64,000 nucleotides of DNA from the NCBI GenBank assembly GCA_043815505.1, contig JBDRIV010000004.1, positions 7,135 to 71,134 of the forward strand. The letters are read 5' to 3'. This DNA is from a bacterium (GTDB taxonomy: Bacteria; Patescibacteriota; JABMPQ01; JBDRIV01). The notes under the pieces are model-generated. The model saw only the letters and a list, made by a program, of their open reading frames with translations. It ran no database searches and had not been told where the DNA came from. The translations under genes and the position numbers were made by a program. Numbering within the stretch: position 1 is the first letter of the stretch; every line of letters begins with the position of its first letter. Shown piece by piece: positions 1 to 64,000 of this stretch.

Positions 1-414
1 TACTAAGGTTTTCATATTGAATTTTTCTGCCAGCCACGACGCGGCCATTAGTGCTAAGGGATCCTTCATAACCAGTCGCGCACTTCTTTTCTTGAATAGT
101 TTTAATTTTCGGCTTTGCAACCATTCATAATATGCTCTTTTTAAATTTCTTTCTTTCCCTAACACGCCAGTCCAATCATAATACGATTCAAATTTTAACA
201 AATGATCAAGGTGATGTAAATATTTTTCTTCGTTATCGCTATCAATATATTCAAACCAGTAACGAAATTTGAAATTGCATTTTTTGCAGTGCGGACGATT
301 GAGATTAAAAGGCTCATGAAGATAACCAATATTTTCTGCTTTAGCTACAATATTTCCCACCCAAGTTGAACCGGAACGATGAGCTCCAGTTATTAGAATC
401 GGTTGCTTTGACAT
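1..414 (-). CDS. Sulfotransferase-family protein, 5' part only. The start ATG is at 414..412 and the gene runs off the window start. It is not in the ORF track because no stop lies in the window.
   Basis: Reverse translation of 414..1 gives [23 protein letters not shown]...LVMKDPLALMAASWLAEKF. It has an N-terminal P-loop of the 5'-PSB type (R-S-G-S-T-W) and a later KDP motif resembling the 3'-PB motif of PAPS-dependent sulfotransferases. The start ATG overlaps the gmd stop (TAATG). Confidence 0.5.
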   Translation of the reverse strand, partial: MSKQPILITGAHRSGSTWVGNIVAKAENIGYLHEPFNLNRPHCKKCNFKFRYWFEYIDSDNEEKYLHHLDHLLKFESYYDWTGVLGKERNLKRAYYEWLQSRKLKLFKKRSARLVMKDPLALMAASWLAEKFNMKTLV

Positions 415-1472
415 TAATATGTAATTTTATTTTTCTTAACTAGTTCCATATCGGCTTCAACCATCATTTTTACTAGATCTTTGAATTTGGTTCTTGCTTC
501 CCAACCAAGTATTTTTTTTGCTTTGGTTGGATCCCCAATCAATTCGTTAACTTCGGTTGGTCGATAATATTTCGGATCAGAAGCAATAATTGTCTGACCG
601 GTTTTTTTATTAATTCCTACCTCGTCTTTTCCTGATCTTTTCCATTCAATATCAATTATTAAGACTTTACAAGCTTCTTCAATGAATTGTCTGACAGAAT
701 AAGTTTCACCAGTTGCAATTACATAATCGTCAGCTTGTGATTGCTGTAACATCAGCCACATTGATTCCACATATTCTTTGGCATAACCCCAGTCTCTTTT
801 AGCATCCAGATTTCCAATATAAAGTTTTTCTTGTTGTCCGTTTACAATCTTAGCAAGTCCCATGGTAATCTTTCTGGTTACAAATGTTTGACCACGACGA
901 GGAGATTCATGATTAAATAAAATGCCATTGCAACCGAAAATATTATAAGCTTCACGATAATTTTTCACAATCCAATATGCATAAAGTTTGGCTACACCAT
1001 AAGGACTACGGGGATAAAAAGGTGTTGTTTCCGATTGTTTTGGCTCCTGTATTTTTCCATATAATTCGGAAGTTGATGCCTGATATAATTTTACTTTTTC
1101 AGTCATTTCCAAAAGTCTGATGGCTTCCAAAATTCTTAATGTTCCCAACGCATCAGAGTTAGCGGTATATTCCGCCGTATCAAAACTAACTTGCACGTGA
1201 CTTTGAGCACCCAAATTATAAATTTCATCAGGCTGAATTTCTTTTACTAATCTAATTAAATTAGTGGCATCAGTTAATTCGCCGTAATGTAAAAATAATC
1301 TTTCGGCTTCGTGCGGATCTTTGTACAGATGATTTATACGCCAAGTATTGAAAGTAGAACTTCTTCTAATTACCCCGTGAACCTCATACCCTTTTTCCAT
1401 TAGTAAATCTGCTAGGTATGATCCATCTTGTCCGGTTATTCCTGTTATTAATGCTATTCTTCGATTCGTCAT
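414..1472 (-). CDS. gmd: GDP-mannose 4,6-dehydratase (long, 352-aa type)
   Basis: N-terminus [25 protein letters not shown] and the SDR catalytic region ([10 protein letters not shown]) are typical of Gmd. Confidence 0.9.
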
Positions 1473-1481
1473 AAATTAATC

Positions 1482-2294
1482 TTAGTACTTATAGTCTAAT
1501 TTTCTGTTTCTTTTTTTAGCCTTAAGCAATTTATATTTCTTCATTATACCAAGTTTTAAAAATATGTAAGACAGTATATTTATTATTTTTCTTTTTATAA
1601 TAAATTTAAATAACCTGATTTTTCCTAATTGTTTTTTTATTATTCTTTTTTCTTCATCATATGCTAATTTTTTATTTGCCCCAAAACCACCGGTTGTAAA
1701 TTTAGCTACTATCTTTTTTGTATATTTACTTGGGTATTTTCCGATAAACACTTTGTAAAGTAGATCCGTATCAGCTGCCAACTTAAAACTCAAGTCAAAC
1801 ATTCCTAGCTTTTTAATAACTGAGGTTTTAATAAATACTCCCTGATGATTCATTGATTCAACTTTTCTCACAACGTCTTTTTCATAATATTTTATGTTGG
1901 TGAGATAGTTTAATTGGGATTTTTTATCTTGGATTAAAACGTTCCCAAAAATCATTGCTAAATCCTTCTCTTGTTCAAATTCCTTTACAATGTTTGATAT
2001 AACTTCTTTATCATATAATTCATCATCGGCATTTAGGAAATAAATAACTTCACCATTGGCAATCGAAATACCTTTGTTCATTCCATCATAGATTCCTTTG
2101 TCCCCTTCCGAAACAAAATAGTCTATTGAATTTTTATACTTTTCAATAATTTCTAAAGTACCATCTTTTGAACCGCCGTCAATAATAATATACTCAATAT
2201 TACTATAATTTTGTTGAAGTATGCTTTTTATAGTTTGTTCAATCGTATCTTTTGCATTAAACACGGTTGTAACAACAGAAATTTTTAAACTCAT
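1482..2294 (-). CDS. Glycosyltransferase family 2
   Basis: N-terminal GT-A signature VVTTVFNAKDTIEQTIKSILQQNYSNIEYIIIDGGSKDGT and a DDE/DxD region. Confidence 0.75.
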   Translation of the reverse strand: MSLKISVVTTVFNAKDTIEQTIKSILQQNYSNIEYIIIDGGSKDGTLEIIEKYKNSIDYFVSEGDKGIYDGMNKGISIANGEVIYFLNADDELYDKEVISNIVKEFEQEKDLAMIFGNVLIQDKKSQLNYLTNIKYYEKDVVRKVESMNHQGVFIKTSVIKKLGMFDLSFKLAADTDLLYKVFIGKYPSKYTKKIVAKFTTGGFGANKKLAYDEEKRIIKKQLGKIRLFKFIIKRKIINILSYIFLKLGIMKKYKLLKAKKRNRKLDYKY

Positions 2295-2308
2295 TATTTA
2301 TACTGAAA

Positions 2309-3175
2309 CTAATATATACGCTTTTTTATCCTTAGCCATGTATATGTAAAAAATCTTACTATAGCAGGCGGAGTTAAACAAAAGTATTTATAAAAAATAT
2401 GCCTTTTAAAATCAAACTTTAGACCATTCTTTTTTACAAAGATCAAATAGCTTTTTCGCATTGATTTATAATCTCTTCTGGTTTTATTATACTCTTTATT
2501 CTTAATACTATCAGACATTTTATCATGTATTATTTTACTATCAGTGGATATATAGGACTTATATTTACAATTCATTAGATAAATACCTTTTTGCAAATCT
2601 TCAAAACCAACAAAGTATTCTGGATCCCATTTGATAGTTGATGACAATTCTTTTCTGTATACAATACATCCAGAACATAAATCATCAACATGGAGATATT
2701 TTTCAACATTTTCATGTATTTTTGGTCTCGACATTTTTAACACCCCATTCTTAATGTTGAAATTCCTCCCACAGACCTTCCATTTCTTTTCATTACTATT
2801 AACGTCTTCAGTCAATATGCAACCCATTGCACCAACATCAGAATGCTTTGCAAACATTTTGAATATTGGCTCACACCATCCAGGCTGAAGATACATGTCA
2901 TCATCTAAAGACATTAAGAAAGGTGTTTCAATTCCTTCAACTAGTTTTGCTCGCCCGCGTGATGCTCCAATATTTTCACTTGAATATATTATTTCATAAT
3001 TATCATTTGAATTCAGTTCTTCTAGATATTCTTTAATGCTTTCATTTATATATCCATTATTAAGTATCTTAACACTGTGATTAACTGTTGTGTTTTTTTT
3101 TATGTGTTCAATAGTTTTTTTTAGTTTATCCAACCTTCTATAATGTACTATGTAAATTGTAAGCATCGTATTCAT
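2309..3175 (-). CDS. Glycosyltransferase-like protein (GT-A/GT2-like)
   Basis: A 288-aa protein with a DDD motif (MSLDDDMYLQPGW). It sits tightly packed between GT genes. Confidence 0.5.
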   Translation of the reverse strand: MNTMLTIYIVHYRRLDKLKKTIEHIKKNTTVNHSVKILNNGYINESIKEYLEELNSNDNYEIIYSSENIGASRGRAKLVEGIETPFLMSLDDDMYLQPGWCEPIFKMFAKHSDVGAMGCILTEDVNSNEKKWKVCGRNFNIKNGVLKMSRPKIHENVEKYLHVDDLCSGCIVYRKELSSTIKWDPEYFVGFEDLQKGIYLMNCKYKSYISTDSKIIHDKMSDSIKNKEYNKTRRDYKSMRKSYLIFVKKNGLKFDFKRHIFYKYFCLTPPAIVRFFTYTWLRIKKRIY

Positions 3176-3196
3176 GTTTTGGCGATAATTATCCTA

Positions 3197-4087
3197 TTAA
3201 TTACTAATTCCTACTTTTTCAAAGAATATTTCGAAGGCGCATTTTTGCTTAAGCAATCTTTCATCTTTCATGAGATCATCAATAGTAATTCTTTCCACTG
3301 TTGTTTCTTTTAGAATACTACGGAAATGATTATCATGAGTTATTGCCACCATAATCTCAAAACCATTATCTTTTAGTTTTTGTAACATTTCCTTACTTTT
3401 TTCGGGTTCTATAATATGAGTATGTAGTTCAATAAACAAATGCAGATTAGGATTGTTTTTTAGTGTTTCATTCATCCCTTTAAGTGCCTCATATTCATAA
3501 CCCTCAATGTCCATACGAATCATATCTATATTTCCTTTGTTTTTCAGAAAATTATCAACGCTTTTAGTTTGAACCATTTCTGTTTTATAATCACGTGTTT
3601 TTGGTTTACCCATAGAATGAAGATTTGAACTACTAGTTACATACAAAGGATATTCACCATCTTTGTCACTAATAGCCATGTGATTTACTTCAATATTATT
3701 AGCATTATTCAACTTAATATTTCTTTTTAGAAGATTAATATTATTTTTTTCTGGTTCCACCGCATAAACTTTTCCTGTCTCACCAATTATTTTTGATTCC
3801 ATTAAAGCATAATAACCAACATTGGCTCCCAATTCAAATATTTTAAAACCGGGTTTAATTAATTGTTTAATTACTTTTGTTGCTTCAAATTCTCTCACAC
3901 CATCCATGGCTAATTGTTTAAAAATACTTGCTTCATATACATCCAAACCTTTCTTGGCTGTGGAAATATACATTTTATAACCATTAATATTCTTCACATA
4001 TTCATTAGAGGGATGAAATAATTTTATAAGCAACCATTTTATGTTCCTATAAATTATAGCCACTACGAACTTGATTTTGCTAAACAT
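3197..4087 (-). CDS. FkbM-family SAM-dependent methyltransferase (likely sugar O-methyltransferase)
   Basis: Motif FELGANVGYYAL, which is the FkbM-family class I MT glycine-rich motif. Confidence 0.7.
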   Translation of the reverse strand: MFSKIKFVVAIIYRNIKWLLIKLFHPSNEYVKNINGYKMYISTAKKGLDVYEASIFKQLAMDGVREFEATKVIKQLIKPGFKIFELGANVGYYALMESKIIGETGKVYAVEPEKNNINLLKRNIKLNNANNIEVNHMAISDKDGEYPLYVTSSSNLHSMGKPKTRDYKTEMVQTKSVDNFLKNKGNIDMIRMDIEGYEYEALKGMNETLKNNPNLHLFIELHTHIIEPEKSKEMLQKLKDNGFEIMVAITHDNHFRSILKETTVERITIDDLMKDERLLKQKCAFEIFFEKVGISN

Positions 4088-4107
4088 TTATTATGATTAA
4101 TACTTTT

Positions 4108-5241
4108 TTAATTATTTTTTAATTCAGCGATACTTCTATATACGGTCATATATTTATTTGCCATATTTGACCAACTAAGTTCTTCTGCTTTTTTTCTACT
4201 TGCAATTTTCAATTTTTTTAAATATTTATTATCTTCGCAAATGGATTTCATGGATTTATAAACTGCATCAACAGATCTATTTGATAAAATAATACCATTA
4301 TCTTTAATTATTTCTTTTGCTCCACCAGTATTGGAAGTAATTATGGCTAAACCTGATGCCATAGCTTCCAACAAAGAATTACTCATCCCCTCATTTTTTG
4401 AAGGTAAAACCATTGCATCTGCTTGTCCAAGATATTCAGATATTTCTTCATGTTTTAACACTCCAGCAAATTCAATATTTTTACTCAATCCTTTTTCAAT
4501 AACTATTCTTTTTAGTTCTGCTTCCATATTTCCACCACCGATTAATACTAAACGAGCATTTTTATAATCACCAACTATTTTTAAAAAAGCTTCTACTAAA
4601 ATATCTATACCCTTTCTTTTAATTAGTCTGGAGGTAGAAATAAAAACTACTTCTTTTTTATTTCTATTACTACTTGTAAATTCTTTTATATCTACACCAT
4701 TGTAGATTACATCTATTGGTTGTCTTGGATTTGTTAATAAGGCTTTGTTTTTCAAATCTAGGGAATTTGCTATAACCTTTTTAGCTCTTTTCCAAATATT
4801 TTTACTCATTCTAACAAACAACAATTTATCTAACCAATAAAATCTATCATTATAAAATGGTACGTCACTTCCTCTTAGACTTACTATAAATGGCAAATTT
4901 AAATTTTTTGCAACATAACCACAAGGAATACCAAAAAAAGCATGGACTAAATCATATTTATTCAAAGCAATTAATTTCTTACAATATTTCCGAGCTCTAA
5001 GGGCATATTTTAACAATTCAGTCATTCGTTGATAATGCAAATTTCCGTTTTTGTTAACATCTAAATAATGAACTTTTATTTTGTCAGAGAAATTTTCAAC
5101 TTTACTTTCATTTACTGACGAAGTTACCAGATCAATTTCTAAATTCTTAATCTTACTAAATTCTTTTAGCAAATAATAAGTCGCATTACCAGCTCCCCCA
5201 CCCAGTGGCGGAAATTCATAATTTAAGACTAATATTTTCAT
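4108..5241 (-). CDS. Glycosyltransferase family 4 (GT-B)
   Basis: C-terminal EX7E-type motif (SKNEGMSNSLLEAMASGLAIITSNTGGAKEII). Confidence 0.8.
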   Translation of the reverse strand: MKILVLNYEFPPLGGGAGNATYYLLKEFSKIKNLEIDLVTSSVNESKVENFSDKIKVHYLDVNKNGNLHYQRMTELLKYALRARKYCKKLIALNKYDLVHAFFGIPCGYVAKNLNLPFIVSLRGSDVPFYNDRFYWLDKLLFVRMSKNIWKRAKKVIANSLDLKNKALLTNPRQPIDVIYNGVDIKEFTSSNRNKKEVVFISTSRLIKRKGIDILVEAFLKIVGDYKNARLVLIGGGNMEAELKRIVIEKGLSKNIEFAGVLKHEEISEYLGQADAMVLPSKNEGMSNSLLEAMASGLAIITSNTGGAKEIIKDNGIILSNRSVDAVYKSMKSICEDNKYLKKLKIASRKKAEELSWSNMANKYMTVYRSIAELKNN

Positions 5242-5242
5242 A

Positions 5243-6946
5243 TTAGTTGCTAGGGATAAACTCTTTATCTTCTAAATATTTAATCACTTTCTCAGTACAA
5301 GCGACTGTGTCTAATTCTGCAGTTTTTAAGTCTATATCAGGGTTTTGCGGTTCTTCAAATGGATCATTAACGCCAGTAAAATTTTGAATCTCACCTGCTC
5401 GAGCTTTGGCATAAAGTCCTCTGGTATCACGTTTCTCGCAAACCTCAATTGGCGTATTCATAAATATTTCTATAAAATTTTCAGTTTTGGCTCGCAAATC
5501 ATCACGCTGTTTTTTATAAGGTGAAATAAATGATGATATTACTCCCACACCATTGCGTGATAAAAGTTGCGCCACAAAACCAACCCGACGAATATTTTCA
5601 TCTCTATCTTCTTTGGAGAATCCTAAATCTTTGGTTAAGGATTCACGAACTATATCTCCGTCCAGTCGTTCAATTTTTATTCCTCGATCTTTTAGGACTT
5701 CATAAACTGCATCCGCTGTAGTTGTTTTGCCTGATTGAGACAGACCGGTAAACCACAACACAAAACCTTTTTGTTTGCCATTGGTTTTTTTATACATTGT
5801 ATCTACTAATGAATTATTACTATTAACTAAAAAATTAAATACTTCAGATCGTATAACATGTTCCGGTGGTTGTTCTTTTTTCTCAATCATTTCTCTTAAG
5901 GCAGTTCCTGATATGGATTCCGCCTCATCTTCTGGACATTCATTTACAAACATCAATTCTTTCTTTACTTTATTGTAAACCACACCTGCTAATTTCATTA
6001 TTTCTATACCGATTTCTTCTGGCTTGAATTTGTCAAAAACACTTTGAGCAGCGAACGGTTCATAATAATCTCCTACTCCAGCATGATCACGACCAACAAT
6101 AAAATGTGTACATCCAAAGTTTTTTCTAATTAAGGCATGAAAAACGGCTTCGCGTGGACCAGCGTAACGCATTTTTAAAGGCAGAATTCCCAGCACCACT
6201 TTGCCTTCGGGAAAATGTTGTTTAATTAAAATTTCATAACTTACCAAAATATATTCATCTTTAAAGTCCTGTATTTTTTTATCACCGATTACTGGTTGAA
6301 CAAACAAACCATCAACTTTGCTTAAAGCTTCGTGTTGTAAAAATTCGTGTGCTCGGTGCGGAACATTTCTGGTTTGAAAAGCCACAATTTTATTCCAACC
6401 AAGTTCTTCAAATTTTGCTCTGGTCTCAGCTGGCGAAAAATTGTGTTCCGGAAAAGTTTTTTTAGTATTATTCAGAAGTTCGATTTTACCACCAACAAGA
6501 TATTTATTCATTTTATATGTAGCTTCTACGCCCGGATGTTTTTTATCAATTGTCCCGTAAACATTTTGAGCAAATTCTTTTTTATTATATTCATAAATTT
6601 CCGGTTTTTGTAATAAAGCAACTGGCTTATAATCCTCATCCACCAACATTATTTTTTTCTCTCCATTAATTAGTTCTTTTTCTTTGTCATCAATATCTAA
6701 AACTATGGGAATGGACCAAACCACACCACTAGCTAGACGCATATCGGCCAACACAGACAAATAATCTTTTTTTCCTAAGAAACCTTCCAGAGGCGAATAA
6801 ACTCCACGAGCAATATTTTTTACATCTTTTACTTGTTCCTTATCAAGTTGAACTTTTTTGTAATTTTCTTGCTCACCTATTATTTTTTCAGCTTCTTCTT
6901 TGGGCAGAATTTTATTTACCAATTTTCCACCATGCGGTTGTATCAT
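5243..6946 (-). CDS. Bifunctional sulfate adenylyltransferase (ATP sulfurylase) / adenylylsulfate kinase = PAPS synthase
   Basis: The N-terminal half carries the ATP-sulfurylase motifs QTRNVPHRAHE and GRDHAGVG. The C-terminal half carries an APS-kinase P-loop (GLSQSGKTT) and DGDIVR. The start ATG overlaps the stop of the upstream cysQ-like gene (ATGA). Confidence 0.85.
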   Translation of the reverse strand: MIQPHGGKLVNKILPKEEAEKIIGEQENYKKVQLDKEQVKDVKNIARGVYSPLEGFLGKKDYLSVLADMRLASGVVWSIPIVLDIDDKEKELINGEKKIMLVDEDYKPVALLQKPEIYEYNKKEFAQNVYGTIDKKHPGVEATYKMNKYLVGGKIELLNNTKKTFPEHNFSPAETRAKFEELGWNKIVAFQTRNVPHRAHEFLQHEALSKVDGLFVQPVIGDKKIQDFKDEYILVSYEILIKQHFPEGKVVLGILPLKMRYAGPREAVFHALIRKNFGCTHFIVGRDHAGVGDYYEPFAAQSVFDKFKPEEIGIEIMKLAGVVYNKVKKELMFVNECPEDEAESISGTALREMIEKKEQPPEHVIRSEVFNFLVNSNNSLVDTMYKKTNGKQKGFVLWFTGLSQSGKTTTADAVYEVLKDRGIKIERLDGDIVRESLTKDLGFSKEDRDENIRRVGFVAQLLSRNGVGVISSFISPYKKQRDDLRAKTENFIEIFMNTPIEVCEKRDTRGLYAKARAGEIQNFTGVNDPFEEPQNPDIDLKTAELDTVACTEKVIKYLEDKEFIPSN

Positions 6947-7743
6947 TTAATTTCCTTTGTTATTTTCTTATTTAATTCTTTGTTAGCAGAACCTACTATA
7001 CCATCTAAATTATGGGGATCTTTTTTATTAAATTTCAAATCTTGACCCTGCATTCCTGTTACTACTCCTCCCGCTTCTTGTAAAACCACCACGCCACCAG
7101 CTGAATCCCATTCCCATGATTTTGGGCTTAAAGATAGGTAAATATCAGCTTTATTTTCAGCTATTTTACACATTTTCAAGCTTACACTGCCACATTTTAC
7201 ATAATTTTTCACCTGCAATTTCTTGGCCAAATCTTCTTCAGGACCGCCGGAATGATTACGACTAACGATGGCTCTCGCTTCTGCTGTTTCTGAAACTGTA
7301 GAAGTTTTTAACCCAACCTTTTGTCCATCCTTAATTTTATATGAACCTTGTCCTTTTATACCGTAATATGTTTCTCCAGTTACTGGCTGATAAACAATTC
7401 CCATAATGGGCTCCCCATTTTTTATTAAACCAACAATTATAGAAAATTCTCCTGTTTTTTGAATAAAATCCTTGGTTCCGTCCAAGGGATCAACTGTCCA
7501 AATAAATTCGGAGTCTAAACGTTTCTTATCATCAATAGATTCTTCAGCTAAAACTGGATAACCATATTTTTTTAAACCTGCAACTAAAATATCGTTTGAT
7601 TCTGTATCAGCTTTAGTTAAAGGACTGTTATCATCTTTTATTTCAATTTTATAATCCTTATTATAATAAAATCTTACTCGTTCTCCGGCAGTGTGAACTA
7701 ATCTTATAATTTCGGAAGCAACAGTTTCGGGATTATTCATCAA
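6943..7743 (-). CDS. 3'(2'),5'-bisphosphate nucleotidase (CysQ) / inositol-monophosphatase family
   Basis: IMPase-family motifs WTVDPLDGTKDF and the GG..E region. It is translationally coupled to the PAPS synthase, which fits a PAP-recycling role. Confidence 0.65.
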   Translation of the reverse strand: MMNNPETVASEIIRLVHTAGERVRFYYNKDYKIEIKDDNSPLTKADTESNDILVAGLKKYGYPVLAEESIDDKKRLDSEFIWTVDPLDGTKDFIQKTGEFSIIVGLIKNGEPIMGIVYQPVTGETYYGIKGQGSYKIKDGQKVGLKTSTVSETAEARAIVSRNHSGGPEEDLAKKLQVKNYVKCGSVSLKMCKIAENKADIYLSLSPKSWEWDSAGGVVVLQEAGGVVTGMQGQDLKFNKKDPHNLDGIVGSANKELNKKITKEIK

Positions 7744-8680
7744 CTTCTCCTTTAGCTATAACCTCCTTGATGGAATAATTAGTTTTGCCGTTGGAGTAGT
7801 AAGTTTTGATATTTATATCAGCTATAATGCCAAATATTAGAAATTGCACTCCGAGTACCACCAAGAATACCGCCAATAAGGGCAAAATGCTATCTTGTAA
7901 AGAAATATATTTCATTATTCTGGCAATAAACAAGTATAATCCTAGAATTGAACCACTTAAAGTAAAAAGAATTCCTATACCACCAAACAAATGTAAAGGA
8001 CGAGAGGCATATTTACGCCAAAACCAAACTGAAATCATGTCTAAAAATCCTTTAACCACTCGTTTCCAATTATATTTAGTAACTCCAGCCTTACGAGAAT
8101 GGTGTTCAACTTTAACTTCGCCAATTTTATAGCCATCAAGTTTTAAAACTGCCGGTATAAAACGATGCATTTCCCCAAATAAAGTTAAATGATCAAAACA
8201 TTCACTGCGATAAGTTTTCAAACTACAACCAGAATCTTGAATACCATCATTAATTAGAAATTTTCTTAAAACATTGGCACCACGCGATAAGAAATTTTTC
8301 ATAAAGGAATCTTTTCTATTATGTCGCCAACCTGATACAATATCAAACCCCTCATCCATCTTGGCTAGCAATTTGGGAATTTCTTCTGGCGGATTCTGCA
8401 AATCTCCATCCATAGTAATGTAAATTTCTCCCTGTGCTGCTTTAAAACCGGCATCAAGAGCTGCCGTTTGACCAAAGTTTTTTCTCATCACCACAATTTT
8501 CACCGGCATAAGCTTTGATAATCTTTTAACGCTATCATCTGTGGAACCGTCGTCAACAAAAATAACCTCATAAGATTCTGCCAATTTATCCATAGTTTGG
8601 AGAATCCGAGCATGAAGTTCTTCCACGTTTTCGGCCTCATTAAAGACCGGCACTATTACCGAATACTTGTATTTTGCCAT
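7733..8680 (-). CDS. Polyprenyl-phosphate sugar synthase (GtrB/ArnC/DPM1-like GT2 with C-terminal TM helices)
   Basis: KYSVIVPVFNEAENV...EVIFVDDGSTDDS...ITMDGDLQNPPE. It has two C-terminal hydrophobic helices, as in GtrB/DPM synthases. Confidence 0.75.
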   Translation of the reverse strand: MAKYKYSVIVPVFNEAENVEELHARILQTMDKLAESYEVIFVDDGSTDDSVKRLSKLMPVKIVVMRKNFGQTAALDAGFKAAQGEIYITMDGDLQNPPEEIPKLLAKMDEGFDIVSGWRHNRKDSFMKNFLSRGANVLRKFLINDGIQDSGCSLKTYRSECFDHLTLFGEMHRFIPAVLKLDGYKIGEVKVEHHSRKAGVTKYNWKRVVKGFLDMISVWFWRKYASRPLHLFGGIGILFTLSGSILGLYLFIARIMKYISLQDSILPLLAVFLVVLGVQFLIFGIIADINIKTYYSNGKTNYSIKEVIAKGEVDE

Positions 8681-8852
8681 AAATTAGGTGCCTTTTTTAG
8701 CAAAATTTAAAATCACTATATAGCACAACTTATCATATTTTTTTGTTCTTGGCAATTCTTTTTTCTTTTCGATAATAAGCTTATAATTTGGCTTATTTAA
8801 GGGTTTTATTGCTGTTTATAATAACTTGCTTAAGTGTGTTATAATAACCTAT

Positions 8853-10826
8853 ATGGAAGTTGAAGAAAATCAAAATTTAATAGAAGAATTTTTTGAGCCA
8901 ACTATTCGCAATACTGGCATTGTTATTGCTATTTATTTGGCTCTCTTGACAACCTTGGCTATGTTTGGTCTATTCTCTAAAACAGTTGTGATAGTACTTT
9001 TATTTCCAGTAATATTTTTATTTTTATTTTGGCTTTATAAATATCTGCGAAAATTAGAAACTCCTTGGCGCATCCAAAAATTTGATTTTATTGCTCTGCT
9101 TTTAATTCTATTTATTGCTATTGCCCTTGGCGCCTTTCATCATCATTTACCAATGGGTCGCGACGATATGGCCTATATGGCTAGTGCTGTCAACATTTCT
9201 GATAATGGCAGTTTAGAATTTGAAGATGTTTACAGCTATCCTTTTTCCCCTTGGCAAGAAATTTCTGACAATACTTTTACTTCCCAGTTTGTTCCTGTTT
9301 ATGCTGTTGGTTTAGCTTCTTTTTATGTTTTATTTGGACTGACGGGAATTTATTGGTTTAATGCAGTATTAATATTTTTAACCTTATTATTTCTATTTCG
9401 TTTAATAGTTTTACTTACAAAAAGTAGACATTCTGGCATTACATTAATATTACTTTTCAGTTCCCTTTTTACAACGATTTGGTTTGTTCGACGAACAAAT
9501 TCAGAAATTCTATTTATGTTTTTGTTTTGGTTGGGAATTTATTTATTTGTACTGGGGTTCAAGAATTCTAAAATTAATCAAACTTTGTTGGGATTTATAC
9601 CCATCACTCTTCTTCCCCTAGTTCGTTTTGAAGGTGTCTTTTTTATAGTTTCTTATTTATTAGTTTTTATATATTTACTACTTTTCTCAAATTTACGCCA
9701 TAGTAAAACTCGAGCTACAAAATATATTTATTTACCGCTGATTCTTAATTTGGGAATTTTTGTTTGGTATGTTGTTTTGTATAGTTCTGGCTATATTTCT
9801 CGTATTCTAAATGAATATTTTGGTACATTGACTTCATATTTGCTAAACAATTGGATCTTTCTAATTATTTTATTGCTTCTGGTTGTGGGTATAATAATCT
9901 ATCGTGTATTTTATTTCACCAAAAAGGAAATCTCTAAAATAAGTTTTTCCCGATTATTTTTTACTTTATTAATATTAATTGGAATTGCTTGGGGAATTTA
10001 TGAATATTTTCTGTTGCAGTATGCTGATACTGTCAGCTGGGGACAAATAAAGAGTTATTATATAGCCTATAGCTTTTTCACTTATGGTTTTGTCTGGTAC
10101 ATAATTATAGCCCTATTTGGTTGGTATAAAAAATATTTTAAGAAATCTGTTTGGTTAATTGTTCTTATTTCTTTGCCCAGTTTTATGTTCCTAATTGAAC
10201 CTGGTATTGCCATTGATCATCCTTGGTATATGAGAAGGTTTATTGCTGTATTAATTCCCCTACTTATAATACTTGCTACTATCACTTTGGCTAAATTAAG
10301 GCTACCTTTAAAACAACTTTTAAGTTTAACTCTTATTTTACTGGCTTTAAATATAACTATTAGTTTACCAATTTTAATTTATCGCGATCATTTAGGAGTT
10401 GATCAGGAATTGTCAGATTTTGCTGAGCATTTTAAAGACAATGATTTACTAATCATGCAACCCGGTTGGGACTGGCAACAATGGGCTTATGGGCTTCATT
10501 ATCTACATGATTTGGATGTTGTGCCTAGAGAAGATAATTTAGCTAAAGATAAATTGAACGAAATAATTAACAGTCACGAACATATTTATTTAATTAGCAC
10601 CAGCGAAGATTATCGTCACCCTCTTTTTCCCGGCCCCTATGCAGAACCTGATTTTAAATGGCTACTTCATTATCCAGAAATGCAAAAAGCTGCTGATATG
10701 AATTTGTATATTGATGACAAAGGAGCCAATATGAAAACATCAGCCATTAAAGCTTATTTAGACGAATTACCACCACGAGTTATTATGGAAAAACAAACTC
10801 TTTGGTATATAACAAAGGTTAAGTAA
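8853..10826 (+). CDS. Polytopic membrane protein, GT-C-fold glycosyltransferase-like (ArnT/PMT/YfhO-like)
   Basis: It has more than 12 predicted TM helices. A conserved-looking RDD acidic motif lies in the first extracytoplasmic loop (HLPMGRDDMAYMAS). The gene is divergent from the GtrB-like gene. The likely start is the ATG at 8853; the ORF track extends it to a TTG at 8826. Confidence 0.45.
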   Translation: MEVEENQNLIEEFFEPTIRNTGIVIAIYLALLTTLAMFGLFSKTVVIVLLFPVIFLFLFWLYKYLRKLETPWRIQKFDFIALLLILFIAIALGAFHHHLPMGRDDMAYMASAVNISDNGSLEFEDVYSYPFSPWQEISDNTFTSQFVPVYAVGLASFYVLFGLTGIYWFNAVLIFLTLLFLFRLIVLLTKSRHSGITLILLFSSLFTTIWFVRRTNSEILFMFLFWLGIYLFVLGFKNSKINQTLLGFIPITLLPLVRFEGVFFIVSYLLVFIYLLLFSNLRHSKTRATKYIYLPLILNLGIFVWYVVLYSSGYISRILNEYFGTLTSYLLNNWIFLIILLLLVVGIIIYRVFYFTKKEISKISFSRLFFTLLILIGIAWGIYEYFLLQYADTVSWGQIKSYYIAYSFFTYGFVWYIIIALFGWYKKYFKKSVWLIVLISLPSFMFLIEPGIAIDHPWYMRRFIAVLIPLLIILATITLAKLRLPLKQLLSLTLILLALNITISLPILIYRDHLGVDQELSDFAEHFKDNDLLIMQPGWDWQQWAYGLHYLHDLDVVPREDNLAKDKLNEIINSHEHIYLISTSEDYRHPLFPGPYAEPDFKWLLHYPEMQKAADMNLYIDDKGANMKTSAIKAYLDELPPRVIMEKQTLWYITKVK

Positions 10827-12346
10827 TGGACAAACTTACCATAAAAATTATCAAGATATTAATTATAGTTTCTCCGCTTATTCTCTTTGGATATCTGCTA
10901 GACAAACGCTTTGTTCCGAGTGGCAAAATAAGTTTTGTTTACGATTTCAAAAATGATTCTGGTTTTATTTCTAAGCTTTATCCTGATGATAGAATAGCTG
11001 AAATTGAAAACACGGACGATTTTTATTCACAAGCACTAAAAAAAGATTTAGCTTATTTTGATACTTTTATATTTCGTCCTTTCAACGAAATTAAAATGAC
11101 AGTTGATTTTAAACCTGGTCAGCAAAATGTCGTTGAACTTGGTCCCGATATTTCTGACAATAAATGGACTTATGATTTTCAACCGTTAACTAATCAAATT
11201 CTAAATAATTTAACTTGGGAACAGGTAGCTGAAAATGGAACAATTTTATGGCAAAAAGAAAAGAATTATGATTCTTTAGAACAATTATTTGGCAATTTAC
11301 CTGGGGAAAATAAGAATGTGGCCTATTATAATTATGATGATTTTATCAGCGACCGTCGTTTAGCCGATTACTCTCCCACTGACGAAACATATGTAATAAA
11401 TGAAGCCTTGCGTGGTAGTCATACAATTTATACTTACATTAAAGATGAAAATTTGGATATTAAAGTGCAAAAATCTGATTTAAACAGGTATAATGGCCAA
11501 GACGAATTAAATATCAGATTATTCTCAGGCGCCAGAGAAATTTTTGCTAAAACAATAGATGATGATGGTATTAATGATAACTCTGATGTCCCAGGAAAAA
11601 TTCAAGCCACGCAAGTTAAAATTTCTAAAGAATCTTTGCCGGAAGGAATTTATCGTATTGAACTTGATACCTCCGATGATGTTTTAATTAGAAGAATTGA
11701 AACTAAACAAAATAAATTAGTATTTGCCAATAAAATATTTTTAGCAGAAAATGTTAATTACTTGCCAACCGAATCTGTTAAAGACGAGCCCACTATTGTA
11801 TATGCTTCTATTTATCCCGAGCTAGGAAAAACCGAGGTGGAAACCCCCCGAGCAGAAAGCCTCCAGACCATTACTTTTGATAATAAATCAATTAAATTAA
11901 CAGAACCTAATACTAAATATGATATTAGTCAACTAGTTGATGCTACGGGTATTACTAAAATTTCTGTCCCGGATCGTGATATAAAGATTGAGAGCAAAGG
12001 TTTCTTTGCTTTTTCCGATCAGCAATATTTTTATCCCCTGCCACCAAATTATTCCAGGCTAAGTGATACAACTAATTTAGATAAAACTGATTACATAATT
12101 GCTAATTATGTAAAACCAACTAAGCTGGCAGATGACAGGTGGCAAAATTCAATTACTTTTAATTATGATGATGTTTATATTGATCAGAATAATACTTTAC
12201 AGTTTGCTCTTTCAGCCCCTAATTTAGAAAACAATAATAACAGTGTTGCCATATCCCAAATTAAATTGGAATTGATAAAAGATCCGCTTCATTGGAACGA
12301 TTTCTTGCCCCGTCTCAAAAACTATATCACTAATTTGTATCAATAA
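10826..12346 (+). CDS. N-terminally membrane-anchored extracytoplasmic protein, unknown function
   Basis: A 506-aa ORF translationally coupled (ATGA/TAATG) to both the upstream GT-C gene and the downstream gene. It has a single N-terminal TM helix and is Asp/Asn-rich. Confidence 0.5.
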   Translation: MDKLTIKIIKILIIVSPLILFGYLLDKRFVPSGKISFVYDFKNDSGFISKLYPDDRIAEIENTDDFYSQALKKDLAYFDTFIFRPFNEIKMTVDFKPGQQNVVELGPDISDNKWTYDFQPLTNQILNNLTWEQVAENGTILWQKEKNYDSLEQLFGNLPGENKNVAYYNYDDFISDRRLADYSPTDETYVINEALRGSHTIYTYIKDENLDIKVQKSDLNRYNGQDELNIRLFSGAREIFAKTIDDDGINDNSDVPGKIQATQVKISKESLPEGIYRIELDTSDDVLIRRIETKQNKLVFANKIFLAENVNYLPTESVKDEPTIVYASIYPELGKTEVETPRAESLQTITFDNKSIKLTEPNTKYDISQLVDATGITKISVPDRDIKIESKGFFAFSDQQYFYPLPPNYSRLSDTTNLDKTDYIIANYVKPTKLADDRWQNSITFNYDDVYIDQNNTLQFALSAPNLENNNNSVAISQIKLELIKDPLHWNDFLPRLKNYITNLYQ

Positions 12347-12717
12347 TGTCTCTGCGCAATTTATTAAATCGCGATAATATAAATGAAATAAACACCACGT
12401 TTTTTTCCACGGTTATAATAACTTATATTATAATTTTATTAATAGATATTGTTACCTCAGGTTTTGTGGCGCGTTTGTTTAACATAAACATCTTTTTGTT
12501 TCTATGCGCAGTTTCTGCTTTTATTATGATGGTATTCCCACCCAAAAAATCTTATTTTGCAGATAAATTTTCAAAAAATTTCCTCCTAATAGTTTCTCTA
12601 TTAGCAGGAGCTCTGGTTTATGCCAAGACCTTTGATACTGGCTGGGAAGGAATTATATTTTCCTTGGCCGTTTTGTTTATTACTTACCAATCACTAAAAC
12701 TTTTTTATCAGCCTTAA
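12346..12717 (+). CDS. Small 4-TM membrane protein (GtrA-like flippase-associated protein?)
   Basis: A 123-aa protein with 3-4 hydrophobic helices. Its size and position next to the GtrB-like/GT-C genes resemble GtrA. No diagnostic motif was seen. Confidence 0.35.
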   Translation: MSLRNLLNRDNINEINTTFFSTVIITYIIILLIDIVTSGFVARLFNINIFLFLCAVSAFIMMVFPPKKSYFADKFSKNFLLIVSLLAGALVYAKTFDTGWEGIIFSLAVLFITYQSLKLFYQP

Positions 12718-13664
12718 GATCTGTTGGTTTTATACCAGTCAACAAATATTTTAATTCCGTCAGTAAATGAGGTTGACGGTTTAAAGCCAAGTAACTGCTC
12801 GGCTTTTTTTGTATCAGCATAAGTAATAGCCACATCTTCTTTTGGTTTGGGTGATTCTTCAATAATTGCCTTTTTACCTATTGCCTCTTCTATATTGGCA
12901 ATAAATGAGTTCAAATCTATTGGCTTTGAATTTCCTAGATTTATAATTTCGTAAGGAAAGGATTTTTTGGCAGCTGCTATTACACCATTTACAATATCAT
13001 CAATATAAGTCCAGTCCCGTTTCATGGAACCATCACCAAATTTTTTAATGGGTTGGTTTTTTATTATTGCTTCTGTGAATAAATATGGCGCCATATCAGG
13101 GCGACCTTTTGGTCCATAAACGGAAAAAAAGCGCAAACAGGTCGTATTTAAGCCAAATAAATAGTGATAGGTATAGCACATCAACTCCCCTGCTTTTTTT
13201 GTGGCAGCATAGGGAGAGGCGGGACTATTAACATCATCACTTTCTGCAAAAGGAACTTTTTTATTATTACCATAAACTGACGATGAGGAAGCAAAAATAA
13301 AATCCTTCGGTCCATATTTTTTGGCAGCTTCTAAGAGATTTAATGTTCCCATAACATTTACTTGGTTGTAAAGTGTGGGATCGGCAATTGAATTTCGCAC
13401 TCCGGCTCGGGCAGCTAGATGAATTATTTTATCAAATTTGTTTTCGCTAAATACTTCTTCTACAAATTCTCTATTAGTAAAATCTCCTTCTAACAAATGA
13501 AACTTTACGAATTTTTCAAGTTCAGCAGTATTTTGTCTTTTGTATTCTGGATTATAATAATCGTTAAAACAATCTAAACCAAAAACTTCTTCTCCGTTTT
13601 CAAGAAGTTTTTTAGCAACTGAAGAACCAATGAAACCGGCGGCGCCGGTGATTAAATATTTCAT
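12714..13664 (-). CDS. NAD-dependent nucleotide-sugar epimerase (UDP-glucuronate 4-epimerase-like)
   Basis: ITGAAGFIGSSVAKKLL followed by YYNPEYKRQN, a pattern seen in Cap1J/LpsL/GlaKP-type epimerases. The SDR motif YAATKKAGE is present. It lies adjacent to ugd. Confidence 0.7.
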   Translation of the reverse strand: MKYLITGAAGFIGSSVAKKLLENGEEVFGLDCFNDYYNPEYKRQNTAELEKFVKFHLLEGDFTNREFVEEVFSENKFDKIIHLAARAGVRNSIADPTLYNQVNVMGTLNLLEAAKKYGPKDFIFASSSSVYGNNKKVPFAESDDVNSPASPYAATKKAGELMCYTYHYLFGLNTTCLRFFSVYGPKGRPDMAPYLFTEAIIKNQPIKKFGDGSMKRDWTYIDDIVNGVIAAAKKSFPYEIINLGNSKPIDLNSFIANIEEAIGKKAIIEESPKPKEDVAITYADTKKAEQLLGFKPSTSFTDGIKIFVDWYKTNRS

Positions 13665-13665
13665 T

Positions 13666-14739
13666 TTAATTTAAATATTGACTCGGTATTAATTTCTTAT
13701 CTATCATCTTTTCCAATTCCTTGTTATAAACTCTCGATTTTTCTTTAATAAGGTTTCTTATTAACTTAGGTAATTTATACTGTAAAAATCGATATTTACT
13801 ACAAATTCTACTATAATACCTAATAATTTTGAGAATATACTTATCAAATTTGGAATATATGGTTTTAGAATGGTTTTTCAATAACTTAATATTATTTATA
13901 AATTTATCAACATCTTTATTATCATATAACGATCTTGACTTTCTAGCCTGCAATAAAAGATTGTTCATTATCTTACTATCATAACCATAATTTGAACGAA
14001 ATGCTATTTTATGCTTTGCCATTATTATCACAATAAACATTGTTATAAGATCGTATGAAATATTTGTTCTAGGAATATTAATATCGGAGCTGTTGTCAAA
14101 TTTGATACCTGCTATTTTTAATATTTCACTTCCGATATTTGTAATATTACTTTTATAATTTTCGTAAAACAAAATACTAAGCTTGTCTTTATAATGAAAT
14201 GAAAATTCTTTTATTAAATCTACATAATTCCAATCGTTAATATCTATTTGCATGCATCTCTTCCATTTCTCATTATAAGCAAATTTAATATTGGAAAATG
14301 GAAGAAAAACATCTTTTGGATTTAGAAAATAATTTTGATAAACATGCTGTTGATACAAACTTCTTAAAATACTTTCTTGATGCCTTAAAACTATGATTAT
14401 TCTCGCATTTGGAAATATTGCTTTAATAAACTTTAGTCTTTTTTTGTAGTCAAACCTTAACATCCTTAGAGATAGTGTTTCTAATGATATTAATATATTC
14501 TTCTGCTTAATCTTTTTTTCTTGATTTTCTATAACATTCTTTAGTAATTCTATGTCATCTTCTTTAAACATATCAAAATCCACAAGTTTTATTGCTTGTT
14601 TGAGTGAATTAAGTATTACCAGAGGGTTATAGATTGTAGAATTATTATTGAGTCTTGAGAAAAAATGTTTTTGAATTGCTGTAGTGCCGGTTTTTGGTAA
14701 TCCAATATGAAGTATATAATTCTTCATGTTTTGATTCAT
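13666..14739 (-). CDS. Sulfotransferase-like P-loop protein
   Basis: N-terminal HIGLPKTGTTAIQ (5'-PSB-like PKxGTT) and a later IIIVLRHQESILRSLY region (3'-PB-like). The rest of the protein is divergent. Confidence 0.45.
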   Translation of the reverse strand: MNQNMKNYILHIGLPKTGTTAIQKHFFSRLNNNSTIYNPLVILNSLKQAIKLVDFDMFKEDDIELLKNVIENQEKKIKQKNILISLETLSLRMLRFDYKKRLKFIKAIFPNARIIIVLRHQESILRSLYQQHVYQNYFLNPKDVFLPFSNIKFAYNEKWKRCMQIDINDWNYVDLIKEFSFHYKDKLSILFYENYKSNITNIGSEILKIAGIKFDNSSDINIPRTNISYDLITMFIVIIMAKHKIAFRSNYGYDSKIMNNLLLQARKSRSLYDNKDVDKFINNIKLLKNHSKTIYSKFDKYILKIIRYYSRICSKYRFLQYKLPKLIRNLIKEKSRVYNKELEKMIDKKLIPSQYLN

Positions 14740-14788
14740 AATATTTCTTGTGTTGCCAATATTTTAGATTCTACTTTAGACGCCCATC

Positions 14789-16078
14789 TTATTTCCCAAT
14801 ACCAAAATATTTATAGCCCATATTTATCATTTTTTCTTTATCTAAAAGATTGCGACCATCAAAAATGTAAGGTTTTTTAAGCATAGATTTTATTTTATTC
14901 CAATCCAGATCTTTAAATTCTGGCCATTCGGTAGCAATAATTACAGCGTCTGCATCTTTAACGGCTTCATAAGCATCGTTGGTATATTCAACCTCATGTC
15001 CGTTTAAGGCGCTGGCCGCCGTTTCTTCGGCAATTGGATCATAAGCAGCCACTTTGGCACCAGCTTCTTTTAAAAGCTTTATAATTTCTAAACTGGCAGA
15101 TTCACGAATATCATCTGTATTGGCTTTAAAAGCTAAACCCAGTGCACCAAATTTTAATCCTTTAATTTCTTTAAACTCATCCTTAATTTTTTCAAATAAT
15201 ACTCTTCTTTGGTTATTATTGACAGTAATTACAGCCTTTAAAAGGTTAAATTCATAACCACGAGTTCCAGCAATTTGGTAAAGAGCATTAACATCTTTTG
15301 GAAAACAAGAGCCACCATAGCCAATTCCCGCGTGCAAAAAATGCCGTCCGATTCTATCATCCCTACCCATCCCGTGAGCGACCATGTCAACATCAGCTCC
15401 AACCTTTTCACAAATGTTAGCAATTTCATTTATGAAAGATATTTTGGTTGCCAAAAAAGCATTGGAGGCATATTTAATCATTTCTGAGCTAGCAATATTT
15501 GTTGTTATGATATCAGCGTCAATGGGATCAAATAGTTTTTTTATTTTGTCTTTGGCTTTTTTACTCTCTGCTCCAATTACAATTCTGTTAGGTTCAAAGA
15601 AATCCTGTACCGCTGAACCTTCACGTAAAAATTCCGGACAAGAAACTACATCAAATTCTCCCTTATAATGTTTTTTAATTATTTTCTTTATTTCCTGACC
15701 TGTTCCTACTGGTACAGTACTTTTAGTAGCAATTATTTTGTAGCCTTTCAGGTTTTTACCAATATCTTCTGCTACTTGATAAACATATTTCAGATTGGCA
15801 GTTCCATCTGGGTTAGACGGCGTTCCTACAGCAATGAATACAATTTCTGATTCAGCCAATTCATCTTTTAAGGATGTTGAAAAAGAGAGGGTTCCTTTTT
15901 TTGCTTCTTCAACTATTAATTCTGTTAATCCTGGTTCATAAATAGGAACTTTTCCCTTTTTTAATTTCTCAATTTTTTCTTTATCAATGTCGACACAAAC
16001 CACTTGATTGCCAAATGATGCTAAACAAGGACCTAATACTAATCCTACATAACCTGTTCCGACAACTGTTACTTTCAT
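14789..16078 (-). CDS. ugd: UDP-glucose 6-dehydrogenase
   Basis: MKVTVVGTGYVGLV Rossmann motif and the catalytic Cys region (GGSCFPKD). Confidence 0.85.
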   Translation of the reverse strand: MKVTVVGTGYVGLVLGPCLASFGNQVVCVDIDKEKIEKLKKGKVPIYEPGLTELIVEEAKKGTLSFSTSLKDELAESEIVFIAVGTPSNPDGTANLKYVYQVAEDIGKNLKGYKIIATKSTVPVGTGQEIKKIIKKHYKGEFDVVSCPEFLREGSAVQDFFEPNRIVIGAESKKAKDKIKKLFDPIDADIITTNIASSEMIKYASNAFLATKISFINEIANICEKVGADVDMVAHGMGRDDRIGRHFLHAGIGYGGSCFPKDVNALYQIAGTRGYEFNLLKAVITVNNNQRRVLFEKIKDEFKEIKGLKFGALGLAFKANTDDIRESASLEIIKLLKEAGAKVAAYDPIAEETAASALNGHEVEYTNDAYEAVKDADAVIIATEWPEFKDLDWNKIKSMLKKPYIFDGRNLLDKEKMINMGYKYFGIGK

Positions 16079-16084
16079 ATTATT

Positions 16085-17245
16085 TTACTTTAAGTATGTT
16101 TTTAGTTTGGCTGCTTTGTTGGTTTTTTCCCAAGTGAAATCTTTATCGTTGCGTCCGAAATGTCCATAAGCAGCAGTTTTTTTGTAGATTGGTCTCTTGA
16201 GTCTTAGAGTTTTGATGATGTCAGCTGGTTTCAGGGAAAATTCACGTTTTACAATTTTTTCGATTTGCTGATCAGGAAGCTGGCCCGTTCCAAAGGTTTG
16301 CACTAAAACTGAAACCGGTTCGGCGCGTCCAATTACATAAGCTATTTGCACCTCACATTTTTCTGCCAATTTGGCTGCCACAATGTTTTTAGCAATGTAG
16401 CGTCCCATATAAGATGCACTTCTATCAACTTTGGATGGATCTTTTCCAGAAAAACATCCCCCACCGTGAGAACCGTGCCCACCATAAGTATCAACAATTA
16501 TTTTTCTGCCGGTAAGGCCCGCATCAGCTGGTGGCCCACCTTTAACAAATTTTCCGGTAGCATTTATGAAATATTTAGTTTTACTGTCCAAATATTTACC
16601 TGCTACAGGTTTAATTACTTTGTTTATAATATCTTTTTCCAGTTTGACTGGTGAAACCTCAGGATTGTGTTGAGCTGCACAAACAACGGTATCAACTCTT
16701 TTGGGCTTACCATCTACGTATTCAACAGCAATTTCTATTTTTCCATCTGGTCTGAGGTAAGGAAGAGTTTTATTTTTTCTAACATCAGCTAGCTTTTTAG
16801 CCATTTTGTGAGAAAGCAAAATTGGCAAAGGCATTAATTCTGGAGTTTCGTTACAAGCATAACCAAACATTAAACCTTGATCTCCTGCTCCTTGTTCTTT
16901 AAATTTTCCCTTTCCTTTATCAACGCCTTGAGCAATATCACCCGACTGTTCATCAACTGCTACAATTACACCACAATCATCACCAGAAAAACCAATACTT
17001 CCATTATTGTAGCCTATTTCCTTTATAGTATCGCGGGCAATCTTGGCTATATCGACATAACCTTTAGTTCTAATTTCTCCTGCTACTACCACTAAACCGG
17101 TAGTAACCAAGCATTCTACACCGGCTCTACTCTCAGGATCCTGAGATAGTAGCGAGTCTAGAATACTATCTGAAATTTGGTCGGCAACTTTGTCGGGATG
17201 CCCTTCAGTCACAGATTCTGAAGTAAATATGTATTTGTTGGCCAT
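16085..17245 (-). CDS. metK: S-adenosylmethionine synthetase
   Basis: [28 protein letters not shown]-like GGGCFSGKD, and DTYGG. Confidence 0.92.
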
Positions 17246-17260
17246 ATTTTTAATTAATAA

Positions 17261-18229
<969 letters not shown>

Positions 18230-18238
18230 TTAGATAAA

Positions 18239-19159
18239 TTATATCTTCCTTCGAAAATATTGTAAAGTTTCTTTTAATGTTTCCATTATATCAATTTGCG
18301 CTTGCCATGATGTTTCCTTATAGATTTTTTTAGGACTACCAACCAGGCACATAATATCACTTGTTCGCATCATGGCTGGATCATTTTCTATACTTATTTT
18401 CACCTTAGATAAACTAAGAAGTCGATTTAGTAAATCTTTAATAGTATAACCTTCTCCTCGGGCAATATTATAGACCTCGCCAGCTTTCCCGTTTAATAAA
18501 ATATCTCGATACGCCCGAACCACATCTCTAACATCTAGCATTTCTTTTTTTGGTTCTAAATTACCAACTTTAATAACTGGTTTTAATATTCCGGCTTCAA
18601 TTTGAGCAATTTGATTTGAAAATGATGGCACCACAAATTCCGTTGTCTGTCCTGGACCAGTATGATTAAATGGTCGAGCAATTTTTATTTTCAAATTACT
18701 TTTAAGGTATTCATTCGCGAGATTTTCCATAGCTAATTTACTTTCAGCATATATTCCCATTGCCTTTGTAGGACTTTTCTCTGTCAGAATAACTTCGGAG
18801 CTTCCGTAAACATAGGCTGAACTGACAAGTAATACATCTGTCTTTTTTTCTGATTGGGAAAGTGCTTGAAGTAAATTTTTAGTTCCACCGACGTTTACAT
18901 CGTATACTAACTTTTTGTTTTCTATTTGAGGATTGGCTACAGCAACTAAATGAATAACCAAATCAGGTTCAATTTCTTTAATTAGTTCAGCAAGCTTTAT
19001 ACTATTAGTTATGTCACACGACTGATGGTGATAACTTTTTTCGTTACTTTTATTTTTATCAATACCATATATTTTGTAATTTTTATCTCTCAGCAAAAAA
19101 GAGGTTAAATACCTCCCAACAAAACCTTGACTACCTGTAATTAAAATTCTTTTATGCAC
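18239..19159 (-). CDS. GDP-4-keto-6-deoxy-D-mannose reductase / GDP-6-deoxyhexose synthase (Rmd/Fcl-like SDR)
   Basis: ILITGSQGFVGRYL Rossmann motif and the YAESK catalytic motif. It lies immediately downstream of the short gmd. Confidence 0.6.
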   Translation of the reverse strand: MHKRILITGSQGFVGRYLTSFLLRDKNYKIYGIDKNKSNEKSYHHQSCDITNSIKLAELIKEIEPDLVIHLVAVANPQIENKKLVYDVNVGGTKNLLQALSQSEKKTDVLLVSSAYVYGSSEVILTEKSPTKAMGIYAESKLAMENLANEYLKSNLKIKIARPFNHTGPGQTTEFVVPSFSNQIAQIEAGILKPVIKVGNLEPKKEMLDVRDVVRAYRDILLNGKAGEVYNIARGEGYTIKDLLNRLLSLSKVKISIENDPAMMRTSDIMCLVGSPKKIYKETSWQAQIDIMETLKETLQYFRRKI

Positions 19160-20087
19160 TTTTTAAATTATTTTTAAACCAATCAACTGTTTGTTTGATG
19201 CCGTCCTTAAATTCCACTTCTGGTTGCCATTTAAAAGTTTCGTACAGTTCCGTATAAGATAAACAAGAAGTTTGTTGTTCGCCCAATTTTGCCTCACCGT
19301 GCTTTTCTTCGGCCATGCTCCCCAAAACTGTTTTGATGGAATTAAATACTTTATTCACGTCAGTCTCTTTTCCTGTACCAACATTGAAAATATGTTTTTC
19401 ACTTCTCTCTTCCAAAGCTAAAACATTGGCTCGCACAACATCAGAAACAAAAACATAATCTCTAGTTTGTTTACCATCACCATTTATGACTGCTTCTTCT
19501 TTTTCTATTAGCTTTTTAGAAAAGATTGCCACCACTCCTGCTTCACCGTGAGGATTCTGCCGTGGTCCGTAAACATTACCGTATCTAAGCGCTACGTAAC
19601 CAAGCTGGTGAACTTTATTATAATAATATAGATATTTTTCATTAGTTAGCTTGGCAATGCCATAAGGCGATTCGGGCTTGGCTTTGGCCGATTCTGGTGT
19701 GGGACGATTGTCGGTATCACCATAAATAGCACCACCGGTAGAAGCAAAAACGACCTTTTTAGTACGATTTTTAATGCAAGCTTGGTAAAGATTTAGACTA
19801 CCCAAGATATTAACTTCAGCATCAAAGGCTGGATCCTCAGTTGATTTTCTAACATCAATTTGAGCAGCAAGATGAACTAAAGCATCTGGTCTAAATTCAA
19901 CAAAAGTCTTTTCAATAAGTGTTTTATCTTTGATGTCACCTTTAATAAATTCCGCTGCCGTATTTACATATTCTTCATTGCCAGTTGAAAGATTATCAAT
20001 TATTAAAACGTCATGCTTGTTTTTTACTAAAGCATCAACTGTGTGTGAACCGATAAAGCCGGCTCCGCCTGTTACGATTACTTTCAT
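19152..20087 (-). CDS. NAD-dependent epimerase/dehydratase (UDP-glucose 4-epimerase family)
   Basis: VIVTGGAGFIGSHTVDAL, and YGIAKL (YxxxK). Confidence 0.75.
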   Translation of the reverse strand: MKVIVTGGAGFIGSHTVDALVKNKHDVLIIDNLSTGNEEYVNTAAEFIKGDIKDKTLIEKTFVEFRPDALVHLAAQIDVRKSTEDPAFDAEVNILGSLNLYQACIKNRTKKVVFASTGGAIYGDTDNRPTPESAKAKPESPYGIAKLTNEKYLYYYNKVHQLGYVALRYGNVYGPRQNPHGEAGVVAIFSKKLIEKEEAVINGDGKQTRDYVFVSDVVRANVLALEERSEKHIFNVGTGKETDVNKVFNSIKTVLGSMAEEKHGEAKLGEQQTSCLSYTELYETFKWQPEVEFKDGIKQTVDWFKNNLKSA

Positions 20088-20088
20088 A

Positions 20089-21474
20089 TTATTCTCCGAT
20101 AGAATTAATAGGGTCCCCGCCGGGATGTAAAAGCACTATCCAATTAGGGATGCGTTTAACTTGGCCATAATTATAACCCAAGCCTTCAAAGATTGATGGT
20201 GAACCGATGTGTCGGCGCTTGCCATTTTCCATTACAAAAATGTGACCCGATTCATCAGCAAACAATGTTCCGTCTTGTAATAAGACATTTGGTCCAGTGG
20301 CATAGCGATTCATTTCGGCAGTAGAAATTGTAATTATGTCTTGCCAACGAAAACGATTCTCAAAAACTATCCGATCGCTAACTGGTTGTTTTTTTCCACC
20401 ACTTATTAAGAACACAGCGCCACTATCAGCAGTTTTTACCAAAGCGCCATCAGGATGCTTTCTGGTATTTTTATCGGTTATTAAAGCACCATCACCATAA
20501 CTATTATACTCGGCCTGATTAATTGGCATGACGCGACTAAAATTGTATCCCAGGCTATCAAATACATCGCGCGAGGTTACTCCTCGGCGTTTTTCGTGTT
20601 CCACAACATAAATTGCACCTTGACCATCCAGCTGAATTAAAGTGCCATCAGGATATAAAAGCATGGTTCGTTCGGGATATTTTTGCAATTCAGTTGAACT
20701 AACTTCAATCACATTTCTCTCAGAAAACTGACGATAAGCAAATAAATTATCAGTTATAATAGCTCGTCTTTTTCCGTTGTCTATATAATAAACAATTCCT
20801 TCAGGAGAATCTTTTAAAAGTGAACCGTTAGGATGAGTAGCATCAAAATATGAAATCCAAATTTTCCAAAATAGAAAGTTGCCACCATTTCCTGTGACTG
20901 TATCTTTCGTACCTGCTGGAGCCCCTGCAACAGGCGTATAATTGTAAAGTCCGGCAGTGGCAGAATTAGCTGGTTTTACCGAAACACCATCCTGAGTAGT
21001 TCTACGAACATTTACTTTATAATTGTAATTACCCGGATTATCTAAATATCTTCTGAATTGCTTAGCAGCATAATTAATTTGATTAAAGACTCCACCAAAT
21101 TCACTTACGCTCCCATAACCCATTAGATGTCGCAAAGCTCCACTGGATAAATTTGATGTGGTTATAGCACTTTGTTCTTTTTGAGCATGAGCCAGTAGAA
21201 ATTGCTGACTGATACGATAATATTTAGCAGCATCATAAAATATTTGGGAAACCCGTTTTCTCCCTCCAATAGCATCAACGGCCATTCCAGCTAAACCACT
21301 TCCCTTAGATCTCAAAAAAGCCTCAATTTGATCTGGGTTCATTGATGATGAATTTGTATATTCATTATTAGAGACAATATTATTGGGATTAAAAGTTGCA
21401 GCTAAAACCAGCCCTGGCACCATCACTGATGCTAAAACTGTCAAGCATAGAATAAATCCGGTTGTTTTTTTCAT
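20089..21474 (-). CDS. Secreted protein with four tandem ~54-aa repeats
   Basis: Signal peptide MKKTTGFILCLTVLASVMVPGLVLA. The C-terminal half contains four repeats built on the pattern DG(T/A)L...G.(I/V)(Y/F).(I/V)..GK(R/K)..(I/V).S..(I/V)F...G(Y/F). Confidence 0.6.
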   Translation of the reverse strand: MKKTTGFILCLTVLASVMVPGLVLAATFNPNNIVSNNEYTNSSSMNPDQIEAFLRSKGSGLAGMAVDAIGGRKRVSQIFYDAAKYYRISQQFLLAHAQKEQSAITTSNLSSGALRHLMGYGSVSEFGGVFNQINYAAKQFRRYLDNPGNYNYKVNVRRTTQDGVSVKPANSATAGLYNYTPVAGAPAGTKDTVTGNGGNFLFWKIWISYFDATHPNGSLLKDSPEGIVYYIDNGKRRAIITDNLFAYRQFSERNVIEVSSTELQKYPERTMLLYPDGTLIQLDGQGAIYVVEHEKRRGVTSRDVFDSLGYNFSRVMPINQAEYNSYGDGALITDKNTRKHPDGALVKTADSGAVFLISGGKKQPVSDRIVFENRFRWQDIITISTAEMNRYATGPNVLLQDGTLFADESGHIFVMENGKRRHIGSPSIFEGLGYNYGQVKRIPNWIVLLHPGGDPINSIGE

Positions 21475-21484
21475 GATCTCCTAA

Positions 21485-22204
21485 TTATTTTTTATTTTTT
21501 TCGGCGATTAAATTGTTTATCAATAGAAGTGAATCAAAGGTTCCAGCATCAACCCAAAAACCCTTGGCCTTATCATACAACATCGTGCCTTCTTTAATAT
21601 AAATATTATTTAGATCAGTAATTTCTAATTCTCCCCTGTCTGATGGCTTTAATCCTTTAATAAATTCAAAACATCTATTGTCATACATATAAAGCCCGGT
21701 GACTGCTAAATTTGTTTCGGGATCAGTTGGTTTTTCAATTATTTCTTCTATTTTATCTCCAGAAATTTTGGCTACACCAAATCTTTCTGGGTCTGGAACT
21801 TCTTTCAAAACAACCTTAGCTCCTTTTTCTTTTTTAGAAAATTCCTCCACCGCCTGCTTAAAATTATCTTCGAAAACATTGTCGCCAAGAATTGCTACCA
21901 CCGCTTCATCATCAGCAAAGTCTTCGGCCAGTCCCAGGGCTTGAGCAATTCCTCCCGGTTTTTCCTGTAATTCATAGCTAAGTTTTACTCCCAGTTCTTT
22001 TCCGGAACCAAGCAAATCTAAATACTGACCAGCATGTTCTGTACCAGAAATTATAAGTATATTTTCTATACCCGCATCTTTTAGAGTTAAAATGGGATAA
22101 TAAATGAGTGGTTTGTCATAAACTGGCAAAACACTTTTGTTAACTATTTTTGTCAGCGGCTTAAGTCTTGTACCTGAACCGCCAGCAATAACTACACCTT
22201 TCAT
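21485..22204 (-). CDS. rmlA: Glucose-1-phosphate thymidylyltransferase, short form (RmlA-like)
   Basis: MKGVVIAGGSGTRLKPLT...LPVYDKPLIYYPI closely matches the RmlA N-terminus. The protein is 239 aa, which is the short type. Confidence 0.75.
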   Translation of the reverse strand: MKGVVIAGGSGTRLKPLTKIVNKSVLPVYDKPLIYYPILTLKDAGIENILIISGTEHAGQYLDLLGSGKELGVKLSYELQEKPGGIAQALGLAEDFADDEAVVAILGDNVFEDNFKQAVEEFSKKEKGAKVVLKEVPDPERFGVAKISGDKIEEIIEKPTDPETNLAVTGLYMYDNRCFEFIKGLKPSDRGELEITDLNNIYIKEGTMLYDKAKGFWVDAGTFDSLLLINNLIAEKNKK

Positions 22205-23025
22205 AATTTTTTGAAATAATCTTTAAGGGCTTCCTGCCAAGAGCGTAGTGAATCAGTTTTGGTATTATTTAAAATACTAAAGCGCGGTCGGTTGGCTTTC
22301 ATGGCATAATCTTTAGTCGCTACCGGTTTCACTTTTACTTTCTGCCCTGATCTTTTTATAAGTTCTCTGGCAAAATCAAACCAACTAGTTTTGTTTTCAT
22401 TTACTAGATGATAAATTCCAAATGGCCGTCTGCTTTCGAACAATTCTCTTGTTCCTTGTGCTAAATCATAAGTCCAAGTCGGTTTGCCAAATTGGTCATT
22501 TACCACCTCAATGCTATCAGATTCTTCAGCTTTTTTCAATATAGTATCAATAAAGTTTTTCCCGTTTTTTCCATATAACCATTGGGTACGAATTATATAA
22601 AAATCGGAAGTATTATTAATAATATTCTTTTCGCCCATTACTTTGGAACGACCATAAGCATTCACGGGATTTACAGTCTCATCTTCATTATAGCCGACTT
22701 CTTTATCACCCTTAAAAACATAGTCCGTACTATAATGAATTAGTGGAATTAGATTATTTTTACAAATTCCCGCTAACATTCCTGGAGCTTCACCGTTTAC
22801 TTTATTGGCCAATTCTTCATTGTCTTCAGCACCATCAACATCGGTATAGGCAGCCGCGTTAATTACCAATTGGGGTTTTTCTAAATTTACAATTCTTTCC
22901 ACTTTGTCCCTGTCGGTAATATCAATATCTTCAATATCTTGCGCTAAAATATCATAACCGTCAGAAAAGACCTCAACCAAATCGGTCCCTAACATTCCTT
23001 TTGCTCCCAGTATTAATATTTTCAT
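22201..23025 (-). CDS. rmlD: dTDP-4-dehydrorhamnose reductase
   Basis: MKILILGAKGMLG, YGRSK, and a size of 274 aa. Confidence 0.8.
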   Translation of the reverse strand: MKILILGAKGMLGTDLVEVFSDGYDILAQDIEDIDITDRDKVERIVNLEKPQLVINAAAYTDVDGAEDNEELANKVNGEAPGMLAGICKNNLIPLIHYSTDYVFKGDKEVGYNEDETVNPVNAYGRSKVMGEKNIINNTSDFYIIRTQWLYGKNGKNFIDTILKKAEESDSIEVVNDQFGKPTWTYDLAQGTRELFESRRPFGIYHLVNENKTSWFDFARELIKRSGQKVKVKPVATKDYAMKANRPRFSILNNTKTDSLRSWQEALKDYFKKL

Positions 23026-23040
23026 TTTATTATTTTTTAA

Positions 23041-24036
23041 TTATTTGTATTGTTTTTTATAATATTCTAAATATTCTCCGGTTTTAATTGGTTGCCACCA
23101 CCAGTCATTAGCTTTATACCAATCGACGGTAGCAGCTAGTGCTTTATCAAAATCAAATTCAGGCTGCCAACCAAGCGTCCGCAATTTATCACTGTTTAAA
23201 GCGTAACGAAAATCGTGGCCAGGACGATCGGTAACATATTCTATCATATCTTCTCCTTTACCCATTAAATTTAGGATTTTTTTCGTGGTTTCCATATTGG
23301 TAGAAAATTCTTTTGTGCCAATATTATAGGTTTCTCCCGCTTTACCATTTTTCCAAATTGTTTCTACCGCCCGACAATGATCTGAGGTATAAATCCATTC
23401 CCTCATTTGCTCACCCTTACCATAAACAGGAACTTTTTTGTCTTCAACTAAATTGGTAATAAAAAGTGGAATTAGTTTTTCTGGATACTGATAAGGTCCC
23501 ATAAAATTACAGCTATGTGTAATAATTACCGGTAAATCATAAGTTACATGGTAAGCGCGACACAAATGGTCTGCTCCAGCTTTGGAGGCTGAATATGGAC
23601 TGTTCGGCATAAAAGGGCTATCTTCTGTAAATTCACCTTCTGCAATACTACCATAAACTTCATCCGTTGAAATTTGAATATATTTTTTAATTTTGTATTT
23701 CTTGGCTGCTTCCAAAAGGGTGTAGGTGCCAACGACGTCGGTGAAAATAAAATCACGGGCCTGCTGAATGGAACGATCGACATGAGTTTCGGCAGCATAA
23801 TTTATTATTACCTCAATTCCCTTCTGCATCACTTCATCTACAATTTTTTCATCCACAATATCGCCTTGCACAAATTCGTAGTTCTTATTATTCGCAATAT
23901 CTTTTAAATTATTTAAATTTCCTGCATATGTAAGTTTATCCAGATTAACAATTTCTACATCAGGATGTTCTTGTAAAATGTAGTGAATAAAATTGGAGCC
24001 CATGAAACCGGCTCCGCCTGTAACAAGAATTTTCAT
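23041..24036 (-). CDS. rmlB: dTDP-glucose 4,6-dehydratase
   Basis: ILVTGGAGFMGSNF...VNLDKLTYAGN...YSASKAGADHL. Confidence 0.9.
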   Translation of the reverse strand: MKILVTGGAGFMGSNFIHYILQEHPDVEIVNLDKLTYAGNLNNLKDIANNKNYEFVQGDIVDEKIVDEVMQKGIEVIINYAAETHVDRSIQQARDFIFTDVVGTYTLLEAAKKYKIKKYIQISTDEVYGSIAEGEFTEDSPFMPNSPYSASKAGADHLCRAYHVTYDLPVIITHSCNFMGPYQYPEKLIPLFITNLVEDKKVPVYGKGEQMREWIYTSDHCRAVETIWKNGKAGETYNIGTKEFSTNMETTKKILNLMGKGEDMIEYVTDRPGHDFRYALNSDKLRTLGWQPEFDFDKALAATVDWYKANDWWWQPIKTGEYLEYYKKQYK

Positions 24037-24452
24037 TATTCTAATGCTTTACTAATTTTTATGGCCGTATTTTCTGCTTCTTCTTCGCTGGGATATTTTT
24101 TTCCGGGCCATGGTTTTAATTCATCGTCAACAACTCGGGGAATTACGTGCAGATGCGTGTGAAATACTATTTGACCAGCTACGCGATCGTTGTTTAGACA
24201 AACATTAAATCCGCCAACCGACAATCCTTGTTTCATCGCTTGTCCAACTTTTTTACTTACTGTAATTAAATTGGCCAATTCAAAATCATCAGTTTCGACA
24301 AATGTTTCAAAATGATTTTTTGGTACTACCAAAGTATGACCAGGAGCAATAGGAGCAATGTCTAAAAATGCCAGCACATTTTCATCTTCATAAACTTTAT
24401 GAGCAGGCACTTCTCCCTTGATAATTTTACAGAAAACACAATTGGACATCAC
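24036..24452 (-). CDS. HIT-family (histidine triad) nucleotide hydrolase/transferase
   Basis: HTLVVPKNH and HTHLHVIP (HxHxHxx). Confidence 0.8.
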   Translation of the reverse strand: MMSNCVFCKIIKGEVPAHKVYEDENVLAFLDIAPIAPGHTLVVPKNHFETFVETDDFELANLITVSKKVGQAMKQGLSVGGFNVCLNNDRVAGQIVFHTHLHVIPRVVDDELKPWPGKKYPSEEEAENTAIKISKALE

Positions 24453-24534
24453 CTTTACTTAAGTGTTTATATTTTACTATAAACTACAAAGCTTGGCAAT
24501 GCCCGATTTGAGCTTGTTTCAGGTTATTTTTTGC

Positions 24535-25683
24535 TTATATTTGTTTTAAAGCCGCTTGCTTTTTTCTTACTTTTTTAGCTTGAATCAAGCCATAATAAGT
24601 ATTGGCTGTATCTCTAGCAATATCATCCCAATTAAATAATTCTTTAACAAATTTTTGATTAGCTCTTTTGATAGCCAGATTTTTTTCTAAACCTTTAAGT
24701 TTTTTCAAACTTCTAATTAAACTTGATTGGCTGTTATTTTTAAAATAATGGGCTTGTTTTTCAAAAGAAATTTTGTGCTCATGAACATCAGAAAGTAAAA
24801 CTTCGGCACCTTCAGCTAATGCTTCTAAAACCACAATTGGCAAACCTTCAGCTTGTGAAGGATGAATGTAAAGATAACAATTTTTATACAAAGCTCTAAG
24901 TTCTTCTTTATCTTGCCAGCCGGTGAAAGTAATATTGTCATTGCCAGCTGCCAGTTCATGTAATTCTTTTACATATTCTGAAGTATGAGAAGAATCACCA
25001 ACGATAACTAATTTTTTGTCAGTCTTAATTTTTTTATAAGCCTTAATTAAAAGATGAATATTTTTATGACGAACAAGTCTAGCTACTGTTAAAAAGTAAC
25101 CGTTCTTTTTAAGATTATTTCTTTTCAAAGTCTCGGGATCAATAGGTTCGTTTTCAGTTGTCACGCCATTAGGAATATAGGTAGCTACGGTGTTAAAAGT
25201 TTCCGCACAATGATTGGCAATATCCTTGGATACCGCAATGGTGTGATGACCAAATTTAGCCGTGGCATATTCACCAAACCGTAAATACATTTTTGCCAGT
25301 GGTCCCCATTTTTGGTGGAACTGATCACGACAATGAAAAGTATTTACTACCATTGCTTTTCTTTTCAAAAGTTTAGGAATTATAGACATAGTGGCAGGTC
25401 CAACGGCATGATAGTGAACAATGTCCACTTTTCTACGCAAGACATCTAAAGTTGAAAATAAAGTATGAGTAATAGCATCCAGATTTTTTGTAGGAATGGT
25501 GGGTGTAAAAATTAATTTAACACCTTTGTAAGTTTTTCTAACCGGTTGAACATAATGTTTTCGACAATACACAAAAACCTCGTGTCCCTGTTTTGCCAGG
25601 CGTACGGCTAATTCTTCTACATGTCTCTCTACTCCGCCATATGAGGCAGGTATACCTTTTTGGCCAATTATAGCTATTTTCAT
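24535..25683 (-). CDS. Glycosyltransferase family 4
   Basis: GT-B protein with the C-terminal SQAEGLPIVVLEALAEG E-x7-E motif. Confidence 0.75.
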   Translation of the reverse strand: MKIAIIGQKGIPASYGGVERHVEELAVRLAKQGHEVFVYCRKHYVQPVRKTYKGVKLIFTPTIPTKNLDAITHTLFSTLDVLRRKVDIVHYHAVGPATMSIIPKLLKRKAMVVNTFHCRDQFHQKWGPLAKMYLRFGEYATAKFGHHTIAVSKDIANHCAETFNTVATYIPNGVTTENEPIDPETLKRNNLKKNGYFLTVARLVRHKNIHLLIKAYKKIKTDKKLVIVGDSSHTSEYVKELHELAAGNDNITFTGWQDKEELRALYKNCYLYIHPSQAEGLPIVVLEALAEGAEVLLSDVHEHKISFEKQAHYFKNNSQSSLIRSLKKLKGLEKNLAIKRANQKFVKELFNWDDIARDTANTYYGLIQAKKVRKKQAALKQI

Positions 25684-25737
25684 CGTTTTTTGATTAACTG
25701 GGCATTATATTGTATTTAATCTATTTTGTCAAGTCCC

Positions 25738-28700
25738 TCACTGAATTAGACCTACAGCTGAAATTCCACCTCTAAAATAGTCTTCAAAAGCAAAGAACTG
25801 CAGACTATTTTCCCCACCACCAGTATTAAAAGTTCTAACTTGTGGTCCACCCGAAGCATTGGGACCAGTTATCACACCAGGCGTTCCATAATATGTTAGG
25901 GGTACAAAATCTATATTGGCACCCGCTTCAACCCCTTGAGGGTAAGCTCTAAATTCTGCCAATTGATTTCGTTCATTGTTATAACGATAAATTTTTGTCC
26001 AAGCTTCTCCATTTCTAAGTTGACTAACAGCAATTTCATCTTTGCCATCAGAGTCGGCGTCAACCGTGGCTACATCTACTCCGGTTCGAGAATCGGGATG
26101 AAAAGCATAAAACTGAATTGGTTTAAGAGCACCATTGGCTTCAAAAACTCTGATTTGGGGACCGCCACCAGTACCGGCGCCAACAATAACTTCTTCTTTG
26201 TTATCAGCGTCAATATCTCCCATAGCCACAGTGGCTCCAATTTCTAATCCGGGAGCAAAAGCTCGCCACTCACCTACTACAGTTTGTTCATCGTTATAAC
26301 GATAAACTTTAACCCAAGCTTCTCCGTTAGCAAATTGGGAAGCGGCAATTTCATCTTTACCGTCATTGTCAATATCACCACAGGCTACATCAACCCCAGT
26401 CCGGGAATCAGAATGAAAGGCAAAAAATTGAATTGGCTTAACCGAACCATTACTTTCAAAAACTCTAATTTGCGGACCGCCACCAGTACCGGCACCAGCA
26501 ATTATTTCTTCTTGACCATCACCATCAATATCACCGGAAGCTAGACGAACACCACCACGAAAGTTTTCGGCATAGGCATAAAATCTTGTTTCTTCTTGTC
26601 CTAAGTTGTTGAAAACTTTTATTTCTGGTGTGGCTCCAGCTCCACGAGCTACAGCAATTTTGTAATTAACTGTTATATTTTCACCACCACTTCCGTTATT
26701 TGGTGGCTTATTGGTATCTTGAGGCGGATCTACAACTGGCAAACTTGCTTTCACCTCACCATTAATTTCTAAAATCATGACCGAATGAGCGGGAATTCTT
26801 AAATCAATTGAATTGCCAGAAAATGATTGTCTAGATTCTGAAACTTGAACCTTAGTTATGCTTTCATTATGAGCATAAATGCTGGGACCATTTAAACTGT
26901 AAATTGTAACTTGTCTGTTTGAATTAAAATGGTCAATACCAATATCAGCCTGCATGGCAGTGTTGGGATGTTTGTTTATAATTAACAAATAAATCTTATC
27001 ACCAGATCTGGAAGCATAACTGGTAACATATTTGTTTTTGCTTAAAGCCGGTAAATTTCTAAATTGTCCTACCGAATATTTTGGACTACCTGTTACAGTA
27101 GAAGCTATAGCTTTATTTCCGTGATGTTCATTTACCAAACTGACAGCTAAAGCAGATGGTCTGGGATCACCGTTGTCTTTAAAAGCACCCCAGTGACTAC
27201 CAAAAACAGAAATTCCGTGAAACATACCAGCCGTAACTCCTTCCTGTTGCATTGCGCCCAGTAAATCAGCTGTCGCTATTCCATAGGCTAAACTACGACC
27301 AAGATTCTCATCACCGGTGTTAAATTCTGTAACCAAAACTTCCAACTCACTTGTTCTATTGCCATAGCGTCTGGCAATATCATTCAATCTATCAACTACC
27401 CCCATTCCTTGTCCGTAGGGAGTAGGATAATTTTTTTGAAAGCTTCTGGCTGAAGCCATCAACTGATGATAGCTTTCACCACCAATGCCATAAAAAGGAT
27501 AATAATGTACCGCCACAAAATCTATTTGATTGTTGGCTTCTTGAAATAAAACTCTTTCCCAATTAGCAACCGAATTATCCAACGCCACGTGCGCTCCAAT
27601 TTTTATGGACGGATCAACCGCCTTCATGGCACTAGAGAATTGTTTTACGGTTTGAGCATATTTAGAAGCCGTCATGGTGGCATCATCCCAGATGTAGTGT
27701 TCATTACCTATTTCCCAATACTTAATATGGCGATTTTCTACAATATTTAATTGGCGAACTAAATTGGCGGCATTCGTAGGAGTTCCTTTGGTATTGGCCA
27801 CCATTACAATTGGGCTATTTGTTTCGTCTGCTAAATCTAGGGCCGATTCAAAATCTCGCACTCCCCAAGGCTTGCCAGAATACGTTGGTTGACGTTGTTC
27901 TGCTCGCCAAATAAATCTGTAATTATTTAAAGTATTTTGAGAGCGAGCCGCAATTCCTATATAACCTTGATCAAATGGATTTCCAGCGGCCACCGGTTTT
28001 ACATCAACCTCAAATTTGTAATTGCGCCAATTTTTTAATCCGGCGCGTCTTAAAACAAAAGGAATTTTTCCTTCGTGAACATAGCGTCCATTTCCACTAG
28101 TCCAAGTTCCAGTATTTCTATAATAAGGAATATCGCCATTACTCCATTCAGAATCATCACTATCATTAAACAAGTCTTGATATAAAACTTCGTCGTTGGC
28201 CAAATTGGTAATTCTGACATTATTAAATATAACTTTCTCATTATCAGAACTAATTAAACCAATATCTCCAGTTGAAAAAGTTGAATCGGAATCAGAAAAT
28301 ACTACTTTGTTATCAATATATAATCTTAAACTTGATCCATTAACTCTAAATTCTAAATGATATTCTTGGCCGGGATTATAAGTTACATTGTCAGAATCTA
28401 AAACATAATATTTTCCATCTACAATTTTAACGAGCATTCTGGCACCCGGATCGTAAGGAGCAAAAATTCTTACTGCCCCAGCTGGATAATCTTCCAAGGC
28501 TTCATTTAAATTATCTTTATTAAAAAGTTCTGGATCAGAACTAAAACCAGCAACCTTACTATCTATGGAATTACCAATGTCTAAAGGGTTAACTCTAATT
28601 TTAATATTTTGGGTAGCGCGAGAATCGTGCGTTAGAGTAATTACCGCTATGATTAAAATAAGCAAACCAATTTTTAGAAAAAACAAAATCTCCCATTCGA

Positions 28701-28791
28701 CAAAGGGAGTGGCAATAATATGCAAAAATTGCCGTACCAATTTATAAATCTGTCGACCGATTTCTTTAATTTTTTTCCATAAATAAGCCAT
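25738..28791 (-). CDS. Large membrane-anchored surface protein with a clan GH-A glycoside hydrolase-like domain and C-terminal FG-GAP (integrin-alpha-type) repeats
   Basis: It has an N-terminal TM helix. The clan GH-A acid/base motif YWEIGNEHY and the nucleophile motif VTEFN are present. Three C-terminal FG-GAP-like blades carry GDIDGDGQEEI / CGDIDNDGKDEI / MGDIDADNKEEV. Confidence 0.7.
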   Translation of the reverse strand: MAYLWKKIKEIGRQIYKLVRQFLHIIATPFVEWEILFFLKIGLLILIIAVITLTHDSRATQNIKIRVNPLDIGNSIDSKVAGFSSDPELFNKDNLNEALEDYPAGAVRIFAPYDPGARMLVKIVDGKYYVLDSDNVTYNPGQEYHLEFRVNGSSLRLYIDNKVVFSDSDSTFSTGDIGLISSDNEKVIFNNVRITNLANDEVLYQDLFNDSDDSEWSNGDIPYYRNTGTWTSGNGRYVHEGKIPFVLRRAGLKNWRNYKFEVDVKPVAAGNPFDQGYIGIAARSQNTLNNYRFIWRAEQRQPTYSGKPWGVRDFESALDLADETNSPIVMVANTKGTPTNAANLVRQLNIVENRHIKYWEIGNEHYIWDDATMTASKYAQTVKQFSSAMKAVDPSIKIGAHVALDNSVANWERVLFQEANNQIDFVAVHYYPFYGIGGESYHQLMASARSFQKNYPTPYGQGMGVVDRLNDIARRYGNRTSELEVLVTEFNTGDENLGRSLAYGIATADLLGAMQQEGVTAGMFHGISVFGSHWGAFKDNGDPRPSALAVSLVNEHHGNKAIASTVTGSPKYSVGQFRNLPALSKNKYVTSYASRSGDKIYLLIINKHPNTAMQADIGIDHFNSNRQVTIYSLNGPSIYAHNESITKVQVSESRQSFSGNSIDLRIPAHSVMILEINGEVKASLPVVDPPQDTNKPPNNGSGGENITVNYKIAVARGAGATPEIKVFNNLGQEETRFYAYAENFRGGVRLASGDIDGDGQEEIIAGAGTGGGPQIRVFESNGSVKPIQFFAFHSDSRTGVDVACGDIDNDGKDEIAASQFANGEAWVKVYRYNDEQTVVGEWRAFAPGLEIGATVAMGDIDADNKEEVIVGAGTGGGPQIRVFEANGALKPIQFYAFHPDSRTGVDVATVDADSDGKDEIAVSQLRNGEAWTKIYRYNNERNQLAEFRAYPQGVEAGANIDFVPLTYYGTPGVITGPNASGGPQVRTFNTGGGENSLQFFAFEDYFRGGISAVGLIQ
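25940..26550. repeat. Two tandem ~300-bp near-identical DNA repeats inside the FG-GAP region of the 1017-aa gene
   Basis: The antisense ORF-track fragments 25936..26247 and 26284..26544 translate to near-identical peptides. The sense-strand protein repeats IAGAGTGGGPQIRVFESNGSVKPIQFFAFHSDSRTGVDVACGDIDNDGKDEI as IVGAGTGGGPQIRVFEANGALKPIQFYAFHPDSRTGVDVATVDADSDGKDEI. Confidence 0.6.
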
Positions 28792-28893
28792 AAAATACTA
28801 CTTATTTAACATGCTAGTATATTATAATTATTCTATTTTGTCAAGGATTAAAGAACCATGACTTTTTGGCTTAAATTAAGCATAAAATTCGAT

Positions 28894-28931
28894 AAAAAAT
28901 CCCCCCAATGACTTGTGAGTCTTGGGGGGGG
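28894..28931 (-). terminator. Rho-independent terminator (GC-rich hairpin plus U-run) downstream of the high-GC gene
   Basis: On the minus strand the sequence reads CCCCCCCCAAGACT-CACA-AGTCATTGGGGGG followed by ATTTTTTAT. It lies about 45 nt after the stop at 28975. Confidence 0.7.
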
Positions 28932-28974
28932 TTGAGGCGATTAACCTCTAGTTTGAAGGATAAGTGGAATTAAT

Positions 28975-29952
28975 TTAACTAGGACCGACACCTTGATTGG
29001 TATCAACGGCCAAGGTAATAACTGGACCCTTGTCTCCGCCCCAAGGATTAAGATCCCAGCCGTAGAGGAGAATTTCATCCATACTGAACACGCTCATTCT
29101 GAATTTGCACAACACGTGTTCGTTGTTTTCACCTCCGATGTGAATCATAACTCCATTTTTACTTCTCTGTAAAAGAAGTAATCCCCACACATATGGGTGG
29201 TAATTACTGGTGTTCCAATTACCGGGAAAAGTATACAGATGGCTGGTATTGTAGAATCCACCACCTGTATCAATATTAACGTCGCGAACCCAGGCCTCAA
29301 CCAACCCATCTGTGCGGGAGCGGAAGCTGTAAGCCATGTAGAACAGCCGGAAATGGTCCTGCGTTTCCTGGTTGATGACCGCCAGCTTTTCCGACAACCG
29401 ATAGATAAGAAAGGATGGTGGTGCTGACCAAGTCAGCACGACTCCCATTCCCTCTTGCAAGCGATACGGGCCGTCCCACTCATGCGAGGTACCCAGTTCC
29501 GGATAGCACTGTTGTACCTCTCGTTGCCAGAACGGGGAGTAATCGCCATATCCATCAATCAAGGTGTTCATCGGAACATTAACTGTTGCGTTAATGTTTA
29601 TCGGCTGCATATCATACAGCGACATGTTTGCCGGCACTGATACAATCCGATTAATTCCATAAGACATCAATCCTTTTTGAGGACCGACGTACTCTTCCTT
29701 AACCGTCTGCATCGTATCCACGTTATACCACATCACCAGAACGGTGTCGGTATAATTTACCCGTGGGAAATACCCAACAATGTCCTGGCCGGTTTCGGTG
29801 AAGACCTGGTCGTAGGACCGATCGGCCTTAACCATCTGAACAAATTCATTTTCCACACCCGGCAAGTTGGGCCGAATGAGAGCGGCATTCACGGTTCCCG
29901 TGAACGTGACGACCAAAACGGCCATCAAAGCGATAATCAGTATTCTTTTCAT
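28975..29952 (-). CDS. Secreted hypothetical protein encoded in a high-GC island
   Basis: Signal peptide MKRILIIALMAVLVVTFTGTVNA. The start is the ATG at 29952, preceded by AGGAGA; the ORF track extends it to a GTG at 29976. GC is about 48% against about 31% in the flanks. The gene has its own terminator. Confidence 0.6.
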   Translation of the reverse strand: MKRILIIALMAVLVVTFTGTVNAALIRPNLPGVENEFVQMVKADRSYDQVFTETGQDIVGYFPRVNYTDTVLVMWYNVDTMQTVKEEYVGPQKGLMSYGINRIVSVPANMSLYDMQPININATVNVPMNTLIDGYGDYSPFWQREVQQCYPELGTSHEWDGPYRLQEGMGVVLTWSAPPSFLIYRLSEKLAVINQETQDHFRLFYMAYSFRSRTDGLVEAWVRDVNIDTGGGFYNTSHLYTFPGNWNTSNYHPYVWGLLLLQRSKNGVMIHIGGENNEHVLCKFRMSVFSMDEILLYGWDLNPWGGDKGPVITLAVDTNQGVGPS

Positions 29953-30178
29953 TCTCTTTCTCCTGATTTGCCACACGACGATGGCAAAAGTTGTAGTTGC
30001 AGTCGTACTCGAACAAACTTAGTTTTGCACCTCCTTTCCACTTTTCCTTCAGTTGTAATGAACGTTATTTATTATATTTATTTTTAACAGCACCAGATGG
30101 TACTGTCCTGCCCTTTCTATATTCTTTTTAAACACTTCTTACTGCTTTCAGAAAGAGCTGGATAGTATCACCTATTTT

Positions 30179-31045
30179 TTATTTCCGAGCTTCAACCCAC
30201 ATCACATCACCTAAATTAATATTTACCGTCTTATTTTTTATTCTAAATAGCTTCAGAAATCTCTCAATAATTTTCCCAATCAACTGGCTATAATATTGTG
30301 AAATTCTATAATCAATTAAACCCAGTCTAACCTGGCGACCAACACTTTTCTTTTTACCAATTTCCATATTTTCTTCTTTAAGAATCTTTACTAATGATTT
30401 TTTATTGAACAAAATGAAGTGATCAATTATACACTGACGCCATTTTCTGCCTAAAATTTTAAACCACACTGATCCTGCATCGGGAGTTTCAATAAATATC
30501 ATTCCACCCGATTTCAGAAGTTTAAGTGCGTCTTTTATTACAGCTTTGGGATTTGGTAAATGTTCAACGGTATGAAACAGGGTTATTACATCAAAGCTCT
30601 CTTTGGCAAAATCAGAATCAGACAAAGTTCCTCTAACCACTTTTTGATTAAAGACATCTTTGGCAAATTCTGCTCCTGCTTTAGTTGGTTCAACACCGTA
30701 TGTTTCCCAACCTCTAATTTCTGCTAGCCAGAGAAATAATCCAGAATAACATCCAATATCTAGAATTCTCCCCTTCTCCGGAAAATGTTTTTCAATCTTT
30801 TCCAGTCGATCCAGAAAAGTTTTTTTACGCCAAGGAAATTCTGGGATTTGATCGGCGAAAAGTTTTTTAAACTTATCGCCATCTTCCTTCGTTTCAATTA
30901 AGTCCTCTATATTTCTAGGATTGGCATAATAAACTTTGCAATTTTTACAATGTACAATCCGACCGGCAGGTGAACTTTTTAATCTCACCTTAAAGTCAGA
31001 TGCATCACAAACAGGACAGTTAATTTTTTGTGCTTTAACTGACAT
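30179..31045 (-). CDS. Class I SAM-dependent methyltransferase with N-terminal Zn-ribbon
   Basis: CPVCDAS...CKNCKVYY four-Cys ribbon followed by ILDIGCYSGLF (MT motif I). The probable start is the ATG at 31045; the track starts it at a GTG at 31078. Confidence 0.7.
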   Translation of the reverse strand: MSVKAQKINCPVCDASDFKVRLKSSPAGRIVHCKNCKVYYANPRNIEDLIETKEDGDKFKKLFADQIPEFPWRKKTFLDRLEKIEKHFPEKGRILDIGCYSGLFLWLAEIRGWETYGVEPTKAGAEFAKDVFNQKVVRGTLSDSDFAKESFDVITLFHTVEHLPNPKAVIKDALKLLKSGGMIFIETPDAGSVWFKILGRKWRQCIIDHFILFNKKSLVKILKEENMEIGKKKSVGRQVRLGLIDYRISQYYSQLIGKIIERFLKLFRIKNKTVNINLGDVMWVEARK

Positions 31046-32036
31046 GAGCCTTGGCTTTATTCCAAGCTGCCCAAGCACTTACCTTCACAGGATGTTTTAG
31101 CATGGCAGTTCTAGCTGTACAAATCATCCAATCTTTATCATCAAAAGTTAAAAGCTTGTCTCGCATTTTATCTGCTTTAGCAGAATTCCAAATTTTAGCA
31201 AAACTTTCATCTTTAATATTTCCCATTTTTTCAGAAATAACATTTGAGGGATAAACGAAACCAAGTGGATCCAGAAAGAAAAAATCACCCATAGCTAATG
31301 AAGGAAGTTTTCTTGGCTGATCTTCTAATACGTTATATAGCCCGTCAATAAAATATGCTCTCGCCCATCTTTTCTTGTTCATGGAACGAAGCTCATTTTT
31401 CTTAACATATTCAAATTCTTTTTTGAATTGGTCCAGACGTGCTAACTTTTCGTTTTGCTTCTTGAAATAATGCTCGGAAGACTGTACAACTGCACAGGTA
31501 AATTCTATTCCTTCTTTTACTGCCAGATCATACACCTTACAGAAATGCGCTATGTTTTTGTCTTGCGCAGTAAAAGCGAAACGAATATTTTTTAAACCAA
31601 GTGATTTAACTTCTTGCAAAGTTTTCATTACTTTTTCGTAGCCTCCGGGGACGCCACGAATTTCGTCATGCATTTTGCCAATTCCATCCAGAGAAAAAGC
31701 TATACCAATTTGGGGAACAGTTTTCATGAATCTTTCCATTTGGCGCTTTATCAGTTCTGGTGTAAATCCATTTGTAGAAATTACAATTTCAGGTCCATTA
31801 CAACGTTCGTTGATGGCTTCAATTATTTCTACAATGTCTTGACGCATAAAGGGCTCACCGCCAGAAATGTTGACATATTTCAACGTTTTCGGTAGTTTCT
31901 TGTATTCCTTAGGTTCCATTGTGCCTTTAGTCTGGTCTTTCCAGATATTACACATAGAACACTTCGAATTACACTGGTAAGTAATGGCCAGCACAGCGTC
32001 AATCGGATATGGAGTTTTTGGCTTATTTTTAGACAT
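31035..32036 (-). CDS. Radical SAM enzyme
   Basis: CNSKCSMC (CX3CX2C) near the N-terminus and the GGEPF motif. There is no C-terminal Cys cluster, so it is not a SPASM type. It overlaps the downstream MT by about 11 nt. Confidence 0.75.
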   Translation of the reverse strand: MSKNKPKTPYPIDAVLAITYQCNSKCSMCNIWKDQTKGTMEPKEYKKLPKTLKYVNISGGEPFMRQDIVEIIEAINERCNGPEIVISTNGFTPELIKRQMERFMKTVPQIGIAFSLDGIGKMHDEIRGVPGGYEKVMKTLQEVKSLGLKNIRFAFTAQDKNIAHFCKVYDLAVKEGIEFTCAVVQSSEHYFKKQNEKLARLDQFKKEFEYVKKNELRSMNKKRWARAYFIDGLYNVLEDQPRKLPSLAMGDFFFLDPLGFVYPSNVISEKMGNIKDESFAKIWNSAKADKMRDKLLTFDDKDWMICTARTAMLKHPVKVSAWAAWNKAKAHVS

Positions 32037-32069
32037 AAATCAGTTCTACTTGTTTAATCACTAAAAACA

Positions 32070-33188
32070 TTACATAATACTATAATGTTTTATTCTTGTC
32101 AAGTCTGCTGTTAACTTAGGGTTATTTAAATTTTTCAACAGATAAGCTAAATATTTAGCATTAGCCTTAATATCATTGTTTTGCATTGCATATTCTCTTC
32201 CTTTTTTCCCTATTTCATTTCTTAAGTTCTTGCTTTCTAGAAGCTTTTTAAAAGCTTGAACCCATTCCTCTTTTTTATCCGCCAAAATTCCCGTATCATT
32301 TCTGGCAAAATCAATATTCATGCCAACTGGGGAAGCTACAAAAGGAACTCCGGCCGCCATATACTGAACTAGTTTAAAACCACTCTTTCCTCTTTCCCAC
32401 TCATTGTCATGAAGTGGCATTACACCAATATCAAATTTTAATAACTCTTCAATTTCATTTTCTTTTGACCAGGGAATAATTTTAGTTTTAACATTTCCTA
32501 AAATATCTTGAGGTGTACTTTTCGGACCAATAATATGAAAAGTAAATTTAATTTCTTTAGATAATTCATCGAGCGCTGGTTTTATAATTTCTAAATATTT
32601 TAATCCTGGTTCTGAACCTATCCAACCAATAACATATTGGTTTTTCTGCTCATGATATTTTGTTGGATATTCATCAACATTAACACTATCAAAATATAAA
32701 CAAGTATTTTTAGAATATTTATCAGCATAATTTTTTAAATGTTTTGAACCTACTAATGTAAGTTTTGACATTTCTATTAAATTACCTAACTTATCTTCAC
32801 CTTTTAGGGGACGCCAATCCTTTAGATGTTCGGGGAAAGTGTAAACGGCGTCGTCAAAATCTAGGACAACATTTTTGTTTACTAGTTTAATAAATTTTTC
32901 AATCCAATCTTTACCAATAGGAAAACCTTCTTTCTGAATTATTACCACTTTTACAAAAGGGGCCACAAATAGAATTGTCAGCAACCTCAATTTTAACCCC
33001 CAAAGCAAATATATTGTCTTGCGAATTCTTTTGCCCTTAACATTTTTATTTGTAAATAGCCATTTAGAAAATATTGAATGATGAATCAAATTAACATCAT
33101 GTTTATTCAACTCATTTTTGAGCAATAAAAATCTTACCCTAGCACACGGTTCTTCGTATGGATAAGTTGTTAGGAGTAAACATTTCAT
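32070..33188 (-). CDS. Glycosyltransferase (GT-B fold, GT1/GT4-like)
   Basis: A 372-aa protein between GT4 genes. Its C-terminal region resembles a GT-B nucleotide-binding half. The call rests on weak motif evidence. Confidence 0.45.
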   Translation of the reverse strand: MKCLLLTTYPYEEPCARVRFLLLKNELNKHDVNLIHHSIFSKWLFTNKNVKGKRIRKTIYLLWGLKLRLLTILFVAPFVKVVIIQKEGFPIGKDWIEKFIKLVNKNVVLDFDDAVYTFPEHLKDWRPLKGEDKLGNLIEMSKLTLVGSKHLKNYADKYSKNTCLYFDSVNVDEYPTKYHEQKNQYVIGWIGSEPGLKYLEIIKPALDELSKEIKFTFHIIGPKSTPQDILGNVKTKIIPWSKENEIEELLKFDIGVMPLHDNEWERGKSGFKLVQYMAAGVPFVASPVGMNIDFARNDTGILADKKEEWVQAFKKLLESKNLRNEIGKKGREYAMQNNDIKANAKYLAYLLKNLNNPKLTADLTRIKHYSIM

Positions 33189-34366
33189 TGGACTTTTTCC
33201 TTTACTTCCTTTTTAATTGTAGTTTCACGAAAATAATTTATCTCTTCGTCAAGACGGAGTTTTTCAATTATATTTTCAAATTGATTAGCTCTTTTTAACC
33301 AAGTATTTTCATAAGCAAATCTCATGCGTTGTTCTTTTCTGCCATGATTATCAGTAATTGCCAAGCGTACGGTTTTAGCAAAATCTGCCACAATTTCTGC
33401 TTGATAAAGATGTCCCTCAAATTCATTTTTCAAATCTAAATTGAAACTAACTACTGGTTTTCCTAACAATAAATATTCGTATATTTTTAAAGGATTGCTG
33501 GAACGATTAAATAAATTGTCTTTATATGGCAAAAATCCAACATCAAAAGAATCGATTATGGATCCTAAGCTCTCTTTGGGTTGAGCCGGATAAAAGAAAA
33601 CATTTGAATAATTTAATTGCTGCTGTAATTTCGTTTCGGTATTACCAACAAAAACAAAGGAAAAATGTTTGTTGTCAGCAATTACCTTCTCCAGCATTTC
33701 TTTGTCAATTCTTTCGTTCACTGTCCCCTGAAATCCGATAATAGGTTTGGGTAATTGTTTTAAATCGTAAATAATATTTTTATTTACTTTGCTAAAACTT
33801 TCTGGATTACAAGCATTGCGGAATAAAAATGTTTTGGGATTATACAAACTGGCTTTTTCGGCTAAAGCATTTGAGCAGGCCAAGACCGCGTCAACATTTT
33901 TAGCCATAGCTACTTGTTGCCAAGAAATATGTTTCCCATTTCTTTCTGGCATAGCAGCATAATCATCAGTCCAGTGCCAAAAATTTGTTGGATATTTAAA
34001 TTTAAGCGGAATTTTGTAATCTGCAGGGTTAGTAAATATTATCACATCTAGACTGGCATCAGAATTCTTTCTAATCGCTCTTTCAATTAGAATCTCATGA
34101 ATTTTTGCTGTCGCTTTAAATCTGTGCCAAGGAAAAAAACCAAAAACATTAATAATTTTAAGATTTTCATTTACTTGTATTTTTCTGGAAAGTAAATACT
34201 TCCATCTTTTCATATTTTTTAAAGCTGACAAAATATGCCAAGAAGGATTAATATAAGTAACCTGATGATCCTTAGACAATTCTAAGGTTAGTTCTTGTTT
34301 AGAGAACTTAGTTTCTGGCCAAAATACATTGGAAACATATACGATTTTAAGTGGTAGCTTGCTCAT
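33185..34366 (-). CDS. Glycosyltransferase family 4-like
   Basis: GT-B pattern. The likely start is the internal Met (MSKLPLKIVYV); the track start at 34432 overlaps the upstream gene by 86 nt. Confidence 0.6.
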   Translation of the reverse strand: MSKLPLKIVYVSNVFWPETKFSKQELTLELSKDHQVTYINPSWHILSALKNMKRWKYLLSRKIQVNENLKIINVFGFFPWHRFKATAKIHEILIERAIRKNSDASLDVIIFTNPADYKIPLKFKYPTNFWHWTDDYAAMPERNGKHISWQQVAMAKNVDAVLACSNALAEKASLYNPKTFLFRNACNPESFSKVNKNIIYDLKQLPKPIIGFQGTVNERIDKEMLEKVIADNKHFSFVFVGNTETKLQQQLNYSNVFFYPAQPKESLGSIIDSFDVGFLPYKDNLFNRSSNPLKIYEYLLLGKPVVSFNLDLKNEFEGHLYQAEIVADFAKTVRLAITDNHGRKEQRMRFAYENTWLKRANQFENIIEKLRLDEEINYFRETTIKKEVKEKVQ

Positions 34367-35798
34367 GGTTTGATTTATAATATAAATATTCGGTAATTCC
34401 GAAAATAATTCCCAGTAACAACGTAGCAGCATAGTTGGTTAGCATCACAGTTGATAATCCAAATGTTAGAAAACCTAATAAACTGGCAATTAAGGCACTG
34501 GCAATCATTAAACTTTTAGCATCAAGTTTTCTTTTGAAAACTACTACTAAAAGTTTCCAACCATAATAAAGAAAGAAAGCTAGCATGGCTAGTAATCCCG
34601 GCACACCGGCTTTGTAAGCAATCATTAAATAGGAATTATCAATATATGGTAGATCATAAAACTGATTGCGATATTCAATTCGCACCGGTTGTCCTAAGCC
34701 GACACCAAAAACAGGATTTTCTTTTGTTTCCTCAATAATTTGTGGTGTAACAGAAACCCTAAAACGATATGACGCATCATCAGCATAATTAATATTAGTA
34801 AGAGTTTTAACGCGTTCTAATGTTTGACCGTACAATTTTGAATCTCTAACCCAAGGAATGCTTATTAGCAAGGTGACTATAATTAGAATTAGGGCTAAAC
34901 TTTTTAAAACTGTTTGCCATTTCATCTGTTTCTGCCAAACACTTAAAACTAAAAATATAATTCCACAAGCAACCAGTACCGCCCACAAGGTTCTGGTTTG
35001 AGAAAGAATTACACCTAAAGTAATGGCTAGTAAACTTAGTAAATACATAATTTTTAAGCTTGGTTTAGTCTCATATTTGATAAAAACAATTGATAACAAC
35101 CACGGTAAAAAGAAAAAACTGGTGTTGCGAAAATTAAATCTTAGTTCCTGAAAAAGACCAGGAAAACTTAGACCCATTAATCCCACCACAAAACTTTCTA
35201 TATAAGATAAAGCAAAAAAGAGAATAGAAAAACCAGCTGCTCCAAAAATGAAAGCGGACAAAAGTTTGTCTCTATCCTCATTACTTTTAAGTGATGTAAT
35301 AACCGGCAGAATTACTAAGTAATACGAGAAAGATCTGATGTCGTTCATAAAATCTGTCAACGCTGAACCGTTTAAAATTCCGTGATACGAAGCCACGGCT
35401 AACCATAAAATTAGAGGAGCACTTATTAGAATTGTACCTGTGACATATGATCGCCACTTTTCTGAACCTATTAACAGTTTAAAAAGCCAGACTCCCAAAA
35501 TTACTAACAATACCAATTCAATATATCTGATGTTAAATCCTAAAAGATTGATAGAAAAATATGACCAAGCACCAACACCTTCGGGAATAAGTAAAACTAA
35601 AGCTGCTAAAACCCCGAGCGCGGTCGGCAAATTCTTCCAAGCCAAATAGATTAGGCCTGAAACTGCTATAATTCCAAAAACTGCCATCGCTCCAGAATAA
35701 GCCACCATTCCAGACGCTAATAATATTAAAAGAGCACCTCCGATTAACGCGAGAAGTGAAATATCAGGAAATATTTTTTTGACTTGCGCTTGTTCCAT
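34347..35798 (-). CDS. O-antigen ligase / polymerase-like (Wzy_C family) polytopic membrane protein
   Basis: About 11-12 TM helices with a larger extracytoplasmic loop near the C-terminal third, the Wzy/WaaL topology. It lies adjacent to the Wzz-like gene and the GTs. Confidence 0.55.
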   Translation of the reverse strand: MEQAQVKKIFPDISLLALIGGALLILLASGMVAYSGAMAVFGIIAVSGLIYLAWKNLPTALGVLAALVLLIPEGVGAWSYFSINLLGFNIRYIELVLLVILGVWLFKLLIGSEKWRSYVTGTILISAPLILWLAVASYHGILNGSALTDFMNDIRSFSYYLVILPVITSLKSNEDRDKLLSAFIFGAAGFSILFFALSYIESFVVGLMGLSFPGLFQELRFNFRNTSFFFLPWLLSIVFIKYETKPSLKIMYLLSLLAITLGVILSQTRTLWAVLVACGIIFLVLSVWQKQMKWQTVLKSLALILIIVTLLISIPWVRDSKLYGQTLERVKTLTNINYADDASYRFRVSVTPQIIEETKENPVFGVGLGQPVRIEYRNQFYDLPYIDNSYLMIAYKAGVPGLLAMLAFFLYYGWKLLVVVFKRKLDAKSLMIASALIASLLGFLTFGLSTVMLTNYAATLLLGIIFGITEYLYYKSNHEQATT

Positions 35799-36943
35799 TA
35801 TGTTTTTAATTGATTAATCATTACTGGTTCCATAATATTTTCTGATGAAACTTTTGCCAATTCAGAAATACCTTCTTTAACAGATTTAATTATATAAGAA
35901 ACGTCTTTGTCTGAAAGTTTGTCATGAACTGGCAAGGTAATTAAATTTTGCCAAATTTTGTCAGCCACGGGATATTTGGTCGGATCATCTTGAAAATAGG
36001 TATGTAAATGTAAGGGTTTGTAATGCACAGAAACATGAATTCCCTTATTTGTTAGAAACTCAACTAAAGCATTTCTATTAGTCACTCTGGCAATATAATA
36101 TTGAACCGTTTCCGAATAAACAGGTTTTTTTATAAAACCATTTAGTTCAGCATCATAGCGAGCAGCGATAACACGACGTTTGGCATTTTTTTTGTCCAAT
36201 TTTTTCAATTGTTCTAGTGCAATAGCGGCCGGAATATCAGTCATATAATATTTATAACCAAGCGAATCAATGTCGTACTCCCAGGCATAGTTCCCTTTTC
36301 TAATTCGTTCGTAGGTACTTTCCTTTACTCCGTACCAAATCATAGCTTTAATTTTTTCGTACAACTTTTTATTATAAGTCGTTATCATGCCACCATCACC
36401 AGCGGGCAAATTTTTTATAGCTTGAAATGACCAACAGGCCAAATCTCCATCTTGTCCAGCACCTTTAGACAAACAAGCATGAGCACAATCTTCAATTACA
36501 GGGCCTGCAAATTTTTCCTTAATCGCTTTTATATTGGCAACAACTCCCGCATTATGAACAGCAATTACTGCTTTAGTATTTTTTGTAATTGGCAATTTTT
36601 CAGGATCAAGACATAAAGAATCTGGTTCAATATCTGCTAGTACTGTCTGACAATTATTAATCTTAGGTGCCATAGCAGTCGCCACAAAAGTCATGGTCGG
36701 AACGATAACCTCATCTTTATCACTTCCACCAGTAACAGCACCTATATTTAAAGCTTTTAAGGCTAAATCAAGAGCAGCACTGCAAGATGTTACAGCCACA
36801 GTATAAGGAACACTAATATAATCGGCGAATTTCTTTTCGAATTCTTCGACTTCTTGCCCTTTCCCCCACCATCCAGATTTGATAATCTTAGCCAAGGCCT
36901 TAATTTCTGCGCGCCCACCAACGGGACGCTGATTTGGAATCAT
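35798..36943 (-). CDS. DegT/DnrJ/EryC1/StrS-family PLP-dependent sugar aminotransferase
   Basis: The N-terminal region and the overall 381-aa size match ArnB/WecE/PglE-type aminotransferases (SGWWGKGQEVEEFEKKFADYI...AVTSCSAALDLAL). Confidence 0.85.
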   Translation of the reverse strand: MIPNQRPVGGRAEIKALAKIIKSGWWGKGQEVEEFEKKFADYISVPYTVAVTSCSAALDLALKALNIGAVTGGSDKDEVIVPTMTFVATAMAPKINNCQTVLADIEPDSLCLDPEKLPITKNTKAVIAVHNAGVVANIKAIKEKFAGPVIEDCAHACLSKGAGQDGDLACWSFQAIKNLPAGDGGMITTYNKKLYEKIKAMIWYGVKESTYERIRKGNYAWEYDIDSLGYKYYMTDIPAAIALEQLKKLDKKNAKRRVIAARYDAELNGFIKKPVYSETVQYYIARVTNRNALVEFLTNKGIHVSVHYKPLHLHTYFQDDPTKYPVADKIWQNLITLPVHDKLSDKDVSYIIKSVKEGISELAKVSSENIMEPVMINQLKT

Positions 36944-36952
36944 AAACTTGAA

Positions 36953-37831
36953 TTATCTAAGATTATTAAAATAATCTTCTGGGTTGGGTGTTTGTTTTAA
37001 GGTTTCAGGTTGAGAATTTTCTGTTTCCTGAATTTTTAATTTATCTAAACTTTCGTCTTGAGAATCGTTGTTTTCATTAAAATAATTTTCTTCTTCAAAT
37101 TCGGTATTGCCAGGTTCGGGCGAATCGTCTGCTCGACCTTCATAATCTTCATTTACTTGATCATTGCTTTCTAATATCTCTTCTTTACCTTCATCATTTA
37201 CTTTTACCGTCACGGCATCAATATCTTTTCTAAAACCAATGGCAATAATAATTACCACAGAGAAAATAATTCCCAACAGTAGAGCACTAAAAGTGTTGGT
37301 AGCAATAGCTGGTTTAACTGGATTTTCCGAAGTGGTTGGCACGTTAACCATTTTGATCGTTACCGCATCTCCACCACCATGATAAATGTCGCCTTCATAA
37401 GTTAAAACTGAAGCAACGGCGCGAGCAATTTTTTCAGATTGATTAGGATCGGGATTGTAAACTGCTAATTTCATTATTCCCGATTTGTCAGATAAATTAG
37501 CATCTATGGTTTCGTCCCATTGTTTTTGACGTTCAATCGGATCACTTGAATAAGTATTGGCAATATCATATTTTGAATCCATTACCCGCTCAAAAAATGA
37601 GCTGGTATGAACCATATTGGTTAAAAGTGACGCTATAGTTTCGGCTGATCTAGTTGCAGTGTAGGCATCCATCGAACCCTCTTGTTCTTGAATAACAAGC
37701 ATGGTTACTTCTGACTTATATTCAGGTGTTTGAACAGCACTAAAAATAAACGTTAAAACTGTTAACGTTGTTATAAACAAGGCCAAATATGGCCAAATCT
37801 TTTTTAGGATATTGATGTAATTGTTGGGCAT
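36953..37831 (-). CDS. Wzz-like polysaccharide co-polymerase (chain-length determinant), short periplasmic domain
   Basis: An N-terminal TM helix is followed by the Wzz signature TPEYKSEVTMLV (P-x-Y-x-[AS]-x-x-x-L-V). A second TM helix lies near the C-terminus, followed by an acidic cytoplasmic tail. Confidence 0.5.
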   Translation of the reverse strand: MPNNYINILKKIWPYLALFITTLTVLTFIFSAVQTPEYKSEVTMLVIQEQEGSMDAYTATRSAETIASLLTNMVHTSSFFERVMDSKYDIANTYSSDPIERQKQWDETIDANLSDKSGIMKLAVYNPDPNQSEKIARAVASVLTYEGDIYHGGGDAVTIKMVNVPTTSENPVKPAIATNTFSALLLGIIFSVVIIIAIGFRKDIDAVTVKVNDEGKEEILESNDQVNEDYEGRADDSPEPGNTEFEEENYFNENNDSQDESLDKLKIQETENSQPETLKQTPNPEDYFNNLR

Positions 37832-37858
37832 AAAAATACTATATTCTTAAAACAATAG

Positions 37859-37887
37859 AATATAGCACATACCTTTTTTATTGTCAA
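37859..37887 (-). promoter_or_regulatory. Sigma70-type promoter for the Wzz-like/aminotransferase/Wzy operon, overlapped by a 9-bp perfect palindrome
   Basis: The minus strand carries TTGACA (37887..37882), a 17-nt spacer, and TATATT (37864..37859). The palindrome CTATATTCT-N9-AGAATATAG (37839..37865) overlaps the -10 element and the TSS. Confidence 0.4.
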
Positions 37888-37914
37888 TAGAATTAATTGA
37901 TTGGCCTATTTTTA

Positions 37915-39078
37915 CTACTGTTCAGCCAGAACTATTTTTAGTGAAAAATTATTATCTTCTCTAATCACTTTTAGTATTACTTCATCTTGAGGATCAAAGT
38001 TTTGCATAATTTTGGAAAATGATGATGTTTTTCCAATCTCATAATCATCAATTTGCGTTATTATATCACCCGATCGCAGTTTGGCTTCAGCGGCAGGTGA
38101 ATCTTCTACCACAGCCGATATGCGGACATCATCAGAGTAAATGAGAATTCCATGATCAGAGGGCAAATCATTTAGTGAAGCAAATTCAGGAGTTAAAGGA
38201 ATGTATCTAATTCCTAAAAATGGTCTCAGTATTTTGCCACCAGCAATAACACTGTCAATAGCTTTTTTGGCATCGTCAATTGGCAAAGCGAAACCAATAA
38301 GCTGACCCGAACTATCTACAGCAGTATTTATACCAACAACGCGACCAGATAAATCAAGTAGCGGTCCGCCCGAATTGCCGGGATTAATAGAAGCATCAGT
38401 TTGAATAACTCCTTCTAGTTGCTCACTTTGCGAGGCAAATGAACCACCGGCGTATATATTTCTGTCTAAACCACTAACAATGCCTTTGGTTACAGTGTTT
38501 TGATAATTACCCAAGGCATTACCAATCGCTACTACAGTTTGTCCAACTTCCAAAGCAGAAGAGTTTCCTAATTCTAAAACTGGTAAAGTAGAGGCTTCAA
38601 TTTCTAAAAAAGCTAAATCATTAATCGTATCTCTTATTACCTTGGTGACTGTAAACTTTTTCCCGGCACTGGTAATTACTGTATAGGTTGCATCAGTAGC
38701 GGAAACAACATGACGGTTGGTTAAAATTAAACCATCACTGGTAATGATAAATCCCGTTCCACTTGCCTGTTGATTAATAGTTTGCCCAAAAATATTTGTA
38801 CTTTGAATATCAGCCATAATACTAACAACCGAGGAACTGGCTTCTTTAATTATATCTGTTACCGCTTCATTAATTTCGACATTTATAACTTCTTCACTCG
38901 TAGCATTGTTGTTGTTCGTTTCAGTATTTGTTTTAGAACTAAAGTAACGATCGGTAACAAAACCTCCTAAAGCGCCAGCTACTAAAGAAATTATAATTAG
39001 TAAAACTAGATATCGACCTTTTCTTTTTGGCGATTTCTTCATTTTTATTGTTTCTGTTTCCATATTTATATTGTCCAT
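37915..39078 (-). CDS. HtrA/DegP-family serine protease with PDZ domain
   Basis: Catalytic motifs TNRHVV and GNSGGPL, a C-terminal PDZ domain, and an N-terminal TM anchor. Confidence 0.8.
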   Translation of the reverse strand: MDNINMETETIKMKKSPKRKGRYLVLLIIISLVAGALGGFVTDRYFSSKTNTETNNNNATSEEVINVEINEAVTDIIKEASSSVVSIMADIQSTNIFGQTINQQASGTGFIITSDGLILTNRHVVSATDATYTVITSAGKKFTVTKVIRDTINDLAFLEIEASTLPVLELGNSSALEVGQTVVAIGNALGNYQNTVTKGIVSGLDRNIYAGGSFASQSEQLEGVIQTDASINPGNSGGPLLDLSGRVVGINTAVDSSGQLIGFALPIDDAKKAIDSVIAGGKILRPFLGIRYIPLTPEFASLNDLPSDHGILIYSDDVRISAVVEDSPAAEAKLRSGDIITQIDDYEIGKTSSFSKIMQNFDPQDEVILKVIREDNNFSLKIVLAEQ

Positions 39079-39848
39079 TGTGAAGTACTGATTGTTATTA
39101 TAACAGCTATTAAGCTTATTGTTAGAGTCCTAATTATAGCTGCTCGATTCAAAGTATAAGTTAAACTTTGAGCCATGATTTGGGACAAGGCAAAGTAAAC
39201 TGTCAGAATTGTAAAGGCAATGGCTAAATTAGTTATTGGCCAAAACATTATTACCCAACCAACTTCGGCTATAAGAAATCCGATAATCACAACCTCTTTC
39301 CACCACTCTCTTTTCATCACATCATAAATCCATAAGCGTTCATAAAATAAGGCAGCGGAAATAAGAAATAACGGCAACATGATAGACCATGGTGGTAAAT
39401 CCAAAAATATTCTAAAGCTATAAATGGCACTTACAAAAAAGAAGAATGTAAATAAAATGAAAATTTCAAAATATTTTCCGTAATATTCTTTTTGTTTTCC
39501 TTCACTTGTCGTCATCATATTATTGATAACAAACAACATCCAACCATAGATTAAGCTGGCAATAACTAAGAAAATGTGAGCAATCATTTCATTTCTTAAC
39601 AAGGCCACAAAACTTCCTAAACTTATAATGTAAAGGATGGGAAGGATAAAATTCTTTAGCTTCTCTTTTTGACGAAGGTGAGGTTTGATAATTCCGAGTA
39701 ACATTATACTCGTTAAAAGAATAATGGCAGCAAAAATTGCTATAAAACTTCTAGGATTACGCAATACATATTCAGTTCCCGCTAAAAGAATTAGCGGACT
39801 GAAGAAAACAAATATTTTATTGGGGTCAAATTTCATGTTATCAGACAA
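39066..39848 (-). CDS. Polytopic membrane protein, unknown function
   Basis: A 260-aa protein with about 7 hydrophobic helices. It overlaps the HtrA start by 13 nt. Confidence 0.5.
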   Translation of the reverse strand: MSDNMKFDPNKIFVFFSPLILLAGTEYVLRNPRSFIAIFAAIILLTSIMLLGIIKPHLRQKEKLKNFILPILYIISLGSFVALLRNEMIAHIFLVIASLIYGWMLFVINNMMTTSEGKQKEYYGKYFEIFILFTFFFFVSAIYSFRIFLDLPPWSIMLPLFLISAALFYERLWIYDVMKREWWKEVVIIGFLIAEVGWVIMFWPITNLAIAFTILTVYFALSQIMAQSLTYTLNRAAIIRTLTISLIAVIITISTSQWTI

Positions 39849-39889
39849 AAAACACCCCTGGAGGGAATGTTTTCTGCTTCAAATATAAA

Positions 39890-40096
39890 TTATTTAATTG
39901 CGCCAATTCTGAACATCTTGGTGCCGCATTTTGGACAAGTTCCTTGAACTGCTGGACGACCATTTTTCATCTCAATTTGGTTTGGCTCGTTCATTTGTTG
40001 TTTAGCTTTGCATTTGACACAGTAAGCCTCAACTTGTGGTGTGTCATCACTTTGGGTGTCGTCACTTTTTGTGTCTTCACTTGGTGCATCTGCCAT
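39890..40096 (-). CDS. Small zinc-ribbon protein
   Basis: A 68-aa protein with CVKC...CPKC four-Cys ribbon and an acidic N-terminus. Confidence 0.5.
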   Translation of the reverse strand: MADAPSEDTKSDDTQSDDTPQVEAYCVKCKAKQQMNEPNQIEMKNGRPAVQGTCPKCGTKMFRIGAIK

Positions 40097-40121
40097 GTTG
40101 TTTTTGTTAATTATAAATAAT

Positions 40122-41336
40122 CTAGTTTTTTGCCTTATCTAAGGTAACTTTAACGGTTTTTTCCTTTCCGTCATGTAATACCCTTAGATCAATTATAGCA
40201 CTTACCTGCTTATTGGCAATAATTTTGGCCAATCCGTTGGAAGAATCGATTTTTTCACCATTTACCTCTAAAATTATATCGTTTTCTTCAAGTCCCGCTT
40301 TGTCGGCTGGACTGCCGGGAATTATTGCTAAATCATTCGGATTTTCACCTCGTAAAAGAAGTGCACCGTAGTCAACATTTAAATTATTTCTTTCTTTTAA
40401 GCTTTCTGTAACGATTATATAGCGAACGCCCAAATAGGGACGAACAATTTCTCCATCTTTTATTACTCCATTGATTATACTCTTTACAGAATTAATGGGA
40501 ATAGCAAAGCCAATGAGCTGTCCCGAAGCATCAATGGCGGTATTAATCCCTACTACCTGACCGTCAATATTAACTAAGGGACCACCGGAATTACCGGGAT
40601 TAATGGCTGCATCGGTTTGAATTACATTTTCTAAGTTTTCTGAGTTTAGGCCACTTGAAGCAGTTATATTTCTACCAGTAGCACTTATTATTCCGGCCGT
40701 AACTGAATTCTCATATTCTCCCAAAGAATTGCCAATAGCAATAGCTCGCTGTCCAATTTTGAGAGCGTCAGAATCACCAAATTCAACAACTGTTAAATTC
40801 TTAGCCTCAATCTTTATAACTGCCAAATCGGTAATTGTATCTTTAGCAATAATTTCAGCCGGATATTCTTCCCCATCAGATGTAACCACCGTATAATCTG
40901 CTTCCCCGTCACTCACTACATGTCGATTGGTAATAATTAAGCCATCTTCGGAAACAATAAAACCAGAACCGCCACCAATTTCAGTTTGTCCGCGTTCATT
41001 TTCTGGCAATTCAAAGGTGTAAGGAAATAGATTATCGAAAATTCCACCTTCGCCAAGATTATTATAAATCTTTTCTAAATCCTTGGTTACCACAATACTT
41101 ACAACTGCTGGTTTAACTTTGTCAACTGCAGATATAATTCCAGAGTCTTCATCAATAGTTACCGCTTTATTGTTTTGATTTCTGCTTATTTCACCGTTAT
41201 TATTTTTAACCAAAATATTAATGGTAACATAGGTTGTGATAAGTGAAGTTACAATAGCTACGATTAGAATTAGAAAAACTAATTTTTTAATGTGCCGCTC
41301 TTTTTTGGCTTGTGGTTGCCTTTTTTCGTCAATCAT
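40122..41336 (-). CDS. HtrA/DegP-family serine protease with PDZ domain (second paralog)
   Basis: TNRHVV, GNSGGPL, a PDZ domain, and an N-terminal TM helix. Confidence 0.8.
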   Translation of the reverse strand: MIDEKRQPQAKKERHIKKLVFLILIVAIVTSLITTYVTINILVKNNNGEISRNQNNKAVTIDEDSGIISAVDKVKPAVVSIVVTKDLEKIYNNLGEGGIFDNLFPYTFELPENERGQTEIGGGSGFIVSEDGLIITNRHVVSDGEADYTVVTSDGEEYPAEIIAKDTITDLAVIKIEAKNLTVVEFGDSDALKIGQRAIAIGNSLGEYENSVTAGIISATGRNITASSGLNSENLENVIQTDAAINPGNSGGPLVNIDGQVVGINTAIDASGQLIGFAIPINSVKSIINGVIKDGEIVRPYLGVRYIIVTESLKERNNLNVDYGALLLRGENPNDLAIIPGSPADKAGLEENDIILEVNGEKIDSSNGLAKIIANKQVSAIIDLRVLHDGKEKTVKVTLDKAKN

Positions 41337-41341
41337 AATTT

Positions 41342-42082
41342 TTAATTACTTTTTTTGTTTAATAATCTTTTTTGCTTTCTTATGGTAATTCTTACTTTTA
41401 TAAGATCGTTTAAAGTTTTGCAAGCTGCAATAATTGGATTTAGTGTTGTGGCTTCAGAATTCTCCCATTTTACTGGTAATTCTTTTAGTTTAAAATTATA
41501 TAATCTAGCTAGGGCTAGAATTTCGAAGTCGAAACTCCACCCAGACATAGTTTGCTTGGTAAAAACTTTTTCTACACATTTTTTATTAAATAATTTAAAG
41601 CCACACTGAGTATCATGAATTCCAGGAAGTAATAATATTCTTATTAATAAATTACCGGTTTTCCCAATTATTTGTCTGTACCACGATTGACTTTTTTGAA
41701 TGTCTGCTCCAACAATTGCCCGTGATCCTAAAATCAAATCATACCTATTGGTTTCTGGCCAAAATGTTTCAATTTGATTAATAGTAGTAGAATTATCTGC
41801 ATCCATAAACAACCGCCATTCGCCAGTTGCTTTAAGCATGCCAGTTTTTACAGCCATGCCTTTTCCCTTGTTTTCATTTAATCTGACATGCTGAGCAGGA
41901 ATTTGGCTAGTAGCAACAAAATCTTGAACAATTAAATCTGTTTTATCAGTTGATCCATCAGAAACAACAATAATTTCGGCTGAATAATCTTTAGTACTTA
42001 AATAAGCTTCAATTTCTTTCAAAGTAGGTTTAATTCTTTTTTCTTCGTTGTAAGCTGGTATTATAACCGATAATGTTATCAT
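41342..42082 (-). CDS. Glycosyltransferase family 2 (DPM/DPG-synthase-like, soluble)
   Basis: LSVIIPAYNEEKRI...EIIVVSDGSTDKT...DADN. Confidence 0.75.
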   Translation of the reverse strand: MITLSVIIPAYNEEKRIKPTLKEIEAYLSTKDYSAEIIVVSDGSTDKTDLIVQDFVATSQIPAQHVRLNENKGKGMAVKTGMLKATGEWRLFMDADNSTTINQIETFWPETNRYDLILGSRAIVGADIQKSQSWYRQIIGKTGNLLIRILLLPGIHDTQCGFKLFNKKCVEKVFTKQTMSGWSFDFEILALARLYNFKLKELPVKWENSEATTLNPIIAACKTLNDLIKVRITIRKQKRLLNKKSN

Positions 42083-42474
42083 CTTCTATCTAAATAGTTT
42101 TGTAAAATAATTTTGGCAGCCAGTTCATGATCAGTTCTGTTAACACCCTCCAGTTTTAAAATATCTTTGGCTTGTTTACTAGAAAGTCTTTCGTCTTGCC
42201 ATTTAATTTGGCATCCAGTTTCGTTTTCGATAAAATCGACTTTTTCCCTTATTGAAGCCGTTTGTGGGGTTTTTTCTCCCTTCATATTTAGAGAAAGACC
42301 AACCACAATAATGGTTACATCTTCCTTGGTAACAATTTCCTTCACTCTACTCACAAGTGATGTTGTTGAATCGTGATTTATAGTTTTGTAAATCGAAGCA
42401 AGATTACTACCCTCTTCTGAAATTGCAACACCTGTATGTCTGTCACCAATATCTAGTCCTAAAATGTTTGGCAT
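42079..42474 (-). CDS. ruvX: Putative pre-16S rRNA nuclease / Holliday-junction resolvase-like YqgF
   Basis: ILGLDIGDRHTGVAISE N-terminal RNase H-like motif and a size of 131 aa. Confidence 0.8.
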   Translation of the reverse strand: MPNILGLDIGDRHTGVAISEEGSNLASIYKTINHDSTTSLVSRVKEIVTKEDVTIIVVGLSLNMKGEKTPQTASIREKVDFIENETGCQIKWQDERLSSKQAKDILKLEGVNRTDHELAAKIILQNYLDRR

Positions 42475-43229
42475 TATAAGGTTGTTAATATTTCTACTCC
42501 GTTATCTGTTACCAGAATTGTATTTTCAAAATGACATGATAACGAACCGTCGATCGTTTTGTATGTCCAATTATTCTTGTCTAATTCTACTTCATGTGAA
42601 CCAAGTGCTAGCATCGGTTCAATGGCAATGGTCATTCCACTCAACAATTCTTCTCCTTGGCCTCTTTTTCCAAAATTAGGAATTTGTGGTGGCTCATGAA
42701 TTTCCCTACCAACACCATGTCCCACTAATTCTCTAATTACTTGGGTGTCATTATTTTCGGCATATTTTTGAATAGCTTGTCCAATATCACCAACTCTGGT
42801 TCCATTTTTTATTTGAGCAATTCCGATTTGTAATGATTTCTCAGTAATAGTTATTAGTTTTCTGGCATCTGTTGAAATTTCTCCTACGGCAAATGTTCTA
42901 GCCATGTCAGTGCACATATTTTTATGCCAAATACCATAGTCAATACTTACTAGGTCGCCTTCATGTAAAATCCTATCTGGTGCGGGAATACCGTGAACTA
43001 TTTCATCATTTATTGATACGCAAGCACCATTAGGATATTTTTGAAAGCCTTTAAAAGCTGGTTTTACATTTAATTCTTGACATAATTCATCAGCTTTGTT
43101 ATCGATATCCATTGTTGAGATTCCGATTTGTATGTATTTTCCTAAGCCATCAACAATTTGCGCCAATATTTTACCACCTGCGCGCATAGCATCGATTTCT
43201 TTTTCAGTTTTAATAAGACTTTTTAACAT
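42474..43229 (-). CDS. map: Methionine aminopeptidase type I
   Basis: Pita-bread fold motifs VHGIP, DLVSIDYG and HEPPQIPN. Confidence 0.9.
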   Translation of the reverse strand: MLKSLIKTEKEIDAMRAGGKILAQIVDGLGKYIQIGISTMDIDNKADELCQELNVKPAFKGFQKYPNGACVSINDEIVHGIPAPDRILHEGDLVSIDYGIWHKNMCTDMARTFAVGEISTDARKLITITEKSLQIGIAQIKNGTRVGDIGQAIQKYAENNDTQVIRELVGHGVGREIHEPPQIPNFGKRGQGEELLSGMTIAIEPMLALGSHEVELDKNNWTYKTIDGSLSCHFENTILVTDNGVEILTTL

Positions 43230-43252
43230 TAAAATAAGCGGATTTTAGCCGC

Positions 43253-43903
43253 TTACTCATTTAATTTAAGTGCTCTGAGAATGTCTGCGTGTACATCTTC
43301 GCGAGATTGTACTCCATTAATTTTTTGTAAGACACCTAGTTCGTCGTAGTATTTTATGGCGGCTTTTACGTGTTCGTCAAACCAATCTAAACGTTTATTA
43401 ATTTTATCTGCATTTTGATCATCATCTCTTTGCACAACTTCTCCTCCACATTTATCGCATTTCTCAACTGTTAAATCAGCATAGATATTACCACAATCAA
43501 CACAAAGTCTTCTTTTTAGTAATCTGGTCAGAGCCTCTTCTCGAGAAATATCAATCCAAATAGCTTGCAAATTATCATCTTTATCTAAATCTTTTAGTAG
43601 GCCATGTAAATCATTCGCCTGTCCTGCGGTTCTGGGATAACCATCAAATATTAATCCTTTTTCTGGATCTGTTTTTTGTAAGACGTCCTCAACAACCTGC
43701 AAAGCAATTTCATCTGACATGTGCACACCCTTGTTTATTTCCTTTAGCTTATTTCCCAGTTTGTCTTCTTGTTTACTTCGGTCTCGCATCAACTTCCCCG
43801 TTTCAATTCTTTGGTAACCAAATTTATCTATCAAATAATCAACTTGGGTTCCCTTGCCGGAACCTGCGGGTCCAAAAATTATTATAGTATTATTCTTGAC
43901 CAT
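43253..43903 (-). CDS. adk: Adenylate kinase (Zn-lid type)
   Basis: GPAGSGKGTQ P-loop and the CVDCGNIY...CDKCGG lid. Confidence 0.9.
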   Translation of the reverse strand: MVKNNTIIIFGPAGSGKGTQVDYLIDKFGYQRIETGKLMRDRSKQEDKLGNKLKEINKGVHMSDEIALQVVEDVLQKTDPEKGLIFDGYPRTAGQANDLHGLLKDLDKDDNLQAIWIDISREEALTRLLKRRLCVDCGNIYADLTVEKCDKCGGEVVQRDDDQNADKINKRLDWFDEHVKAAIKYYDELGVLQKINGVQSREDVHADILRALKLNE

Positions 43904-43908
43904 GGATA

Positions 43909-45189
43909 TTAGTAAAAACTTTCATAATCGCGCATTACCATTTGGGCTTCAACTTGTTTAACAGTTTCTATAACAACACTAACAACGATCAATAAACCTG
44001 TACCACCAATTACCATTGATTGCACTGATGTTAGTCCCTGTACTAAAAATGGCATAACAGCTATCATACCCAAAAATATTGCACCCGCCAAAGTTACTCT
44101 ATTCAAGGTTTTTTTCAAATAACTTTCTGTTGATTGACCGGGTCTAATACCAGGTATGAACCCGCCTTGTTTTTGTAAATTATCGGAAATAGAATGAGGA
44201 TCAAATGATATGGCCGTATAAAAATAGGTGAAAGCAATAACTAAAATAAAATACACGACGCCGTAAAATACTTGATTGTTAAATAAATCAGAAATGTATT
44301 TAGCAGAAGTTGCTAACCAAGTTATATCAGAATTCGATAAAAAGTTAGCAATCAGTCCTGGAAAAATCATCAGCGATAGGGCAAAGATAATGGGAATAAC
44401 ACCACCTTGATTTACGCGCATGGGCAAATGAGTAGAACCCCCACCATACATACGATTGCCTTTGATTCTTTTGGCATAAGAAACAGGAATGTTTCTTTGT
44501 CCTTCGGTTACAATTACAACTCCGGCAATAACGACCACTCCAATAACTGCAAAAACTAAATAATTAAATAACTGTGTTGGATCATAAGAAACAATTGCTT
44601 GTTGAACTGCTTGTGGGATATTGGTAATAATACCGGCAAATATTATTAGCGACACACCATTGCCAATTCCCTTTTCTGTTATTAACTCACCAATCCACAT
44701 TAAAAACATAGTTCCAGCTGTGGCAATAATTATAGTTAAAATAATATTATAAACGGACAAATCTGTAATAATTGGTGGACTCTGGCGAGATAATAAAGTT
44801 ATCATGGTATAGCCCTGCAAAGCAGCGAGAGGAATAGTTACAATTCTAGTAATTTGATTGAATTTTTTACGTCCCGCTTCTCCTTCTTCTTTCATCATTT
44901 GTTGGAGTTTGGGAATTATCATCGTTAAAAGCTGTAAAATAATTGTGGAAGTAATATATGGCCCCACACCCAACAAAACGATTGACATATTTTCCATACC
45001 ACTACCAGAAAACATATTTAACAGACCAAAAATCTGATTATTCTCAAAAAATGAACGAAGATTTTCCTGATTTACAGCTGGTAAAGGAATATGAGCCGCT
45101 AGTCTAAAAATACCTAAAAGCACTAAGGAAAATATAATTCTTTTTCTTAGTTCCTTGATGCGCCAAATTTCGGCTAACTTCTTAAACAT
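43909..45189 (-). CDS. secY: Preprotein translocase subunit SecY
   Basis: A 426-aa protein with 10 TM helices and SecY-conserved segments. It lies in the canonical position after rplO. Confidence 0.92.
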   Translation of the reverse strand: MFKKLAEIWRIKELRKRIIFSLVLLGIFRLAAHIPLPAVNQENLRSFFENNQIFGLLNMFSGSGMENMSIVLLGVGPYITSTIILQLLTMIIPKLQQMMKEEGEAGRKKFNQITRIVTIPLAALQGYTMITLLSRQSPPIITDLSVYNIILTIIIATAGTMFLMWIGELITEKGIGNGVSLIIFAGIITNIPQAVQQAIVSYDPTQLFNYLVFAVIGVVVIAGVVIVTEGQRNIPVSYAKRIKGNRMYGGGSTHLPMRVNQGGVIPIIFALSLMIFPGLIANFLSNSDITWLATSAKYISDLFNNQVFYGVVYFILVIAFTYFYTAISFDPHSISDNLQKQGGFIPGIRPGQSTESYLKKTLNRVTLAGAIFLGMIAVMPFLVQGLTSVQSMVIGGTGLLIVVSVVIETVKQVEAQMVMRDYESFY

Positions 45190-45216
45190 ATTTTTTGACT
45201 ATTTTTTTATTTGTAG

Positions 45217-45750
45217 CTACTTTACTTTTTTTGGTGCTTGCTCTAAATCTTTTTGAAGGGAGTCTGTCGAACCATCTTTTTGAGGAAGTTCTTTTATTGT
45301 AATCTTTTTAAACTCTCCTTTAGCTTGGGTAATCTTTTTAATTGCCTGAGTTGAAGCTTGATGAGCATAAACTGTTAATTTTTTTGTCAGCTGACCCGCA
45401 CCCAGTATTTTAACCAACTTATTAGTTTTCTTGATTAAACCAGATTTTTTTAAAACTTTAATATCAACTACATCTCCAGTGGCAAATTTATTCTCCAAAT
45501 CATAGATATTAATATTTTGAACTTTTTTACTTATACTTTTAAAACCTCGGAGCTTTGGTAATTGCTGAATCACAGTTGTTCTACCACCTTCAAAACCTGG
45601 TCGTTGTGAAGCACCGGCTCTAGCTTTTTGACCCTTAGTACCACGACCGGAAGTTGTTCCGCGCGAAGCATTACCACGCCCAACCCGTTTTTTGTTTTTG
45701 GCTGTGCGACGATCTTTAGGTTTTCTTAAATTGTGAAATCCAGTCACCAT
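45217..45750 (-). CDS. rplO: 50S ribosomal protein L15 (with C-terminal Lys-rich extension)
   Basis: GRGNASRGTTSGRGTKGQKARAG. Confidence 0.85.
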   Translation of the reverse strand: MVTGFHNLRKPKDRRTAKNKKRVGRGNASRGTTSGRGTKGQKARAGASQRPGFEGGRTTVIQQLPKLRGFKSISKKVQNINIYDLENKFATGDVVDIKVLKKSGLIKKTNKLVKILGAGQLTKKLTVYAHQASTQAIKKITQAKGEFKKITIKELPQKDGSTDSLQKDLEQAPKKVK

Positions 45751-46331
45751 TATTTTTTCTTAGATTTAGTAGCCTTTTTTGCGTCTGCGATATCTTCTTT
45801 TTCTGCCGTTTTTTCTTTTTTTGCTTTACCGGGTTGCAACTCTTCTAAGGTCATTCCTCTTCTTTTAGCTATATCCTTGGGATCAGAAAAATTAGCCAAG
45901 GCATTAATTGTCGCTTTAACATTGTTTATTTTATTCTGAGTTCCCAGTATTTTTCCAACTATATTTTTTATACCGGCCAGTTCGACAACAGTTCTAACGG
46001 TTCCACCAGCAATAATTCCTGTTCCTTCAGGAGCTGGTTTTAGAAATAATTTGGCACTACCATATTTAGCTTTAGTTTCATGATAAATGGTACCATTTAC
46101 AGTTTGGACATTAACAATATTTTTTTTGGCTTGTCTGATTGCTTTTTCACGTGCAATAGCAACATCTGAACCTTTAGCAACTCCCACGCCCACTCGTCCT
46201 TTACGATCACCAATTACAATAGTTACACGAAAGCTAAAACGACGTCCGCCGGCAACTATTCTAGCTACCCGAGCAATGTCTACAATTTGTTCATCAAATT
46301 CAGATTTTGGTTTACGATTAAATCTTGGCAT
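45750..46331 (-). CDS. rpsE: 30S ribosomal protein S5 (with C-terminal Lys/Glu-rich tail)
   Basis: S5 dsRBD and C-terminal domain motifs (VVRVTKGGRRFSF-like VARIVAGGRRFSF). It is directly followed by rplO with no rpmD between them. Confidence 0.9.
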   Translation of the reverse strand: MPRFNRKPKSEFDEQIVDIARVARIVAGGRRFSFRVTIVIGDRKGRVGVGVAKGSDVAIAREKAIRQAKKNIVNVQTVNGTIYHETKAKYGSAKLFLKPAPEGTGIIAGGTVRTVVELAGIKNIVGKILGTQNKINNVKATINALANFSDPKDIAKRRGMTLEELQPGKAKKEKTAEKEDIADAKKATKSKKK

Positions 46332-46409
46332 CCCGGTTGTACAATTTAATATTCATATATTTCAATTATTCATGCTACGGTTATACAAATTAATTATTGT
46401 ACAACCGGG
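46332..46409. repeat. Perfect 14-bp inverted repeat (CCCGGTTGTACAAT-N50-ATTGTACAACCGGG) filling the rplR-rpsE spacer
   Basis: The arms lie at 46332..46345 and 46396..46409. The proximal arm abuts the rpsE ATG (46331..46329). Confidence 0.6.
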
Positions 46410-46413
46410 CATA

Positions 46414-46770
46414 TTATATTTTTAATCCTCCTTCTCTTGCGCCTTCGCTAACATTTTTAATCCGACCGTGATATAAATTACCACCCCGATCAAAAACTGC
46501 ATTTTTAATACCTTTTGCTACGGCTTTTGCAGCCAATTCCTTTCCAGCATTTTTAGCAATATCAATTGGTTTCATTTTATCTGCTCCTTTCAATTCTTTA
46601 TCAGAATAGCTAAATAAGGTTTTTCCTGATTCATCATCAATTAATTGCAAATACAAATGTTTGTTGCTTCTAAAAACTGATAAGCGAGGCTTACTTTTGG
46701 TACCAGAAATTTTAGCTCGCACTCTGTGCTGCCGTCTTTTTCTGGCTAATACTTTTTTGCTAGTCTTCAT
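46414..46770 (-). CDS. rplR: 50S ribosomal protein L18
   Basis: KRRQHRVRAKISGT...RLSVFRSNKHLYLQL. The likely start is the internal Met (MKTSKK); the track start at 46809 overlaps rplF. Confidence 0.85.
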   Translation of the reverse strand: MKTSKKVLARKRRQHRVRAKISGTKSKPRLSVFRSNKHLYLQLIDDESGKTLFSYSDKELKGADKMKPIDIAKNAGKELAAKAVAKGIKNAVFDRGGNLYHGRIKNVSEGAREGGLKI

Positions 46771-46774
46771 AATT

Positions 46775-47320
46775 TTATTCTCCTTCGGTGCCGGTGGCCC
46801 GTTTACCAATTTTTCTTCTTACGTGTTCATCTTCATATCTGATACCTTTACCTTTATAAGGTTCTGGTTTTTTTACTTTTCTAATTTCAGCTGCAGCTTG
46901 TCCAACCATTTGTTTATCTCTGCCTGATACAATAATAAATTCCTTTTCTACTTTAATTTCTACACCTTCGGGTGGATTATACTCTACCGAATGAGAAAAA
47001 CCAACACTTAATTCTAGAATCTTGCCTTTCATAACTGCCCGATAACCAACACCTTCGATAATAAGTTTTTTTTCAAAACCTTCACTTACGCCAATTACAG
47101 AATTGTTTATCAGTGATCTAGTTAGTCCCCAAATAGCATTATTACCCTCATCTTTTTTCAATTCGACAATAATATTTTTGTCATCAATTTTAACTTCAGC
47201 CCCATTAGGAATTTTAGTTGTTAATTCACCCTTGGGACCAGACACGATAAATTCATCCTGTTCAATTTTGCAGGTTACTTTTTCTGGAATTGTAATTGGA
47301 AGTTTTCCTATGCGTGACAT
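46775..47320 (-). CDS. rplF: 50S ribosomal protein L6
   Basis: MSRIGKLPITIP N-terminus. Confidence 0.9.
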   Translation of the reverse strand: MSRIGKLPITIPEKVTCKIEQDEFIVSGPKGELTTKIPNGAEVKIDDKNIIVELKKDEGNNAIWGLTRSLINNSVIGVSEGFEKKLIIEGVGYRAVMKGKILELSVGFSHSVEYNPPEGVEIKVEKEFIIVSGRDKQMVGQAAAEIRKVKKPEPYKGKGIRYEDEHVRRKIGKRATGTEGE

Positions 47321-47324
47321 ATTT

Positions 47325-47720
47325 TTACCAGATTTTACAAATTAATTCTCCGCCCATTCTGCGACGACGCGCTTCTCTATCTGTCATTAATCCTTGCGAA
47401 GTTGAAAGAATTACTGTTCCTAACCCACCACGAACTCGTGGTATACTTCTTCTTCCTTCGTGAATTCTTCTTCCCGGTTTACTCATTCTTTTTATACCAT
47501 TAATAACGGGATTTTTATTCTCGTCATATTTTAGGGTCACAATTAAGCTTTTTCTTTCCTTACTATCAGTTTCCGGTGCTACTTCAGCAATAAAACCCTC
47601 GGCCACTAAAACTTCTGCCAGAGCAGCTTTGATGGTAGAATGCGGGATTTTTACCTCCGCTTTACCTACTGCTTGAGCATTTTTTATTCTTATTAACATG
47701 TCTGAAATTGGATCGGTCAT
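47325..47720 (-). CDS. rpsH: 30S ribosomal protein S8
   Basis: MTDPISDMLIRIKNA N-terminus. Confidence 0.9.
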   Translation of the reverse strand: MTDPISDMLIRIKNAQAVGKAEVKIPHSTIKAALAEVLVAEGFIAEVAPETDSKERKSLIVTLKYDENKNPVINGIKRMSKPGRRIHEGRRSIPRVRGGLGTVILSTSQGLMTDREARRRRMGGELICKIW

Positions 47721-47728
47721 AATAATTA

Positions 47729-47855
47729 AGTCAAAAGTTAAAAGTCAAAGGTAAAAAGTTTGAAGTTAAATGTAAAAAGGCAAAATTTAAAACCAAGCGA
47801 GTTCTGGAGCTTACCACTTTCAATTACTTTTGAATTTTGAGTTTTGACTTTTGAC
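47729..47855. repeat. Intercistronic inverted-repeat element (CAAAAG/GTCAAA-type arms of about 29 bp flanking about 75 bp) between rpsN and rpsH
   Basis: The left arm AAGTCAAAAGTTAAAAGTCAAAGG (47729..47752) matches the reverse complement of the right arm CTTTTGAATTTTGAGTTTTGACTTTTGAC (47827..47855). The element is related to the ones at 52700..52778 and 59882..59942. Confidence 0.5.
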
Positions 47856-47862
47856 ATATATT

Positions 47863-48048
47863 TTACCAACTTGATTTTTTAATACCTGGGATTTCCCCAT
47901 TATTAGCCATTTCTCTAAAACAAATTCTACACAAACCAAATTTTCTCATGTAACCATGTTTACGACCACAAGCAAAACATCTGTTTATTTTTCTGGTTGA
48001 ATACTTAGGTTTTCTTTTCGCCTTTACGACGAGTGCTTTTCTAGCCAT
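47863..48048 (-). CDS. rpsN: 30S ribosomal protein S14 type Z (zinc-binding, 61 aa)
   Basis: [20 protein letters not shown]. Confidence 0.85.
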
Positions 48049-48050
48049 AT

Positions 48051-48590
48051 TTATTTACTAAAGGGAAAATTAAATTCTTTTAATAAGTTTTTTGTTTCTT
48101 CATCATTCTTAGCGGTAGTGGCAATTGTAATTTCTAAACCATGAATCCCTGAAACTTGATCCATTCTAATTTCCGGAAAAACAGTATGTTCTTTAATACC
48201 AATTGTTATATTTCCCTGCTTATCAAAACTTTTAGGATCAATGCCACGAAAATCTCTAACACGCGGTAAAGTAATATTTATAAATCTATCTAAGAAATCA
48301 TACATTCTCGTTCCTCTCAACGTCACCATCAAACCCACAACTGAACCTTCTCTAAGTTTAAAATTGGAAATAGATTTTTTAGCAACTTTTTTTGAAGGTT
48401 GCTGACCAGTAATATCGCGTAAGTTATTTATCATGGTTTCCAAAACATTTTTATCGTCAGCGGCTTTACCGGCACCAATACTGACAATAATTTTATCAAC
48501 TTTTGGAACAGCCATAACATTATCAGTTTTTTTGTTCTTTAAAAAGGCTGGTACTATCTTTTTATTAAATTTTTCTTCTAATCTATTCAT
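48051..48590 (-). CDS. rplE: 50S ribosomal protein L5
   Basis: A 179-aa protein with L5-conserved segments, in the canonical spc position. Confidence 0.9.
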
Positions 48591-48596
48591 AACTTT

Positions 48597-48914
48597 TTAA
48601 GAAATTACCTCTTTACACTTTACACAAATGCGGGCAGTTTTTTTGTCCTGTAATTTTTTCTTACCTACTCTGGTGGGCTTACCACATTTTGGACAAACCA
48701 TCATAACATTGGAAATATTTACCGATCCGTTAATATCAACTCGCTGACCTTTTTCACCTTGTTTTTTTGGTCGGTTATGTTTCTTGAGGATATTTACACC
48801 GTCAATTACTAGCTTACCATTAATAGGATCGGTTGATAAAACTTTGCCCTTTTTTCCACTATCTTTGCCTGTAACTACTTGAACGGTGTCACCTTTTTTT
48901 ATTCTCAACTTCAT
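48597..48914 (-). CDS. rplX: 50S ribosomal protein L24 with C-terminal C4 zinc-ribbon extension
   Basis: KGDTVQVVTGKDSGKKGKVL KOW motif plus CPKCG...CVKC. Confidence 0.85.
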   Translation of the reverse strand: MKLRIKKGDTVQVVTGKDSGKKGKVLSTDPINGKLVIDGVNILKKHNRPKKQGEKGQRVDINGSVNISNVMMVCPKCGKPTRVGKKKLQDKKTARICVKCKEVIS

Positions 48915-48918
48915 ATTT

Positions 48919-49290
48919 TTATAATACCTCAGGTGCTAAAGATATAATTTTACTATAACCAGCTTCACGCAATTCTCTTGCTACCGGTCCAAAAATTCTG
49001 GTACCACGTGGATCTTTTGAATCACTCGAAATTATTACAGCAGCGTTTTCATCAAATTTAATCAAGGAACCATCTTTTCTTTGAAATTCCTTTTTTTGTC
49101 TGACGATAACACAGTGCACAACTTCTTTTTTCTTAACCATACCATGAGGAGTAGCTTCTTTTACGGAAGCAATTACTACATCACCAATGCGGGCGTAGCG
49201 CTTTCTGTTACCACCAAGCACTTTAAAACACTCGATCGATTTAGCACCAGTATTGTCGGCTACTTTCAGTTTTGTTTCTGCTTGAATCAT
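48919..49290 (-). CDS. rplN: 50S ribosomal protein L14
   Basis: [17 protein letters not shown]. Confidence 0.92.
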
Positions 49291-49593
49291 TTATTTAGAC
49301 TTTTTTAAAACTTTGAATCTTTTATCACGAGAAAGTGGGCGTACTTCTTCAATAATAACCTCATCACCAGTTTTATATTCATTCTTGGCATCATGAGCTT
49401 TATATTTTTTGCTACTTATAAAACGCTTGCTGTAACGAGGATGATTTTTTAAGCGATCAACTCTAACAACTACAGTCTTATCCATTTTATCACTAACAAT
49501 TACACCGACCAATTGTCGCTTTTGTACTTCTTTAGTGTCTCGTGGTGAGTTTACCGAACTATCTTCAATTTTTTTACTTTCCGGCTTGTTCAT
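49291..49593 (-). CDS. rpsQ: 30S ribosomal protein S17 (N-terminal extension)
   Basis: [28 protein letters not shown]. Confidence 0.85.
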
Positions 49594-49804
49594 CTTTTTT
49601 GGTTACTGACTTTTTATTCTTCATTGAATCATTTAACAACATGGAAATTCTAGCCACGTCTCTTTTTTCAACTTTTATTTCGTTAAAATTTTTTAACTGT
49701 CCAGATGCACTCTTAAATTTAAGTTCTCTAATTTTATTCTTTTTACTAAGCAAAAGTTTTTTCAATTCTTCGGTAGATTTTCCTTTTAATTCCTTAAACT
49801 TCAT
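49574..49804 (-). CDS. rpmC: 50S ribosomal protein L29
   Basis: [27 protein letters not shown]. Confidence 0.8.
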
Positions 49805-50214
49805 TATTTTATAATAAACCTTGTTTTTACTGATAATTTATTGGCAGCCAGACGCAGTGCTTCTTTAGCTACATCTTCCTCTACGCCATCCATTTCAAAT
49901 AGAATACGTCCGGGTTTTACAATAACCACAAAATGATCAACTGTACCCTTTCCCTTACCCATTGGCATTTCAGCTCCTTTAGCTGTTATGGGTTTATCGG
50001 GAAATATTCTAATCCAAATTTTACCACCACGTTGCACAAATCTGGTCATAGCACGACGAGCCGCTTCAATTTGCCGAGAAGATATCCATGATTTTTCAAC
50101 AGCTTTCAAACCATAAATCCCAAAGGAAAGATCCGCACCACGAGTGGCCTTGCCTAAATTTCTTCTTCTCCCCTTTTGATGTTTGCGGTGTTTTACCTTT
50201 TTAGGCATCAACAT
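49804..50214 (-). CDS. rplP: 50S ribosomal protein L16
   Basis: [16 protein letters not shown]. Confidence 0.9.
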
Positions 50215-50215
50215 A

Positions 50216-50899
50216 TTATTTCTTCTCCTCCTTCTTAATTCCTTCTAATCTTTTTTCATCAGCATTAAATACTTCACCTTTATAAATCCAAATTTTAATT
50301 CCAACTACTCCATAAGTTGTATAAGCATTTGTTCTATTAAAATCAATGTCAGCTCTTAAGGTTTGCAGTGGAATACTACCTTCTACTATCCATTCGCGTC
50401 GTGACATTTCCGCACCGTCAAGCCGTCCCGCAATCATAATTTTTACCCCCTTAGCACCTGCTTCTATAACTTTTCCAGCCATTTGTTTCATAACTCTCCG
50501 AAAGGGCATACGTTTTTCAATTTGTTCTGCCGCCATAATACCTACTAATTTAGCATCAAGTAAAGGTTGTCTAACTTCTTGAATATTTATTTTTATTTGA
50601 GTTTTACTGGAAGGAAGTATTTTATTAATTTCTTTTTTCAAATCTTCAATTCCTCCTCCACCTCTACCAATAATTAAACCTGGTCGAGAGGAATAAATAT
50701 TATAAATAATTTCCTGAGGTGACCGTTCAACTTCAATTTTGGAAATTGCGGCATCCTTCAATTTTTTCAATAAAAACTTTTTCACTTTTGTATCCTGCTC
50801 TAAATAAACTGCATAATTCTTACCAGAAAACCACTTGGAGTTCCAAGAGTAGAGATAACCTAATCGATATGCTTTGGGATGGACCTTTTGTCCCATCAA
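50216..50899 (-). CDS. rpsC: 30S ribosomal protein S3
   Basis: [13 protein letters not shown], and a KH domain. Confidence 0.9.
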
Positions 50900-50912
50900 A
50901 ATGAATTAATAA

Positions 50913-51479
50913 TTATTGAGCTTTTCTTCTGAAAAATCTTTGTTTAAATCCTTTTCTCATCTTTCCTGATTTTTTATCTTCAAATTTTTTACCGTCTGGT
51001 GCTGTAAATGTTTTTTTCTCTTCTTTCTCGTCCTCTTGTCCTGAGCTTGTCGAAGAAACTTTTTTATCCACTGCTTCGCTTTTAGCATCATAATTTACTG
51101 GTTTTGGTTTTGCAGTTGCCTTTTCTTTCTTCTGACGTTTACCTTCTTTTCTTTCGTTCAGAATAACTGTAATGTGACTTTCTCTCTTTCTAATTGGAAA
51201 AGCGCGTCCGAAGGCACGTGGTTGATATCTTACCAATGTTCTACCTTCATCACAAGTTACAAATTCAATATATAAATTTTCTTTAACCATGTCGTGATTG
51301 TTTTCACCGTTGGCGATAGCGCTTTTCAAGATTTCTCTCATTAACCTAGCACCTTTATGAGGCATAAAAACAAGTTGTCTTTCTGCTTCCACGGCATCCA
51401 TGCCACGCACAACATTGGCAATCAAACGAATCTTGCGTGGTGATATTTTTACATTTTTTCCTTTAGCTTTAACTTGCAT
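50913..51479 (-). CDS. rplV: 50S ribosomal protein L22 (long C-terminal Lys/Glu-rich extension)
   Basis: The L22 core spans residues 1-115, followed by a 70-aa tail. Confidence 0.85.
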   Translation of the reverse strand: MQVKAKGKNVKISPRKIRLIANVVRGMDAVEAERQLVFMPHKGARLMREILKSAIANGENNHDMVKENLYIEFVTCDEGRTLVRYQPRAFGRAFPIRKRESHITVILNERKEGKRQKKEKATAKPKPVNYDAKSEAVDKKVSSTSSGQEDEKEEKKTFTAPDGKKFEDKKSGKMRKGFKQRFFRRKAQ

Positions 51480-51481
51480 AA

Positions 51482-51838
51482 TTATTCCTTTTTATTTTCT
51501 TCCTTTCCTTCAACATCTTCTTTGGTAGCAGCTATTTTAGCCTTAGCTGCTTCGGCTTCAGCCATTTCCTGTTCCTTAGCCATGCGACCACCATGTCCAT
51601 GAAATTTTCTAGTTGGAGAAAACTCGCCTAATTTGTGTCCGACCATATCTTCGGTAACAAAAACTGGTGTATGTTCTTTGCCATTATGAACACCAAAAGT
51701 AAAACCTACCATTTCTGGGGAAATAGTTGAGCTTCTGGCCCAGGTTTTTATAACCGTTTTATCGTCCGCTTTTAAATTACTAATTTTTTTCAGCAATTTT
51801 TCATCGACGTATGGTCCTTTTTTTAGTGATCTCGACAT
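51482..51838 (-). CDS. rpsS: 30S ribosomal protein S19 (C-terminal extension)
   Basis: [19 protein letters not shown] and [17 protein letters not shown]. Confidence 0.9.
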
Positions 51839-51840
51839 AA

Positions 51841-52683
51841 CTATTTTTTCCTATTCTTACGCGGTTTAATAATAAATCTATCTGAAAATTTAACTTGCTT
51901 TCTACTTGGTACACCCAAAGCTGGTTTACCCCATTTAGTTTTTGGTCGTCTGAGACCAATTGGTGATCTTCCTTCACCGCCACCATGAGGATGATCAACA
52001 GGATTCATAGCCTTACCACGAACTGTTGGTCGTTTGCTTTGCCATCTCTTACGACCAGCTTTTCCAATAACAATATTATTATGATCCCCTCTGGAAACTG
52101 TACCGATTGTGGCGGAACATTCAGAATTCACATTTCTAACTTCACCAGAAGGAAATTTAATTTGCGTATATTCTCCGTCATGAGCAACAACTGTAGCATA
52201 AGTTCCAGCTGACCTAGCTCGAACAGCACCTCTACCTACTTCAATTTCTACATTATGAATTTCTGTACCCAAAGGCATATGTTTTAAAATCGTTCGGTTA
52301 CCATTTTTAATCTCAATTTTTTTTCTGGAAGAAACGATTTCATCCCCAACTTTCATTTTTTTAGTGGCAATAATATAAGATTTTTTTCCATTTGAATAAG
52401 TAAGAAGAGCAATAAAGGCGGAACGATTGGGATCGTATTCAACAGCTTTCACTATGGCTGTAATATCGTAATCTTGTTGCTTAAAATCGATTTCTCTGTG
52501 CTTTCTTTTATTACCCCCACCACGGTGTCGAATTGTAACTGTTCCAGTACGAGCACGTCCAGCTTTTTGCTTCTTATATTTAGTAAGACTTTTTTCGGGT
52601 CTCTTTTTTGTTAAAGTCGAAAAATCAGTCGTGGACATAGTACGACGGGATGGAGTGTATGGTTTGTAATTTTTAATTGACAT
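51841..52683 (-). CDS. rplB: 50S ribosomal protein L2
   Basis: [14 protein letters not shown]. The start is the ATG at 52683; the track extends it to a TTG at 52689. Confidence 0.92.
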
Positions 52684-52699
52684 AAACAATTCAAATTTT

Positions 52700-52778
52700 A
52701 AAACTCAAAAGTCAAAACTACTACGACTTTTTGTTTACTAAATTAATAATTTTTGACCTTTGACTTTTTACTTTTAAC
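52700..52778. repeat. Intercistronic inverted-repeat element (AAAAGTCAAA-core arms) between rplW and rplB
   Basis: AAAACTCAAAAGTCAAAAC (52700..52718) matches the reverse complement of GACCTTTGACTTTTTAC (52754..52770). It shares the GTCAAAAG/CTTTTGAC motif family with 47729..47855 and 59882..59942. Confidence 0.5.
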
Positions 52779-52785
52779 TTAACTA

Positions 52786-53271
52786 TCATACTCCTTCAAC
52801 TAAATCTAATTTATCGCCAGCAATCAATTTCACATAAGCTTTTTTGTAACGGCTGGTGAAACCCTTGCTTCTACCATAGCGTCTCATTTTTCCTTTTACA
52901 TTAACGATTCTAACTTGAACAACTTGTACACCATATAAATCCTCCACCGCATTTGCAATCTGACGACGATTGGAATCTTTATTTACAATAAAAGCATATT
53001 TATTTTCTTCCTGAATTACTGAAGCTTTTTCTGAAATAACTGGTTTAATCAAAATTTTGTAAGCTCTATTGTCATCTTTTTTACTGACTTTTCTTTTGAC
53101 AACAGTTTTTTTCTTGGGTTTAGCCTTTTCTTTATTTACTTGTCCTGAGCCTGTCGAAGAATCTTTTTTTTCACTAACAGTTTCGGCCTTTTTTGGAGCA
53201 TCCTTAACTTTGTCATTTTTAGTGACTTCCTTTTCTTCTTCTTCTTTCTTTTTACGATTAAATAAACCCAT
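52786..53271 (-). CDS. rplW: 50S ribosomal protein L23 (about 68-aa N-terminal Lys/Glu-rich extension)
   Basis: The L23 core AYKILIKPVISEKA begins at about residue 69. Confidence 0.8.
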   Translation of the reverse strand: MGLFNRKKKEEEEKEVTKNDKVKDAPKKAETVSEKKDSSTGSGQVNKEKAKPKKKTVVKRKVSKKDDNRAYKILIKPVISEKASVIQEENKYAFIVNKDSNRRQIANAVEDLYGVQVVQVRIVNVKGKMRRYGRSKGFTSRYKKAYVKLIAGDKLDLVEGV

Positions 53272-53273
53272 AA

Positions 53274-53903
53274 TTACTTAGCAAATTTCTTTTCTAAAGT
53301 GTTAATTGTTTCTGGCAGTACTAACAAATATTCATAAGAAACTAGATCGATAATATCTAAAATGTCCGTGTTTGTAACTTTAACTTTCTGAATATTTTTG
53401 GAGGCTCGGTAAACTTTGTCGTCTTTCTTTGGCAAAACAATCAGTAAACTTTTATTCTTAACAGGTAATTTAGAAATTACCTTCGCCATCTCTCTGGTTT
53501 TAACATCTTTTATGTTCAAATCATCAACGACCAACAATTTATCTTCTTTGGCTTTAGCTGTAAGAATAGCCAGCAACGCTTTTTGTCTTTCCTTCCTATT
53601 AACTTTGCGTTTATAATTTCTTTCCTTACTTGGTCCAAATGTTACACCGCCCCCAATCCAAATTGGAGAACGAATTGATCCATGTCTAGCTCGGCCAGTT
53701 CCTTTTTGTTTCCAAGGTTTTTTACCACCACCTCTAACATCAGATCTTCCTTTGGTATTAGCAATTATTTCTCTTTTATTACTTCTGGCAGCAACTAAAA
53801 CTTTATAAATAGTATCATCAGCTACTTGCACAGAGAATAATGAAGCCGGCAACTTTTGTTTGCCAGTATCTTTGCCTTCAGAATTTAATAATTTAGCTTC
53901 CAT
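53274..53903 (-). CDS. rplD: 50S ribosomal protein L4
   Basis: A 209-aa protein with the KPWKQKGTGRARHGS motif. Confidence 0.88.
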   Translation of the reverse strand: MEAKLLNSEGKDTGKQKLPASLFSVQVADDTIYKVLVAARSNKREIIANTKGRSDVRGGGKKPWKQKGTGRARHGSIRSPIWIGGGVTFGPSKERNYKRKVNRKERQKALLAILTAKAKEDKLLVVDDLNIKDVKTREMAKVISKLPVKNKSLLIVLPKKDDKVYRASKNIQKVKVTNTDILDIIDLVSYEYLLVLPETINTLEKKFAK

Positions 53904-54526
53904 TATTTTACTTTTCTTACTTGTACAATTTTTCCCTTAGCACCCGGAACAGAACCCTTCACCGCTAAAATATTTTTCTTAACATCAACTGTAGCAACTT
54001 CTAAATTACTTATTGTTACTCTTTCGTTACCCATACGTCCAGCCATTTTCATTCCCTTCATAACATGTTGAGGAAAAGCGGCACCAATTGATCCAGGAGC
54101 TCTTTCGTCATGTCTGTGTCCATGAGTTTTAGGCGAACCAGCAAAACCGTGGCGTTTTACCACGCCGGCAAATCCTCTACCTTTACTAGTTGAAGTAACT
54201 TTTACTTTGTCGCCTGTAGCAAAACTTTCTACTGTGAAAACGTCGCCCACTTTTGGTAATTTGTAATCTTCTTTTTTAAACTTTATTCTCATTTCTTTCA
54301 AGCCAACAAACTTTTTCTTCAAATTTTTTAGATGACCCTGCATGGGTTTACTAATTTTTTTAGCTTCAGCGTAACCAATTTGGACAGCGGTATAACCATC
54401 TTTGTCATCATTTTTTACTTGTGTAACTGTGCAAGGACCCACTTCCAAAACTGTGACCGGAATAACTTTTCCGCTCTCATCATACGTTCTACTCATACCA
54501 ATTTTTTTGCCTAACATAAAATCCAT
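53903..54526 (-). CDS. rplC: 50S ribosomal protein L3
   Basis: GKKIGMSRTYDESGKVIPVTVLE. Confidence 0.9.
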   Translation of the reverse strand: MDFMLGKKIGMSRTYDESGKVIPVTVLEVGPCTVTQVKNDDKDGYTAVQIGYAEAKKISKPMQGHLKNLKKKFVGLKEMRIKFKKEDYKLPKVGDVFTVESFATGDKVKVTSTSKGRGFAGVVKRHGFAGSPKTHGHRHDERAPGSIGAAFPQHVMKGMKMAGRMGNERVTISNLEVATVDVKKNILAVKGSVPGAKGKIVQVRKVK

Positions 54527-54548
54527 CTTGCTTGATTGATTAAAACAA

Positions 54549-54594
54549 GGATCTTAGTACGTAGCAAAATCGCTTTTGCTACCTACAAAGATCC
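54549..54594. promoter_or_regulatory. Nested perfect stem-loop in the rpsJ-rplC intercistronic spacer
   Basis: An outer 7-bp stem GGATCTT/AAGATCC (54549..54555 and 54588..54594) encloses an inner 9-bp stem GTAGCAAAA-TCGC-TTTTGCTAC (54561..54582). Confidence 0.45.
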
Positions 54595-54615
54595 CATCGC
54601 TAAAAGGAATCTTAT

Positions 54616-55092
54616 TTACATCTTGATCTCAATGTCAACGCCAGCAGGTAAATTCAGATTAGTCAGTGAATCCACAGTTTTAGGGGTCGGATTGGTGATA
54701 TCAATTAAACGCTTGTGAATTCTCATTTCGTACTGCTCTCGTGAATCCTTATGAACGAATGGTGATTTAATAACTGTATACTTATTCTTTTCGGTTGGTA
54801 GGGGTACGGGGCCAGAAATATCAGCGCCAGTTCTTTTGGCAGTTTCCACAATTTTCAAAGCCGTTTGATCAACAACTTTGTGATCATAAGCTTTAATTTT
54901 AATTCTTACCCGTTGCGAAACTTCTTCAGCTCCGGTTGCAACCTGTTTATTAGCATCAACTTTTTTAGCAATGGTTTTTTTCGCTACTCTCTTCTTGCTG
55001 GTAGTTTTCTTGGTTGACTTCTTATGTGATGCGGATTTTGCTTTAGCTGAAGCAGGTTTTTTAGCCTTCTTAGCTTTTTTTGAATCTGGCAT
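54616..55092 (-). CDS. rpsJ: 30S ribosomal protein S10 (about 55-aa N-terminal Lys/Ala-rich extension)
   Basis: The core [16 protein letters not shown]...[18 protein letters not shown] follows a histone-H1-like [15 protein letters not shown] tail. Confidence 0.88.
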
Positions 55093-55141
55093 TAACTTTT
55101 AAATAATAGAACTTATTATTATTTTCCTCTATACACAGAAA

Positions 55142-55190
55142 GCTGGCGCCTCTCACCTTCTAAATTAGAAAGCAAGAGACGCCGCTTTTT
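55142..55190. terminator. GC-rich imperfect hairpin followed by a T-run (plus-strand sense) in the tuf-rpsJ spacer; possible bidirectional terminator or attenuator
   Basis: GCTGGCGCCTCTCACC...AAGAGACGCCGC is followed by TTTTTGTGTTTATTT. The stem is imperfect. Both flanking genes are on the minus strand, so function is uncertain. Confidence 0.3.
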
Positions 55191-55209
55191 GTGTTTATTT
55201 ACAATTCAT

Positions 55210-56418
55210 TTATTTGACAATCTTGGTTACGGCACCGGCGCCAACAGTTTTTCCACCTTCGCGAATAGCAAAGCGCATACCATCTTCCATAGCAATCGGA
55301 GAACCAAGTTTGATTTGCATTTTTACAGTATCCCCAGGCATTACCATTTCGGCATCTTTTCCATCTTCAGACATAACTTTTTCCACTTCACCAGTTACAT
55401 CAGTTGTCCTGATATAGAACTGTGGTTTGTACCCTTTAACAAAAGCTGTATGACGTCCACCTTCTTCTTGAGTTAGAACATAAACCTCGGCTTCAAATTC
55501 TGTATGAGGAGTAATTGAGCCTGGTTTAGCCAAAACTTGACCACGTTCAACTTCTTCTTTCTTAGTACCACGAAGCAAAACACCAGCATTATCACCAGCT
55601 TTTCCTTCATCAAGTTGTTTGTTGAACATCTCAATTCCGGTAACAACGGTTTTAGAAGTGTCTTTAATTCCAACGATTTCAATTTCGTCGTTTACTTTAA
55701 CAACACCGCGATCAATTCTACCTGTCACAACAGTTCCGCGACCTTCAATTGAGAAAATATCTTCAATTGGCATTAAGAAATCTTTATCAACATCTCGTTT
55801 TGGTTCTGGAATATGTTCATCCAAAGCTTTAATAAGTTCCAAAACCGCTTTGCCATCTTCACCCTTGGGATCTTCCAAAGCCTTTAGAGCTGAACCTTTT
55901 ATTACAGGAATATCATCACCTGGGAATTCATATTTTTTAAGCAAATCACGAACTTCAACTTCTACTAGGTCTAGAAGTTCTGGATCATCAACTTGATCAG
56001 TTTTATTTAAGAAAACTACCATAGCAGGAACATTAACTTGACGAGCCAACAAAATATGTTCACGGGTTTGAGGCATTGGACCATCAGCGGCTGAAACTAC
56101 TAAAATAGCGCCGTCCATCTGGGCAGCACCAGTAATCATATTCTTAACATAGTCAGCGTGACCTGGGCAGTCAACATGAGCATAATGTCGATTAGGACTT
56201 TCATACTCACAATGAGCGGTAGCAATTGTAATACCACGCTCTTTTTCTTCAGGAGCGTTGTCAATCTGATCAACAGATTTTACATTTGCTTTGTAACCCT
56301 CACCAGCTTCTGCCAAAGTGTTTAAAATGGCAGCTGTAAGAGTGGTTTTACCATGGTCAACGTGTCCAATTGTACCCACGTTAACGTGTGGTTTTGAGCG
56401 GTCAAATTTTTCGGCCAT
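55210..56418 (-). CDS. tuf: Elongation factor Tu
   Basis: [22 protein letters not shown] and NKTD. Confidence 0.95.
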
Positions 56419-56451
56419 ATATTTTAATTTAAATGTTTAAATTTAAGCTTA

Positions 56452-56525
56452 TTAATACTGAATTTCACAAGTTTTGGCAAGTGAAGTTCAGCGTTAAGTA
56501 TAACAAGAGCTATTGATTTTGGCAA
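56452..56525 (-). promoter_or_regulatory. Two tandem sigma70-type promoters upstream of tuf (P1: TTGCCA-N17-TATACT; P2: TTGCCA-N17-TATTAA)
   Basis: On the minus strand P1 has -35 at 56525..56520 and -10 at 56502..56497. P2 has -35 at 56480..56475 and -10 at 56457..56452. The -35 elements are an 11-bp direct repeat (TTTTGGCAAGT on the plus strand). Confidence 0.45.
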
Positions 56526-56584
56526 GTCCCTCTTACTGACATATCATCCACTACTGCTTTTTGGCTTATATAAGCCTATATTTA

Positions 56585-58681
56585 TTATTTTTTAGTCGTT
56601 TCTTCTCCTCCGGCTTTAGTCATAATTTCTTCAGCTACATTTCTTGGTACAGGCTCATAATGGTCAAATTCCATGGTGTAGTTGGCTCTTCCTTGAGTCA
56701 TAGAACGAAGTGAGGTCGCATAACCAAACATTTCTGACAAAGGAACTTGAGCATCTATTTCTTTCATTTGCGCTCGATCTTCCATTTTTTCCACTTGACC
56801 TCTTTTGGAATTTAAATCTCCAACCACATCACCCATAAACTGTTCTGGAGTTACTACTGTTACTTTCATCATTGGTTCCAATAATTGTGGCTTAGCTTTT
56901 TTGAAACAAGCTTGAAAAGCCATCGAGGCAGCAATTTTGAAAGCAGCTTCGGAGGAATCTACATCATGATAAGAACCATCATAAGCTGTGGCTTTAACAT
57001 CAACAATTGGATAACCAGCCAGCACACCATTATCCATTGCTTCTTTCACACCTTTTTCAACGGCGGGAACATATTCTTGAGGAATTACACCACCTTTAAT
57101 TTCATTAGCAAATTCGAATCCTTCTCCCCGCTCGCGAGGTTCCAAACGAATCCAAACATGTCCGTACTGACCACGACCACCGGATTGTCTAATATATTTT
57201 CCTTCTGCTTCAGCGGTCGTAAAAATAGTTTCTTTGTAAGCAACTTGTGGTTTACCAATATTTGCCTCAACATTAAATTCTCTTTTCATGCGATCAATAA
57301 TAACTTCCAAATGAAGTTCGCCCATTCCCGAAATAATTGTCTGGGCTGTCTCCTCATCTGTTTTAACCTGAAATGTTGGGTCTTCTTCAGCTAGTTTATG
57401 TAAAGCAATACTCATTTTTTCCTGATCAGCTTTGGTTTTTGGCTCAACAGAAATAGAAATAACAGGTTCAGGGAAAGTAATTTTTTCTAAGATAATTTGA
57501 TTCTCTTGATCACAAAGTGTATCACCAGTTGTGGTGTTGTCCAGTCCAACAATAGCAGCAATGTCACCAGCATAAACTTTTTTAATTTCTTCCCGTTTAT
57601 TAGCATGCATCATTAAAATTCGTCCTACTCTTTCTTTTTTTCCGGTGGTGGAATTATAAACATAGGAACCGGCTTCTAAAGTTCCAGAATACATTCTAAA
57701 GAAGGCTAATTTTCCCACAAAAGGATCAGTAGCAATTTTAAATACCAAAGCTGATTGTGGTTCTTCATCGGATGCATGTCGTTCCATTTCTTTTTCTTCA
57801 TCTTCAGGATCAATGCCTTTGATAGCAGGAATATCAAGTGGTGAAGGTAAATATTCTACAATGGCATCAAGCATTTGCTGAACACCTTTGTTTTTTAAGG
57901 CCGAACCACAAAGAATAGGAATAAATTCGTTGGCTATAACACCTTTTCTAATTGCTTTAACAATTTCTTCTTCTGAAAGTTCTGTTCCTTCCAAATACTT
58001 TTCCATTGTTTTTTCGTCATTTTCAACGGCTGCTTCAATCATTTTTTCACGATATTCGCGTGTCTTGTCTTTCATATCGTCAGGAATTTCCTGTTCTTCA
58101 ATTTCCTTGCCCATTTCATCTTTAAAGACATAAGCTTTTTGTTTCAATAAATCCACAATTCCTAAGAAATTTTCTTCAATACCAATTGGTAACTGAATAG
58201 GATAAGCTTTCTTGGTTAAACGATCGTGAATGGAATCTACGTCACCATAAAAATCGGCACCAGTTCTATCCAGTTTATTTATAAAACACATTCTCGGTAC
58301 ACTGTATTTTTCAGCTTGGTGCCAAACAGTTTCCGATTGCGGTTCCACGCCAGCGACACCATCAAAGACAACCACGCCACCGTCGAGCACACGCAAACTT
58401 CTTTCCACCTCAACCGTAAAATCTACATGACCTGGGGTATCAATAATATTTATTCTGGTGTCTTTCCAAAAACAAGTGGTAGCAGCAGAAGTAATGGTAA
58501 TACCGCGTTCACGTTCCTGTTCCATCCAATCCATTTCAGCTTCACCTTCATGAACTTCACCAATCTTATGTTTTTTTCCAGTGTAATATAAAACGCGCTC
58601 AGTAACAGTAGTTTTACCGGCATCAATATGAGCAATGATTCCAATATTTCTTGTTTTCTCTAAGGTGTAATCGCGCGCCAT
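56585..58681 (-). CDS. fusA: Elongation factor G
   Basis: [19 protein letters not shown] and DTPGHVDF, with a length of 698 aa. Confidence 0.95.
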
Positions 58682-58792
58682 CTAATTTTGCTTATTGCTT
58701 ATGGCGAATAGCTTATGTATAAGCTACTCACTTTAAGTAATAAAAAACCACTGGCCGTGGCTATTAGCTATTTGCCATATGCCACTGGCCGT

Positions 58793-59260
58793 TTATGCAT
58801 AGTGAGCAAAAGCCTTGTTTGCTTCAGCCATGCGATGAGTATCATCTCTTTTCTTCATAGCTGTTCCCATTTTCTTAGCAGCATCCATTAATTCATTGGC
58901 CAATCTAGTTGCCATTGGTCGTCCACTTTTTCTTTTAACTGCGCCAATAATCCAACGAAAAGCCAAAGTATTACGACGTCCGCCGCGAACTTCCACTGGC
59001 ACCTGATAGTTAGCACCACCAACTCTTTTAGCCCTTACTTCAACTTGCGGTCCTACATTTCTCATAGCTAAATCGAAAATATCGATAGGATCTTTTTTGG
59101 TTTTAGCGGCAATAATTTCGAACGCATCATAAACAATATGTTCGGCCGTACTCTTCTTACCTCTTTCCATAATATGATTAATAAATTTGGCCACTAAAAC
59201 ATTATTGAATTTTGGATCAGGTAAAATATTTCTCTTATATTGTCTTTTTCGTCTAGGCAT
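58793..59260 (-). CDS. rpsG: 30S ribosomal protein S7
   Basis: [20 protein letters not shown]. Confidence 0.92.
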
Positions 59261-59264
59261 TAGT

Positions 59265-59400
59265 TTGCTTATGGCCTATAGCTTATGGCTAAGGGCACAT
59301 TGAATTATTTATTATATGTTGTTTATGGCTTATGGCGAATAGTCTGTGGCCACTGGCACTTAGATTATTTATTATTATGGCTTATGGCGAATAGTTTATT
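59265..59400. repeat. Tandem ~55-bp direct repeats (about 2.5 copies) in the rpsL-rpsG spacer, containing the 16-mer GGCTTATGGCGAATAG twice
   Basis: The 16-mer is exact at 59327..59342 and 59379..59394. A 15-mer copy lies at 58697..58711 in the rpsG-fusA spacer. TTATTTATTAT is also repeated at 59306 and 59366. Confidence 0.55.
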
Positions 59401-59439
59401 GAAATAAACTGCTATTTGTTATTGGCAATTAGCTATCTG

Positions 59440-59862
59440 CTACTTAGCTTTCTGCTTTTTAGCACCGTATAAACTACGACTTTGTTTTCTATCATCAACT
59501 CCAGTAGCATCTAAAACTCCGCGAATAATATGATAACGCACACCGGGAAGATCTGGAACACGACCACCACGAATTAATACAATGGAATGTTCTTGTAAAG
59601 TGTGTCCTTCTCCTGGAATATAGGCTGTTACTTCCATGCCATTAGTTAATCTTACTCTGGCAATTTTTCTGAGAGCTGAATTCGGTTTTTTAGGAGCTGT
59701 AGTTGTTACTTTTACGCAAACACCACGCTTAAAAGGACTACCTTTAGGTAGAATTTTATTACGTCTTTTTATATGATTGAATGATTTTAGCAAAGCCGGT
59801 GATTTTGGCTTTTTTTTGCTTGATTTACGCGGCTTGCGAATTAATTGATTTATTGTTGGCAT
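59440..59862 (-). CDS. rpsL: 30S ribosomal protein S12
   Basis: [10 protein letters not shown]...[10 protein letters not shown]. Confidence 0.92.
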
Positions 59863-59881
59863 ATAAAATTAACTCAAATTT

Positions 59882-59942
59882 CAAAAGTAAAAGAGTCAAA
59901 GGATTAGATTGGTACTTTTGATTTTTGAGTTTTCCTTTTGAC
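59882..59942. repeat. Inverted-repeat element (CAAAAG/GTCAAAGG-type) in the rpsL 5' leader
   Basis: CAAAAGTAAAAGAGTCAAAGG (59882..59902) matches the reverse complement of CTTTTGATTTTTGAGTTTTCCTTTTGAC (59915..59942). Confidence 0.45.
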
Positions 59943-59950
59943 TTAATATA

Positions 59951-59979
59951 TTATTACCATACGCTAATTTTTCTGTCAA
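59951..59979 (-). promoter_or_regulatory. Sigma70-type promoter of the str operon (TTGACA-N17-TAATAA with upstream TGG extended -10)
   Basis: The minus strand carries -35 TTGACA at 59979..59974 and -10 TAATAA at 59956..59951. The predicted TSS is about 59944, just upstream of the leader hairpin. Confidence 0.4.
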
Positions 59980-60059
59980 CAAATTTCTTTAAAAAATTAG
60001 TGGATAAAAATAAAACGATATAACATCACGTTATATCATTTTAGTCAATGTTGATACCT

Positions 60060-61100
60060 TTATTTTTTGATTACCTTTTCATAAGCCTCAAGATAACCAG
60101 CGGCCATCTTTTCTTTAGAGAAATTTTCTTGAGCATGTTCGTGACATTTTCTTCTATCCAGCTTTTCAATTTCTGGAATTTTTGCCGCTAACTCATCTGT
60201 AGTACTGCGTAAAAAACCTGTTTCCCCATCTATAATCAGCTCTTTGGTAGAACCTCTATCAGTAGCTAAAACCGGTGTTCCGCAAATCATTGATTCTACA
60301 AAGAAAAGTCCAAATGGTTCTTCCCATTGAATTGGTGCAATTAAAGCTTTAGCATTACCAAGTAATTCAACTTTTTCTTTGTGTCCAATCTCACCAATAT
60401 ATTCAATTTGGTCTCCATCAATTAAAGGCTTAACTTCTTTTTCATAAAATTCAGAATCATGAGGATCAATTTTAGCTGCCATTTTTAGTTTAACACTAGC
60501 TTTTTTAGCAATCTCGATTGCCTGTACCGGACCTTTTTCTGGCGAAAATCTTCCGAGGAAAGCATAATAATCTTGAGGCCGATCAAAATATTTAAATTTC
60601 TTTGTATCCAAACCATTATATACATTAGCAACATAATTAACATTGGGAAGTGGATTTCTTTGATTCATACTAATACTGACATAATTTGTTTCTGGAAAAG
60701 ATCCATAAATTTTATTTTGGTCCTCAGGTTCCAGTGGTCCATGCAAAGTTGTTACAATAGGTGACGCTAGCATTTCTTCAAACGCTAGTATTCTCCAGCC
60801 AATATTATTATGTATAATATCGTATTTATTTTTACTTAAATGACTAACTATTTTTGCAACTTCCTTAACTTTCATAGAATCTCGCAATTTCGCATTTTGA
60901 AACTCATCATATTTTCTAAAAGCCTTTGGAAAAGTTGGGATTAAATGTGCATTTGTTTTTGAATCACCAGTAGCAAATAGTGTAACATCGTGACCTTGTT
61001 TTGTAAGGACTTCTATGAAATTAGCAATCACTAATTCTATTCCCCCATATTTTGGTGGTGGAACGGATTCATCAAATGTAGATAAAACTGCAATTTTCAT
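60060..61100 (-). CDS. Glycosyltransferase family 4
   Basis: GT-B protein with EPFGLFFVESMICGTPVLATDRG (E-x7-E). Confidence 0.75.
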   Translation of the reverse strand: MKIAVLSTFDESVPPPKYGGIELVIANFIEVLTKQGHDVTLFATGDSKTNAHLIPTFPKAFRKYDEFQNAKLRDSMKVKEVAKIVSHLSKNKYDIIHNNIGWRILAFEEMLASPIVTTLHGPLEPEDQNKIYGSFPETNYVSISMNQRNPLPNVNYVANVYNGLDTKKFKYFDRPQDYYAFLGRFSPEKGPVQAIEIAKKASVKLKMAAKIDPHDSEFYEKEVKPLIDGDQIEYIGEIGHKEKVELLGNAKALIAPIQWEEPFGLFFVESMICGTPVLATDRGSTKELIIDGETGFLRSTTDELAAKIPEIEKLDRRKCHEHAQENFSKEKMAAGYLEAYEKVIKK

Positions 61101-61109
61101 TATAGATAA

Positions 61110-62183
61110 TTAATTTTTATTCAAAATTTTAAAATAAAGCTTTTCGTAATTATCAACCATTTTCTCGATTGTAAACATGTTTTCAACTCGCTTTCTACAA
61201 TCAAAGGGTTTAATGGTATTTAATTTATTAAGAGCCTCTATCATTTCGTCCAAACTTTTACATAAGAAACCTGTTTTTTTGTCTTCAATAACTTCTGGTA
61301 ATGCACCTTTACTTAAAGCAATTGTTGGGGTTCCAGTTGCCATGGCTTCAATTGATACCAAGCCAAATGGCTCTTCCCATTGCAAGGGAAAAATAAAAGC
61401 TTTTGCTCGGCTAATATAATCAAACAATTCTTCTCGAGCAACAGCACCATGATGAAATATTTGTTTATTATCAATATACGGCTTAATTTTTTTATCCCAA
61501 TAATCACTCTTTTCTTCTGGCGTTCCAAAAATATGCAATTTATGATTGGTTTTTTTAGCTATTTCAATCGCTTCTGATACTCCTTTGGTTTCAACAATTC
61601 GACCTACAAAGATTAGAAAATCTTCTTTTTCCTCTTTAAAAGGAATGTTTTTTATATCAATTCCATTATAAACTGTACCTATGTATTGTAATTCGGGTAA
61701 ATCTTTTCTTTGATTATCACTAATACTTACATAATACTGAGTATTAAAATAATATTTAAGTATATCTTTCTTTTTTGTAGCATCATCTAAAGGGCTATGT
61801 AAAGTTGATACTGTTGGTATTTTAACTAAGGGCGCATAATAAGCTGAACGAACATCATAATTACTATGAATAATATCAAATTCTCCAGCTTCTGCCATTT
61901 GATAAGCTTTAGATATTAATAGATGTTCATAATCTTTATGTCTACCGACACCAACATTTTTCCATGTAGCTTCATCAGTAACGCTAATCAATTTTGCGCT
62001 AACTTCTGAATCCCCAGATGCAAACACAGTAACCTCGTGTCCTTTTCTCACCATGCCTTCAGCAATTTCGTAAATAATCATTTCTGGAGCTCCAGAAAAA
62101 CCCTTTGGAACATATTTTGCCATTGGCAAAGGAGGAATACGAATAAAGTTTGATGCTAATATAGCTATGCGTAATTTTCTCAT
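61110..62183 (-). CDS. Glycosyltransferase family 4 (paralog of the preceding gene)
   Basis: EEPFGLVSIEAMATGTPTIALSKG. Its overall architecture is similar to 60060..61100. Confidence 0.75.
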   Translation of the reverse strand: MRKLRIAILASNFIRIPPLPMAKYVPKGFSGAPEMIIYEIAEGMVRKGHEVTVFASGDSEVSAKLISVTDEATWKNVGVGRHKDYEHLLISKAYQMAEAGEFDIIHSNYDVRSAYYAPLVKIPTVSTLHSPLDDATKKKDILKYYFNTQYYVSISDNQRKDLPELQYIGTVYNGIDIKNIPFKEEKEDFLIFVGRIVETKGVSEAIEIAKKTNHKLHIFGTPEEKSDYWDKKIKPYIDNKQIFHHGAVAREELFDYISRAKAFIFPLQWEEPFGLVSIEAMATGTPTIALSKGALPEVIEDKKTGFLCKSLDEMIEALNKLNTIKPFDCRKRVENMFTIEKMVDNYEKLYFKILNKN

Positions 62184-62202
62184 TTTTTAATCTTAATTTC
62201 TT

Positions 62203-63390
62203 CTAGTATAGCAGTTTAATGAAGTGTTCCACAACCCCGTTTGTCCAACCAAAACCAATTTGATTGGGATAACGATTTTTTATATTCTCCAAGTTTCCGG
62301 TTTCGCCATTATATTTTTCCCAAATCTCCCCTGTTTCCACCCAATTATCAAAAACCATTTCTACAAAGCTTAAGGCTAATTCCTGTGCTTTTTCCGAATA
62401 ACCATAATCAGACAAGCCTTTGTAAACAATCCATTGCAAAGGTGCCCAAATTATTGGCCAACTCCACTGATGTTCTTCGTGTCCATATTTTTCATCGGTT
62501 GTAGCCACCCCACCTTTAGTCTGAAATATTTTTAAATTTTGATAGAGCTTTTCTGCTTGCTCTTTTGTAGCTAGACCAACGAACATGCTTTGATAAGCTG
62601 CTAGTGATTTTATTTTTTTCTGCTCTTTGGTTTTAACATTATAATCATAAAACAATCCATCATCTTCATTCCATAAATATTTATTTATTAAATCCTTTCT
62701 CTGTTCCGCTTTTTGTAACCAATTTTCAGCTTCTGCTTTTTTCCCTAATATTTTTGTAAATTCAGAGAAATCTTTTTCATATTGATACAAATTACAATTC
62801 AAATCTATTGATACTAAATTTAAAACATCGATATCATCAAAACGCGGCGTGGTGTCCCACCCTGATTCGGCCACAGTTTTATATTCTTTATTATGATTAG
62901 CATCATCTCCTGACGCATCAAAATATCGACTTAAACCAATGCTAGTTTTGTGATCATCATTTAACCAATAAGTTTCATATTCTTTTTGAGCGTAAGAATA
63001 TGCTTTCTCTAACCAGTTCATATCATTATTCCAACTATCAACTTCTTTGATCATTAAAGTTAAGTATGGTGATTGTGAACGAGTGGCCCATCTTACCTTA
63101 TTGGCATTTAAAGTGTGGTTATAGTTCTCAATTTCATAGAAGAAATTTTCCACAACTCCTTTTACCAATTTATGACGACCCTCATCAGAAAACCCCAACA
63201 TAGTAAAATAACTGTCCCAATAAAACATGGTATCGAATTTATCACGATTAGGTACCACGTAATCATTGGGTAAATACAAAATGGCGTTAAGGTCGTCTAA
63301 CTCCTTAACACCGTCGCGCGAATTCAATGTGAGCTCATCCCACATAGCGGCAATGTATTTTTGTAAATCTTTTATTTTATTTTTAACCAT
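62203..63390 (-). CDS. Trehalase-like (GH37-like) glycoside hydrolase, short form
   Basis: RDKFDTMFYWDSYF resembles trehalase signature 1 (R-F-x-E-x-Y-x-W-D-x-Y). QWSWPIIWAP resembles signature 2 (Q-W-D-x-P-x-G-W-P-P). The C-terminal GFGWTNGV motif is also present. Confidence 0.55.
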   Translation of the reverse strand: MVKNKIKDLQKYIAAMWDELTLNSRDGVKELDDLNAILYLPNDYVVPNRDKFDTMFYWDSYFTMLGFSDEGRHKLVKGVVENFFYEIENYNHTLNANKVRWATRSQSPYLTLMIKEVDSWNNDMNWLEKAYSYAQKEYETYWLNDDHKTSIGLSRYFDASGDDANHNKEYKTVAESGWDTTPRFDDIDVLNLVSIDLNCNLYQYEKDFSEFTKILGKKAEAENWLQKAEQRKDLINKYLWNEDDGLFYDYNVKTKEQKKIKSLAAYQSMFVGLATKEQAEKLYQNLKIFQTKGGVATTDEKYGHEEHQWSWPIIWAPLQWIVYKGLSDYGYSEKAQELALSFVEMVFDNWVETGEIWEKYNGETGNLENIKNRYPNQIGFGWTNGVVEHFIKLLY

Positions 63391-64000
63391 ATTTGGAAAG
63401 TGTCTTTTTTATAAAATCAATTCCCCAATTATAAATATTTCTTTCTTTTAAAACTTTTTTCATTTCACGATTTACTTTGGTTTTATCTTTGCCTTTCATT
63501 TTTAAAGCTTCGTTTAAGGCATCGGCTGATCCTTCAGCGTCGTAAGGATTAATAAGTTTAGCTGACTTTAAATCTTTGGACGCGCCAGTAAATTTAGATA
63601 AAACTAACATCCCTTTATTTTCTTTGTTACAAACCACAAATTCTTTGGCTACCAAATTCAAACCATCATCAAGGGGGCTTACTATACAAACATCCGCAAA
63701 TTTGAAAAGTTGCAATAATTCTTCCCGCGGAAAACTTCTTCTGATTAATCTAATTGGTTGCCATTTACGATTGCCGAATTTTATATTAATTCGATTCATT
63801 AAAGCTGTAATTTGTCGGTCGTAAGCTCGGTAAGCAGGAATAGAAATTCGCGAAGGAATTCCAATGGCTAAATGTACTAATTTGTTTCGATAACGAGGAT
63901 ATTTTTCTAGTAGTTTTTCAATTATTTTAAAGCGCTCAATGATTCCTTTGGTATATTCAATACGTTCAGCACTTATCACTAAATATTGATAATTAATATT
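63383..64000 (-). CDS. otsA: Trehalose-6-phosphate synthase (OtsA, GT20), C-terminal part; the gene continues beyond the window end
   Basis: DGLNLVAKEFV and LVLSKFTGASKDL...LINPYD match the OtsA C-terminal region. The track start is an internal Met. Confidence 0.6.
   Translation of the reverse strand, partial: NINYQYLVISAERIEYTKGIIERFKIIEKLLEKYPRYRNKLVHLAIGIPSRISIPAYRAYDRQITALMNRINIKFGNRKWQPIRLIRRSFPREELLQLFKFADVCIVSPLDDGLNLVAKEFVVCNKENKGMLVLSKFTGASKDLKSAKLINPYDAEGSADALNEALKMKGKDKTKVNREMKKVLKERNIYNWGIDFIKKTLSKYG

Follow-up and report, generated by a model that had tools for sequence, protein, structure and literature searches.

What is the product of a gene that lies, inside a glycan island, between two genes of sugar-nucleotide metabolism: is it a sulfotransferase, and if so, which acceptor does it sulfate? 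The question is raised by the gene at 13666..14739 of a stretch of 64,000 nucleotides from a Patescibacteria MAG (the whole stretch is called the window below, and all positions are positions in it). An earlier note on this DNA had described the gene as coding for a highly divergent sulfotransferase-like protein and had proposed an acceptor containing uronic acid. The features that bear on both points are listed in Table 1.

Table 1. Position and basis of the features discussed in the text
Feature	Position	Strand	Basis or remark
Sulfotransferase gene	13666..14739	minus	357 aa from first ATG; ORF; Pfam PF00685 and PF13469 above cut-off
Nucleotide-sugar (probably UDP-glucose) 6-dehydrogenase, ugd	14789..16078	minus	directly upstream of the sulfotransferase gene, same direction
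Extended-SDR sugar-nucleotide epimerase, probably UDP-GlcA 4-epimerase	12714..13664	minus	directly downstream of the sulfotransferase gene
Bifunctional ATP sulfurylase / APS kinase (Sat-CysC, PAPS synthase)	5243..6946	minus	PUA_2, ATP-sulfurylase and APS_kinase domains
CysQ-like 3'(2'),5'-bisphosphate nucleotidase candidate (PAP removal)	6943..7743	minus	Inositol_P, 183 bits
N-terminal 138 aa of a second sulfotransferase-like protein	1..414	minus	PSB-like GAHRSGST; cut by the window edge
5'-PSB loop GLPKTGTT, residues 13-20	14680..14703	minus	conservation; predicted strand-loop-helix
S85-L-E87 at the C-terminal end of strand 3	14479..14487	minus	conservation; predicted secondary structure
3'-PB motif R119-H-Q-E-S-I-L-R-S127	14359..14385	minus	alignment to 3rnl and SULTs; residue counts
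N-terminal sulfotransferase (P-loop-like alpha/beta) domain, residues 1-228	14056..14739	minus	AF2 and Foldseek
C-terminal all-helical region, residues 229-357	13669..14055	minus	no Pfam match; moderately hydrophobic helix 229-247

The gene and its place in the glycan island

The open reading frame is present as described earlier, with GLPKTGTT at residues 13-20 and the segment IIIVLRHQESILRS at residues 114-127. An identical protein of 353 aa, beginning at M5, is held by NCBI as MFH1509283.1 under the name 'MAG: sulfotransferase domain-containing protein [bacterium]'. Since the homologs and the NCBI gene model both begin at M5 (MKNY...), the true start of the gene is probably at position 14727, which gives a protein of 353 aa. 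The identity as a sulfotransferase is thus already given by automated annotation (GenBank/NCBI) and is in itself no surprise. The protein has a pI of 9.8. It shows no sign of a transmembrane segment or a signal peptide; the maximum Kyte-Doolittle mean over 19 residues is 1.42 (residues 229-247).

The gene is closely packed with its two neighbours, with 49 nt between ugd and the sulfotransferase gene and 1 nt between the sulfotransferase stop codon and the ATG of the epimerase gene. The ugd product matches TIGR03026 with 498 bits (cut-off 190), and its best equivalog, the UDP-glucose 6-dehydrogenase TuaD, scores 585 bits, which is under the cut-off of 700. The downstream epimerase/dehydratase stays under the cut-offs of all NCBIfam equivalogs. 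In the PDB it is matched best by 5u4q (307 bits) and 6zl6/6zla (184 bits), the latter of which we take to be the UDP-GlcA 4-epimerase of Bacillus cereus, although the depositors' names do not state so. Assignment as a UDP-GlcA epimerase is plausible from the sequence. The setting between a UDP-GlcA epimerase and ugd, as the earlier note had it, therefore holds for the dehydrogenase and for the epimerase as such, while the specificity of the latter for UDP-GlcA is only plausible.

Genes for the supply and removal of sulfate donor and by-product were identified in the same region. For the PAPS synthase, the domain models score above cut-off and the fusion as a whole stays under the NCBIfam equivalog cut-offs; it is likely to be the source of the donor, PAPS. 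The CysQ-like gene and the PAPS synthase gene have 4 nt in common, and the product of the former matches TIGR01331 with 205 bits, under the cut-off of 229. More than 100 relatives of the PAPS synthase were found at cluster level, with 57-65% identity. All of the organism-named ones are from lineages of the Candidate Phyla Radiation (CPR), so the module is common in CPR and is no one-off import. The window itself can be placed in a CPR genome by its EF-G, as the nearest relatives of that protein with a name (72-76% identity) all belong to lineages of the Patescibacteria/Parcubacteria group. The fragment at the window edge is Sulfotransfer_3-like (23.4 bits, under the 27-bit cut-off). BLASTP of the 13666..14739 product against this fragment found no similarity, and the two are separate lineages.

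The glycan island takes up approximately the first 37 kb of the window. Among its genes are two gmd paralogs, three GT2 genes, an FkbM methyltransferase and a GT4, as well as a membrane-anchored GT2 that follows the PAPS synthase/CysQ-like pair, and a plus-strand trio of membrane or unassigned proteins. The epimerase, sulfotransferase and ugd genes are accompanied by metK and further SDR enzymes. RmlA, RmlD and RmlB-like genes, GT4s, a 1017-aa FG-GAP protein, a methyltransferase, a radical-SAM enzyme, a Wzy_C protein and a DegT aminotransferase are also present, and the precursors made include those of the GDP-6-deoxyhexose and dTDP-rhamnose types. According to a published proposal, PAPS-synthesis and sulfotransferase genes within one polysaccharide cluster are a hallmark of the synthesis of sulfated polysaccharides (PMC11641403). 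As the island holds the PAPS synthase, the CysQ-like gene and the second sulfotransferase-like fragment, its product is likely to be a sulfated surface glycan.

Family assignment, motifs and predicted fold

As a single sequence, the protein matches Pfam Sulfotransfer_1 (PF00685) with E=3.3e-8 and 33.7 bits (cut-off 22) and Sulfotransfer_3 (PF13469) with E=6.6e-7 and 30.2 bits (cut-off 27), where the cut-offs are the curated gathering thresholds of the two families; matches of this strength lie far outside what chance would give. With the same single sequence no NCBIfam model was matched and no PDB chain was found by phmmer, in agreement with the description of the protein as highly divergent. 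About 20 full-length relatives with 38-49% identity, mostly unnamed, were found when 5.8 billion proteins were searched with a word index. Among the 19 family members that were aligned, Sulfotransfer_3 was found in 14 and Sulfotransfer_1 in 12, and no rival Pfam family occurred. When 1.84 billion representatives were searched exhaustively with a profile, 3829 matched at E<=1e-3 and only 18 at <=1e-30; the full-length family is therefore small, and its N-terminal domain is common to a large and diverse superfamily. Ten distant representatives of this superfamily carry either no name or the name 'hypothetical protein'.

The profile of the 19 family sequences found no sulfotransferase in the PDB. 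Likewise, the profile of the first 100 residues found no solved sulfotransferase there; its best match was a P-loop NTPase at E=0.53, which is not significant and whose alignment puts Walker A and B on the PSB loop and the S-x-E. The bridge to the sulfotransferases of the PDB came only with the superfamily profile, built from 125 sequences with a mean column identity of 17%. The best 60 of its 70 PDB matches all bear sulfotransferase-family names, headed by 3rnl (E=4.5e-17) and followed by SULT2A8, SULT2A1, SULT7A1, SULT1E1 and others; HS 3-OST (E=0.3) and TPST (E ~0.01) were matched over short stretches.

Sulfotransferases that use PAPS are marked by a Gly and a Lys or Arg in the PSB and by a Ser of the PB helix within RXXXDXXXS (PMC11625862). 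In the superfamily alignment, G13 and R119 are found in 125/125 sequences, S127 is found in 123/125, and position 16 is occupied by K (115) or R (10) throughout. Where the consensus has its central D, which 77/125 keep, this protein has S123. In the profile alignment R119-x-Q-x-x-x-x-x-S127 falls on the RNPxDxxxS of 3rnl and the cytosolic SULTs. The AF2 model predicts a strand (7-12), a loop and a helix (16-29) around the 5'-PSB, and a strand (113-118), a turn and a helix (121-134) that would correspond to the strand-turn-helix of the 3'-PB. The resemblance to the two PAPS-binding motifs that the earlier note had pointed out is borne out in this way, both for the P-loop, with its predicted strand-loop-helix, and for IIIVLRHQESILRS, which contains the residues aligned with RNPxDxxxS. 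Use of PAPS by the enzyme is what the sequence suggests.

Further residues are conserved throughout the superfamily: H11 in 119/125 sequences, S85 in 120/125, E87 in 119/125 (as E), E193 in 119/125, N339 in 118/125 and Y355 in 112/125. E87 is located, in the AF2 model, at the end of a strand that adjoins the P-loop strand. The catalytic base of sulfotransferases is a His or a Glu on a variable element (PMC11625862), and E87 is a candidate for this role. Two motifs that mark the cytosolic SULT family, the C-terminal GxxGxxK PAPS-binding motif and the KxxxTVxxxE dimer motif, occur in 0/19 family sequences, so the protein is not an enzyme of the cytosolic SULT type.

The AF2 model of the full-length protein has a pLDDT of 86 and a pTM of 0.85. 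Foldseek searches of the PDB with this model gave weak matches (E at least 1.8e-3, TMq ~0.3), in which NMP kinases were mixed with sulfotransferases and headed the list. The model of residues 1-228 (pLDDT 85.8) gave 52 matches at E<=1e-3. Ranks 1-9 are all sulfotransferases (TMq 0.44-0.57), in the order 3rnl (E=4.9e-6, TMq 0.51), TPST1/2 (ranks 2-4), Schistosoma SULT-OR and SULT7A1, and adenylate kinases appear from rank 10. The highest TM-scores, TMq 0.55-0.57, are those of the NDST1 sulfotransferase domain. The likeness in fold of the predicted domain to sulfotransferases is modest, with a TM of ~0.5 and NMP kinases close behind. The full-length model also contains a helical hairpin (residues 40-74) before the strand at 81-85, part of an insert of ~45 residues between strands 2 and 3, and its C-terminal third is all helical.

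With the Pfam cut-offs passed, the 125-sequence profile leading to PDB sulfotransferases and the fold matches of the domain model, the earlier reading of the protein as a sulfotransferase is upheld, and we hold it with high confidence. Judged by its sequence, the protein belongs to a divergent, uncharacterised bacterial sulfotransferase subfamily. The Pfam alignment spans residues 9-217 and the alignment with 3rnl reaches to about residue 240, so that the sulfotransferase domain covers ~225 residues. The earlier statement that roughly 250 aa resemble nothing recognisable was overstated, as it is the C-terminal ~130 residues only that have no Pfam match. Because N339 and Y355 are kept across the superfamily, these last ~130 residues are probably part of the functional unit, where they may putatively serve the binding of the acceptor or of adenine.

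Acceptor and gene neighbourhoods

Taken as a whole, the evidence argues, with somewhat better than even confidence, for a soluble, cytoplasmic, PAPS-dependent sulfotransferase that acts on a surface glycan in this genome. In the proposed mechanism, the strand-loop-helix H11-I-G-L-P-K16-T-G-T-T20 would hold the 5'-phosphosulfate of PAPS and, in the transition state, K16 would stabilise the bridging oxygen. The 3'-phosphate would be bound by R119 and S127, on the strand-turn-helix. E87 would most likely deprotonate the acceptor hydroxyl, leading to in-line sulfuryl transfer. PAPS would come from the neighbouring Sat-CysC, and PAP would be recycled by the CysQ-like enzyme. The reaction would most likely take place at the cytoplasmic face before export, as the O-sulfation of a sugar on a growing glycan or on a lipid-linked oligosaccharide. 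O-sulfation of a glycan is considered the most likely because the sulfotransferase gene would be co-transcribed with ugd and the probable UDP-GlcA 4-epimerase inside the ~37-kb island, and because the PAPS synthase and the CysQ-like gene lie in the same island. A glycan is, on balance, the favoured acceptor of the enzyme.

Other full-length members of the family were found at 11 distinct loci, which come from three Cyanobacteria MAGs, an unclassified 'bacterium' MAG, a Desulfuromonas MAG and metagenome contigs. Five of these loci, with four arrangements, are glycan clusters. Two of the five (L003 and L005) are syntenic, with genes for a GT25-like protein, TauD, a GT4, a GT-like protein, a Sulfotransfer_1 protein and an unassigned protein, followed by the homolog. 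In a third (L006) the homolog is near a glycosyltransferase and methyltransferases, and in a fourth (L009) near GT2, GT4, GT11 and radical-SAM genes. The Desulfuromonas locus (L010) contains UbiA, two GT2, FkbM, a Wzt with Wzt_C, another FkbM, the homolog, a Sulfotransfer_3 protein and an ATP-grasp protein; an hhalign comparison of the family with this neighbouring Sulfotransfer_3 protein gave no relationship (probability 12%). Three loci (L001/L002, L004 and L077) have non-glycan surroundings, and L008, L011 and L075 are too short for the context to be judged. The link of the family with glycan synthesis is thus frequent, not universal. Homologs in unrelated contexts, which the earlier note had named as evidence against its reading, do occur at the three loci, next to the five in glycan clusters.

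The acceptor proposed earlier was more specific: a GlcA- or GalA-derived residue, or a residue of a repeat unit containing uronic acid, would be sulfated at a site differing from that of the 1..414 enzyme. This fits the tight ugd-sulfotransferase-epimerase operon with its 49-nt and 1-nt gaps, the presence of 6zl6/6zla among the best PDB relatives of the epimerase, and a relative of the PAPS synthase (P0389) that, according to its annotation, carries fused Ugd domains. No relationship links the window's two sulfotransferase-like proteins, and a separate sulfation site is a reasonable assumption. The comparison of neighbourhoods, however, points the other way. In tblastn searches with all cluster proteins of the window as queries, no homologs of ugd, the epimerase, the PAPS synthase or CysQ were found within 10 kb of the 11 other full-length loci. 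Among ~140 distant superfamily loci, ugd was found at only 2, and sat/cysC homologs were found within 10 kb in 10, which supports the link to PAPS at the level of the superfamily. Moreover, which residue is sulfated does not follow from the adjacency of a precursor gene, and the island also makes precursors of the GDP-6-deoxyhexose and dTDP-rhamnose types. What stands of this proposal is the local arrangement; the association with ugd and the epimerase is not conserved across homologs, and the uronic-acid link is specific to this genome. A uronic-acid acceptor is accordingly a reasonable local idea that the comparison of loci does not support, and we regard it as unlikely.

The acceptor might also not be a glycan at all, with the gene merely located within the island and a small metabolite, a lipid or a protein tyrosine as the substrate. 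The housekeeping or regulatory genes around the family members at L001/L002, L004 and L077 are consistent with this, as is the appearance of tyrosylprotein sulfotransferases among the best fold matches, although the sulfotransferase classes are only slightly apart in fold rank. The translational coupling of the window gene to sugar-nucleotide genes, together with the five family loci in glycan clusters, makes such an acceptor quite improbable.

By analogy, the sulfate could form a cap at the non-reducing end of the chain, which would end polymerisation and mark the glycan for export. Methyl and phosphate caps are known from O-antigens that depend on ABC transporters, for example in the E. coli O8/O9a system, and in the Desulfuromonas locus the homolog comes after a Wzt ATPase that bears the carbohydrate-binding domain Wzt_C, with FkbM methyltransferases and another sulfotransferase as flanking genes. 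In the window a Wzy_C-type protein is encoded, and neither Wzt nor Wzm was found. As the idea draws on a single locus and on the analogy with E. coli O8/O9a, capping has to be considered very unlikely. A P-loop nucleotide kinase-like enzyme, which would fit the NMP kinases in the Foldseek results for the full-length model and the weak N-terminal profile alignment with a P-loop NTPase, was rejected as having next to no probability, since the Walker A motif GxxxxGK[ST] occurs in 0/19 family and 2/125 superfamily sequences (the position of the Walker lysine being T or S), every significant sequence-profile match is a sulfotransferase, and sulfotransferases rank above kinases for the model of residues 1-228.

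Comparison with known systems

The nearest protein of solved structure is 3rnl, a sulfotransferase of Alicyclobacillus acidocaldarius, which is the best profile match (positions 93-239) as well as the best fold match. The alignment pairs its 3'-PB motif LRNPVDRAFSAY with LRxQxDWxxSxY, and a match is seen in the FYE(D/E) strand too. The two proteins differ in that they share only ~15% identity and in that the window protein has the hairpin insert and a different C-terminal helical region. To our knowledge, 3rnl is a structural-genomics entry with no published function. With cytosolic SULTs such as SULT2A1 and SULT1E1 the protein shares a 5'-PSB of the PK(T/S)GTT type, the R...S of the 3'-PB, and YE(D/E) after the last core strand. 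It differs from them in its candidate base, a Glu instead of the His of SULTs, and in that Pfam PF00685 covers only residues 9-217. A conserved Glu as catalytic base has been described for a Glu-base class of sulfotransferases (PMC11625862). The N-sulfotransferase domain of NDST1 (1nst, 8ccy) and the TPSTs (3ap1, 5wrj) resemble the predicted domain in fold, the former with the top TM-scores and the latter at ranks 2-4; in contrast to the window protein, these enzymes are eukaryotic, Golgi-resident and membrane-anchored, and they have no significant sequence similarity to it.

Few bacterial carbohydrate sulfotransferases have been characterised. Sulfated polysaccharides were once stated to be exclusive to cyanobacteria among the bacteria (PMC8205485); examples from marine Vibrio and Cobetia now exist (PMC11641403, PMC11766843). 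In the literature library that was searched, no report on sulfotransferases or on a glycan-associated PAPS module in the Candidate Phyla Radiation was found. The combination of a PAPS synthase, a PAP phosphatase and two unrelated sulfotransferases in a CPR glycan island suggests an investment in a sulfated surface, which in episymbiotic, metabolically reduced CPR cells could matter for attachment to the host. That CPR make sulfated surface glycans containing uronic acid, and that this protein stands for a previously uncharacterised clade of glycan sulfotransferases fed by a CPR-widespread Sat-CysC, is put forward as a tentative proposal, which we hold to be less likely than not. If it is true, the clade would be set apart by its Glu base, by the helical hairpin insert and by a conserved N...Y motif in the helical C-terminal region, and sulfate activation in the reduced genomes of CPR would lead to decoration of the cell surface rather than to sulfur assimilation. 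The wider point, the common occurrence in CPR genomes of a PAPS module linked with glycan genes, is of more interest than the single gene, and the small, well-conserved family is a tractable target in the search for a new glycan-sulfating specificity.

At the level of gene clusters, the island resembles two known systems. In the xss/synechan cluster of Synechocystis (XssA, XssE), several sulfotransferases occur among glycosyltransferases (PMC8205485). The CPS locus of Vibrio sp. KMM 8419 has sulfotransferases among glycosyltransferases together with PAPS-synthesis genes (PMC11641403). PAPS would be formed by a Sat-CysC fusion in the window, as against CysDN plus CysC in the Vibrio locus, and the host is here a Patescibacteria MAG.

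Neighbourhoods of family homologs on other contigs

Full-length relatives of the divergent sulfotransferase (family homologs) were located on other contigs. In L010, a locus from the MAG of Desulfuromonas sp. BM304, a Wzt ABC ATPase with a Wzt_C glycan-binding domain is encoded upstream of the family homolog, with an FkbM methyltransferase gene and an unassigned ORF in between, and the homolog is followed by the gene for another sulfotransferase and by one for an ATP-grasp enzyme. By analogy, this gene order is reminiscent of chain-terminating caps that are recognised by Wzt. Two unrelated contigs have a four-gene block in common (L003, 7066-11065; L005, 5047-8831), which encodes a GT-like protein, a 260-aa Sulfotransfer_1 protein, a 300-aa unknown protein and the family homolog. 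The block is adjoined by genes for TauD or PhyH dioxygenases and a luciferase-like oxidoreductase, and by GT4/GT25-like genes.

Features of the window and of locus L010
Feature	Location	Strand	Remarks
Sulfotransferase-like protein	window 1-414	(-)	N-terminal 138 aa; GAHRSGST loop; Sulfotransfer_3 23.4 bits
GDP-mannose 4,6-dehydratase (gmd) paralog	window 414-1472	(-)	passes TIGR01472
Sat-CysC PAPS synthase fusion and CysQ-like phosphatase	window 5243-7743	(-)	4-nt gene overlap; within glycan island
Three plus-strand genes	window 8826-12717	(+)	consecutive starts/stops overlap
metK	window 16085-17245		between ugd and second gmd
Second gmd paralog	window 17261-18217	(-)	passes TIGR01472
1017-aa protein, FG-GAP repeats	window 25738-28791	(-)	mid glycan island
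Two HtrA-like trypsin-PDZ protease paralogs, DUF5656 protein between	window 37915-41336	(-)	just past glycan island
Family homolog in L010 (1-15514)	L010 10010-11074

Sulfate activation and the edge fragment

More than 100 relatives share 57-65% identity with the Sat-CysC fusion; all organism-named ones belong to CPR lineages. Two of the relatives carry additional domains, GT4 in P0299 (945 aa) and UDP-glucose dehydrogenase in P0389 (809 aa), which reflect either genuine fusions or the merging of separate genes during gene calling. The sulfotransferase-like fragment at the start of the window scores under the Sulfotransfer_3 cut-off because it is truncated by the window edge; no similarity was found between this fragment and the divergent sulfotransferase.

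Other genes of the glycan island and composition of the window

The two gmd paralogs score 575 and 463 bits with TIGR01472 (cut-off 415). In the glycan island (the surface-glycan cluster, position 1 to about 37 kb), the FkbM, class-I and radical-SAM enzymes possibly receive their SAM from the metK product. The plus-strand trio comprises the sole sizeable genes seen on that strand, the rest of the window being encoded on the minus strand. It encodes a multi-pass membrane protein of 666 aa, perhaps GT-C-like, with weak matches to both PMT_2 and Wzy_C, a 506-aa protein without a family match (NCBI name 'hypothetical protein ABIE68_03895'), and a membrane protein of 123 aa. The 333-aa protein next after the FG-GAP protein (28975-29976) has no Pfam match.

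No tRNA genes were found across the 64-kb window. Almost all long ORFs of the window lie on the minus strand. The GC skew (1-64000) is below zero in nearly all 2-kb bins. The initial 16 kb of the glycan island are lower in GC (29-34%) than the sequence further along (35-40%).

Follow-up and report, generated by a model that had tools for sequence, protein, structure and literature searches.

A predicted membrane-anchored clan GH-A hydrolase with nested LamG-like modules and a six-bladed FG-GAP propeller, conserved in surface-glycan loci of Parcubacteria-type bacteria

We have identified a predicted membrane-anchored hydrolase of clan GH-A, encoded at a conserved position within a surface-glycan synthesis locus, in an ultrasmall, Parcubacteria-type bacterium. 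The gene lies in a 64,000-nucleotide stretch of DNA (the window) and is a genuine open reading frame: the complete CDS (25738..28791, minus strand) specifies 1017 amino acids and a stop codon, and its product is the same as NCBI MFH1509295.1, titled 'MAG: FG-GAP-like repeat-containing protein [bacterium]'. Public annotation goes no further than 'FG-GAP-like repeat-containing protein' and leaves the catalytic domain and the nested binding modules unannotated. The original prediction had spoken of a "giant" surface protein, which is overstated for 1017 residues. Based on sequence comparison and predicted structure, the protein is expected to run from a transmembrane anchor through a GH-A (beta/alpha)8 barrel and its GH51-type C-terminal beta-sandwich, the barrel being broken after beta2 by two LamG/CBM66-like beta-sandwich modules, and on through a disordered linker to an FG-GAP propeller. 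The full-length AF2 model, built on 15 sequences, has only moderate confidence (pLDDT 77).

A Lys/Arg-rich N-terminus precedes a hydrophobic segment (28627..28695, minus strand; aa 34-56 by translation, WEILFFLKIGLLILIIAVITLTH), and the AF2 model has a DSSP helix at residues 33-55, which together bear out the N-terminal anchor that had been proposed. A counterpart of the segment is found in every orthologue in the alignment. It is predicted from sequence to be an N-in/C-out signal-anchor that places the catalytic part outside the cell. Between the hydrolase module and the propeller lies a flexible linker of about 25 residues, rich in Pro, Asn and Gly (26671..26745, minus strand; aa 683-707), that is disordered in the AF2 model (pLDDT <50) and differs in sequence and length between orthologues.

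The catalytic domain is encoded in two parts. The first (28441..28620, minus strand; aa 58-117) comprises the N-terminal strand, beta1, alpha1 and beta2, including the invariant R108, and the motifs 'ISPxLYG' and 'FRYPGG' of relatives that have the GH module only align within it. The second (27121..27894, minus strand; aa 300-557) supplies the remainder of the (beta/alpha)8 barrel, alpha2 to alpha8, as delimited by the AF2 model and structure matches. When residues 58-117 are included, the model has eight strand-helix units in the order beta1-alpha1-beta2-[insert]-alpha2...beta8-alpha8. The motifs EIGNEHY and VTEFN had been taken as the mark of a clan GH-A central domain, a reading that holds, since both Glu residues are present and invariant. 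E364 (27700..27702, minus strand), the predicted acid/base, follows N363 at the end of beta4 within EIGNEHY, and its GNE matches that of 3s2c and 3ug3, two GH51 structures, in the alignments. E489 (27325..27327, minus strand), the predicted nucleophile, lies at the end of beta7 within VTEFN (model strand 484-490) and aligns with 'LEWDG' of the GH-only relatives. Both codons were checked. N363-E364 and E489 are invariant among 15 family members and six more distant GH-only relatives, and the GH-A catalytic set (R108, N363-E364, H429-x-Y431 and E489) is whole and invariant. The barrel is followed by the C-terminal beta-sandwich of the GH module (26746..27120, minus strand; aa 558-682), with AF2 strands at 560-680 and an alignment to residues 345-483 of 3s2c; such a sandwich occurs in GH51, GH44, GH79 and GH39. 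Retaining GH-A enzymes hydrolyse by double displacement, using an acid/base Glu and a nucleophile Glu, and by analogy with this established chemistry E364 and E489, respectively, would fill these roles.

The nearest solved structures are GH51 arabinofuranosidases. A single-sequence phmmer search matched 3s2c with an E value of 5e-19 (query 333-643), and the family profile matched the same structure at 6e-32. Foldseek placed GH51 first (E 3e-20, TM 0.58), then GH44 and GH79, and its top matches were all GH-A (GH51, GH44 and GH79; E 1e-14 to 3e-20 among the 50 listed). In Pfam, no GH model was convincingly above its cut-off: GH53 scored 23.1 against 24 bits, and GH39 (PF01229) scored 21.9 to 23.2 against 26 bits in a partial match around the acid/base only. 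The Pfam scan found no GH51 domain in the window protein, and NCBIfam ArfA, at 49.3 bits, did not pass its cut-off of 625. PF06964 and PF22848 are recorded for some orthologues only, weakly where a strength is stated. The predicted assignment of the window protein to the glycoside hydrolases stands on its matches to solved GH51 structures. As no curated GH model was convincingly passed, specificity is not readable from family membership. We take the GH51 -1 subsite, after GsAbfA, to comprise a Glu in the beta1 motif 'FxEH', an Asn in 'PGGN' and a Trp after the nucleophile. By motif correspondence only, the hydrolase family has 'YGYS' against the 'FxEH' of GH51 and 'TEFNT' against 'DEWNVW', and an insertion replaces the loop after 'PG'. 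This is presumably the loop that holds the sugar-binding Asn of GH51 (N74 of GsAbfA), so that the -1 subsite would be unlike that of GH51.

The insertion (27895..28440, minus strand; aa 118-299) consists of two all-beta LamG/concanavalin-like (DUF1080/CBM66-like) modules in the beta2-alpha2 loop of the barrel, a nested pair that the original prediction had missed. AF2 strands cover residues 118-297, and in the six GH-only relatives this stretch is a gap of ~180 residues, preceded by aligned beta1 and beta2 motifs. PF06439 scored 27.5 bits against a cut-off of 26.8 when residues 115-300 were scanned alone, a marginal and partial match (profile positions 116-187 only), and 21.9 bits, under the cut-off, in the whole-protein scan; it matches 9 of 15 orthologues at E <= 0.01. 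The first nested module matches the CBM66 of a Bacillus levanase (4azz, E 0.001). Other proteins, the longest of 3465 aa, carry modules of this type in tandem arrays.

The C-terminal part (25741..26670, minus strand; aa 708-1017) is predicted by Pfam, AF2 and Foldseek to be a six-bladed FG-GAP beta-propeller with four DxDxDG loops. The models FG-GAP (PF01839, 44 against 22.1 bits) and FG-GAP_3 (PF13517, 54.5 against 26.9 bits) both exceed their Pfam cut-offs, and FG-GAP models match all 15 family members. In isolation, the propeller was modelled with a pLDDT of 89 and a pTM of 0.89, its 24 strands forming six sets of four, and six repeats are present in the sequence. The predicted Ca-binding loops lie, by motif position, at residues 754, 806, 859 and 911; the corresponding loop between blades 5 and 6 is degenerate in the window protein (VPLTYYGTPG), and GD[IV][DN]xDG is kept there in most orthologues (P0002-P0012). 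The blades had been described as integrin-alpha-type, and the FG-GAP repeats and calcium loops agree with this, but there are six blades, and seven are defining for such propellers, bacterial ones included (PMC3192720). The best Foldseek match was the six-bladed lectin UmbA4 (9oee; TMq 0.57, 15% identity), whose propeller binds teichuronic acid (PMC13274773). PL11 rhamnogalacturonan lyases and the biofilm matrix protein Bap1 were also among the hits, and integrin alphaV was among the top fold matches.

Two units of the propeller, A (26233..26547, minus strand; aa 749-853; blades 2-3, in register with the Ca loops) and B (25918..26232, minus strand; aa 854-958; blades 4-5), form a tandem repeat of 315 nt and two blades each. 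Two blades had been reported as 85-90% identical in DNA. Over their whole length, A and B are 72-73% identical in DNA and 68% in protein; the best stretches reach 81% over 150 nt, 84% over 100 nt and 88% over 60 nt, so the reported figure is true only of a short core of 60-100 nt. Self-comparison places the repeat well above background, with the next-best offset at 53% over 150 nt, but Tandem Repeats Finder did not report it at all. The pair is more alike in the window gene than in any orthologue (45-62% DNA identity over 300 nt in seven orthologous genes; 34-55% in protein), both units share derived residues (DSRTGVDVA), and 47 of 70 identical residues have the same codon, where 37.6 would be expected (one-sided binomial P 0.016). 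These features would suit a tandem duplication of recent date, a copy number still in flux or an error of assembly, a reading that we nevertheless find scarcely credible. Both units and the six-blade layout, with equal blade number, occur in all 15 family members, and the tree separates orthologous A units and B units into different clades; the duplication is thus ancient and older than the family, rather than fresh or subject to ongoing expansion or contraction as had been suggested. In the window lineage, units A and B cluster together (437 of 500 bootstraps), both on the B side (487 of 500), which points to a single old B-to-A gene conversion or replacement, after which the copies would have diverged by ~27% in DNA; one such event fits the pattern. 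Copies this far apart, in which Tandem Repeats Finder sees no array, are unlikely to have been collapsed or created by mis-assembly. The repeat has no evident role in variation, and it offers a clean example of probable intragenic gene conversion looking like a recent duplication.

The 15 family members are 37-42% identical to the window protein and 1002-1026 aa long, and by their record names have been seen so far only in Parcubacteria/Patescibacteria-type assemblies. Out of 1.84 billion representatives, about five clusters at 50% identity match residues 56-690 end to end. Beyond these, over 500 distant relatives at 23-38% identity make up a wider GH family, drawn from Fibrobacterota, Actinomycetota, Paenibacillaceae and other groups; it often carries CBM6-type modules, in several cases CBM6 and Fn3, and is typical of polysaccharide degraders.

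In the window, the hydrolase gene is flanked on one side by rmlA, rmlD, rmlB, HIT and GT4 genes and on the other by genes for a methyltransferase, a radical SAM/SPASM protein, two GT4s, Wzy_C and DegT. The downstream GT4 glycosyltransferase gene (24535..25683, minus strand) is a conserved neighbour. Five orthologue loci (L001, L003, L004, L005 and L006) are flanked by the same kinds of genes as the window, and in four of them an orthologous GT4 gene, ~46-52% identical to that of the window, adjoins the hydrolase gene; surface-glycan genes lie around or beside the hydrolase gene in all seven orthologous loci examined. Wzy_C, GT4 or rml genes occur within 10 kb in the window and in five of the seven; in the remaining two, a GT4 or methyltransferase gene adjoins before the contig ends. 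A GH-only relative from outside the CPR (P0016) sits in a Wza/Wzc/Wzt/GT/Wzy exopolysaccharide locus. The original prediction had placed the gene next to a glycan factory; it is indeed conserved within a glycan-synthesis locus, with a synteny across orthologues that had been missed. The gene itself appears to be bounded by its own terminator and promoter and not to lie within an operon. A terminator-like hairpin (28901..28929, minus strand; dG -20.6 kcal/mol, z -4.1, 0/200 shuffles folding equally well), with a U-run after it at 28892-28900, ends the upstream gene (28975-29976), so that the hydrolase gene would open a new transcription unit. A promoter-like site (28816..28844, minus strand; TTGACA-17-TATACT, 11/12 match) lies ~25 nt 5' of the ATG; it is a pattern match only, and the total of such sites is not above shuffle expectation.

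We give an even chance to a PslG-like role, in which the hydrolase would process the surface glycan of its own cell, made by the locus that encodes it, as the conserved gene neighbourhood suggests; the locus product is put forward as substrate on the strength of synteny alone. As a membrane-anchored, N-in, retaining clan GH-A hydrolase, it would act outside the cell on the rhamnose-containing surface glycan of the Wzy-type locus (rmlA/B/D, GT4s, Wzy_C, methyltransferase, radical SAM), and may trim, size or release the polymer on the membrane's outer face in the manner of PslG, BcsZ and PelA, while its nested CBM-like pair and the lectin-like propeller on its tether would keep it attached to the chain. 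Exopolysaccharide loci commonly include genes for glycoside hydrolases (PMC9075953), and PslG, an endoglycosidase that uses two catalytic Glu, must associate with the inner membrane for Psl to be made (PMC6813494). Where a host-attachment or glycan-remodelling factor had been suggested, the remodelling half is the better supported. The gene's apparent terminator and promoter boundaries of its own, in place of a position inside an operon, and its degrader-type distant relatives count against own-glycan processing.

Alternatively, the enzyme and its lectin-like propeller might recognise and cut a glycopolymer of a host bacterium, for attachment, envelope penetration or nutrient release. Such a host-directed role would agree with a family found so far only in Patescibacteria-type assemblies, with a best propeller match to a lectin for another cell's teichuronic acid, and with anchored domains outside the cell and a long flexible linker. 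We regard it as unlikely, since orthologues only ~40% identical keep their place in the cell's own glycan-synthesis locus, which is unexpected for a weapon. Moreover, a ~23-residue anchor and roughly 960 residues limit the reach, the UmbA4 match is modest (TMq 0.57, 15% identity), and the episymbiotic lifestyle that is presupposed is only putative for this organism. The same synteny bears on nutrient scavenging, in which a cell-bound CAZyme of a minimal metabolism would act on environmental polysaccharide (e.g. plant or microbial) and its position in the locus would be a historical accident. The more than 500 relatives typical of polysaccharide degraders, several with CBM6 and Fn3, make this plausible, as do the nearest characterised relatives (GH51 arabinofuranosidases, GH44 glucanases and GH79 glucuronidases) and the resemblance of the nested modules to CBM66. 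Nevertheless, no sugar-uptake or catabolic genes were identified adjoining the gene in the window and five well-covered orthologous loci, where GT4, Wzy_C and rml genes stand instead, the adjacent GT4 is conserved, and the non-CPR relative P0016 is also in an EPS-synthesis locus; we consider scavenging likewise unlikely.

Retaining GH-A chemistry also allows transglycosylation, and the GH-A domain could conceivably transfer or cross-link finished glycan onto a wall or surface acceptor, in keeping with a gene conserved in a synthesis locus and a protein anchored where Wzy products emerge. This we hold to be very improbable, as it has no positive evidence and the loci already contain Wzy_C proteins, a group that includes ligases. 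A bolder form of own-glycan processing, in our estimate a long shot, would make the protein a Parcubacteria surface-glycan editor, in which the nested CBM pair and a Ca-dependent lectin let the enzyme travel along the cell's rhamnose-type glycan and cut or transfer it, setting the length or pattern of the glycan at host contact. If true, this would establish a new CAZy family or subfamily of new architecture and open a way to study how the contact surface of ultrasmall episymbionts is made. Under the preferred reading of own-glycan processing, an intact, conserved hydrolase in the Wzy-type locus of several Parcubacteria is a concrete candidate for surface-polysaccharide processing, which in uncultivated ultrasmall bacteria is likely to matter where host cells are met. 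The protein also provides clean examples of paired binding modules lodged within a loop of a GH-A barrel and of a six-bladed FG-GAP propeller. Current understanding is not overturned by any of these findings.

Among known systems, the GH51 alpha-L-arabinofuranosidases (Thermotoga Araf51: 3ug3, 3s2c, 4atw) share with the window protein the (beta/alpha)8 barrel and C-terminal beta-sandwich, the GNE acid/base, the beta7 Glu nucleophile and the H-x-Y after beta6, with significant similarity in sequence and fold. They differ in that identity is ~20% and the ArfA model falls far under its cut-off (49 vs 625 bits), and in that the window protein has a ~180-residue two-module insertion after beta2 in place of what is presumably a substrate-binding loop, a predicted membrane anchor and an added propeller. 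Members of GH51 work in plant-polymer catabolism as soluble exo-enzymes, mostly intracellular or secreted. The nested modules resemble CBM66/DUF1080 (PF06439) in the first module's cut-off-level score when scanned alone and in its levanase CBM66 match, both of them marginal and partial, but they lie inside the catalytic barrel and are not appended to it. With UmbA4 of the Streptomyces umbrella toxins, the propeller has six blades in common, and that of UmbA4 binds a cell-surface glycopolymer; UmbA4, however, belongs to a toxin particle that is secreted, and the match reaches only 15% identity and TMq 0.57. Integrin-type FG-GAP propellers likewise have FG-GAP repeats and D-x-D-x-D-G loops, and integrin alphaV is a fold match, whereas the propeller here has six blades and no beta-subunit partner or ligand-binding context.

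The window organism is a CPR bacterium whose envelope we assume to be Gram-positive-like, and in this it differs from the host of PslG. PslG of Pseudomonas aeruginosa (GH39) is nonetheless a close functional parallel in that it, like BcsZ, PelA and PgaB, is encoded within a polysaccharide-synthesis locus (PMC9075953), and PslG further shares clan GH-A, the two catalytic Glu and an association with the cytoplasmic membrane (PMC6813494). The window protein is set apart from PslG by falling outside GH39 (21.9 vs 26 bits), by more than twice the size, and by its nested LamG modules and propeller.

The hydrolase gene occupies 25738..28791 on the minus strand, begins with ATG and translates to 1017 aa, exactly as the original prediction had it. 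An identical protein from a GenBank MAG (MFH1509295.1) is encoded on a 255-kb contig and bears the sole name 'FG-GAP-like repeat-containing protein [bacterium]', and its catalytic domain carries no annotation in public records. The predicted N-terminal anchor was also recovered: a Lys/Arg-rich start precedes the hydrophobic stretch WEILFFLKIGLLILIIAVITLTH (aa 34-56 of the translation), over which the AlphaFold model places a helix (residues 33-55). This N-terminus fits an N-in/C-out signal-anchor, with the orientation read from the positive-inside rule. Two antisense ORFs, 25936-26247(+) and 26284-26544(+), of 103 and 86 aa, are almost certainly not genes. They fall wholly inside the conserved opposite-strand coding sequence, and they mirror each other because they lie opposite two repeat units.

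Assignment of the central domain to clan GH-A was upheld. Both motifs on which it had been based are present at the codon level (E364 in EIGNEHY and E489 in VTEFN), and R108, N333, N363, E364, H429, Y431, E489 and D509 are invariant in 15 orthologues and stay so once six distant relatives consisting of the hydrolase only (GH-only) join the alignment. Profile databases were less informative than structures. Pfam and NCBIfam searches of the whole protein, of a LamG-deleted construct and of one orthologue assigned no GH family, the only Pfam GH matches being partial, borderline ones around the acid/base to GH53 (23.1 bits, cut-off 24), GH39 (21.9 bits, cut-off 26), GH79n and GH_cc; NCBIfam ArfA scored 49 bits against a cut-off of 625. 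Thus the expected GH-family HMM match was not convincingly obtained from either database, but GH51 structures match clearly. The Thermotoga GH51 arabinofuranosidases 3s2c, 4atw and 3ug3 align over query residues 333-643 with an E-value of 5e-19, GNE on GNE, and a family profile reaches 6e-32 against the same structures. They are also the best Foldseek matches (E 3e-20, target TM 0.58, ~20% identity) of the full-length AlphaFold model (pLDDT 77, built from 15 sequences), followed by GH44 endoglucanases and one GH79 glucuronidase. The domain is therefore an intact enzyme of clan GH-A. Its closest characterised relatives belong to GH51, its own membership in that family not being established. A search of genome contigs with the GH profile gave distant relatives at 23-38% identity and no CPR orthologue among the matches listed.

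Because the HMM and PDB matches start only at about residue 333, too few matched residues precede the acid/base for four barrel strands. The shortage is resolved by the secondary structure of the model, which places beta1 and beta2 upstream of an insert. After a first strand (aa 61-75) come beta1 (aa 81-84), alpha1 (aa 92-101) and beta2 (aa 107-110), then two all-beta domains (aa 118-196 and 202-297), and the barrel resumes with alpha2 (aa 314-323), beta3 (aa 328-332) and alpha3. Strand beta4 (aa 358-361) holds GNE and beta7 (aa 484-490) holds TEFN; beta8, alpha8 and a C-terminal beta-sandwich (aa 560-680) follow. The segment equivalent to window aa 56-690 was aligned with MAFFT across six family members and six GH-only relatives from an exhaustive HMMER search. 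The 'ISPxLYG' (beta1) and 'FRYPGG' (beta2) motifs of the GH-only relatives align to window residues 76-117, and window residues ~118-299 lie opposite a gap of ~180 residues. Alignment and strand counting thus agree on a barrel that is predicted to be interrupted after beta2 by a pair of modules, a nested insertion that the original prediction had missed. When a spliced-family profile was run against PDB sequences, the HMMER alignment was not extended into beta1-beta3. The insert alone marginally reaches the cut-off of PF06439 (DUF1080 / 3-keto-disaccharide hydrolase, concanavalin-like), at 27.5 bits against 26.8, and weakly matches the CBM66 module of a Bacillus levanase (4azz, E 0.001). Very large proteins elsewhere contain the same module in tandem array, the count of matched stretches reaching 13 in one of 3465 aa. 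Among 1.84 billion representatives, matches running end to end over aa 56-690 fall into only about five clusters at 50% identity, and the nested architecture is therefore confined to this small hydrolase family.

Six sequence repeats come after a linker rich in Pro, Asn and Gly (aa 683-707) that is disordered in the model (pLDDT below 50). The predicted FG-GAP blades are confirmed by Pfam (FG-GAP 44 bits, cut-off 22.1; FG-GAP_3 54.5 bits, cut-off 26.9) and by four Ca-type D-x-D-x-D-G loops at aa 754, 806, 859 and 911. Modelled alone from 11 sequences, the propeller (pLDDT 89, pTM 0.89) is built of 24 strands, four in each of six groups, whereas the integrin-type FG-GAP propeller is defined by seven blades (PMC3192720). 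In the PDB, the window propeller is matched best by chain UmbA4 from a Streptomyces umbrella toxin bound to teichuronic acid (9oee, E 6e-8, query TM 0.57), ahead of integrin alphaV, PL11 rhamnogalacturonan lyases and the Vibrio biofilm protein Bap1. The UmbA4 propeller is a six-bladed lectin that recognises a cell-surface glycopolymer (PMC13274773), and it is a reasonable inference that the present propeller is a glycan-binding, Ca-dependent lectin. Between blades 5 and 6 the window protein has a degenerate loop (VPLTYYGTPG) where most orthologues (P0002-P0012) keep GD[IV][DN]xDG. The beta1 motif of the barrel (28530-28560, minus strand; aa 78-87) likewise reads IDSKVAGFS in the window protein, ISP[DN]L[YF]GYS in 13/14 orthologues and ISPxxxG in GH-only relatives. 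Together the two changes suggest that the window copy is somewhat more derived than its relatives.

Self-comparison of the gene (25.7-28.8 kb) gave one outstanding offset, 315 nt, which corresponds to two tandem units of 105 codons on the minus strand, A (26233-26547) and B (25918-26232). Each unit comprises two blades, so that the layout is a two-blade unit repeated twice and not simply two blades, as originally described. The proposed DNA identity of 85-90% is true of a short core only: identity between the units is 72-73% over their whole length and rises to 81%, 84% and 88% in the best 150, 100 and 60 nt, respectively. The repeat nevertheless stands far above background (next-best offset, 53%), and in seven orthologous genes the equivalent units share 45-62% identity across 300 nt. 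Tandem Repeats Finder, run on 25500-29000, reported two trivial short repeats and not the 315-nt units. A search of 5.8 billion proteins recovered 14 full-length relatives of 1002-1026 aa, 37-42% identical; two carry names, one coming from a Parcubacteria-group MAG and the other from a Patescibacteria-group MAG. Each of the 14 can be aligned with the window protein over its full length and shows the same six repeats, so that copy number does not vary across the family. When all 30 units were placed in a neighbour-joining tree, the A units and the B units of the orthologues fell into separate groups, so the duplication predates the family.

Both window units sit together on the B side of that tree. 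Window A is sister to window B in 437/500 bootstraps, and a split uniting both with the B units of P0002-P0012, to the exclusion of their A units, was found in 487/500 (P0013-P0015 being omitted from the reference sets). At the protein level units A and B are 68% identical in the window protein and 34-55% identical within orthologues. Unit A bears the B-type KPIQFFAFH with an extra residue, where the A units of orthologues have EIANFFPFH, and DSRTGVDVA, specific to this lineage, occurs in both window units. Where the two units have the same residue, the codon is also the same in 47/70 cases, against 37.6 expected from the codon usage of the gene (one-sided binomial P 0.016). The pattern is most simply read as one B-to-A gene conversion, or replacement by re-duplication, after the split from the sampled relatives, followed by ~27% nucleotide divergence. 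Fresh duplication or ongoing expansion or contraction, the claim that had given the original prediction most of its flavour, is unsupported: all relatives have six repeats, their A and B units group separately, and the window units are ~27% apart. For copies this different, an assembly artefact is unlikely.

The gene lies within a long minus-strand run of surface-glycan synthesis genes. One flank carries an rmlA-like nucleotidyltransferase (21485-22204), RmlD (22201-23025), a gene resembling dTDP-glucose dehydratase (23041-24036), the gene of a HIT protein, and a GT4 (24535-25683). The opposite flank carries a predicted secreted protein (28975-29976), a methyltransferase and a radical SAM/SPASM enzyme, together with two GT4s, Wzy_C (34347-35798) and a DegT aminotransferase. 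More distant (13666-19159, minus strand) are a sulfotransferase-like protein, a UDP-glucose/GDP-mannose dehydrogenase, a SAM synthetase and a GDP-mannose 4,6-dehydratase. A methylated deoxyhexose glycan with sulfate groups or uronic acids would be unusual in a CPR bacterium. The 333-aa ORF directly upstream of the hydrolase gene (28975-29976) has a signal-peptide-like N-terminus, MKRILIIALMAVLVVTFTGTVNA, with no Pfam match and no tblastn counterpart in eight related loci. A strong terminator-like hairpin with a U-run (28901-28929; -20.6 kcal/mol, z -4.1) follows it, and a promoter-like site (28816-28844) precedes the hydrolase ATG; since promoter-like sites in the window are no commoner than in shuffles, the two features do no more than suggest a separate transcription unit. 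A perfect TTGACA-17-TATAAT, a sigma-70 pattern match only, lies at 25704-25732 (minus strand) in the 54-nt gap between the hydrolase stop and the GT4 start. Beside the rml genes, 20089-21474 (minus strand) encodes a secreted-looking 461-aa protein with an internal repeat, 'DG.l....G.iy.v..GKRR.i', and no Pfam match. Its relatives (32-50% identical) are similarly placed in L004 and L006, two orthologue-bearing loci of other genomes, and the L004 match overlaps a gene with weak FG-GAP matches. Two HtrA-like Trypsin_2-PDZ proteases (37915-39078 and 40122-41336, minus strand) lie just beyond the glycan locus, and a Trypsin_2/PDZ gene is also found at the locus edge in L006. Across the window, the minus strand carries 61 of the 68 ORFs that reach 120 aa, 4/7 plus-strand ones overlap longer minus-strand ORFs, and GC skew is negative in 31/32 2-kb windows. 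Rfam and tRNA scans of the 64 kb gave no match and no tRNA gene.

The predicted glycan-gene neighbours, rml-type, GT4 and Wzy_C genes among them, are thus real, and they are conserved. Orthologues in L001, L003, L004, L005 and L006 have subsets of RmlB/C/D, HIT, GT4, methyltransferase and Wzy_C within 10 kb, and in four of these five loci a GT4 46-52% identical to that at 24535-25683 stands beside the gene. The contigs of L007 and L008 stop 1.5-1.8 kb past the gene, with a methyltransferase or GT4 adjacent. The GH-only P0016, the closest non-CPR relative examined, is inside an exopolysaccharide locus of Poly_export, Wzz, ABC-transporter (Wzt), GT and Wzy genes. Further large surface-type proteins are encoded near the orthologue in L004 (18289-20667) and L007 (3261-6362), among them a 792-aa ASD1_dom (GH51-like) protein beside a GT4 and a 1033-aa protein with beta-helix and FG-GAP parts. 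Modules may have been shuffled among several envelope proteins in the genomes of relatives.

Sequence comparison and predicted structure give the order of the domains, an intact catalytic set and the conservation of the neighbourhood; for function, synteny and precedent point to PslG-like processing of the locus's own polymer, a proposal with about an even chance of being right. By clan GH-A chemistry, the enzyme would follow a retaining double-displacement mechanism in which E364 is the acid/base and E489 the nucleophile. Its substrate would be the polymer made by the surrounding locus, which it may trim, size or release while anchored at the outer face of the membrane where Wzy-type products emerge, the nested CBM-like pair and the tethered propeller presumably keeping it attached to the polymer. 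A host-directed glycan-cutting or attachment factor, which would suit the UmbA4-like lectin fold and a presumed episymbiotic lifestyle, is unlikely, and synteny argues against this role. Slightly less probable again is a scavenging CAZyme; the hydrolase family is widely spread in polysaccharide degraders, but the neighbouring genes do not favour such a role. We consider a transglycosylase improbable, and an unstable repeat, as originally proposed, very improbable indeed.

Processing of the locus's own polymer would have well-known analogues. Hydrolase genes are widespread in exopolysaccharide loci (PMC9075953), and PslG is an endoglycosidase with two catalytic Glu residues whose inner-membrane association is required for Psl production (PMC6813494). 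Each part of the protein is likewise of a known kind, namely a GH-A hydrolase, a concanavalin-like binding module and an FG-GAP propeller. What is new is their combination, in which a barrel interrupted after beta2 by a tandem pair of modules is joined to an FG-GAP propeller of six blades, not seven, and is conserved within the Wzy-type glycan locus of a Parcubacteria clade.

Follow-up and report, generated by a model that had tools for sequence, protein, structure and literature searches.

The analysed window, a stretch of 64 kb from a Patescibacteria-like genome, contains on its minus strand a self-contained cassette of ~1.16 kb (28894..30051), placed within a locus for surface glycans. The cassette is unlike its host in base composition, codon usage, amino-acid make-up and translation signals. 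It comprises a leader of ~100 nt, a canonical Shine-Dalgarno (SD) sequence, a single open reading frame (ORF) whose product has a Sec signal peptide, and an intrinsic terminator that no other in the window matches in strength. We regard this moron-like unit, with moderate confidence, as horizontally acquired.

The cassette is placed between a methyltransferase gene and the gene of a large GH/FG-GAP surface protein, in a cell-envelope polysaccharide locus that includes rml genes, a GDP-mannose dehydratase, a sulfotransferase, glycosyltransferases and Wzy. Its neighbours in the window are polysaccharide-synthesis and housekeeping genes. Surface-glycan loci are prone to gene exchange. There is no tRNA gene in the window, no integrase ORF nearby and no transposase near the cassette, and no convincing flanking direct repeats were found. 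The features of the cassette are given below; L001 is the contig that carries the single homologue.

28894..28929, minus strand: intrinsic terminator with a 12-pair stem, a 4-nt loop and U6, -20.6 kcal/mol
28946..28962, minus strand: conserved 3'-UTR motif TATCCTTCAAACTAGAG, 15/17 identical to L001 just past its stop codon
28954..28969, minus strand: 3' arm of the inverted repeat (mRNA sense UUCCACUUAUCCUUCA), beginning 5 nt past the stop codon
28975..29952, minus strand: ORF of a predicted secreted protein whose family has two members and no known fold (GC 0.479, GC3 0.552)
29884..29952, minus strand: Sec-type signal peptide by hydropathy, residues 1-23 (MKR, hydrophobic core, VNA/A), without a lipobox Cys
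29959..29964, minus strand: SD sequence AGGAGA, 6 nt upstream of the ATG, read from the sequence
29967..29988, minus strand: leader hairpin UUUGCCA-N8-UGGCAAA, immediately before the SD
30028..30038, minus strand: GAAAGGAGGTG, complementary to the 16S 3' tail at all 11 nt, ~76-86 nt upstream of the ATG
30030..30051, minus strand: conserved 5' motif TGAAGGAAAAGTGGAAAGGAGG, on the upstream border of the island
30036..30051, minus strand: 5' arm of the inverted repeat, TGAAGGAAAAGTGGAA, 16 nt, from a repeat search of the window

The ORF is identical to the NCBI call MFH1509296.1 (ABIE68_03975), which begins at the ATG at 29952 and encodes 325 aa. The GC content at its first and second codon positions is 0.515 and 0.368, in a window with an overall GC of 0.345. 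Its GC3 lies at z=9.3 relative to the other 62 ORFs of the window (0.242±0.033, maximum 0.321), the log-likelihood of its synonymous codons, computed with the codon usage of the window, has z=-6.8, and the top tetranucleotide outlier among the 1-kb windows is the one at 29001 (z=6.0). In codon usage as well as in tetranucleotides, it is the strongest outlier in the 64 kb. The initial annotation had noted a GC-rich gene (~48%) with GC-rich third positions amid AT-rich DNA, and these measurements bear it out. The island as a whole has a GC of 0.472, against 0.343±0.030 in the other windows of 1158 bp (z=4.3). The GC changes sharply at ~28894 and ~30051, falling to 0.26 beyond the latter. The upstream gap of 226 nt had been described as a low-GC gap of 200 bp; this applies to its distal part (30052..30178, GC 0.315), whereas the proximal ~100 nt (29953..30051, GC 0.434) belong to the island.

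The sequence supports a secreted gene product. The signal peptide reads MKRILIIALMAVLVVTFTGTVNA/A and reaches a hydropathy of 2.3-2.4 over the first 20 residues, as read from the sequence and its hydropathy. It has the build of a type I signal peptide (MKR, the core ILIIALMAVLVVTFTG and TVNA/A), with small residues at -3/-1 and no lipobox. The signal peptide named in the initial annotation is thus confirmed by a basic n-region, a hydrophobic core (>2.3) and VNA/A. No second hydrophobic or TM-like stretch was seen by hydropathy after it. The mature protein is acidic and has little Lys and Ile and much Trp: Lys amounts to 2.3% (8.8% in the host), Ile to 4.6% (8.8%) and Trp to 3.0% (1.1%, a ~3-fold difference).

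The protein had been said to lack recognisable motifs, and the profile searches agree. Pfam and NCBIfam give zero matches, even at E<=10, for this protein and for its homologue P0002, and PADLOC gives none for the island protein. Nothing significant is found for the family in the PDB with the single sequence or with a two-sequence profile (best E 0.35), and the sole match in PHROGs is at chance level (E 0.33) and falls on the signal peptide. Neither member matches a profile or a solved structure of the known glycan-active enzyme or lectin families. AlphaFold2 models from the single sequence and from the two-sequence alignment (pLDDT 33 and 31) are unusable for fold comparison; the protein is possibly beta-rich according to these unreliable models. 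A glycan-binding or glycan-modifying role is a tentative proposal drawn from context and composition. For the glycan lyase or hydrolase suggested in the initial annotation, these searches and models speak neither for nor against. The neighbouring radical-SAM (rSAM) protein matches no specific family, and a sulfatase/anSME link between it and the island protein was rejected, as no C/S-x-P/A-x-R motif is read in either protein. A non-coding RNA was likewise rejected: Rfam gives only sub-threshold chance matches, the ORF is intact, conservation is at the protein level in both copies and the GC excess is specific to codon position. An antisense ORF was also discarded; it has 336 aa in L001, as expected at a GC3 of 0.81, and does not occur in the window.

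The translation signals of the gene are rare in this host. A GGAG/GAGG core precedes only ~4 of 62 host ORFs and none of the EF-Tu, EF-G, S7, S12 and SecY genes. The AGGAGA that had been assigned to the gene is present, and L001 has an SD at the equivalent place (AAGGAGAGAGACG-ATG), likewise with a hairpin immediately before it. Further upstream, GAAAGGAGGTG matches the standard bacterial 16S rRNA 3' tail at 11/11 positions (the host's own tail may differ, and no rRNA genes lie in the 64-kb window), with a predicted pairing of -19.9 kcal/mol. It occurs only once in the 64 kb, and GGAAAGGAGG within this leader element is kept in L001. Downstream of GAAAGGAGGTG there is no ATG, GTG or TTG at 4-12 nt, and only a TTG at 13 nt, which opens an out-of-frame ORF of 56 aa. 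In L001, an ATG 9 nt past the element opens an upstream ORF of 24 codons, which the element could serve. No sigma-70-like promoter of at least 9/12 was found in 30052..30178, which contains a single isolated TATAAT; among the scored sites, the nearest (30267..30240, 10/12) lies inside the methyltransferase gene. Foreign origin is supported beyond GC content, since both the Lys, Ile and Trp make-up and the SD-type signals differ from those of the host.

At the other end of the transcript, the terminator reads CCCCCCCCAAGACU-CACA-AGUCAUUGGGGGG followed by U6, and its stem has one bulge. It is the strongest among the 694 hairpins that precede T runs in the window, the runner-up reaching -14.1 kcal/mol. 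The gene's own strong, GC-rich terminator therefore stands as initially described, except for the 8-bp G/C clamp: the stem holds six G-C pairs from runs of C8 and G6. The homologous gene on L001 has a separate GC-rich terminator with T7.

P0002 is the one relative of the island protein among ~15 billion public proteins (324 aa, 32% identity, E 2.4e-20). The searches comprised a word search of 5.8 billion clusters with two queries, a HMMER search of 1.84 billion representatives and further collections. Besides P0002, no relatives were found in species-representative genomes, JGI metagenomes, IMG/VR or the phage and plasmid collections. P0003 (E 2.9e-4) was rejected as spurious because it is a six-fold repeat protein, whose repeats inflate the score, and because the match is not reproduced with P0002. 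P0004 (E 8.3e-4) was set aside; it matches chiefly residues 12-63, signal peptide included. P0002 has an equivalent signal peptide, ending ATA/A. Its gene on L001 has a GC of 0.597 and a GC3 of 0.81, lies beside an AT-rich flank and has both flank motifs in common with the window copy. The 5' motif is identical to positions 23-45 of L001 at 19/22 positions, and 0/1000 dinucleotide shuffles score as well; for the 3'-UTR motif, 7/1000 shuffles reach an equal score. A wider leader family is not found in IMG/VR, where nothing matches the 5' motif.

P0002 originates from run SRR22387768, which is also the source of L060, a sibling of the adjacent pair of rSAM and methyltransferase (MTase) genes with 62-64% aa identity. 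The closest relative of the adjacent methyltransferase is the one on L060 (64% identity), and the next best reaches 36%. On L061, a more distant syntenic locus, the methyltransferase runs directly into GT4, with no such gene between them. A scan of species-representative genomes with the island family and the 1017-aa neighbour revealed no close sibling genome; the neighbour found only FG-GAP domain relatives with <=53% identity, and a metagenome scan with the N-terminal 700 aa of that neighbour gave zero matches. The sole homologue probably belongs to a sibling organism, where it would lie beside the matching radical-SAM/methyltransferase pair and is GC-rich as well. It is consequently not established that this genome, and no other, acquired the gene recently. 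Of the horizontally acquired secreted-protein island proposed in the initial annotation, the compositional island, the secretion, the surface-polysaccharide locus and the foreign-looking composition and signals stand; a simple recent uptake restricted to this genome does not follow.

The same data allow a rather unlikely alternative, in which a lineage-specific gene, ancestral beside the rSAM/MTase pair, is inherited vertically and selection holds its GC high, for example through a structured, RNase-resistant and long-lived mRNA. The single run that yields both the sole homologue and the best methyltransferase homologue, and the synteny of L060 (64% nucleotide identity over 1457 bp), are in its favour. 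So is the margin of GC3, similar in the two copies: +0.31 here and ~+0.35-0.4 in the other run (0.81 vs 0.39-0.47). In addition, the untranslated motifs are kept better than the protein, the mRNA has several stabiliser-like features, and GC1 and GC2 are near host values with a high GC3. This last point also bears on the transfer. GC1 and GC2 lie below the values that GC3 predicts by regressions that reportedly go back to Lawrence and Ochman in 1997. If a high-GC donor had supplied the gene and amelioration were only partial, the reverse would be expected, although a family-specific amino-acid content could explain the pattern. Moreover, with P0002 and L060 sharing a run, the gene may predate the lineage split, in which case amelioration should by now have removed the GC3 excess.

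On the other hand, L060 could not be joined to L001: there is no overlap between the two contigs, and the tail of L060 is unlike the gap in the window. The genes for EF-Tu and ribosomal proteins, which are highly expressed in the host, have no rise in GC3, and the Lys- and Ile-poor composition is also foreign-looking. We know of no precedent for selection that keeps GC3 0.3 above the level of a bacterial genome. In its stronger form, a non-recent, lineage-restricted gene would be kept ~0.3-0.4 above its own genome's GC3 in two AT-rich siblings (~63% aa identity in the neighbours) by selection on an ultra-stable mRNA that overrides mutational bias gene-wide, which is distinctly unlikely. It is just as doubtful that, under such mRNA selection, the UTR motifs constitute a 'ribosome parking' site in a lineage nearly devoid of SD sequences, with pairing of the 5' and 3' ends and a terminator of exceptional strength.

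It is quite improbable that the unit is a mobile insertion cassette, or a MITE with cargo, which 16-nt terminal inverted repeats bound and which, being non-autonomous, a transposase encoded elsewhere moves. The 15/16 inverted repeat, which ends the unit of leader and ORF, is present in two copies only in the window, inverted around the ORF, and 1/2000 shuffles is as good. Such terminal repeats (28954..28969 and 30036..30051) are what mobile insertion cassettes and MITEs possess. A 3-bp direct repeat (AAC in the mRNA sense) adjoins both arms, and the repeat core TGAAGG/CCTTCA is also found at both ends of L001. However, the flank match is limited to these 3 bp and is ~2% likely by chance, neither the 64 kb nor the 61 fetched loci nor IMG/VR contain a further copy of the repeat, and no transposase is nearby. 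The conserved unit takes in the 3' motif and the GC-rich terminator, both of which reach past the repeat, and so exceeds the unit that the repeat bounds. In L001 the repeat has only 7-8 nt and is not significant by itself, as 1455/2000 shuffles equal it; the pairing there has -9.4 kcal/mol, and no compensatory changes are seen.

An assembly or binning artefact, with a fragment of a GC-richer organism spliced into the contig, would suit the sharp switch of composition within a metagenome-assembled contig but is scarcely credible: one AT-rich genome lies on both flanks in one 255-kb contig, the edges fall on functional boundaries (leader motif and terminator), and the same layout on L001, where an independent assembly from another sample joins the GC-rich homologue to AT-rich DNA in a single contig, argues against it.

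The cassette, as a probable horizontal acquisition, resembles a phage moron of the HK97 gene 15 type (PMC3594210). It shares with morons a single gene between neighbours, a GC unlike that of the flanks, its own terminator and translation signals, and the condition of being 'more DNA' relative to a related locus (L061). It differs in lying in a chromosomal polysaccharide locus with no significant phage, IMG/VR or PHROG match, and in that no consensus promoter of its own, as a moron has, was found in the 226-nt gap. With genomic islands the cassette has in common an atypical composition in a variable surface-structure locus, but it is a single gene with no tRNA, integrase or direct repeats. It also differs from integron cassettes, in that its 3' hairpin is simply a terminator and lacks attC-type features.

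The transfer would have come from a GC-richer, SD-using donor, with the gene's own untranslated regions carried along; no donor is identifiable in the ~15 billion proteins and the searched genome, metagenome, viral and plasmid collections. The leader's 11-nt anti-SD complement may act like the STAB-SD of Bacillus thuringiensis cry3A, by analogy. The cry3A STAB-SD element reportedly reads exactly GAAAGGAGG. A 30S subunit parks on it and blocks 5'-to-3' decay (PMC4113751), near a 5' end at -129 (Agaisse & Lereclus 1996, as reviewed in PMC4113751). Both appear to be SD-like complements of the 16S 3' end far upstream of the gene (~-80 here) that do not direct initiation of the main ORF, and the very stable 3' hairpin recalls the cry terminator 'retroregulators'. 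The present host lineage, in contrast, rarely uses SD sequences, the element in L001 could instead serve the 24-codon upstream ORF, and the likeness is one of sequence only.

The other end of the mRNA would be guarded by the 16-nt pairing between the 5' and 3' UTRs together with the strong terminator, which may result in a long-lived mRNA. Pairing of this kind is described for B. subtilis hbs (PMC5737220) and S. aureus icaR (PMC3868564), where, as here, a pyrimidine-rich, anti-SD-like stretch of the 3' UTR is complementary to a purine-rich stretch of the 5' UTR. The predicted duplex of the two arms has -20.2 kcal/mol, close to the -17 kcal/mol given for LRIcomp, an engineered compensatory construct of hbs (PMC5737220). 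In the present case, unlike hbs and icaR, the complementarity is deduced from the nucleotides, and it shrinks to 8 bp in the homologue. The product would subsequently be exported by Sec, cleaved after VNA and active extracellularly as an acidic and aromatic-rich protein of ~34.5 kDa. The mature form would most plausibly bind or modify a glycan or the cell surface.

In the ordinary reading, a variable surface-glycan locus has here gained a further accessory gene by horizontal transfer. The cassette is set apart by its rarity, as a family of two among ~15 billion predicted proteins, and by the setting of the two members, each of which forms a GC-rich island next to AT-rich DNA and has untranslated motifs in common with the other. 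A vertically maintained GC excess would make this an unusual instance of selection that acts on the composition of an mRNA. Actinobacterial hosts are GC-rich and SD-using. Cultured members of the Patescibacteria group live attached to other bacteria, such as Actinobacteria. SD-based signals brought into a genome nearly devoid of them would make it simple to test whether the anti-SD tail is still functional there. Locally, the value of the cassette is that it would mark gene flow into a Patescibacteria-like genome and that its product is a candidate surface or host-interaction protein.

The GC-rich segment at 28894..30051 (minus strand) comprises one open reading frame (ORF) for a secreted protein, together with its leader and its terminator. 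These elements and the adjoining genes are the following.

Elements of the GC-rich island and its adjoining genes (window positions)
25738..28791, minus strand: gene of a 1017-aa protein, downstream of the island, with weak GH39/GH53/ArfA-like similarity and clear FG-GAP repeats
28894..28929, minus strand: intrinsic terminator, -20.6 kcal/mol, followed by U6
28975..29952, minus strand: island ORF, ATG start, 325 aa, identical to MFH1509296.1 (ABIE68_03975)
29959..29964, minus strand: Shine-Dalgarno (SD) sequence AGGAGA, read from the sequence
30028..30038, minus strand: leader element GAAAGGAGGTG, perfectly complementary over 11 nt to the standard bacterial 16S rRNA 3' tail
30179..31078: Zn-ribbon methyltransferase gene, upstream of the island and paired with the next
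31035..32036: radical-SAM/SPASM gene, upstream of the island

The composition of the gene is clearly atypical, as the initial annotation had claimed. Its GC content is 0.479 (0.515, 0.368 and 0.552 at the three codon positions) in a window of 0.345, and its GC3 lies 9.3 standard deviations from the 62 other long ORFs (0.242±0.033, maximum 0.321). The log-likelihood of its synonymous codons under the window's usage is 6.8 standard deviations low, and the 1-kb window at 29001 is the top tetranucleotide outlier of the 64 kb (z=6.0). At 50-nt resolution, the GC content rises at about 28900 and falls at about 30050, and 28894..30051 as a whole reaches 0.472, compared with 0.343±0.030 in equal-sized windows elsewhere. 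The upstream gap, described earlier as low in GC, is AT-rich in its distal part, whereas its gene-proximal ~100 nt belong to the island. The SD sequence is present as annotated. The terminator is indeed the strongest in the window: of the 694 hairpins ahead of a T-run, none is more stable (runner-up -14.1), and the G-C pairs contributed by its homopolymer runs are six instead of the eight proposed. The distal gap downstream of the methyltransferase (30084..30183) folds as two hairpins, one of them ACAGUACC-AUCU-GGUGCUGU without a U-tract, and Rfam returns only chance-level microRNA matches for it; this stretch may be a weak terminator or a processing site for the upstream operon.

The closest detectable relatives of the AT-rich host genome are Parcubacteria, Patescibacteria and Saccharibacteria MAGs, and MFH1509296.1 itself derives from a MAG contig of 255 kb. 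Within the window, 43-59 kb is taken up by a ribosomal-protein/EF-Tu/SecY block. The region at 12-42 kb is a cell-envelope polysaccharide locus with sugar-nucleotide genes (rml-type, GDP-mannose dehydratase/epimerase, UDP-glucose dehydrogenase), a sulfotransferase, several GT4/GT2 transferases, an aminotransferase, Wzy, a chain-length determinant and two HtrA proteases. The sulfotransferase-like gene (13666..14739, minus strand) has the lowest GC content in the window (0.242), and the windows around it that start at 13501 and 13751 rank next after the island in tetranucleotide deviation (z=2.2-2.9); this gene may be a second compositional oddity of the glycan locus. The 1017-aa neighbour has a hydrophobic segment at the N-terminus and its FG-GAP repeats at the C-terminus. 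Its LamG/3-keto-disaccharide-hydrolase-like matches are weak, as are the GH39/GH53/ArfA-like ones, which all fall below the Pfam and NCBIfam cut-offs, and its relatives in other Patescibacteria cover the FG-GAP part only, at 53% identity or less. No tRNA was found in the 64-kb window, and no integrase or flanking direct repeat at the island.

The island protein carries the signal peptide that had been annotated, of typical Sec type (MKR, a 16-residue hydrophobic core and VNA|A), and neither a lipobox nor a second hydrophobic segment. The mature protein (302 aa, 34.5 kDa, pI 4.9) differs from the host proteome in its content of Lys (2.3% vs 8.8%), Ile (4.6% vs 8.8%) and Trp (3.0% vs 1.1%), and is also richer in Pro, Gly and Val. 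The earlier statement that no motif is recognisable agrees with searches at permissive thresholds: Pfam, NCBIfam and PADLOC give no match, the best PDB match is not significant (E 0.35) and PHROGs yields only a chance-level one (E 0.33). The AlphaFold2 models are unusable (pLDDT 33 and 31), their hint of beta strands in the C-terminal half being unreliable. Among 1.84 billion cluster representatives, which stand for about 15 billion proteins, an exhaustive HMMER search recovers exactly one true relative, P0002 (324 aa, 32% identity, E 2.4e-20), whose signal peptide is likewise followed by a mature part of 302 aa; each of the two is a singleton in its own cluster. Of two weaker hits, P0003 was rejected as a repeat-inflated artefact, and P0004 was set aside since its match covers mainly residues 12-63, signal peptide included. 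The residues conserved with P0002 are H157, W159-D160, L165-Q-E-G168 and A177-P-P-S-F181, followed towards the C-terminus by D199-H200, R202, E219, W221, R223, G244-N-W246 and V255-W-G257. Such a set of residues would fit either an enzyme or a sugar-binding site and is proof of neither.

The P0002 gene (GC 0.597, GC3 0.81) lies on L001, a 1460-bp Logan contig of run SRR22387768, and is followed by a GC-rich terminator with a T7 tract and then by AT-rich DNA. Chimeric assembly is unlikely, because L001 is a second, independent assembly that joins a GC-rich family member to AT-rich sequence. The untranslated flanks are recognisably conserved between the two genes despite the 32% protein identity. 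The 5' motif (TGAAGGAAAAGTGGAAAGGAGG in the window, TGAAGGGAATGGGGAAAGGAGG in L001) is identical at 19/22 positions, a score reached by 0/1000 dinucleotide shuffles, and the 3' motif adjoining the stop codon (TATCCTTCAAACTAGAG and TATCCTTCAATCCAGAG) at 15/17, reached by 7/1000. In both leaders a hairpin directly precedes the purine-rich SD. Downstream of the P0002 terminator (L001 1380..1460), a promoter-like TTGCCA-N18-TAAAAT is followed by GAGAGAGAGACAAA-ATG AGA AAA CGA ATA ATC, the start of a further gene (MRKRII...) at the contig end; this gene may be a tandem paralogue, since its purine-rich ribosome-binding site is the same as that of P0002.

The leader element GAAAGGAGGTG is the sole match of at least 9 nt to the 16S rRNA 3' tail complement in the 64 kb, with a predicted pairing energy of -19.9 kcal/mol. 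The host almost never places an SD before its genes: a GGAG/GAGG core lies within 25 nt of the start in approximately 4/62 ORFs (starts taken from the longest ORFs), and none precedes EF-Tu (56418), EF-G (58681), S7 (59260), S12 (59862) or SecY (45189). No start codon lies at a working distance behind GAAAGGAGGTG in the window; a TTG 13 nt past the motif opens an out-of-frame ORF of 56 aa, which runs across the start of the gene (29846..30016, minus strand). In L001 (54..128) the motif GGAAAGGAGG is followed, after 9 nt, by the ATG of a 24-codon upstream ORF (MSTPPAKREDLSREMSETAHQADA) that is not conserved and has no equivalent in the window. The 5' mRNA stabiliser (STAB-SD) of the cry3A leader reportedly has the exact sequence GAAAGGAGG. 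In B. thuringiensis, the 30S subunit bound to this element blocks RNase J1 (PMC4113751), and GAAAGGAGG is the full SD in some Actinomycetota and Chloroflexota classes (PMC10783764). The island leader element resembles the cry3A STAB-SD in being SD-like, far upstream and complementary to 16S rRNA, and it may likewise play no part in initiation.

The complete cassette was rather probably gained horizontally from a GC-richer, SD-using organism. This reading is favoured because the cassette is unlike the host in four independent properties, namely base composition, codon choice, amino-acid composition and translation signals; together with the Sec signal peptide, these sustain the annotation of a foreign, secreted product, for which the enzymatic role suggested there is putative. 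As to the donor, no relatives were found anywhere beyond P0002. In the more distant syntenic locus L061 (GCA_030603885.1; DUF5656-HtrA-Wzz-Wzy-GT2-MTase-GT4), the methyltransferase directly adjoins the GT4 gene without an insert, which would support acquisition weakly, because this methyltransferase is only 36% identical. The cassette is similar to a phage moron, described as a lone gene that brings its own terminator and differs from its surroundings in GC content (PMC3594210), but nothing phage-related lies at the cassette and it has no evident promoter of its own.

The best relative of the adjoining methyltransferase, P0006 (64% identity; next best 36%), is encoded on L060, a contig of the same run as L001. 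L060 (GC 0.40, GC3 0.39-0.47) keeps the overlapping gene arrangement of the window (30174..31790), with a radical-SAM protein 62% identical and DNA 64% identical over 1457 bp. As no specific NCBIfam family matches the pair, its two genes may form an uncharacterised module within the glycan locus. L060 stops 58 nt past the methyltransferase stop, L001 begins 148 nt before P0002, and the gap in the window is 226 nt; the contigs do not overlap, and their ends are compatible with adjacency. If they are adjacent, the gene is older than the split of the two lineages, between which synonymous sites must be saturated. In both the window and SRR22387768 its GC3 exceeds the local GC3 by ~0.3-0.4, and simple amelioration would not predict that such an excess lasts if the contigs adjoin. 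Selection that keeps the mRNA GC-rich, repeated replacement at a single site from an unsampled GC-rich pool, or chance co-occurrence of L001 and L060 in one sample would fit. We consider vertical descent under selection unlikely. GC1 and GC2 of the island gene fall below the values implied by its GC3 under the regressions reportedly due to Lawrence & Ochman 1997; a gene imported from a high-GC donor and half ameliorated should show the opposite, and an amino-acid bias of the family may explain the difference.

The ORF is also enclosed by an inverted repeat. The window contains precisely two copies of TGAAGGAWAAGTGGAA, one in the leader (30036..30051, minus strand) and one beginning 5 nt past the stop codon (28954..28969, plus strand); an equally good repeat between the two flanks arises in 1/2000 shuffles. 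As RNA, the arms are predicted to pair as a 15-bp duplex that contains a single A·A mismatch and has an energy of -20.2 kcal/mol, comparable to the -17 kcal/mol of LRIcomp, an engineered compensatory construct of the hbs 5'/3'-UTR interaction (PMC5737220). Pairing in L001 is confined to the core UUGAAGG/CCUUCAA (-9.4 kcal/mol, not significant by itself), and no covariation between window and L001 supports the arm pairing. As DNA, the arms could bound a mobile cassette as its terminal repeats, and their flanks match over 3 bp, but no additional copy turned up in the window, in IMG/VR or among the fetched loci, and the repeat encloses neither the conserved 3' motif nor the GC-rich terminator.

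In kind, a horizontally acquired accessory gene of a surface-glycan locus is a known phenomenon. What is noteworthy here is the extreme rarity of a two-member family, the recurrence of both the GC anomaly and the untranslated motifs in its only other member, and the combination of a putative STAB-SD-like element with 5'/3' complementarity, in a host where SD sequences are hardly used.

Follow-up and report, generated by a model that had tools for sequence, protein, structure and literature searches.

Three related inverted repeats fill the rpsN-rpsH spacer (E1), the rplW-rplB spacer (E2) and the rpsL leader (E3) of a ribosomal protein (r-protein) operon from a member of the Patescibacteria, in a 64-kb stretch of DNA that was analysed at its full length and is referred to here as the window. 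The arms of all three are made up of GTCAAAA/TTTTGAC tandem heptamers, present in 3-9 copies. The elements look like fast-evolving simple-sequence-repeat (SSR) palindromes, of a kind known from Xanthomonas and from cyanobacteria, there as short tandemly repeated repetitive heptanucleotides (STRR), and not like conserved regulatory RNA; they consist of period-7 arrays of at least three copies in a non-coding location, and rapid turnover was found in other lineages. The explanation that we favour, with a probability of roughly 0.6, is that E1, E2 and E3 are copies of one heptamer SSR palindrome, which probably originated by slippage and template switching, was copied locally and is passively transcribed, the resulting hairpins being tolerated.

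The genes flanking the elements are all carried on the minus strand and were confirmed with Pfam as S14 and S8 (E1), L23 and L2 (E2) and S12 (E3). The elements are non-coding: E1 and E2 separate these confirmed r-protein genes, and E3 belongs to the rpsL leader; small ORFs inside them were rejected, being just TTG-start, low-complexity reads. The original prediction had placed three elements in these spacers, with arms that pair as imperfect stems, and both points held, with the correction that E3 starts ∼11 nt earlier than had been written. E1 occupies a 142-nt spacer, and its inverted-repeat arms (47720-47759 and 47826-47865) are 40 nt long and 78% complementary. In the mRNA, the 5′ arm (47824..47857, minus strand, as for all features below) reads GTCAAAA GTCAAAA CTCAAAA TTCAAAA GTAA, that is four tandem heptamers, the first of which lies 7 nt past the rpsN stop codon. 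The centre (47763..47823), which makes up the top of the hairpin, holds degenerate heptamers and a GC-richer core, GGTAAGCTCCAGAACTCGCTTGG, and the 3′ arm (47728..47762), CTTTTTAC CTTTGAC TTTTAAC TTTTGAC, ends 9 nt before the rpsH ATG. TRF reported period-7 arrays in E1 at 47826-47855 (4.3 copies) and 47728-47792 (9.3 copies, 68% matches).

E2 occupies a 96-nt spacer, with inverted-repeat arms of 19 nt (52698-52716 and 52759-52777) that are 89% complementary. The 5′ arm in the mRNA (52748..52782) is GTTAAAA GTAAAAA GTCAAAG GTCAAAA, the loop (52723..52747) has no similarity to the loops of E1 and E3, and the 3′ arm (52692..52722), GTTTTGAC TTTTGAG TTTTAAA ATTTG, stops a few nt short of the rplB start; period-7 arrays were reported by TRF at 52751-52780 (4.3 copies) and 52700-52719 (2.9 copies). 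The rplB start itself is either the TTG at 52689 or an ATG two codons downstream. E3 takes up ∼80 nt of leader and also has 19-nt arms (59871-59889 and 59913-59931) that are 89% complementary, its heptamer units having been read directly from the sequence. The 5′ arm (59911..59944), GTCAAAAG GAAAAC TCAAAAA TCAAAAG TACC, begins at approximately +1 of the predicted rpsL transcript, and the MFE fold leaves its outermost unit unpaired; the 3′ arm (59871..59905), CCTTTGAC TCTTTTAC TTTTGAA ATTTGAG TT, ends 8 nt before the rpsL ATG at 59862. Directly upstream of E3 is a predicted sigma-70-type promoter, TTGACA-18-AATAAT (59950..59979, 11/12), the top match within 44-61 kb, and the gene upstream of this promoter is a glycosyltransferase that lies outside the operon. 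All three copies are inside the 16-kb operon, within 12 kb of each other, and none was found in the remaining 48 kb. TRF reported period-7 arrays of four or more copies only in the element arms, and no other spacer of the window holds such heptamer arrays.

The copies are related in sequence, as had been proposed, to a degree that far exceeds shuffled sequence. Pairwise local alignments of E1, E2 and E3 lie at z = 5-11 above shuffles, and a 21-nt consensus, TASTTTTGAHTTTTGAGTTTT, has matches in the 64 kb at these three sites only, against 0.01 expected. Arm-to-arm identities are 29/33, 28/31 and 24/29 (83-90%), with the variant units in the same order. The first of these is the identity between the 5′ arm of E2 and the plus-strand left arm of E1, so that E2 is best aligned to E1 as a copy in inverted orientation. 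Among 140-nt tiles of the window, the highest-scoring non-self matches were mostly the other elements, the exception being a coding stretch near 32761-32970, which beat E3 as the match for E2. Single-sequence nhmmer, which had been suggested for finding additional copies, ranked the known copies first in the window, at marginal E-values (0.08-0.5), and gave no further copy. A weak extra match to E2 at 32846-32898 (E 0.69) lies within a coding region. The bare octamers GTCAAAAG and GTCAAAGG were not over-represented on their own.

In the nearest relatives of the window the rplW-rplB and rpsN-rpsH spacers measure only 5-36 nt, compared with 96 and 142 nt here, which agrees with the earlier claim that the elements inflate normally tiny gaps. 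Turnover of such elements was shown in other Patescibacteria lineages, the L2 closest to that of the window being 65% identical; P0002 was rejected as the closest L2, since its gene is duplicated and chimeric and only ∼50% identical. The rplW-rplB spacer of locus L014 contains a 92-nt element, whereas L008, which is 98% identical, has a 16-nt spacer at the same place. A 26-nt segment of its loop recurs in the element of the spacer immediately upstream, so that the L014 element is a recent local copy. In trios of ∼82% identical genomes the junction, the unit and the presence of the elements all differ. In loci L029, L018 and L020 the rplW-rplB spacer is 22, 37 and 140 nt long, growing on an AAGTTTT seed, and the short spacers of relatives already hold 2-3 seed units.

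The same architecture was found when 81 loci centred on the r-protein operon, mostly from Patescibacteria, were screened. Intergenic tandem arrays in these loci were predominantly of period 7 (107 arrays), followed by period 8 (39) and periods 5 and 6 (7 each). Inverted array pairs numbered 38, in 18 of the 81 loci, and the majority fill spacers between r-protein cistrons, at ∼16 different junctions; the hairpins consistently start 0-15 nt past the stop codon and end 2-13 nt before the start codon. Few bacterial operons are more conserved or more tightly packed than the str/S10/spc cluster, and it can absorb repeat hairpins of 70-170 nt without gene loss, in the window and in many Patescibacteria; in locus L042 they are found at more than a dozen junctions. 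A Patescibacteria contig that was found by DNA pattern alone (L095) has GTCAAAA/TTTTGAC-type units in the rpsL leader and in the rpsG-fusA and rpsB-tsf spacers, a distribution that hints at a link between heptamer elements and translation genes. Array density per kb of intergenic DNA was 2.8 inside the r-protein operon and 1.4 in the flanks, approximately two-fold higher (P = 5e-4). A purely neutral process does not predict this excess, nor the location of all three copies of the window inside the operon.

The patterns in the sequence suggest how such a palindrome, a GTCAAAA-type run followed by a run of complementary TTTTGAC-type units, may be formed. Replication slippage on the 7-nt unit would make and resize the arrays, and the complementary arm would arise by template switching within a strand or be copied from a spacer nearby; the same switching or copying could spread the element among the spacers of one operon. 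The elements would then be passively transcribed in the str/S10/spc mRNA, giving AU-rich hairpins with predicted energies of −15 to −27 kcal/mol, each opening a few nt past the upstream stop codon and closing 8-11 nt before the next start codon. Such placement would keep the stop and start codons spatially close and the AU-rich start region single-stranded, and in an organism that mostly lacks Shine-Dalgarno (SD) sites this may be why the insertions are tolerated in an essential operon. The operon thereby lends itself to the study of how, in SD-poor bacteria, cistrons that lie behind a structured spacer are translated. Any influence on how the mRNA is processed, or on how stable it is, would be a side effect and not conserved sequence-specific regulation.

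An alternative, which we consider unlikely, is that the hairpins are a selected, sequence-independent mRNA structure that punctuates the long r-protein transcript, acting as processing sites, stabilising hairpins or re-initiation devices. Possible roles are processing by RNase III or another enzyme, 5′ or 3′ stabilisation, and stop-start bridging for ribosome re-initiation in an SD-poor organism. The sense-strand folds are significantly more stable than shuffles (z = −3.2 for E1, −4.8 for E2 and −2.8 for E3). Predicted stems measure 19-43 bp, with bulges; a hairpin processed by RNase III would have near-continuous dsRNA over at least ∼20 bp and be cleaved in vivo. Strong hairpins, of several sequence types, are present in nine of the operon's spacers, and the two-fold density inside r-protein operons and the consistent placement between stop and start codons point in the same direction. 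E3, at the start of the rpsL mRNA, could protect the transcript as a 5′ hairpin, and the genome is SD-poor, with an SD-like motif in only 15 of the 68 genes of the window. Against this, the stop/start geometry is the trivial result of insertion into a 10-20-nt spacer, and no selection at the RNA level was seen when sense and antisense folding were compared for 37 hairpins: the sense strand folded better in 18 and the antisense strand in 19 (Wilcoxon P = 0.97), and G-U wobble showed no preference for the mRNA strand. Mismatches between the arms are uncompensated, the arms being 73-89% complementary with variant units out of register, many arrays, such as that in the rplW-rplB spacer of L020, are without a complementary partner, junctions are not conserved, and presence or absence differs even between the 98% identical genomes.

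A stronger version, which appears rather doubtful, is that a structure-only system has evolved in Patescibacteria, in which intercistronic hairpins built and rebuilt from heptamers punctuate the r-protein mRNA. Selection on having a hairpin, and not on its sequence, would explain the fast turnover together with the persistent architecture and the two-fold operon enrichment. If so, the hairpins could be processing or stability signals, or could bridge ribosomes to the next start without a Shine-Dalgarno sequence, and their structure would, unusually, be conserved while their sequence is not.

It is improbable that we are dealing with MITE- or REPIN-like miniature elements, mobilised in trans by a transposase whose gene lies at another place in the genome. 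The shared order of variant units, with one copy inverted, would fit mobility, as would the copying of the whole L014 element, loop included, into the next spacer, and in E1 and in some relatives (L030, L005) arrays flank a core (60-220 nt in the relatives), like terminal repeats around cargo. However, no consistent target-site duplication was found, TTAA being present on both sides of E3 but not of E1, E2 or the L014 insertion, and arm lengths and ends vary by whole heptamers, leaving no defined terminal repeats. Nor does mobility fit well with the seed units already present in the short spacers of relatives, or with three copies in 64 kb that all lie within 12 kb. No related sequence was found in phages, and the matches in the plasmid collection were cyanobacterial heptamer arrays only. 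REP/BIME/REPIN sequences of enterobacteria and pseudomonads are likewise short, extragenic, imperfect palindromes that occur in either orientation and are co-transcribed, with mRNA hairpins possible, but REPs are defined by a 20-40-nt consensus, number in the hundreds per genome and come with a RAYT transposase of their own; here the arms are heptamer arrays of variable number, no transposase is known to accompany them, and the consensus occurs three times in 64 kb, which is not a high copy number. The Correia/NEMIS elements (Neisseria MITEs) are similar in being 100-150-nt inverted repeats beside genes that are transcribed into long hairpins, potential RNase III substrates as those predicted here may be. 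Correia hairpins are cut by RNase III, their terminal inverted repeats are fixed, and they show a TA target duplication; both sequence features are lacking in the present elements. The original prediction of a dispersed repeat family was thus right in spirit, as the copies are related in sequence, while its REP/MITE-like character did not stand.

That the elements bind S8, L2, S12 or some other regulator acting in trans, and would form a new family of autoregulatory leaders, is very improbable. Each element immediately precedes an r-protein gene, which for E1 is rpsH, the gene of the known regulator S8. Yet one shared sequence stands before three different proteins, relatives lack the elements at the corresponding junctions, and the TTTTGAN unit occurs in unrelated contexts across phyla. 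No Rfam match to the elements was found at gathering thresholds in the whole window, and nothing relevant at E up to 5 in 44-62 kb; the only matches, near 55133-55194, came from plant miRNA models that fitted an unrelated hairpin spuriously. The enterobacterial autoregulatory sites (S8 at rplE, L4 in the S10 leader and S7 between rpsL and rpsG) are also structured RNA in the same operons, but those are rRNA mimics, each unlike the others, with conservation inside the clade, whereas E1-E3 are alike, not conserved and belong to no Rfam family. These data, with the equivalent folding of the two strands and the variation in junction, unit and presence among genomes 82-98% identical, do not support the shared RNA regulatory motif that had been offered as the other option, and annotators should be cautious in taking heptamer-filled spacers for conserved riboswitches or leaders. 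An intrinsic terminator was also rejected, as a terminator scan reported none of the three elements and the stems are AU-rich, not GC-rich with a T-run. Chance resemblance among AT-rich low-complexity spacers, with which the bare octamers and marginal nhmmer E-values would agree, is already refuted by the alignment z-scores, the arm identities over ∼30 nt, the consensus count and the lack of such arrays in every other spacer of the window.

The favoured reading, an STRR-like palindrome of slippage origin, has precedents in other bacteria. Bacterial intergenic regions contain an excess of heptameric repeats, at times as inverted pairs, and polymerase slippage has been proposed as their origin (PMC4692102). 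The cyanobacterial STRR and the GGGAATC-type repeats of Xanthomonas and Nostoc have a 7-nt unit in 3-10 tandem intergenic copies (PMC4692102 and references therein), as here, and their length and sequence vary much between close relatives, as in the other Patescibacteria examined. Some of them form inverted pairs able to make stem-loops; the present elements are nearly always paired into hairpins. Unlike the G-rich GGGAATC-type repeats, the arrays here are AT-rich and thus have no G-quadruplex potential, and they differ from both groups in filling whole intercistronic spacers of a polycistronic r-protein operon in a small-genome Patescibacterium. Searches of the literature gave no account of such elements in Patescibacteria/CPR, only a general background on heptameric repeats, and the present data extend heptameric (STRR-like) repeat biology to small-genome candidate phyla. 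TTTTGAN arrays are cosmopolitan: they were found in at least 120 metagenome contigs with a GC content of 27-64%, and (TTTTGAC)5 occurs in Anabaena and Nostoc plasmids.

The three related inverted-repeat elements, E1, E2 and E3, lie in the str/S10/spc cluster, which is encoded on the minus strand (rpsL, rpsG, fusA, tuf, rpsJ, rplC, rplD, rplW, rplB ... rpsN, rpsH ... secY); S14, S8, L23, L2, S12, S7 and S10 were confirmed by Pfam, and the gene neighbouring rpsL upstream is a glycosyltransferase. Inverted-repeat arms were found at all three predicted places. E1 fills the 142 nt rpsN-rpsH spacer, with 40 nt arms at 47720-47759 and 47826-47865 (78% complementary), E2 fills the 96 nt rplW-rplB spacer (arms 52698-52716 and 52759-52777, 89% complementary) and E3 occupies the final ~80 nt of the rpsL leader (arms 59871-59889 and 59913-59931, 89% complementary). 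Folding energies in the mRNA sense were -26.8, -18.4 and -15.0 kcal/mol for E1, E2 and E3 respectively, with z-scores of -3.2, -4.8 and -2.8 against dinucleotide shuffles.

The elements had also been predicted to resemble one another in sequence, and the resemblance was clearly beyond chance; in a shuffled-sequence control their local alignment scores were z = 5-11 above the shuffles. The best non-self tiles across the window were mostly the other elements, the exception being a coding stretch near 32761-32970 that scored above E3 as a partner for E2. E2 aligned best to E1 when inverted (29/33 identities with the left arm of E1), the right arms of E1 and E3 shared 28/31 and a third arm-to-arm comparison gave 24/29; the register of irregular units, such as GTCAAAGG, was preserved between copies. 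A 21 nt consensus, TASTTTTGAHTTTTGAGTTTT, matched exactly E1, E2 and E3 in the window, against 0.01 matches expected. The bare octamers quoted in the original prediction were not enriched on their own in the window, and an nhmmer check with single copies was only marginal.

The arms are composed of tandem heptamers. As mRNA, E1 reads GTCAAAA GTCAAAA CTCAAAA TTCAAAA, a core, then CTTTTTAC CTTTGAC TTTTAAC TTTTGAC. TRF identified period-7 arrays at 47728-47792 (9.3 copies) and 47826-47855 (4.3 copies) in E1 and at 52700-52719 (2.9 copies) and 52751-52780 (4.3 copies) in E2, and no further period-7 arrays of at least four copies in the 64 kb. The loops of E1, E2 and E3 are mutually unrelated. Each hairpin begins within a few nucleotides of the preceding stop codon and stops 8-11 nt short of the following ATG, the AU-rich start region beyond being left unpaired. 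The best promoter match within 44-61 kb (TTGACA-18-AATAAT, 59979 to 59950) is predicted directly upstream of E3, which would therefore start at approximately +1 of the rpsL mRNA. None of the three looked like an intrinsic terminator in a terminator scan, and no credible ORF was found inside any of them.

The heptamer unit is cosmopolitan. At least 120 metagenome contigs matched the 21 nt consensus, and in all 80 examined (GC 0.27-0.64) the match extended into a TTTTGAN array of 3-7 units, intergenic in 55/80 by crude ORF calls and with an inverted partner no more than 250 nt away in 24/80. One of these contigs, L095, is from a Patescibacterium (fusA 64% and rpsL 70% identical), where NTCAAAA/TTTTGAN hairpins occupy three sites: the rpsL leader and the rpsB-tsf and rpsG-fusA spacers. 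The final stretch of its rpsL leader, ...TTTGAGATTTGAGTTTTTATT-ATG, is similar to that of the window, ...TTTGAAATTTGAGTTAATTTTAT-ATG. Anabaena and Nostoc cyanobacteria are the classical carriers of short tandemly repeated repetitive (STRR) heptanucleotides, and the sole matches to E1 among 72,556 plasmids were intergenic (TTTTGAC)5 arrays of Anabaena cylindrica and Nostoc flagelliforme; no E1-type matches were found in phages. On Nostocales plasmids and two metagenome contigs (L207, 1445-1575; L208, 1470-1555; L087; L130) the (TTTTGAC)n array sits within a larger element that has inverted repeats as its boundaries (CTAGTAC...CGGCG and, at the opposite end, CCGCG..GCGGTACTAG). This suggests that the array is carried by a dispersed element of cyanobacteria. 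In bacteria, intergenic regions are enriched in heptameric repeats, which differ among close relatives and occur at times as inverted pairs, the preference for 7 nt being attributed to polymerase slippage (PMC4692102). A literature search found no account of repeats of this kind in r-protein operons or from Patescibacteria.

The top relatives of the window L2 in a species-level genome collection, all MAGs of Patescibacteria (CPR), did not exceed 60% identity, and in a 5.8-billion-protein collection the next relatives beyond the source MAG itself were 61-65% identical; the lineage is therefore poorly sampled. A 456-aa 'L2' (P0002; L081, 620-1990, on a 4.8-kb ENA contig) has duplicated L2_N/L2_C domains and is probably an assembly chimera of two strains; it was rejected as a close relative.

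Junctions were compared across 80 rplB-centred loci, each species being represented by one genome. In many Patescibacteria the equivalent junctions held spacers of 80-170 nt with hairpins, the arms consisting of 3-9 tandem units of 7-8 nt which varied by genome (GAATTTT, CATTAAAA, GAAGTAA, TTTTCAA, CTAGCTT, TTCAGTGC and others). Intergenic tandem arrays of at least three copies peaked sharply at periods 7 (n = 107) and 8 (n = 39), with 7, 7, 17 and 4 at periods 5, 6, 9 and 10 respectively, and were almost absent from the Chloroflexi and Firmicutes loci screened. Inverted array pairs numbered 38, in 18 loci. The majority of the 34 distinct hairpins occupied intercistronic r-protein spacers, at ~16 junctions from rpsL-rpsG to rplO-secY, starting 0-15 nt past the stop codon and ending 2-13 nt before the start codon. 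Arrays were also present outside the r-protein cluster; within carrier loci their density was 2.8 per kb of intergenic DNA in the cluster vs 1.4 in the flanks (p = 5e-4).

In two loci (L030, 15261-15573; L005, 18892-19200), AAAATGT/CATTTTG heptamer arrays in the rpsN-rpsH and rplO-secY spacers enclosed a core of 200-220 nt that was richer in GC and folded strongly. The cores had no obvious mutual similarity and no Rfam match, and the arrays may be repeat arms around structured RNA. An Uhrbacteria r-protein locus (L026, 2558-2785) held very long arrays, AGGGATC x9 then AACCTAG x21, the former unit matching in type the GGGAATC repeats known from Xanthomonas and Nostoc, which form G-quadruplexes.

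Gain and loss of such arrays is quick in comparable lineages. Loci L008 and L014 are 98% identical, and their rplW-rplB spacers (16 nt, and 112 nt with a GAATTTT hairpin, respectively) differ by a clean indel of ~92 nt. A 26 nt loop segment of the L014 element recurs in the rplD-rplW element one spacer upstream, and the L014 element is therefore a recent local copy. Within two trios of ~82% identical loci (L018/L020/L029 and L030/L042/L060) the occupied junctions, units and lengths all differed, with at least a dozen junctions of L042 occupied by arrays. An AAGTTTT seed was common to the rplW-rplB spacers of L029 (22 nt), L018 (37 nt) and L020 (140 nt), a pattern that in-situ expansion would produce.

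E1-E3 are real and belong with the known intergenic heptameric repeats of STRR type rather than forming a new regulatory RNA; the repeat family of the original prediction stands in this form. The best-supported reading, to which we assign a probability of approximately 0.6, is that they are simple-sequence heptamer palindromes. It rests on the tandem 7 nt arms, the kinship of the copies, the quick gain and loss in comparable lineages, the lack of a strand bias in folding and the wide occurrence of the unit. Slippage and template switching would have generated the palindromes, local copying would have carried them between spacers, and passive transcription would yield the mRNA hairpins. These are presumably tolerated because the stop and start codons are kept together and the start region is left open in an SD-poor organism. 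An SD-like motif was present no more than 20 nt upstream in just 15/68 window genes and A/T-rich sequence precedes most starts, which suggests that initiation is largely SD-independent. For the window itself the significance is modest; more deserving of attention is the phylum-wide tendency to load the ribosomal operon with hairpins of this type.

The main rival, which we consider doubtful, holds that selection maintains the hairpins as mRNA punctuation independent of sequence, with a role in processing, stability or ribosome hand-over. It retains some weight from the two-fold enrichment of arrays in the r-protein operon, the positions of the L095 hairpins and the abundance of further strong hairpins in the window operon. 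If pairing were maintained in mRNA, G-U wobble should favour sense over antisense folding. Of 37 hairpins (E1-E3 and 34 from relatives), 18 folded better on the sense strand and 19 on the antisense (mean difference -0.5 kcal/mol, Wilcoxon p = 0.97), the antisense being better in two of E1-E3, and arm mismatches in E1-E3 were without in-register compensation. The complementarity thus looks like a product of DNA-level duplication or template switching rather than a selected RNA fold; a structure-only function may still exist. A transposase-driven MITE is unlikely. An r-protein-binding leader is very improbable: E1-E3 matched no Rfam family, and in the nearest relatives (L2 61-65% identical) the rplW-rplB and rpsN-rpsH spacers are 5-36 nt, so E1 and E2 are lineage-specific gains and not conserved sites. 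Chance resemblance, in view of the alignment scores, is the most improbable of all.

The genome is compact (window GC 29-41%), the majority of gaps being 0-25 nt and large gaps being concentrated in the r-protein operon, where ~9 junctions altogether are hairpin-inflated. The rpsL-rpsG (59261-59439, 179 nt) and rpsG-fusA (58682-58792, 111 nt) spacers are filled by a second repeat family with units including GCCATAA, CTATTCGCCATAAGC and GCTAATAGCC; the former spacer is where E. coli has its S7 autoregulatory site. The rpsG-fusA spacer folds strongly (-42 kcal/mol, z = -7.0) into a pair of hairpins, and a T-run comes after one of them (GGCCAGTGG-TTTTTT). The tuf-rpsJ spacer (55133-55194) holds a near-perfect GC-rich hairpin of ~27 bp (-42.8 kcal/mol, z = -7.3) whose tail resembles that of a terminator, and which may be either the terminator of tuf or an attenuator in the S10 leader; the plant miRNA hits that it gave in Rfam were discarded as spurious. 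Strong hairpins of unrelated type were present at rpsJ-rplC (54527-54615, z = -5.3) and, as a perfect 14 bp stem CCCGGTTGTACAAT, between the S5-like and L15-like genes (46332-46413, z = -4.8).

Provided the ORF starts are correct, S10 (54616-55092, 158 aa, with the Pfam domain starting at residue 63) and L23 (52786-53271, 161 aa, domain at 72-156) have Lys/Ala/Glu-rich N-terminal extensions of ~60-70 residues. Between S14 and S8 in two related genomes (L004, 15015-15361; L005, 15439-15796) the rpsN-rpsH 'spacer' of ~350 nt apparently holds a conserved small ORF, MTIDLSKLQKII...EEIADVMIYCLGLCEILGI..., which by eye looks MazG-like. The rpsL leaders of several Patescibacteria (L014, L042, L060, L063, L071) share a small hairpin, CCCG-N6-CGGG, ~40-70 nt upstream of the ATG, with a CTTGAC promoter-like box upstream and TTTGTTTT or ATTATTTT following. 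It may serve the str operon as a conserved attenuator or as a leader resembling a terminator, and it is absent from the window.
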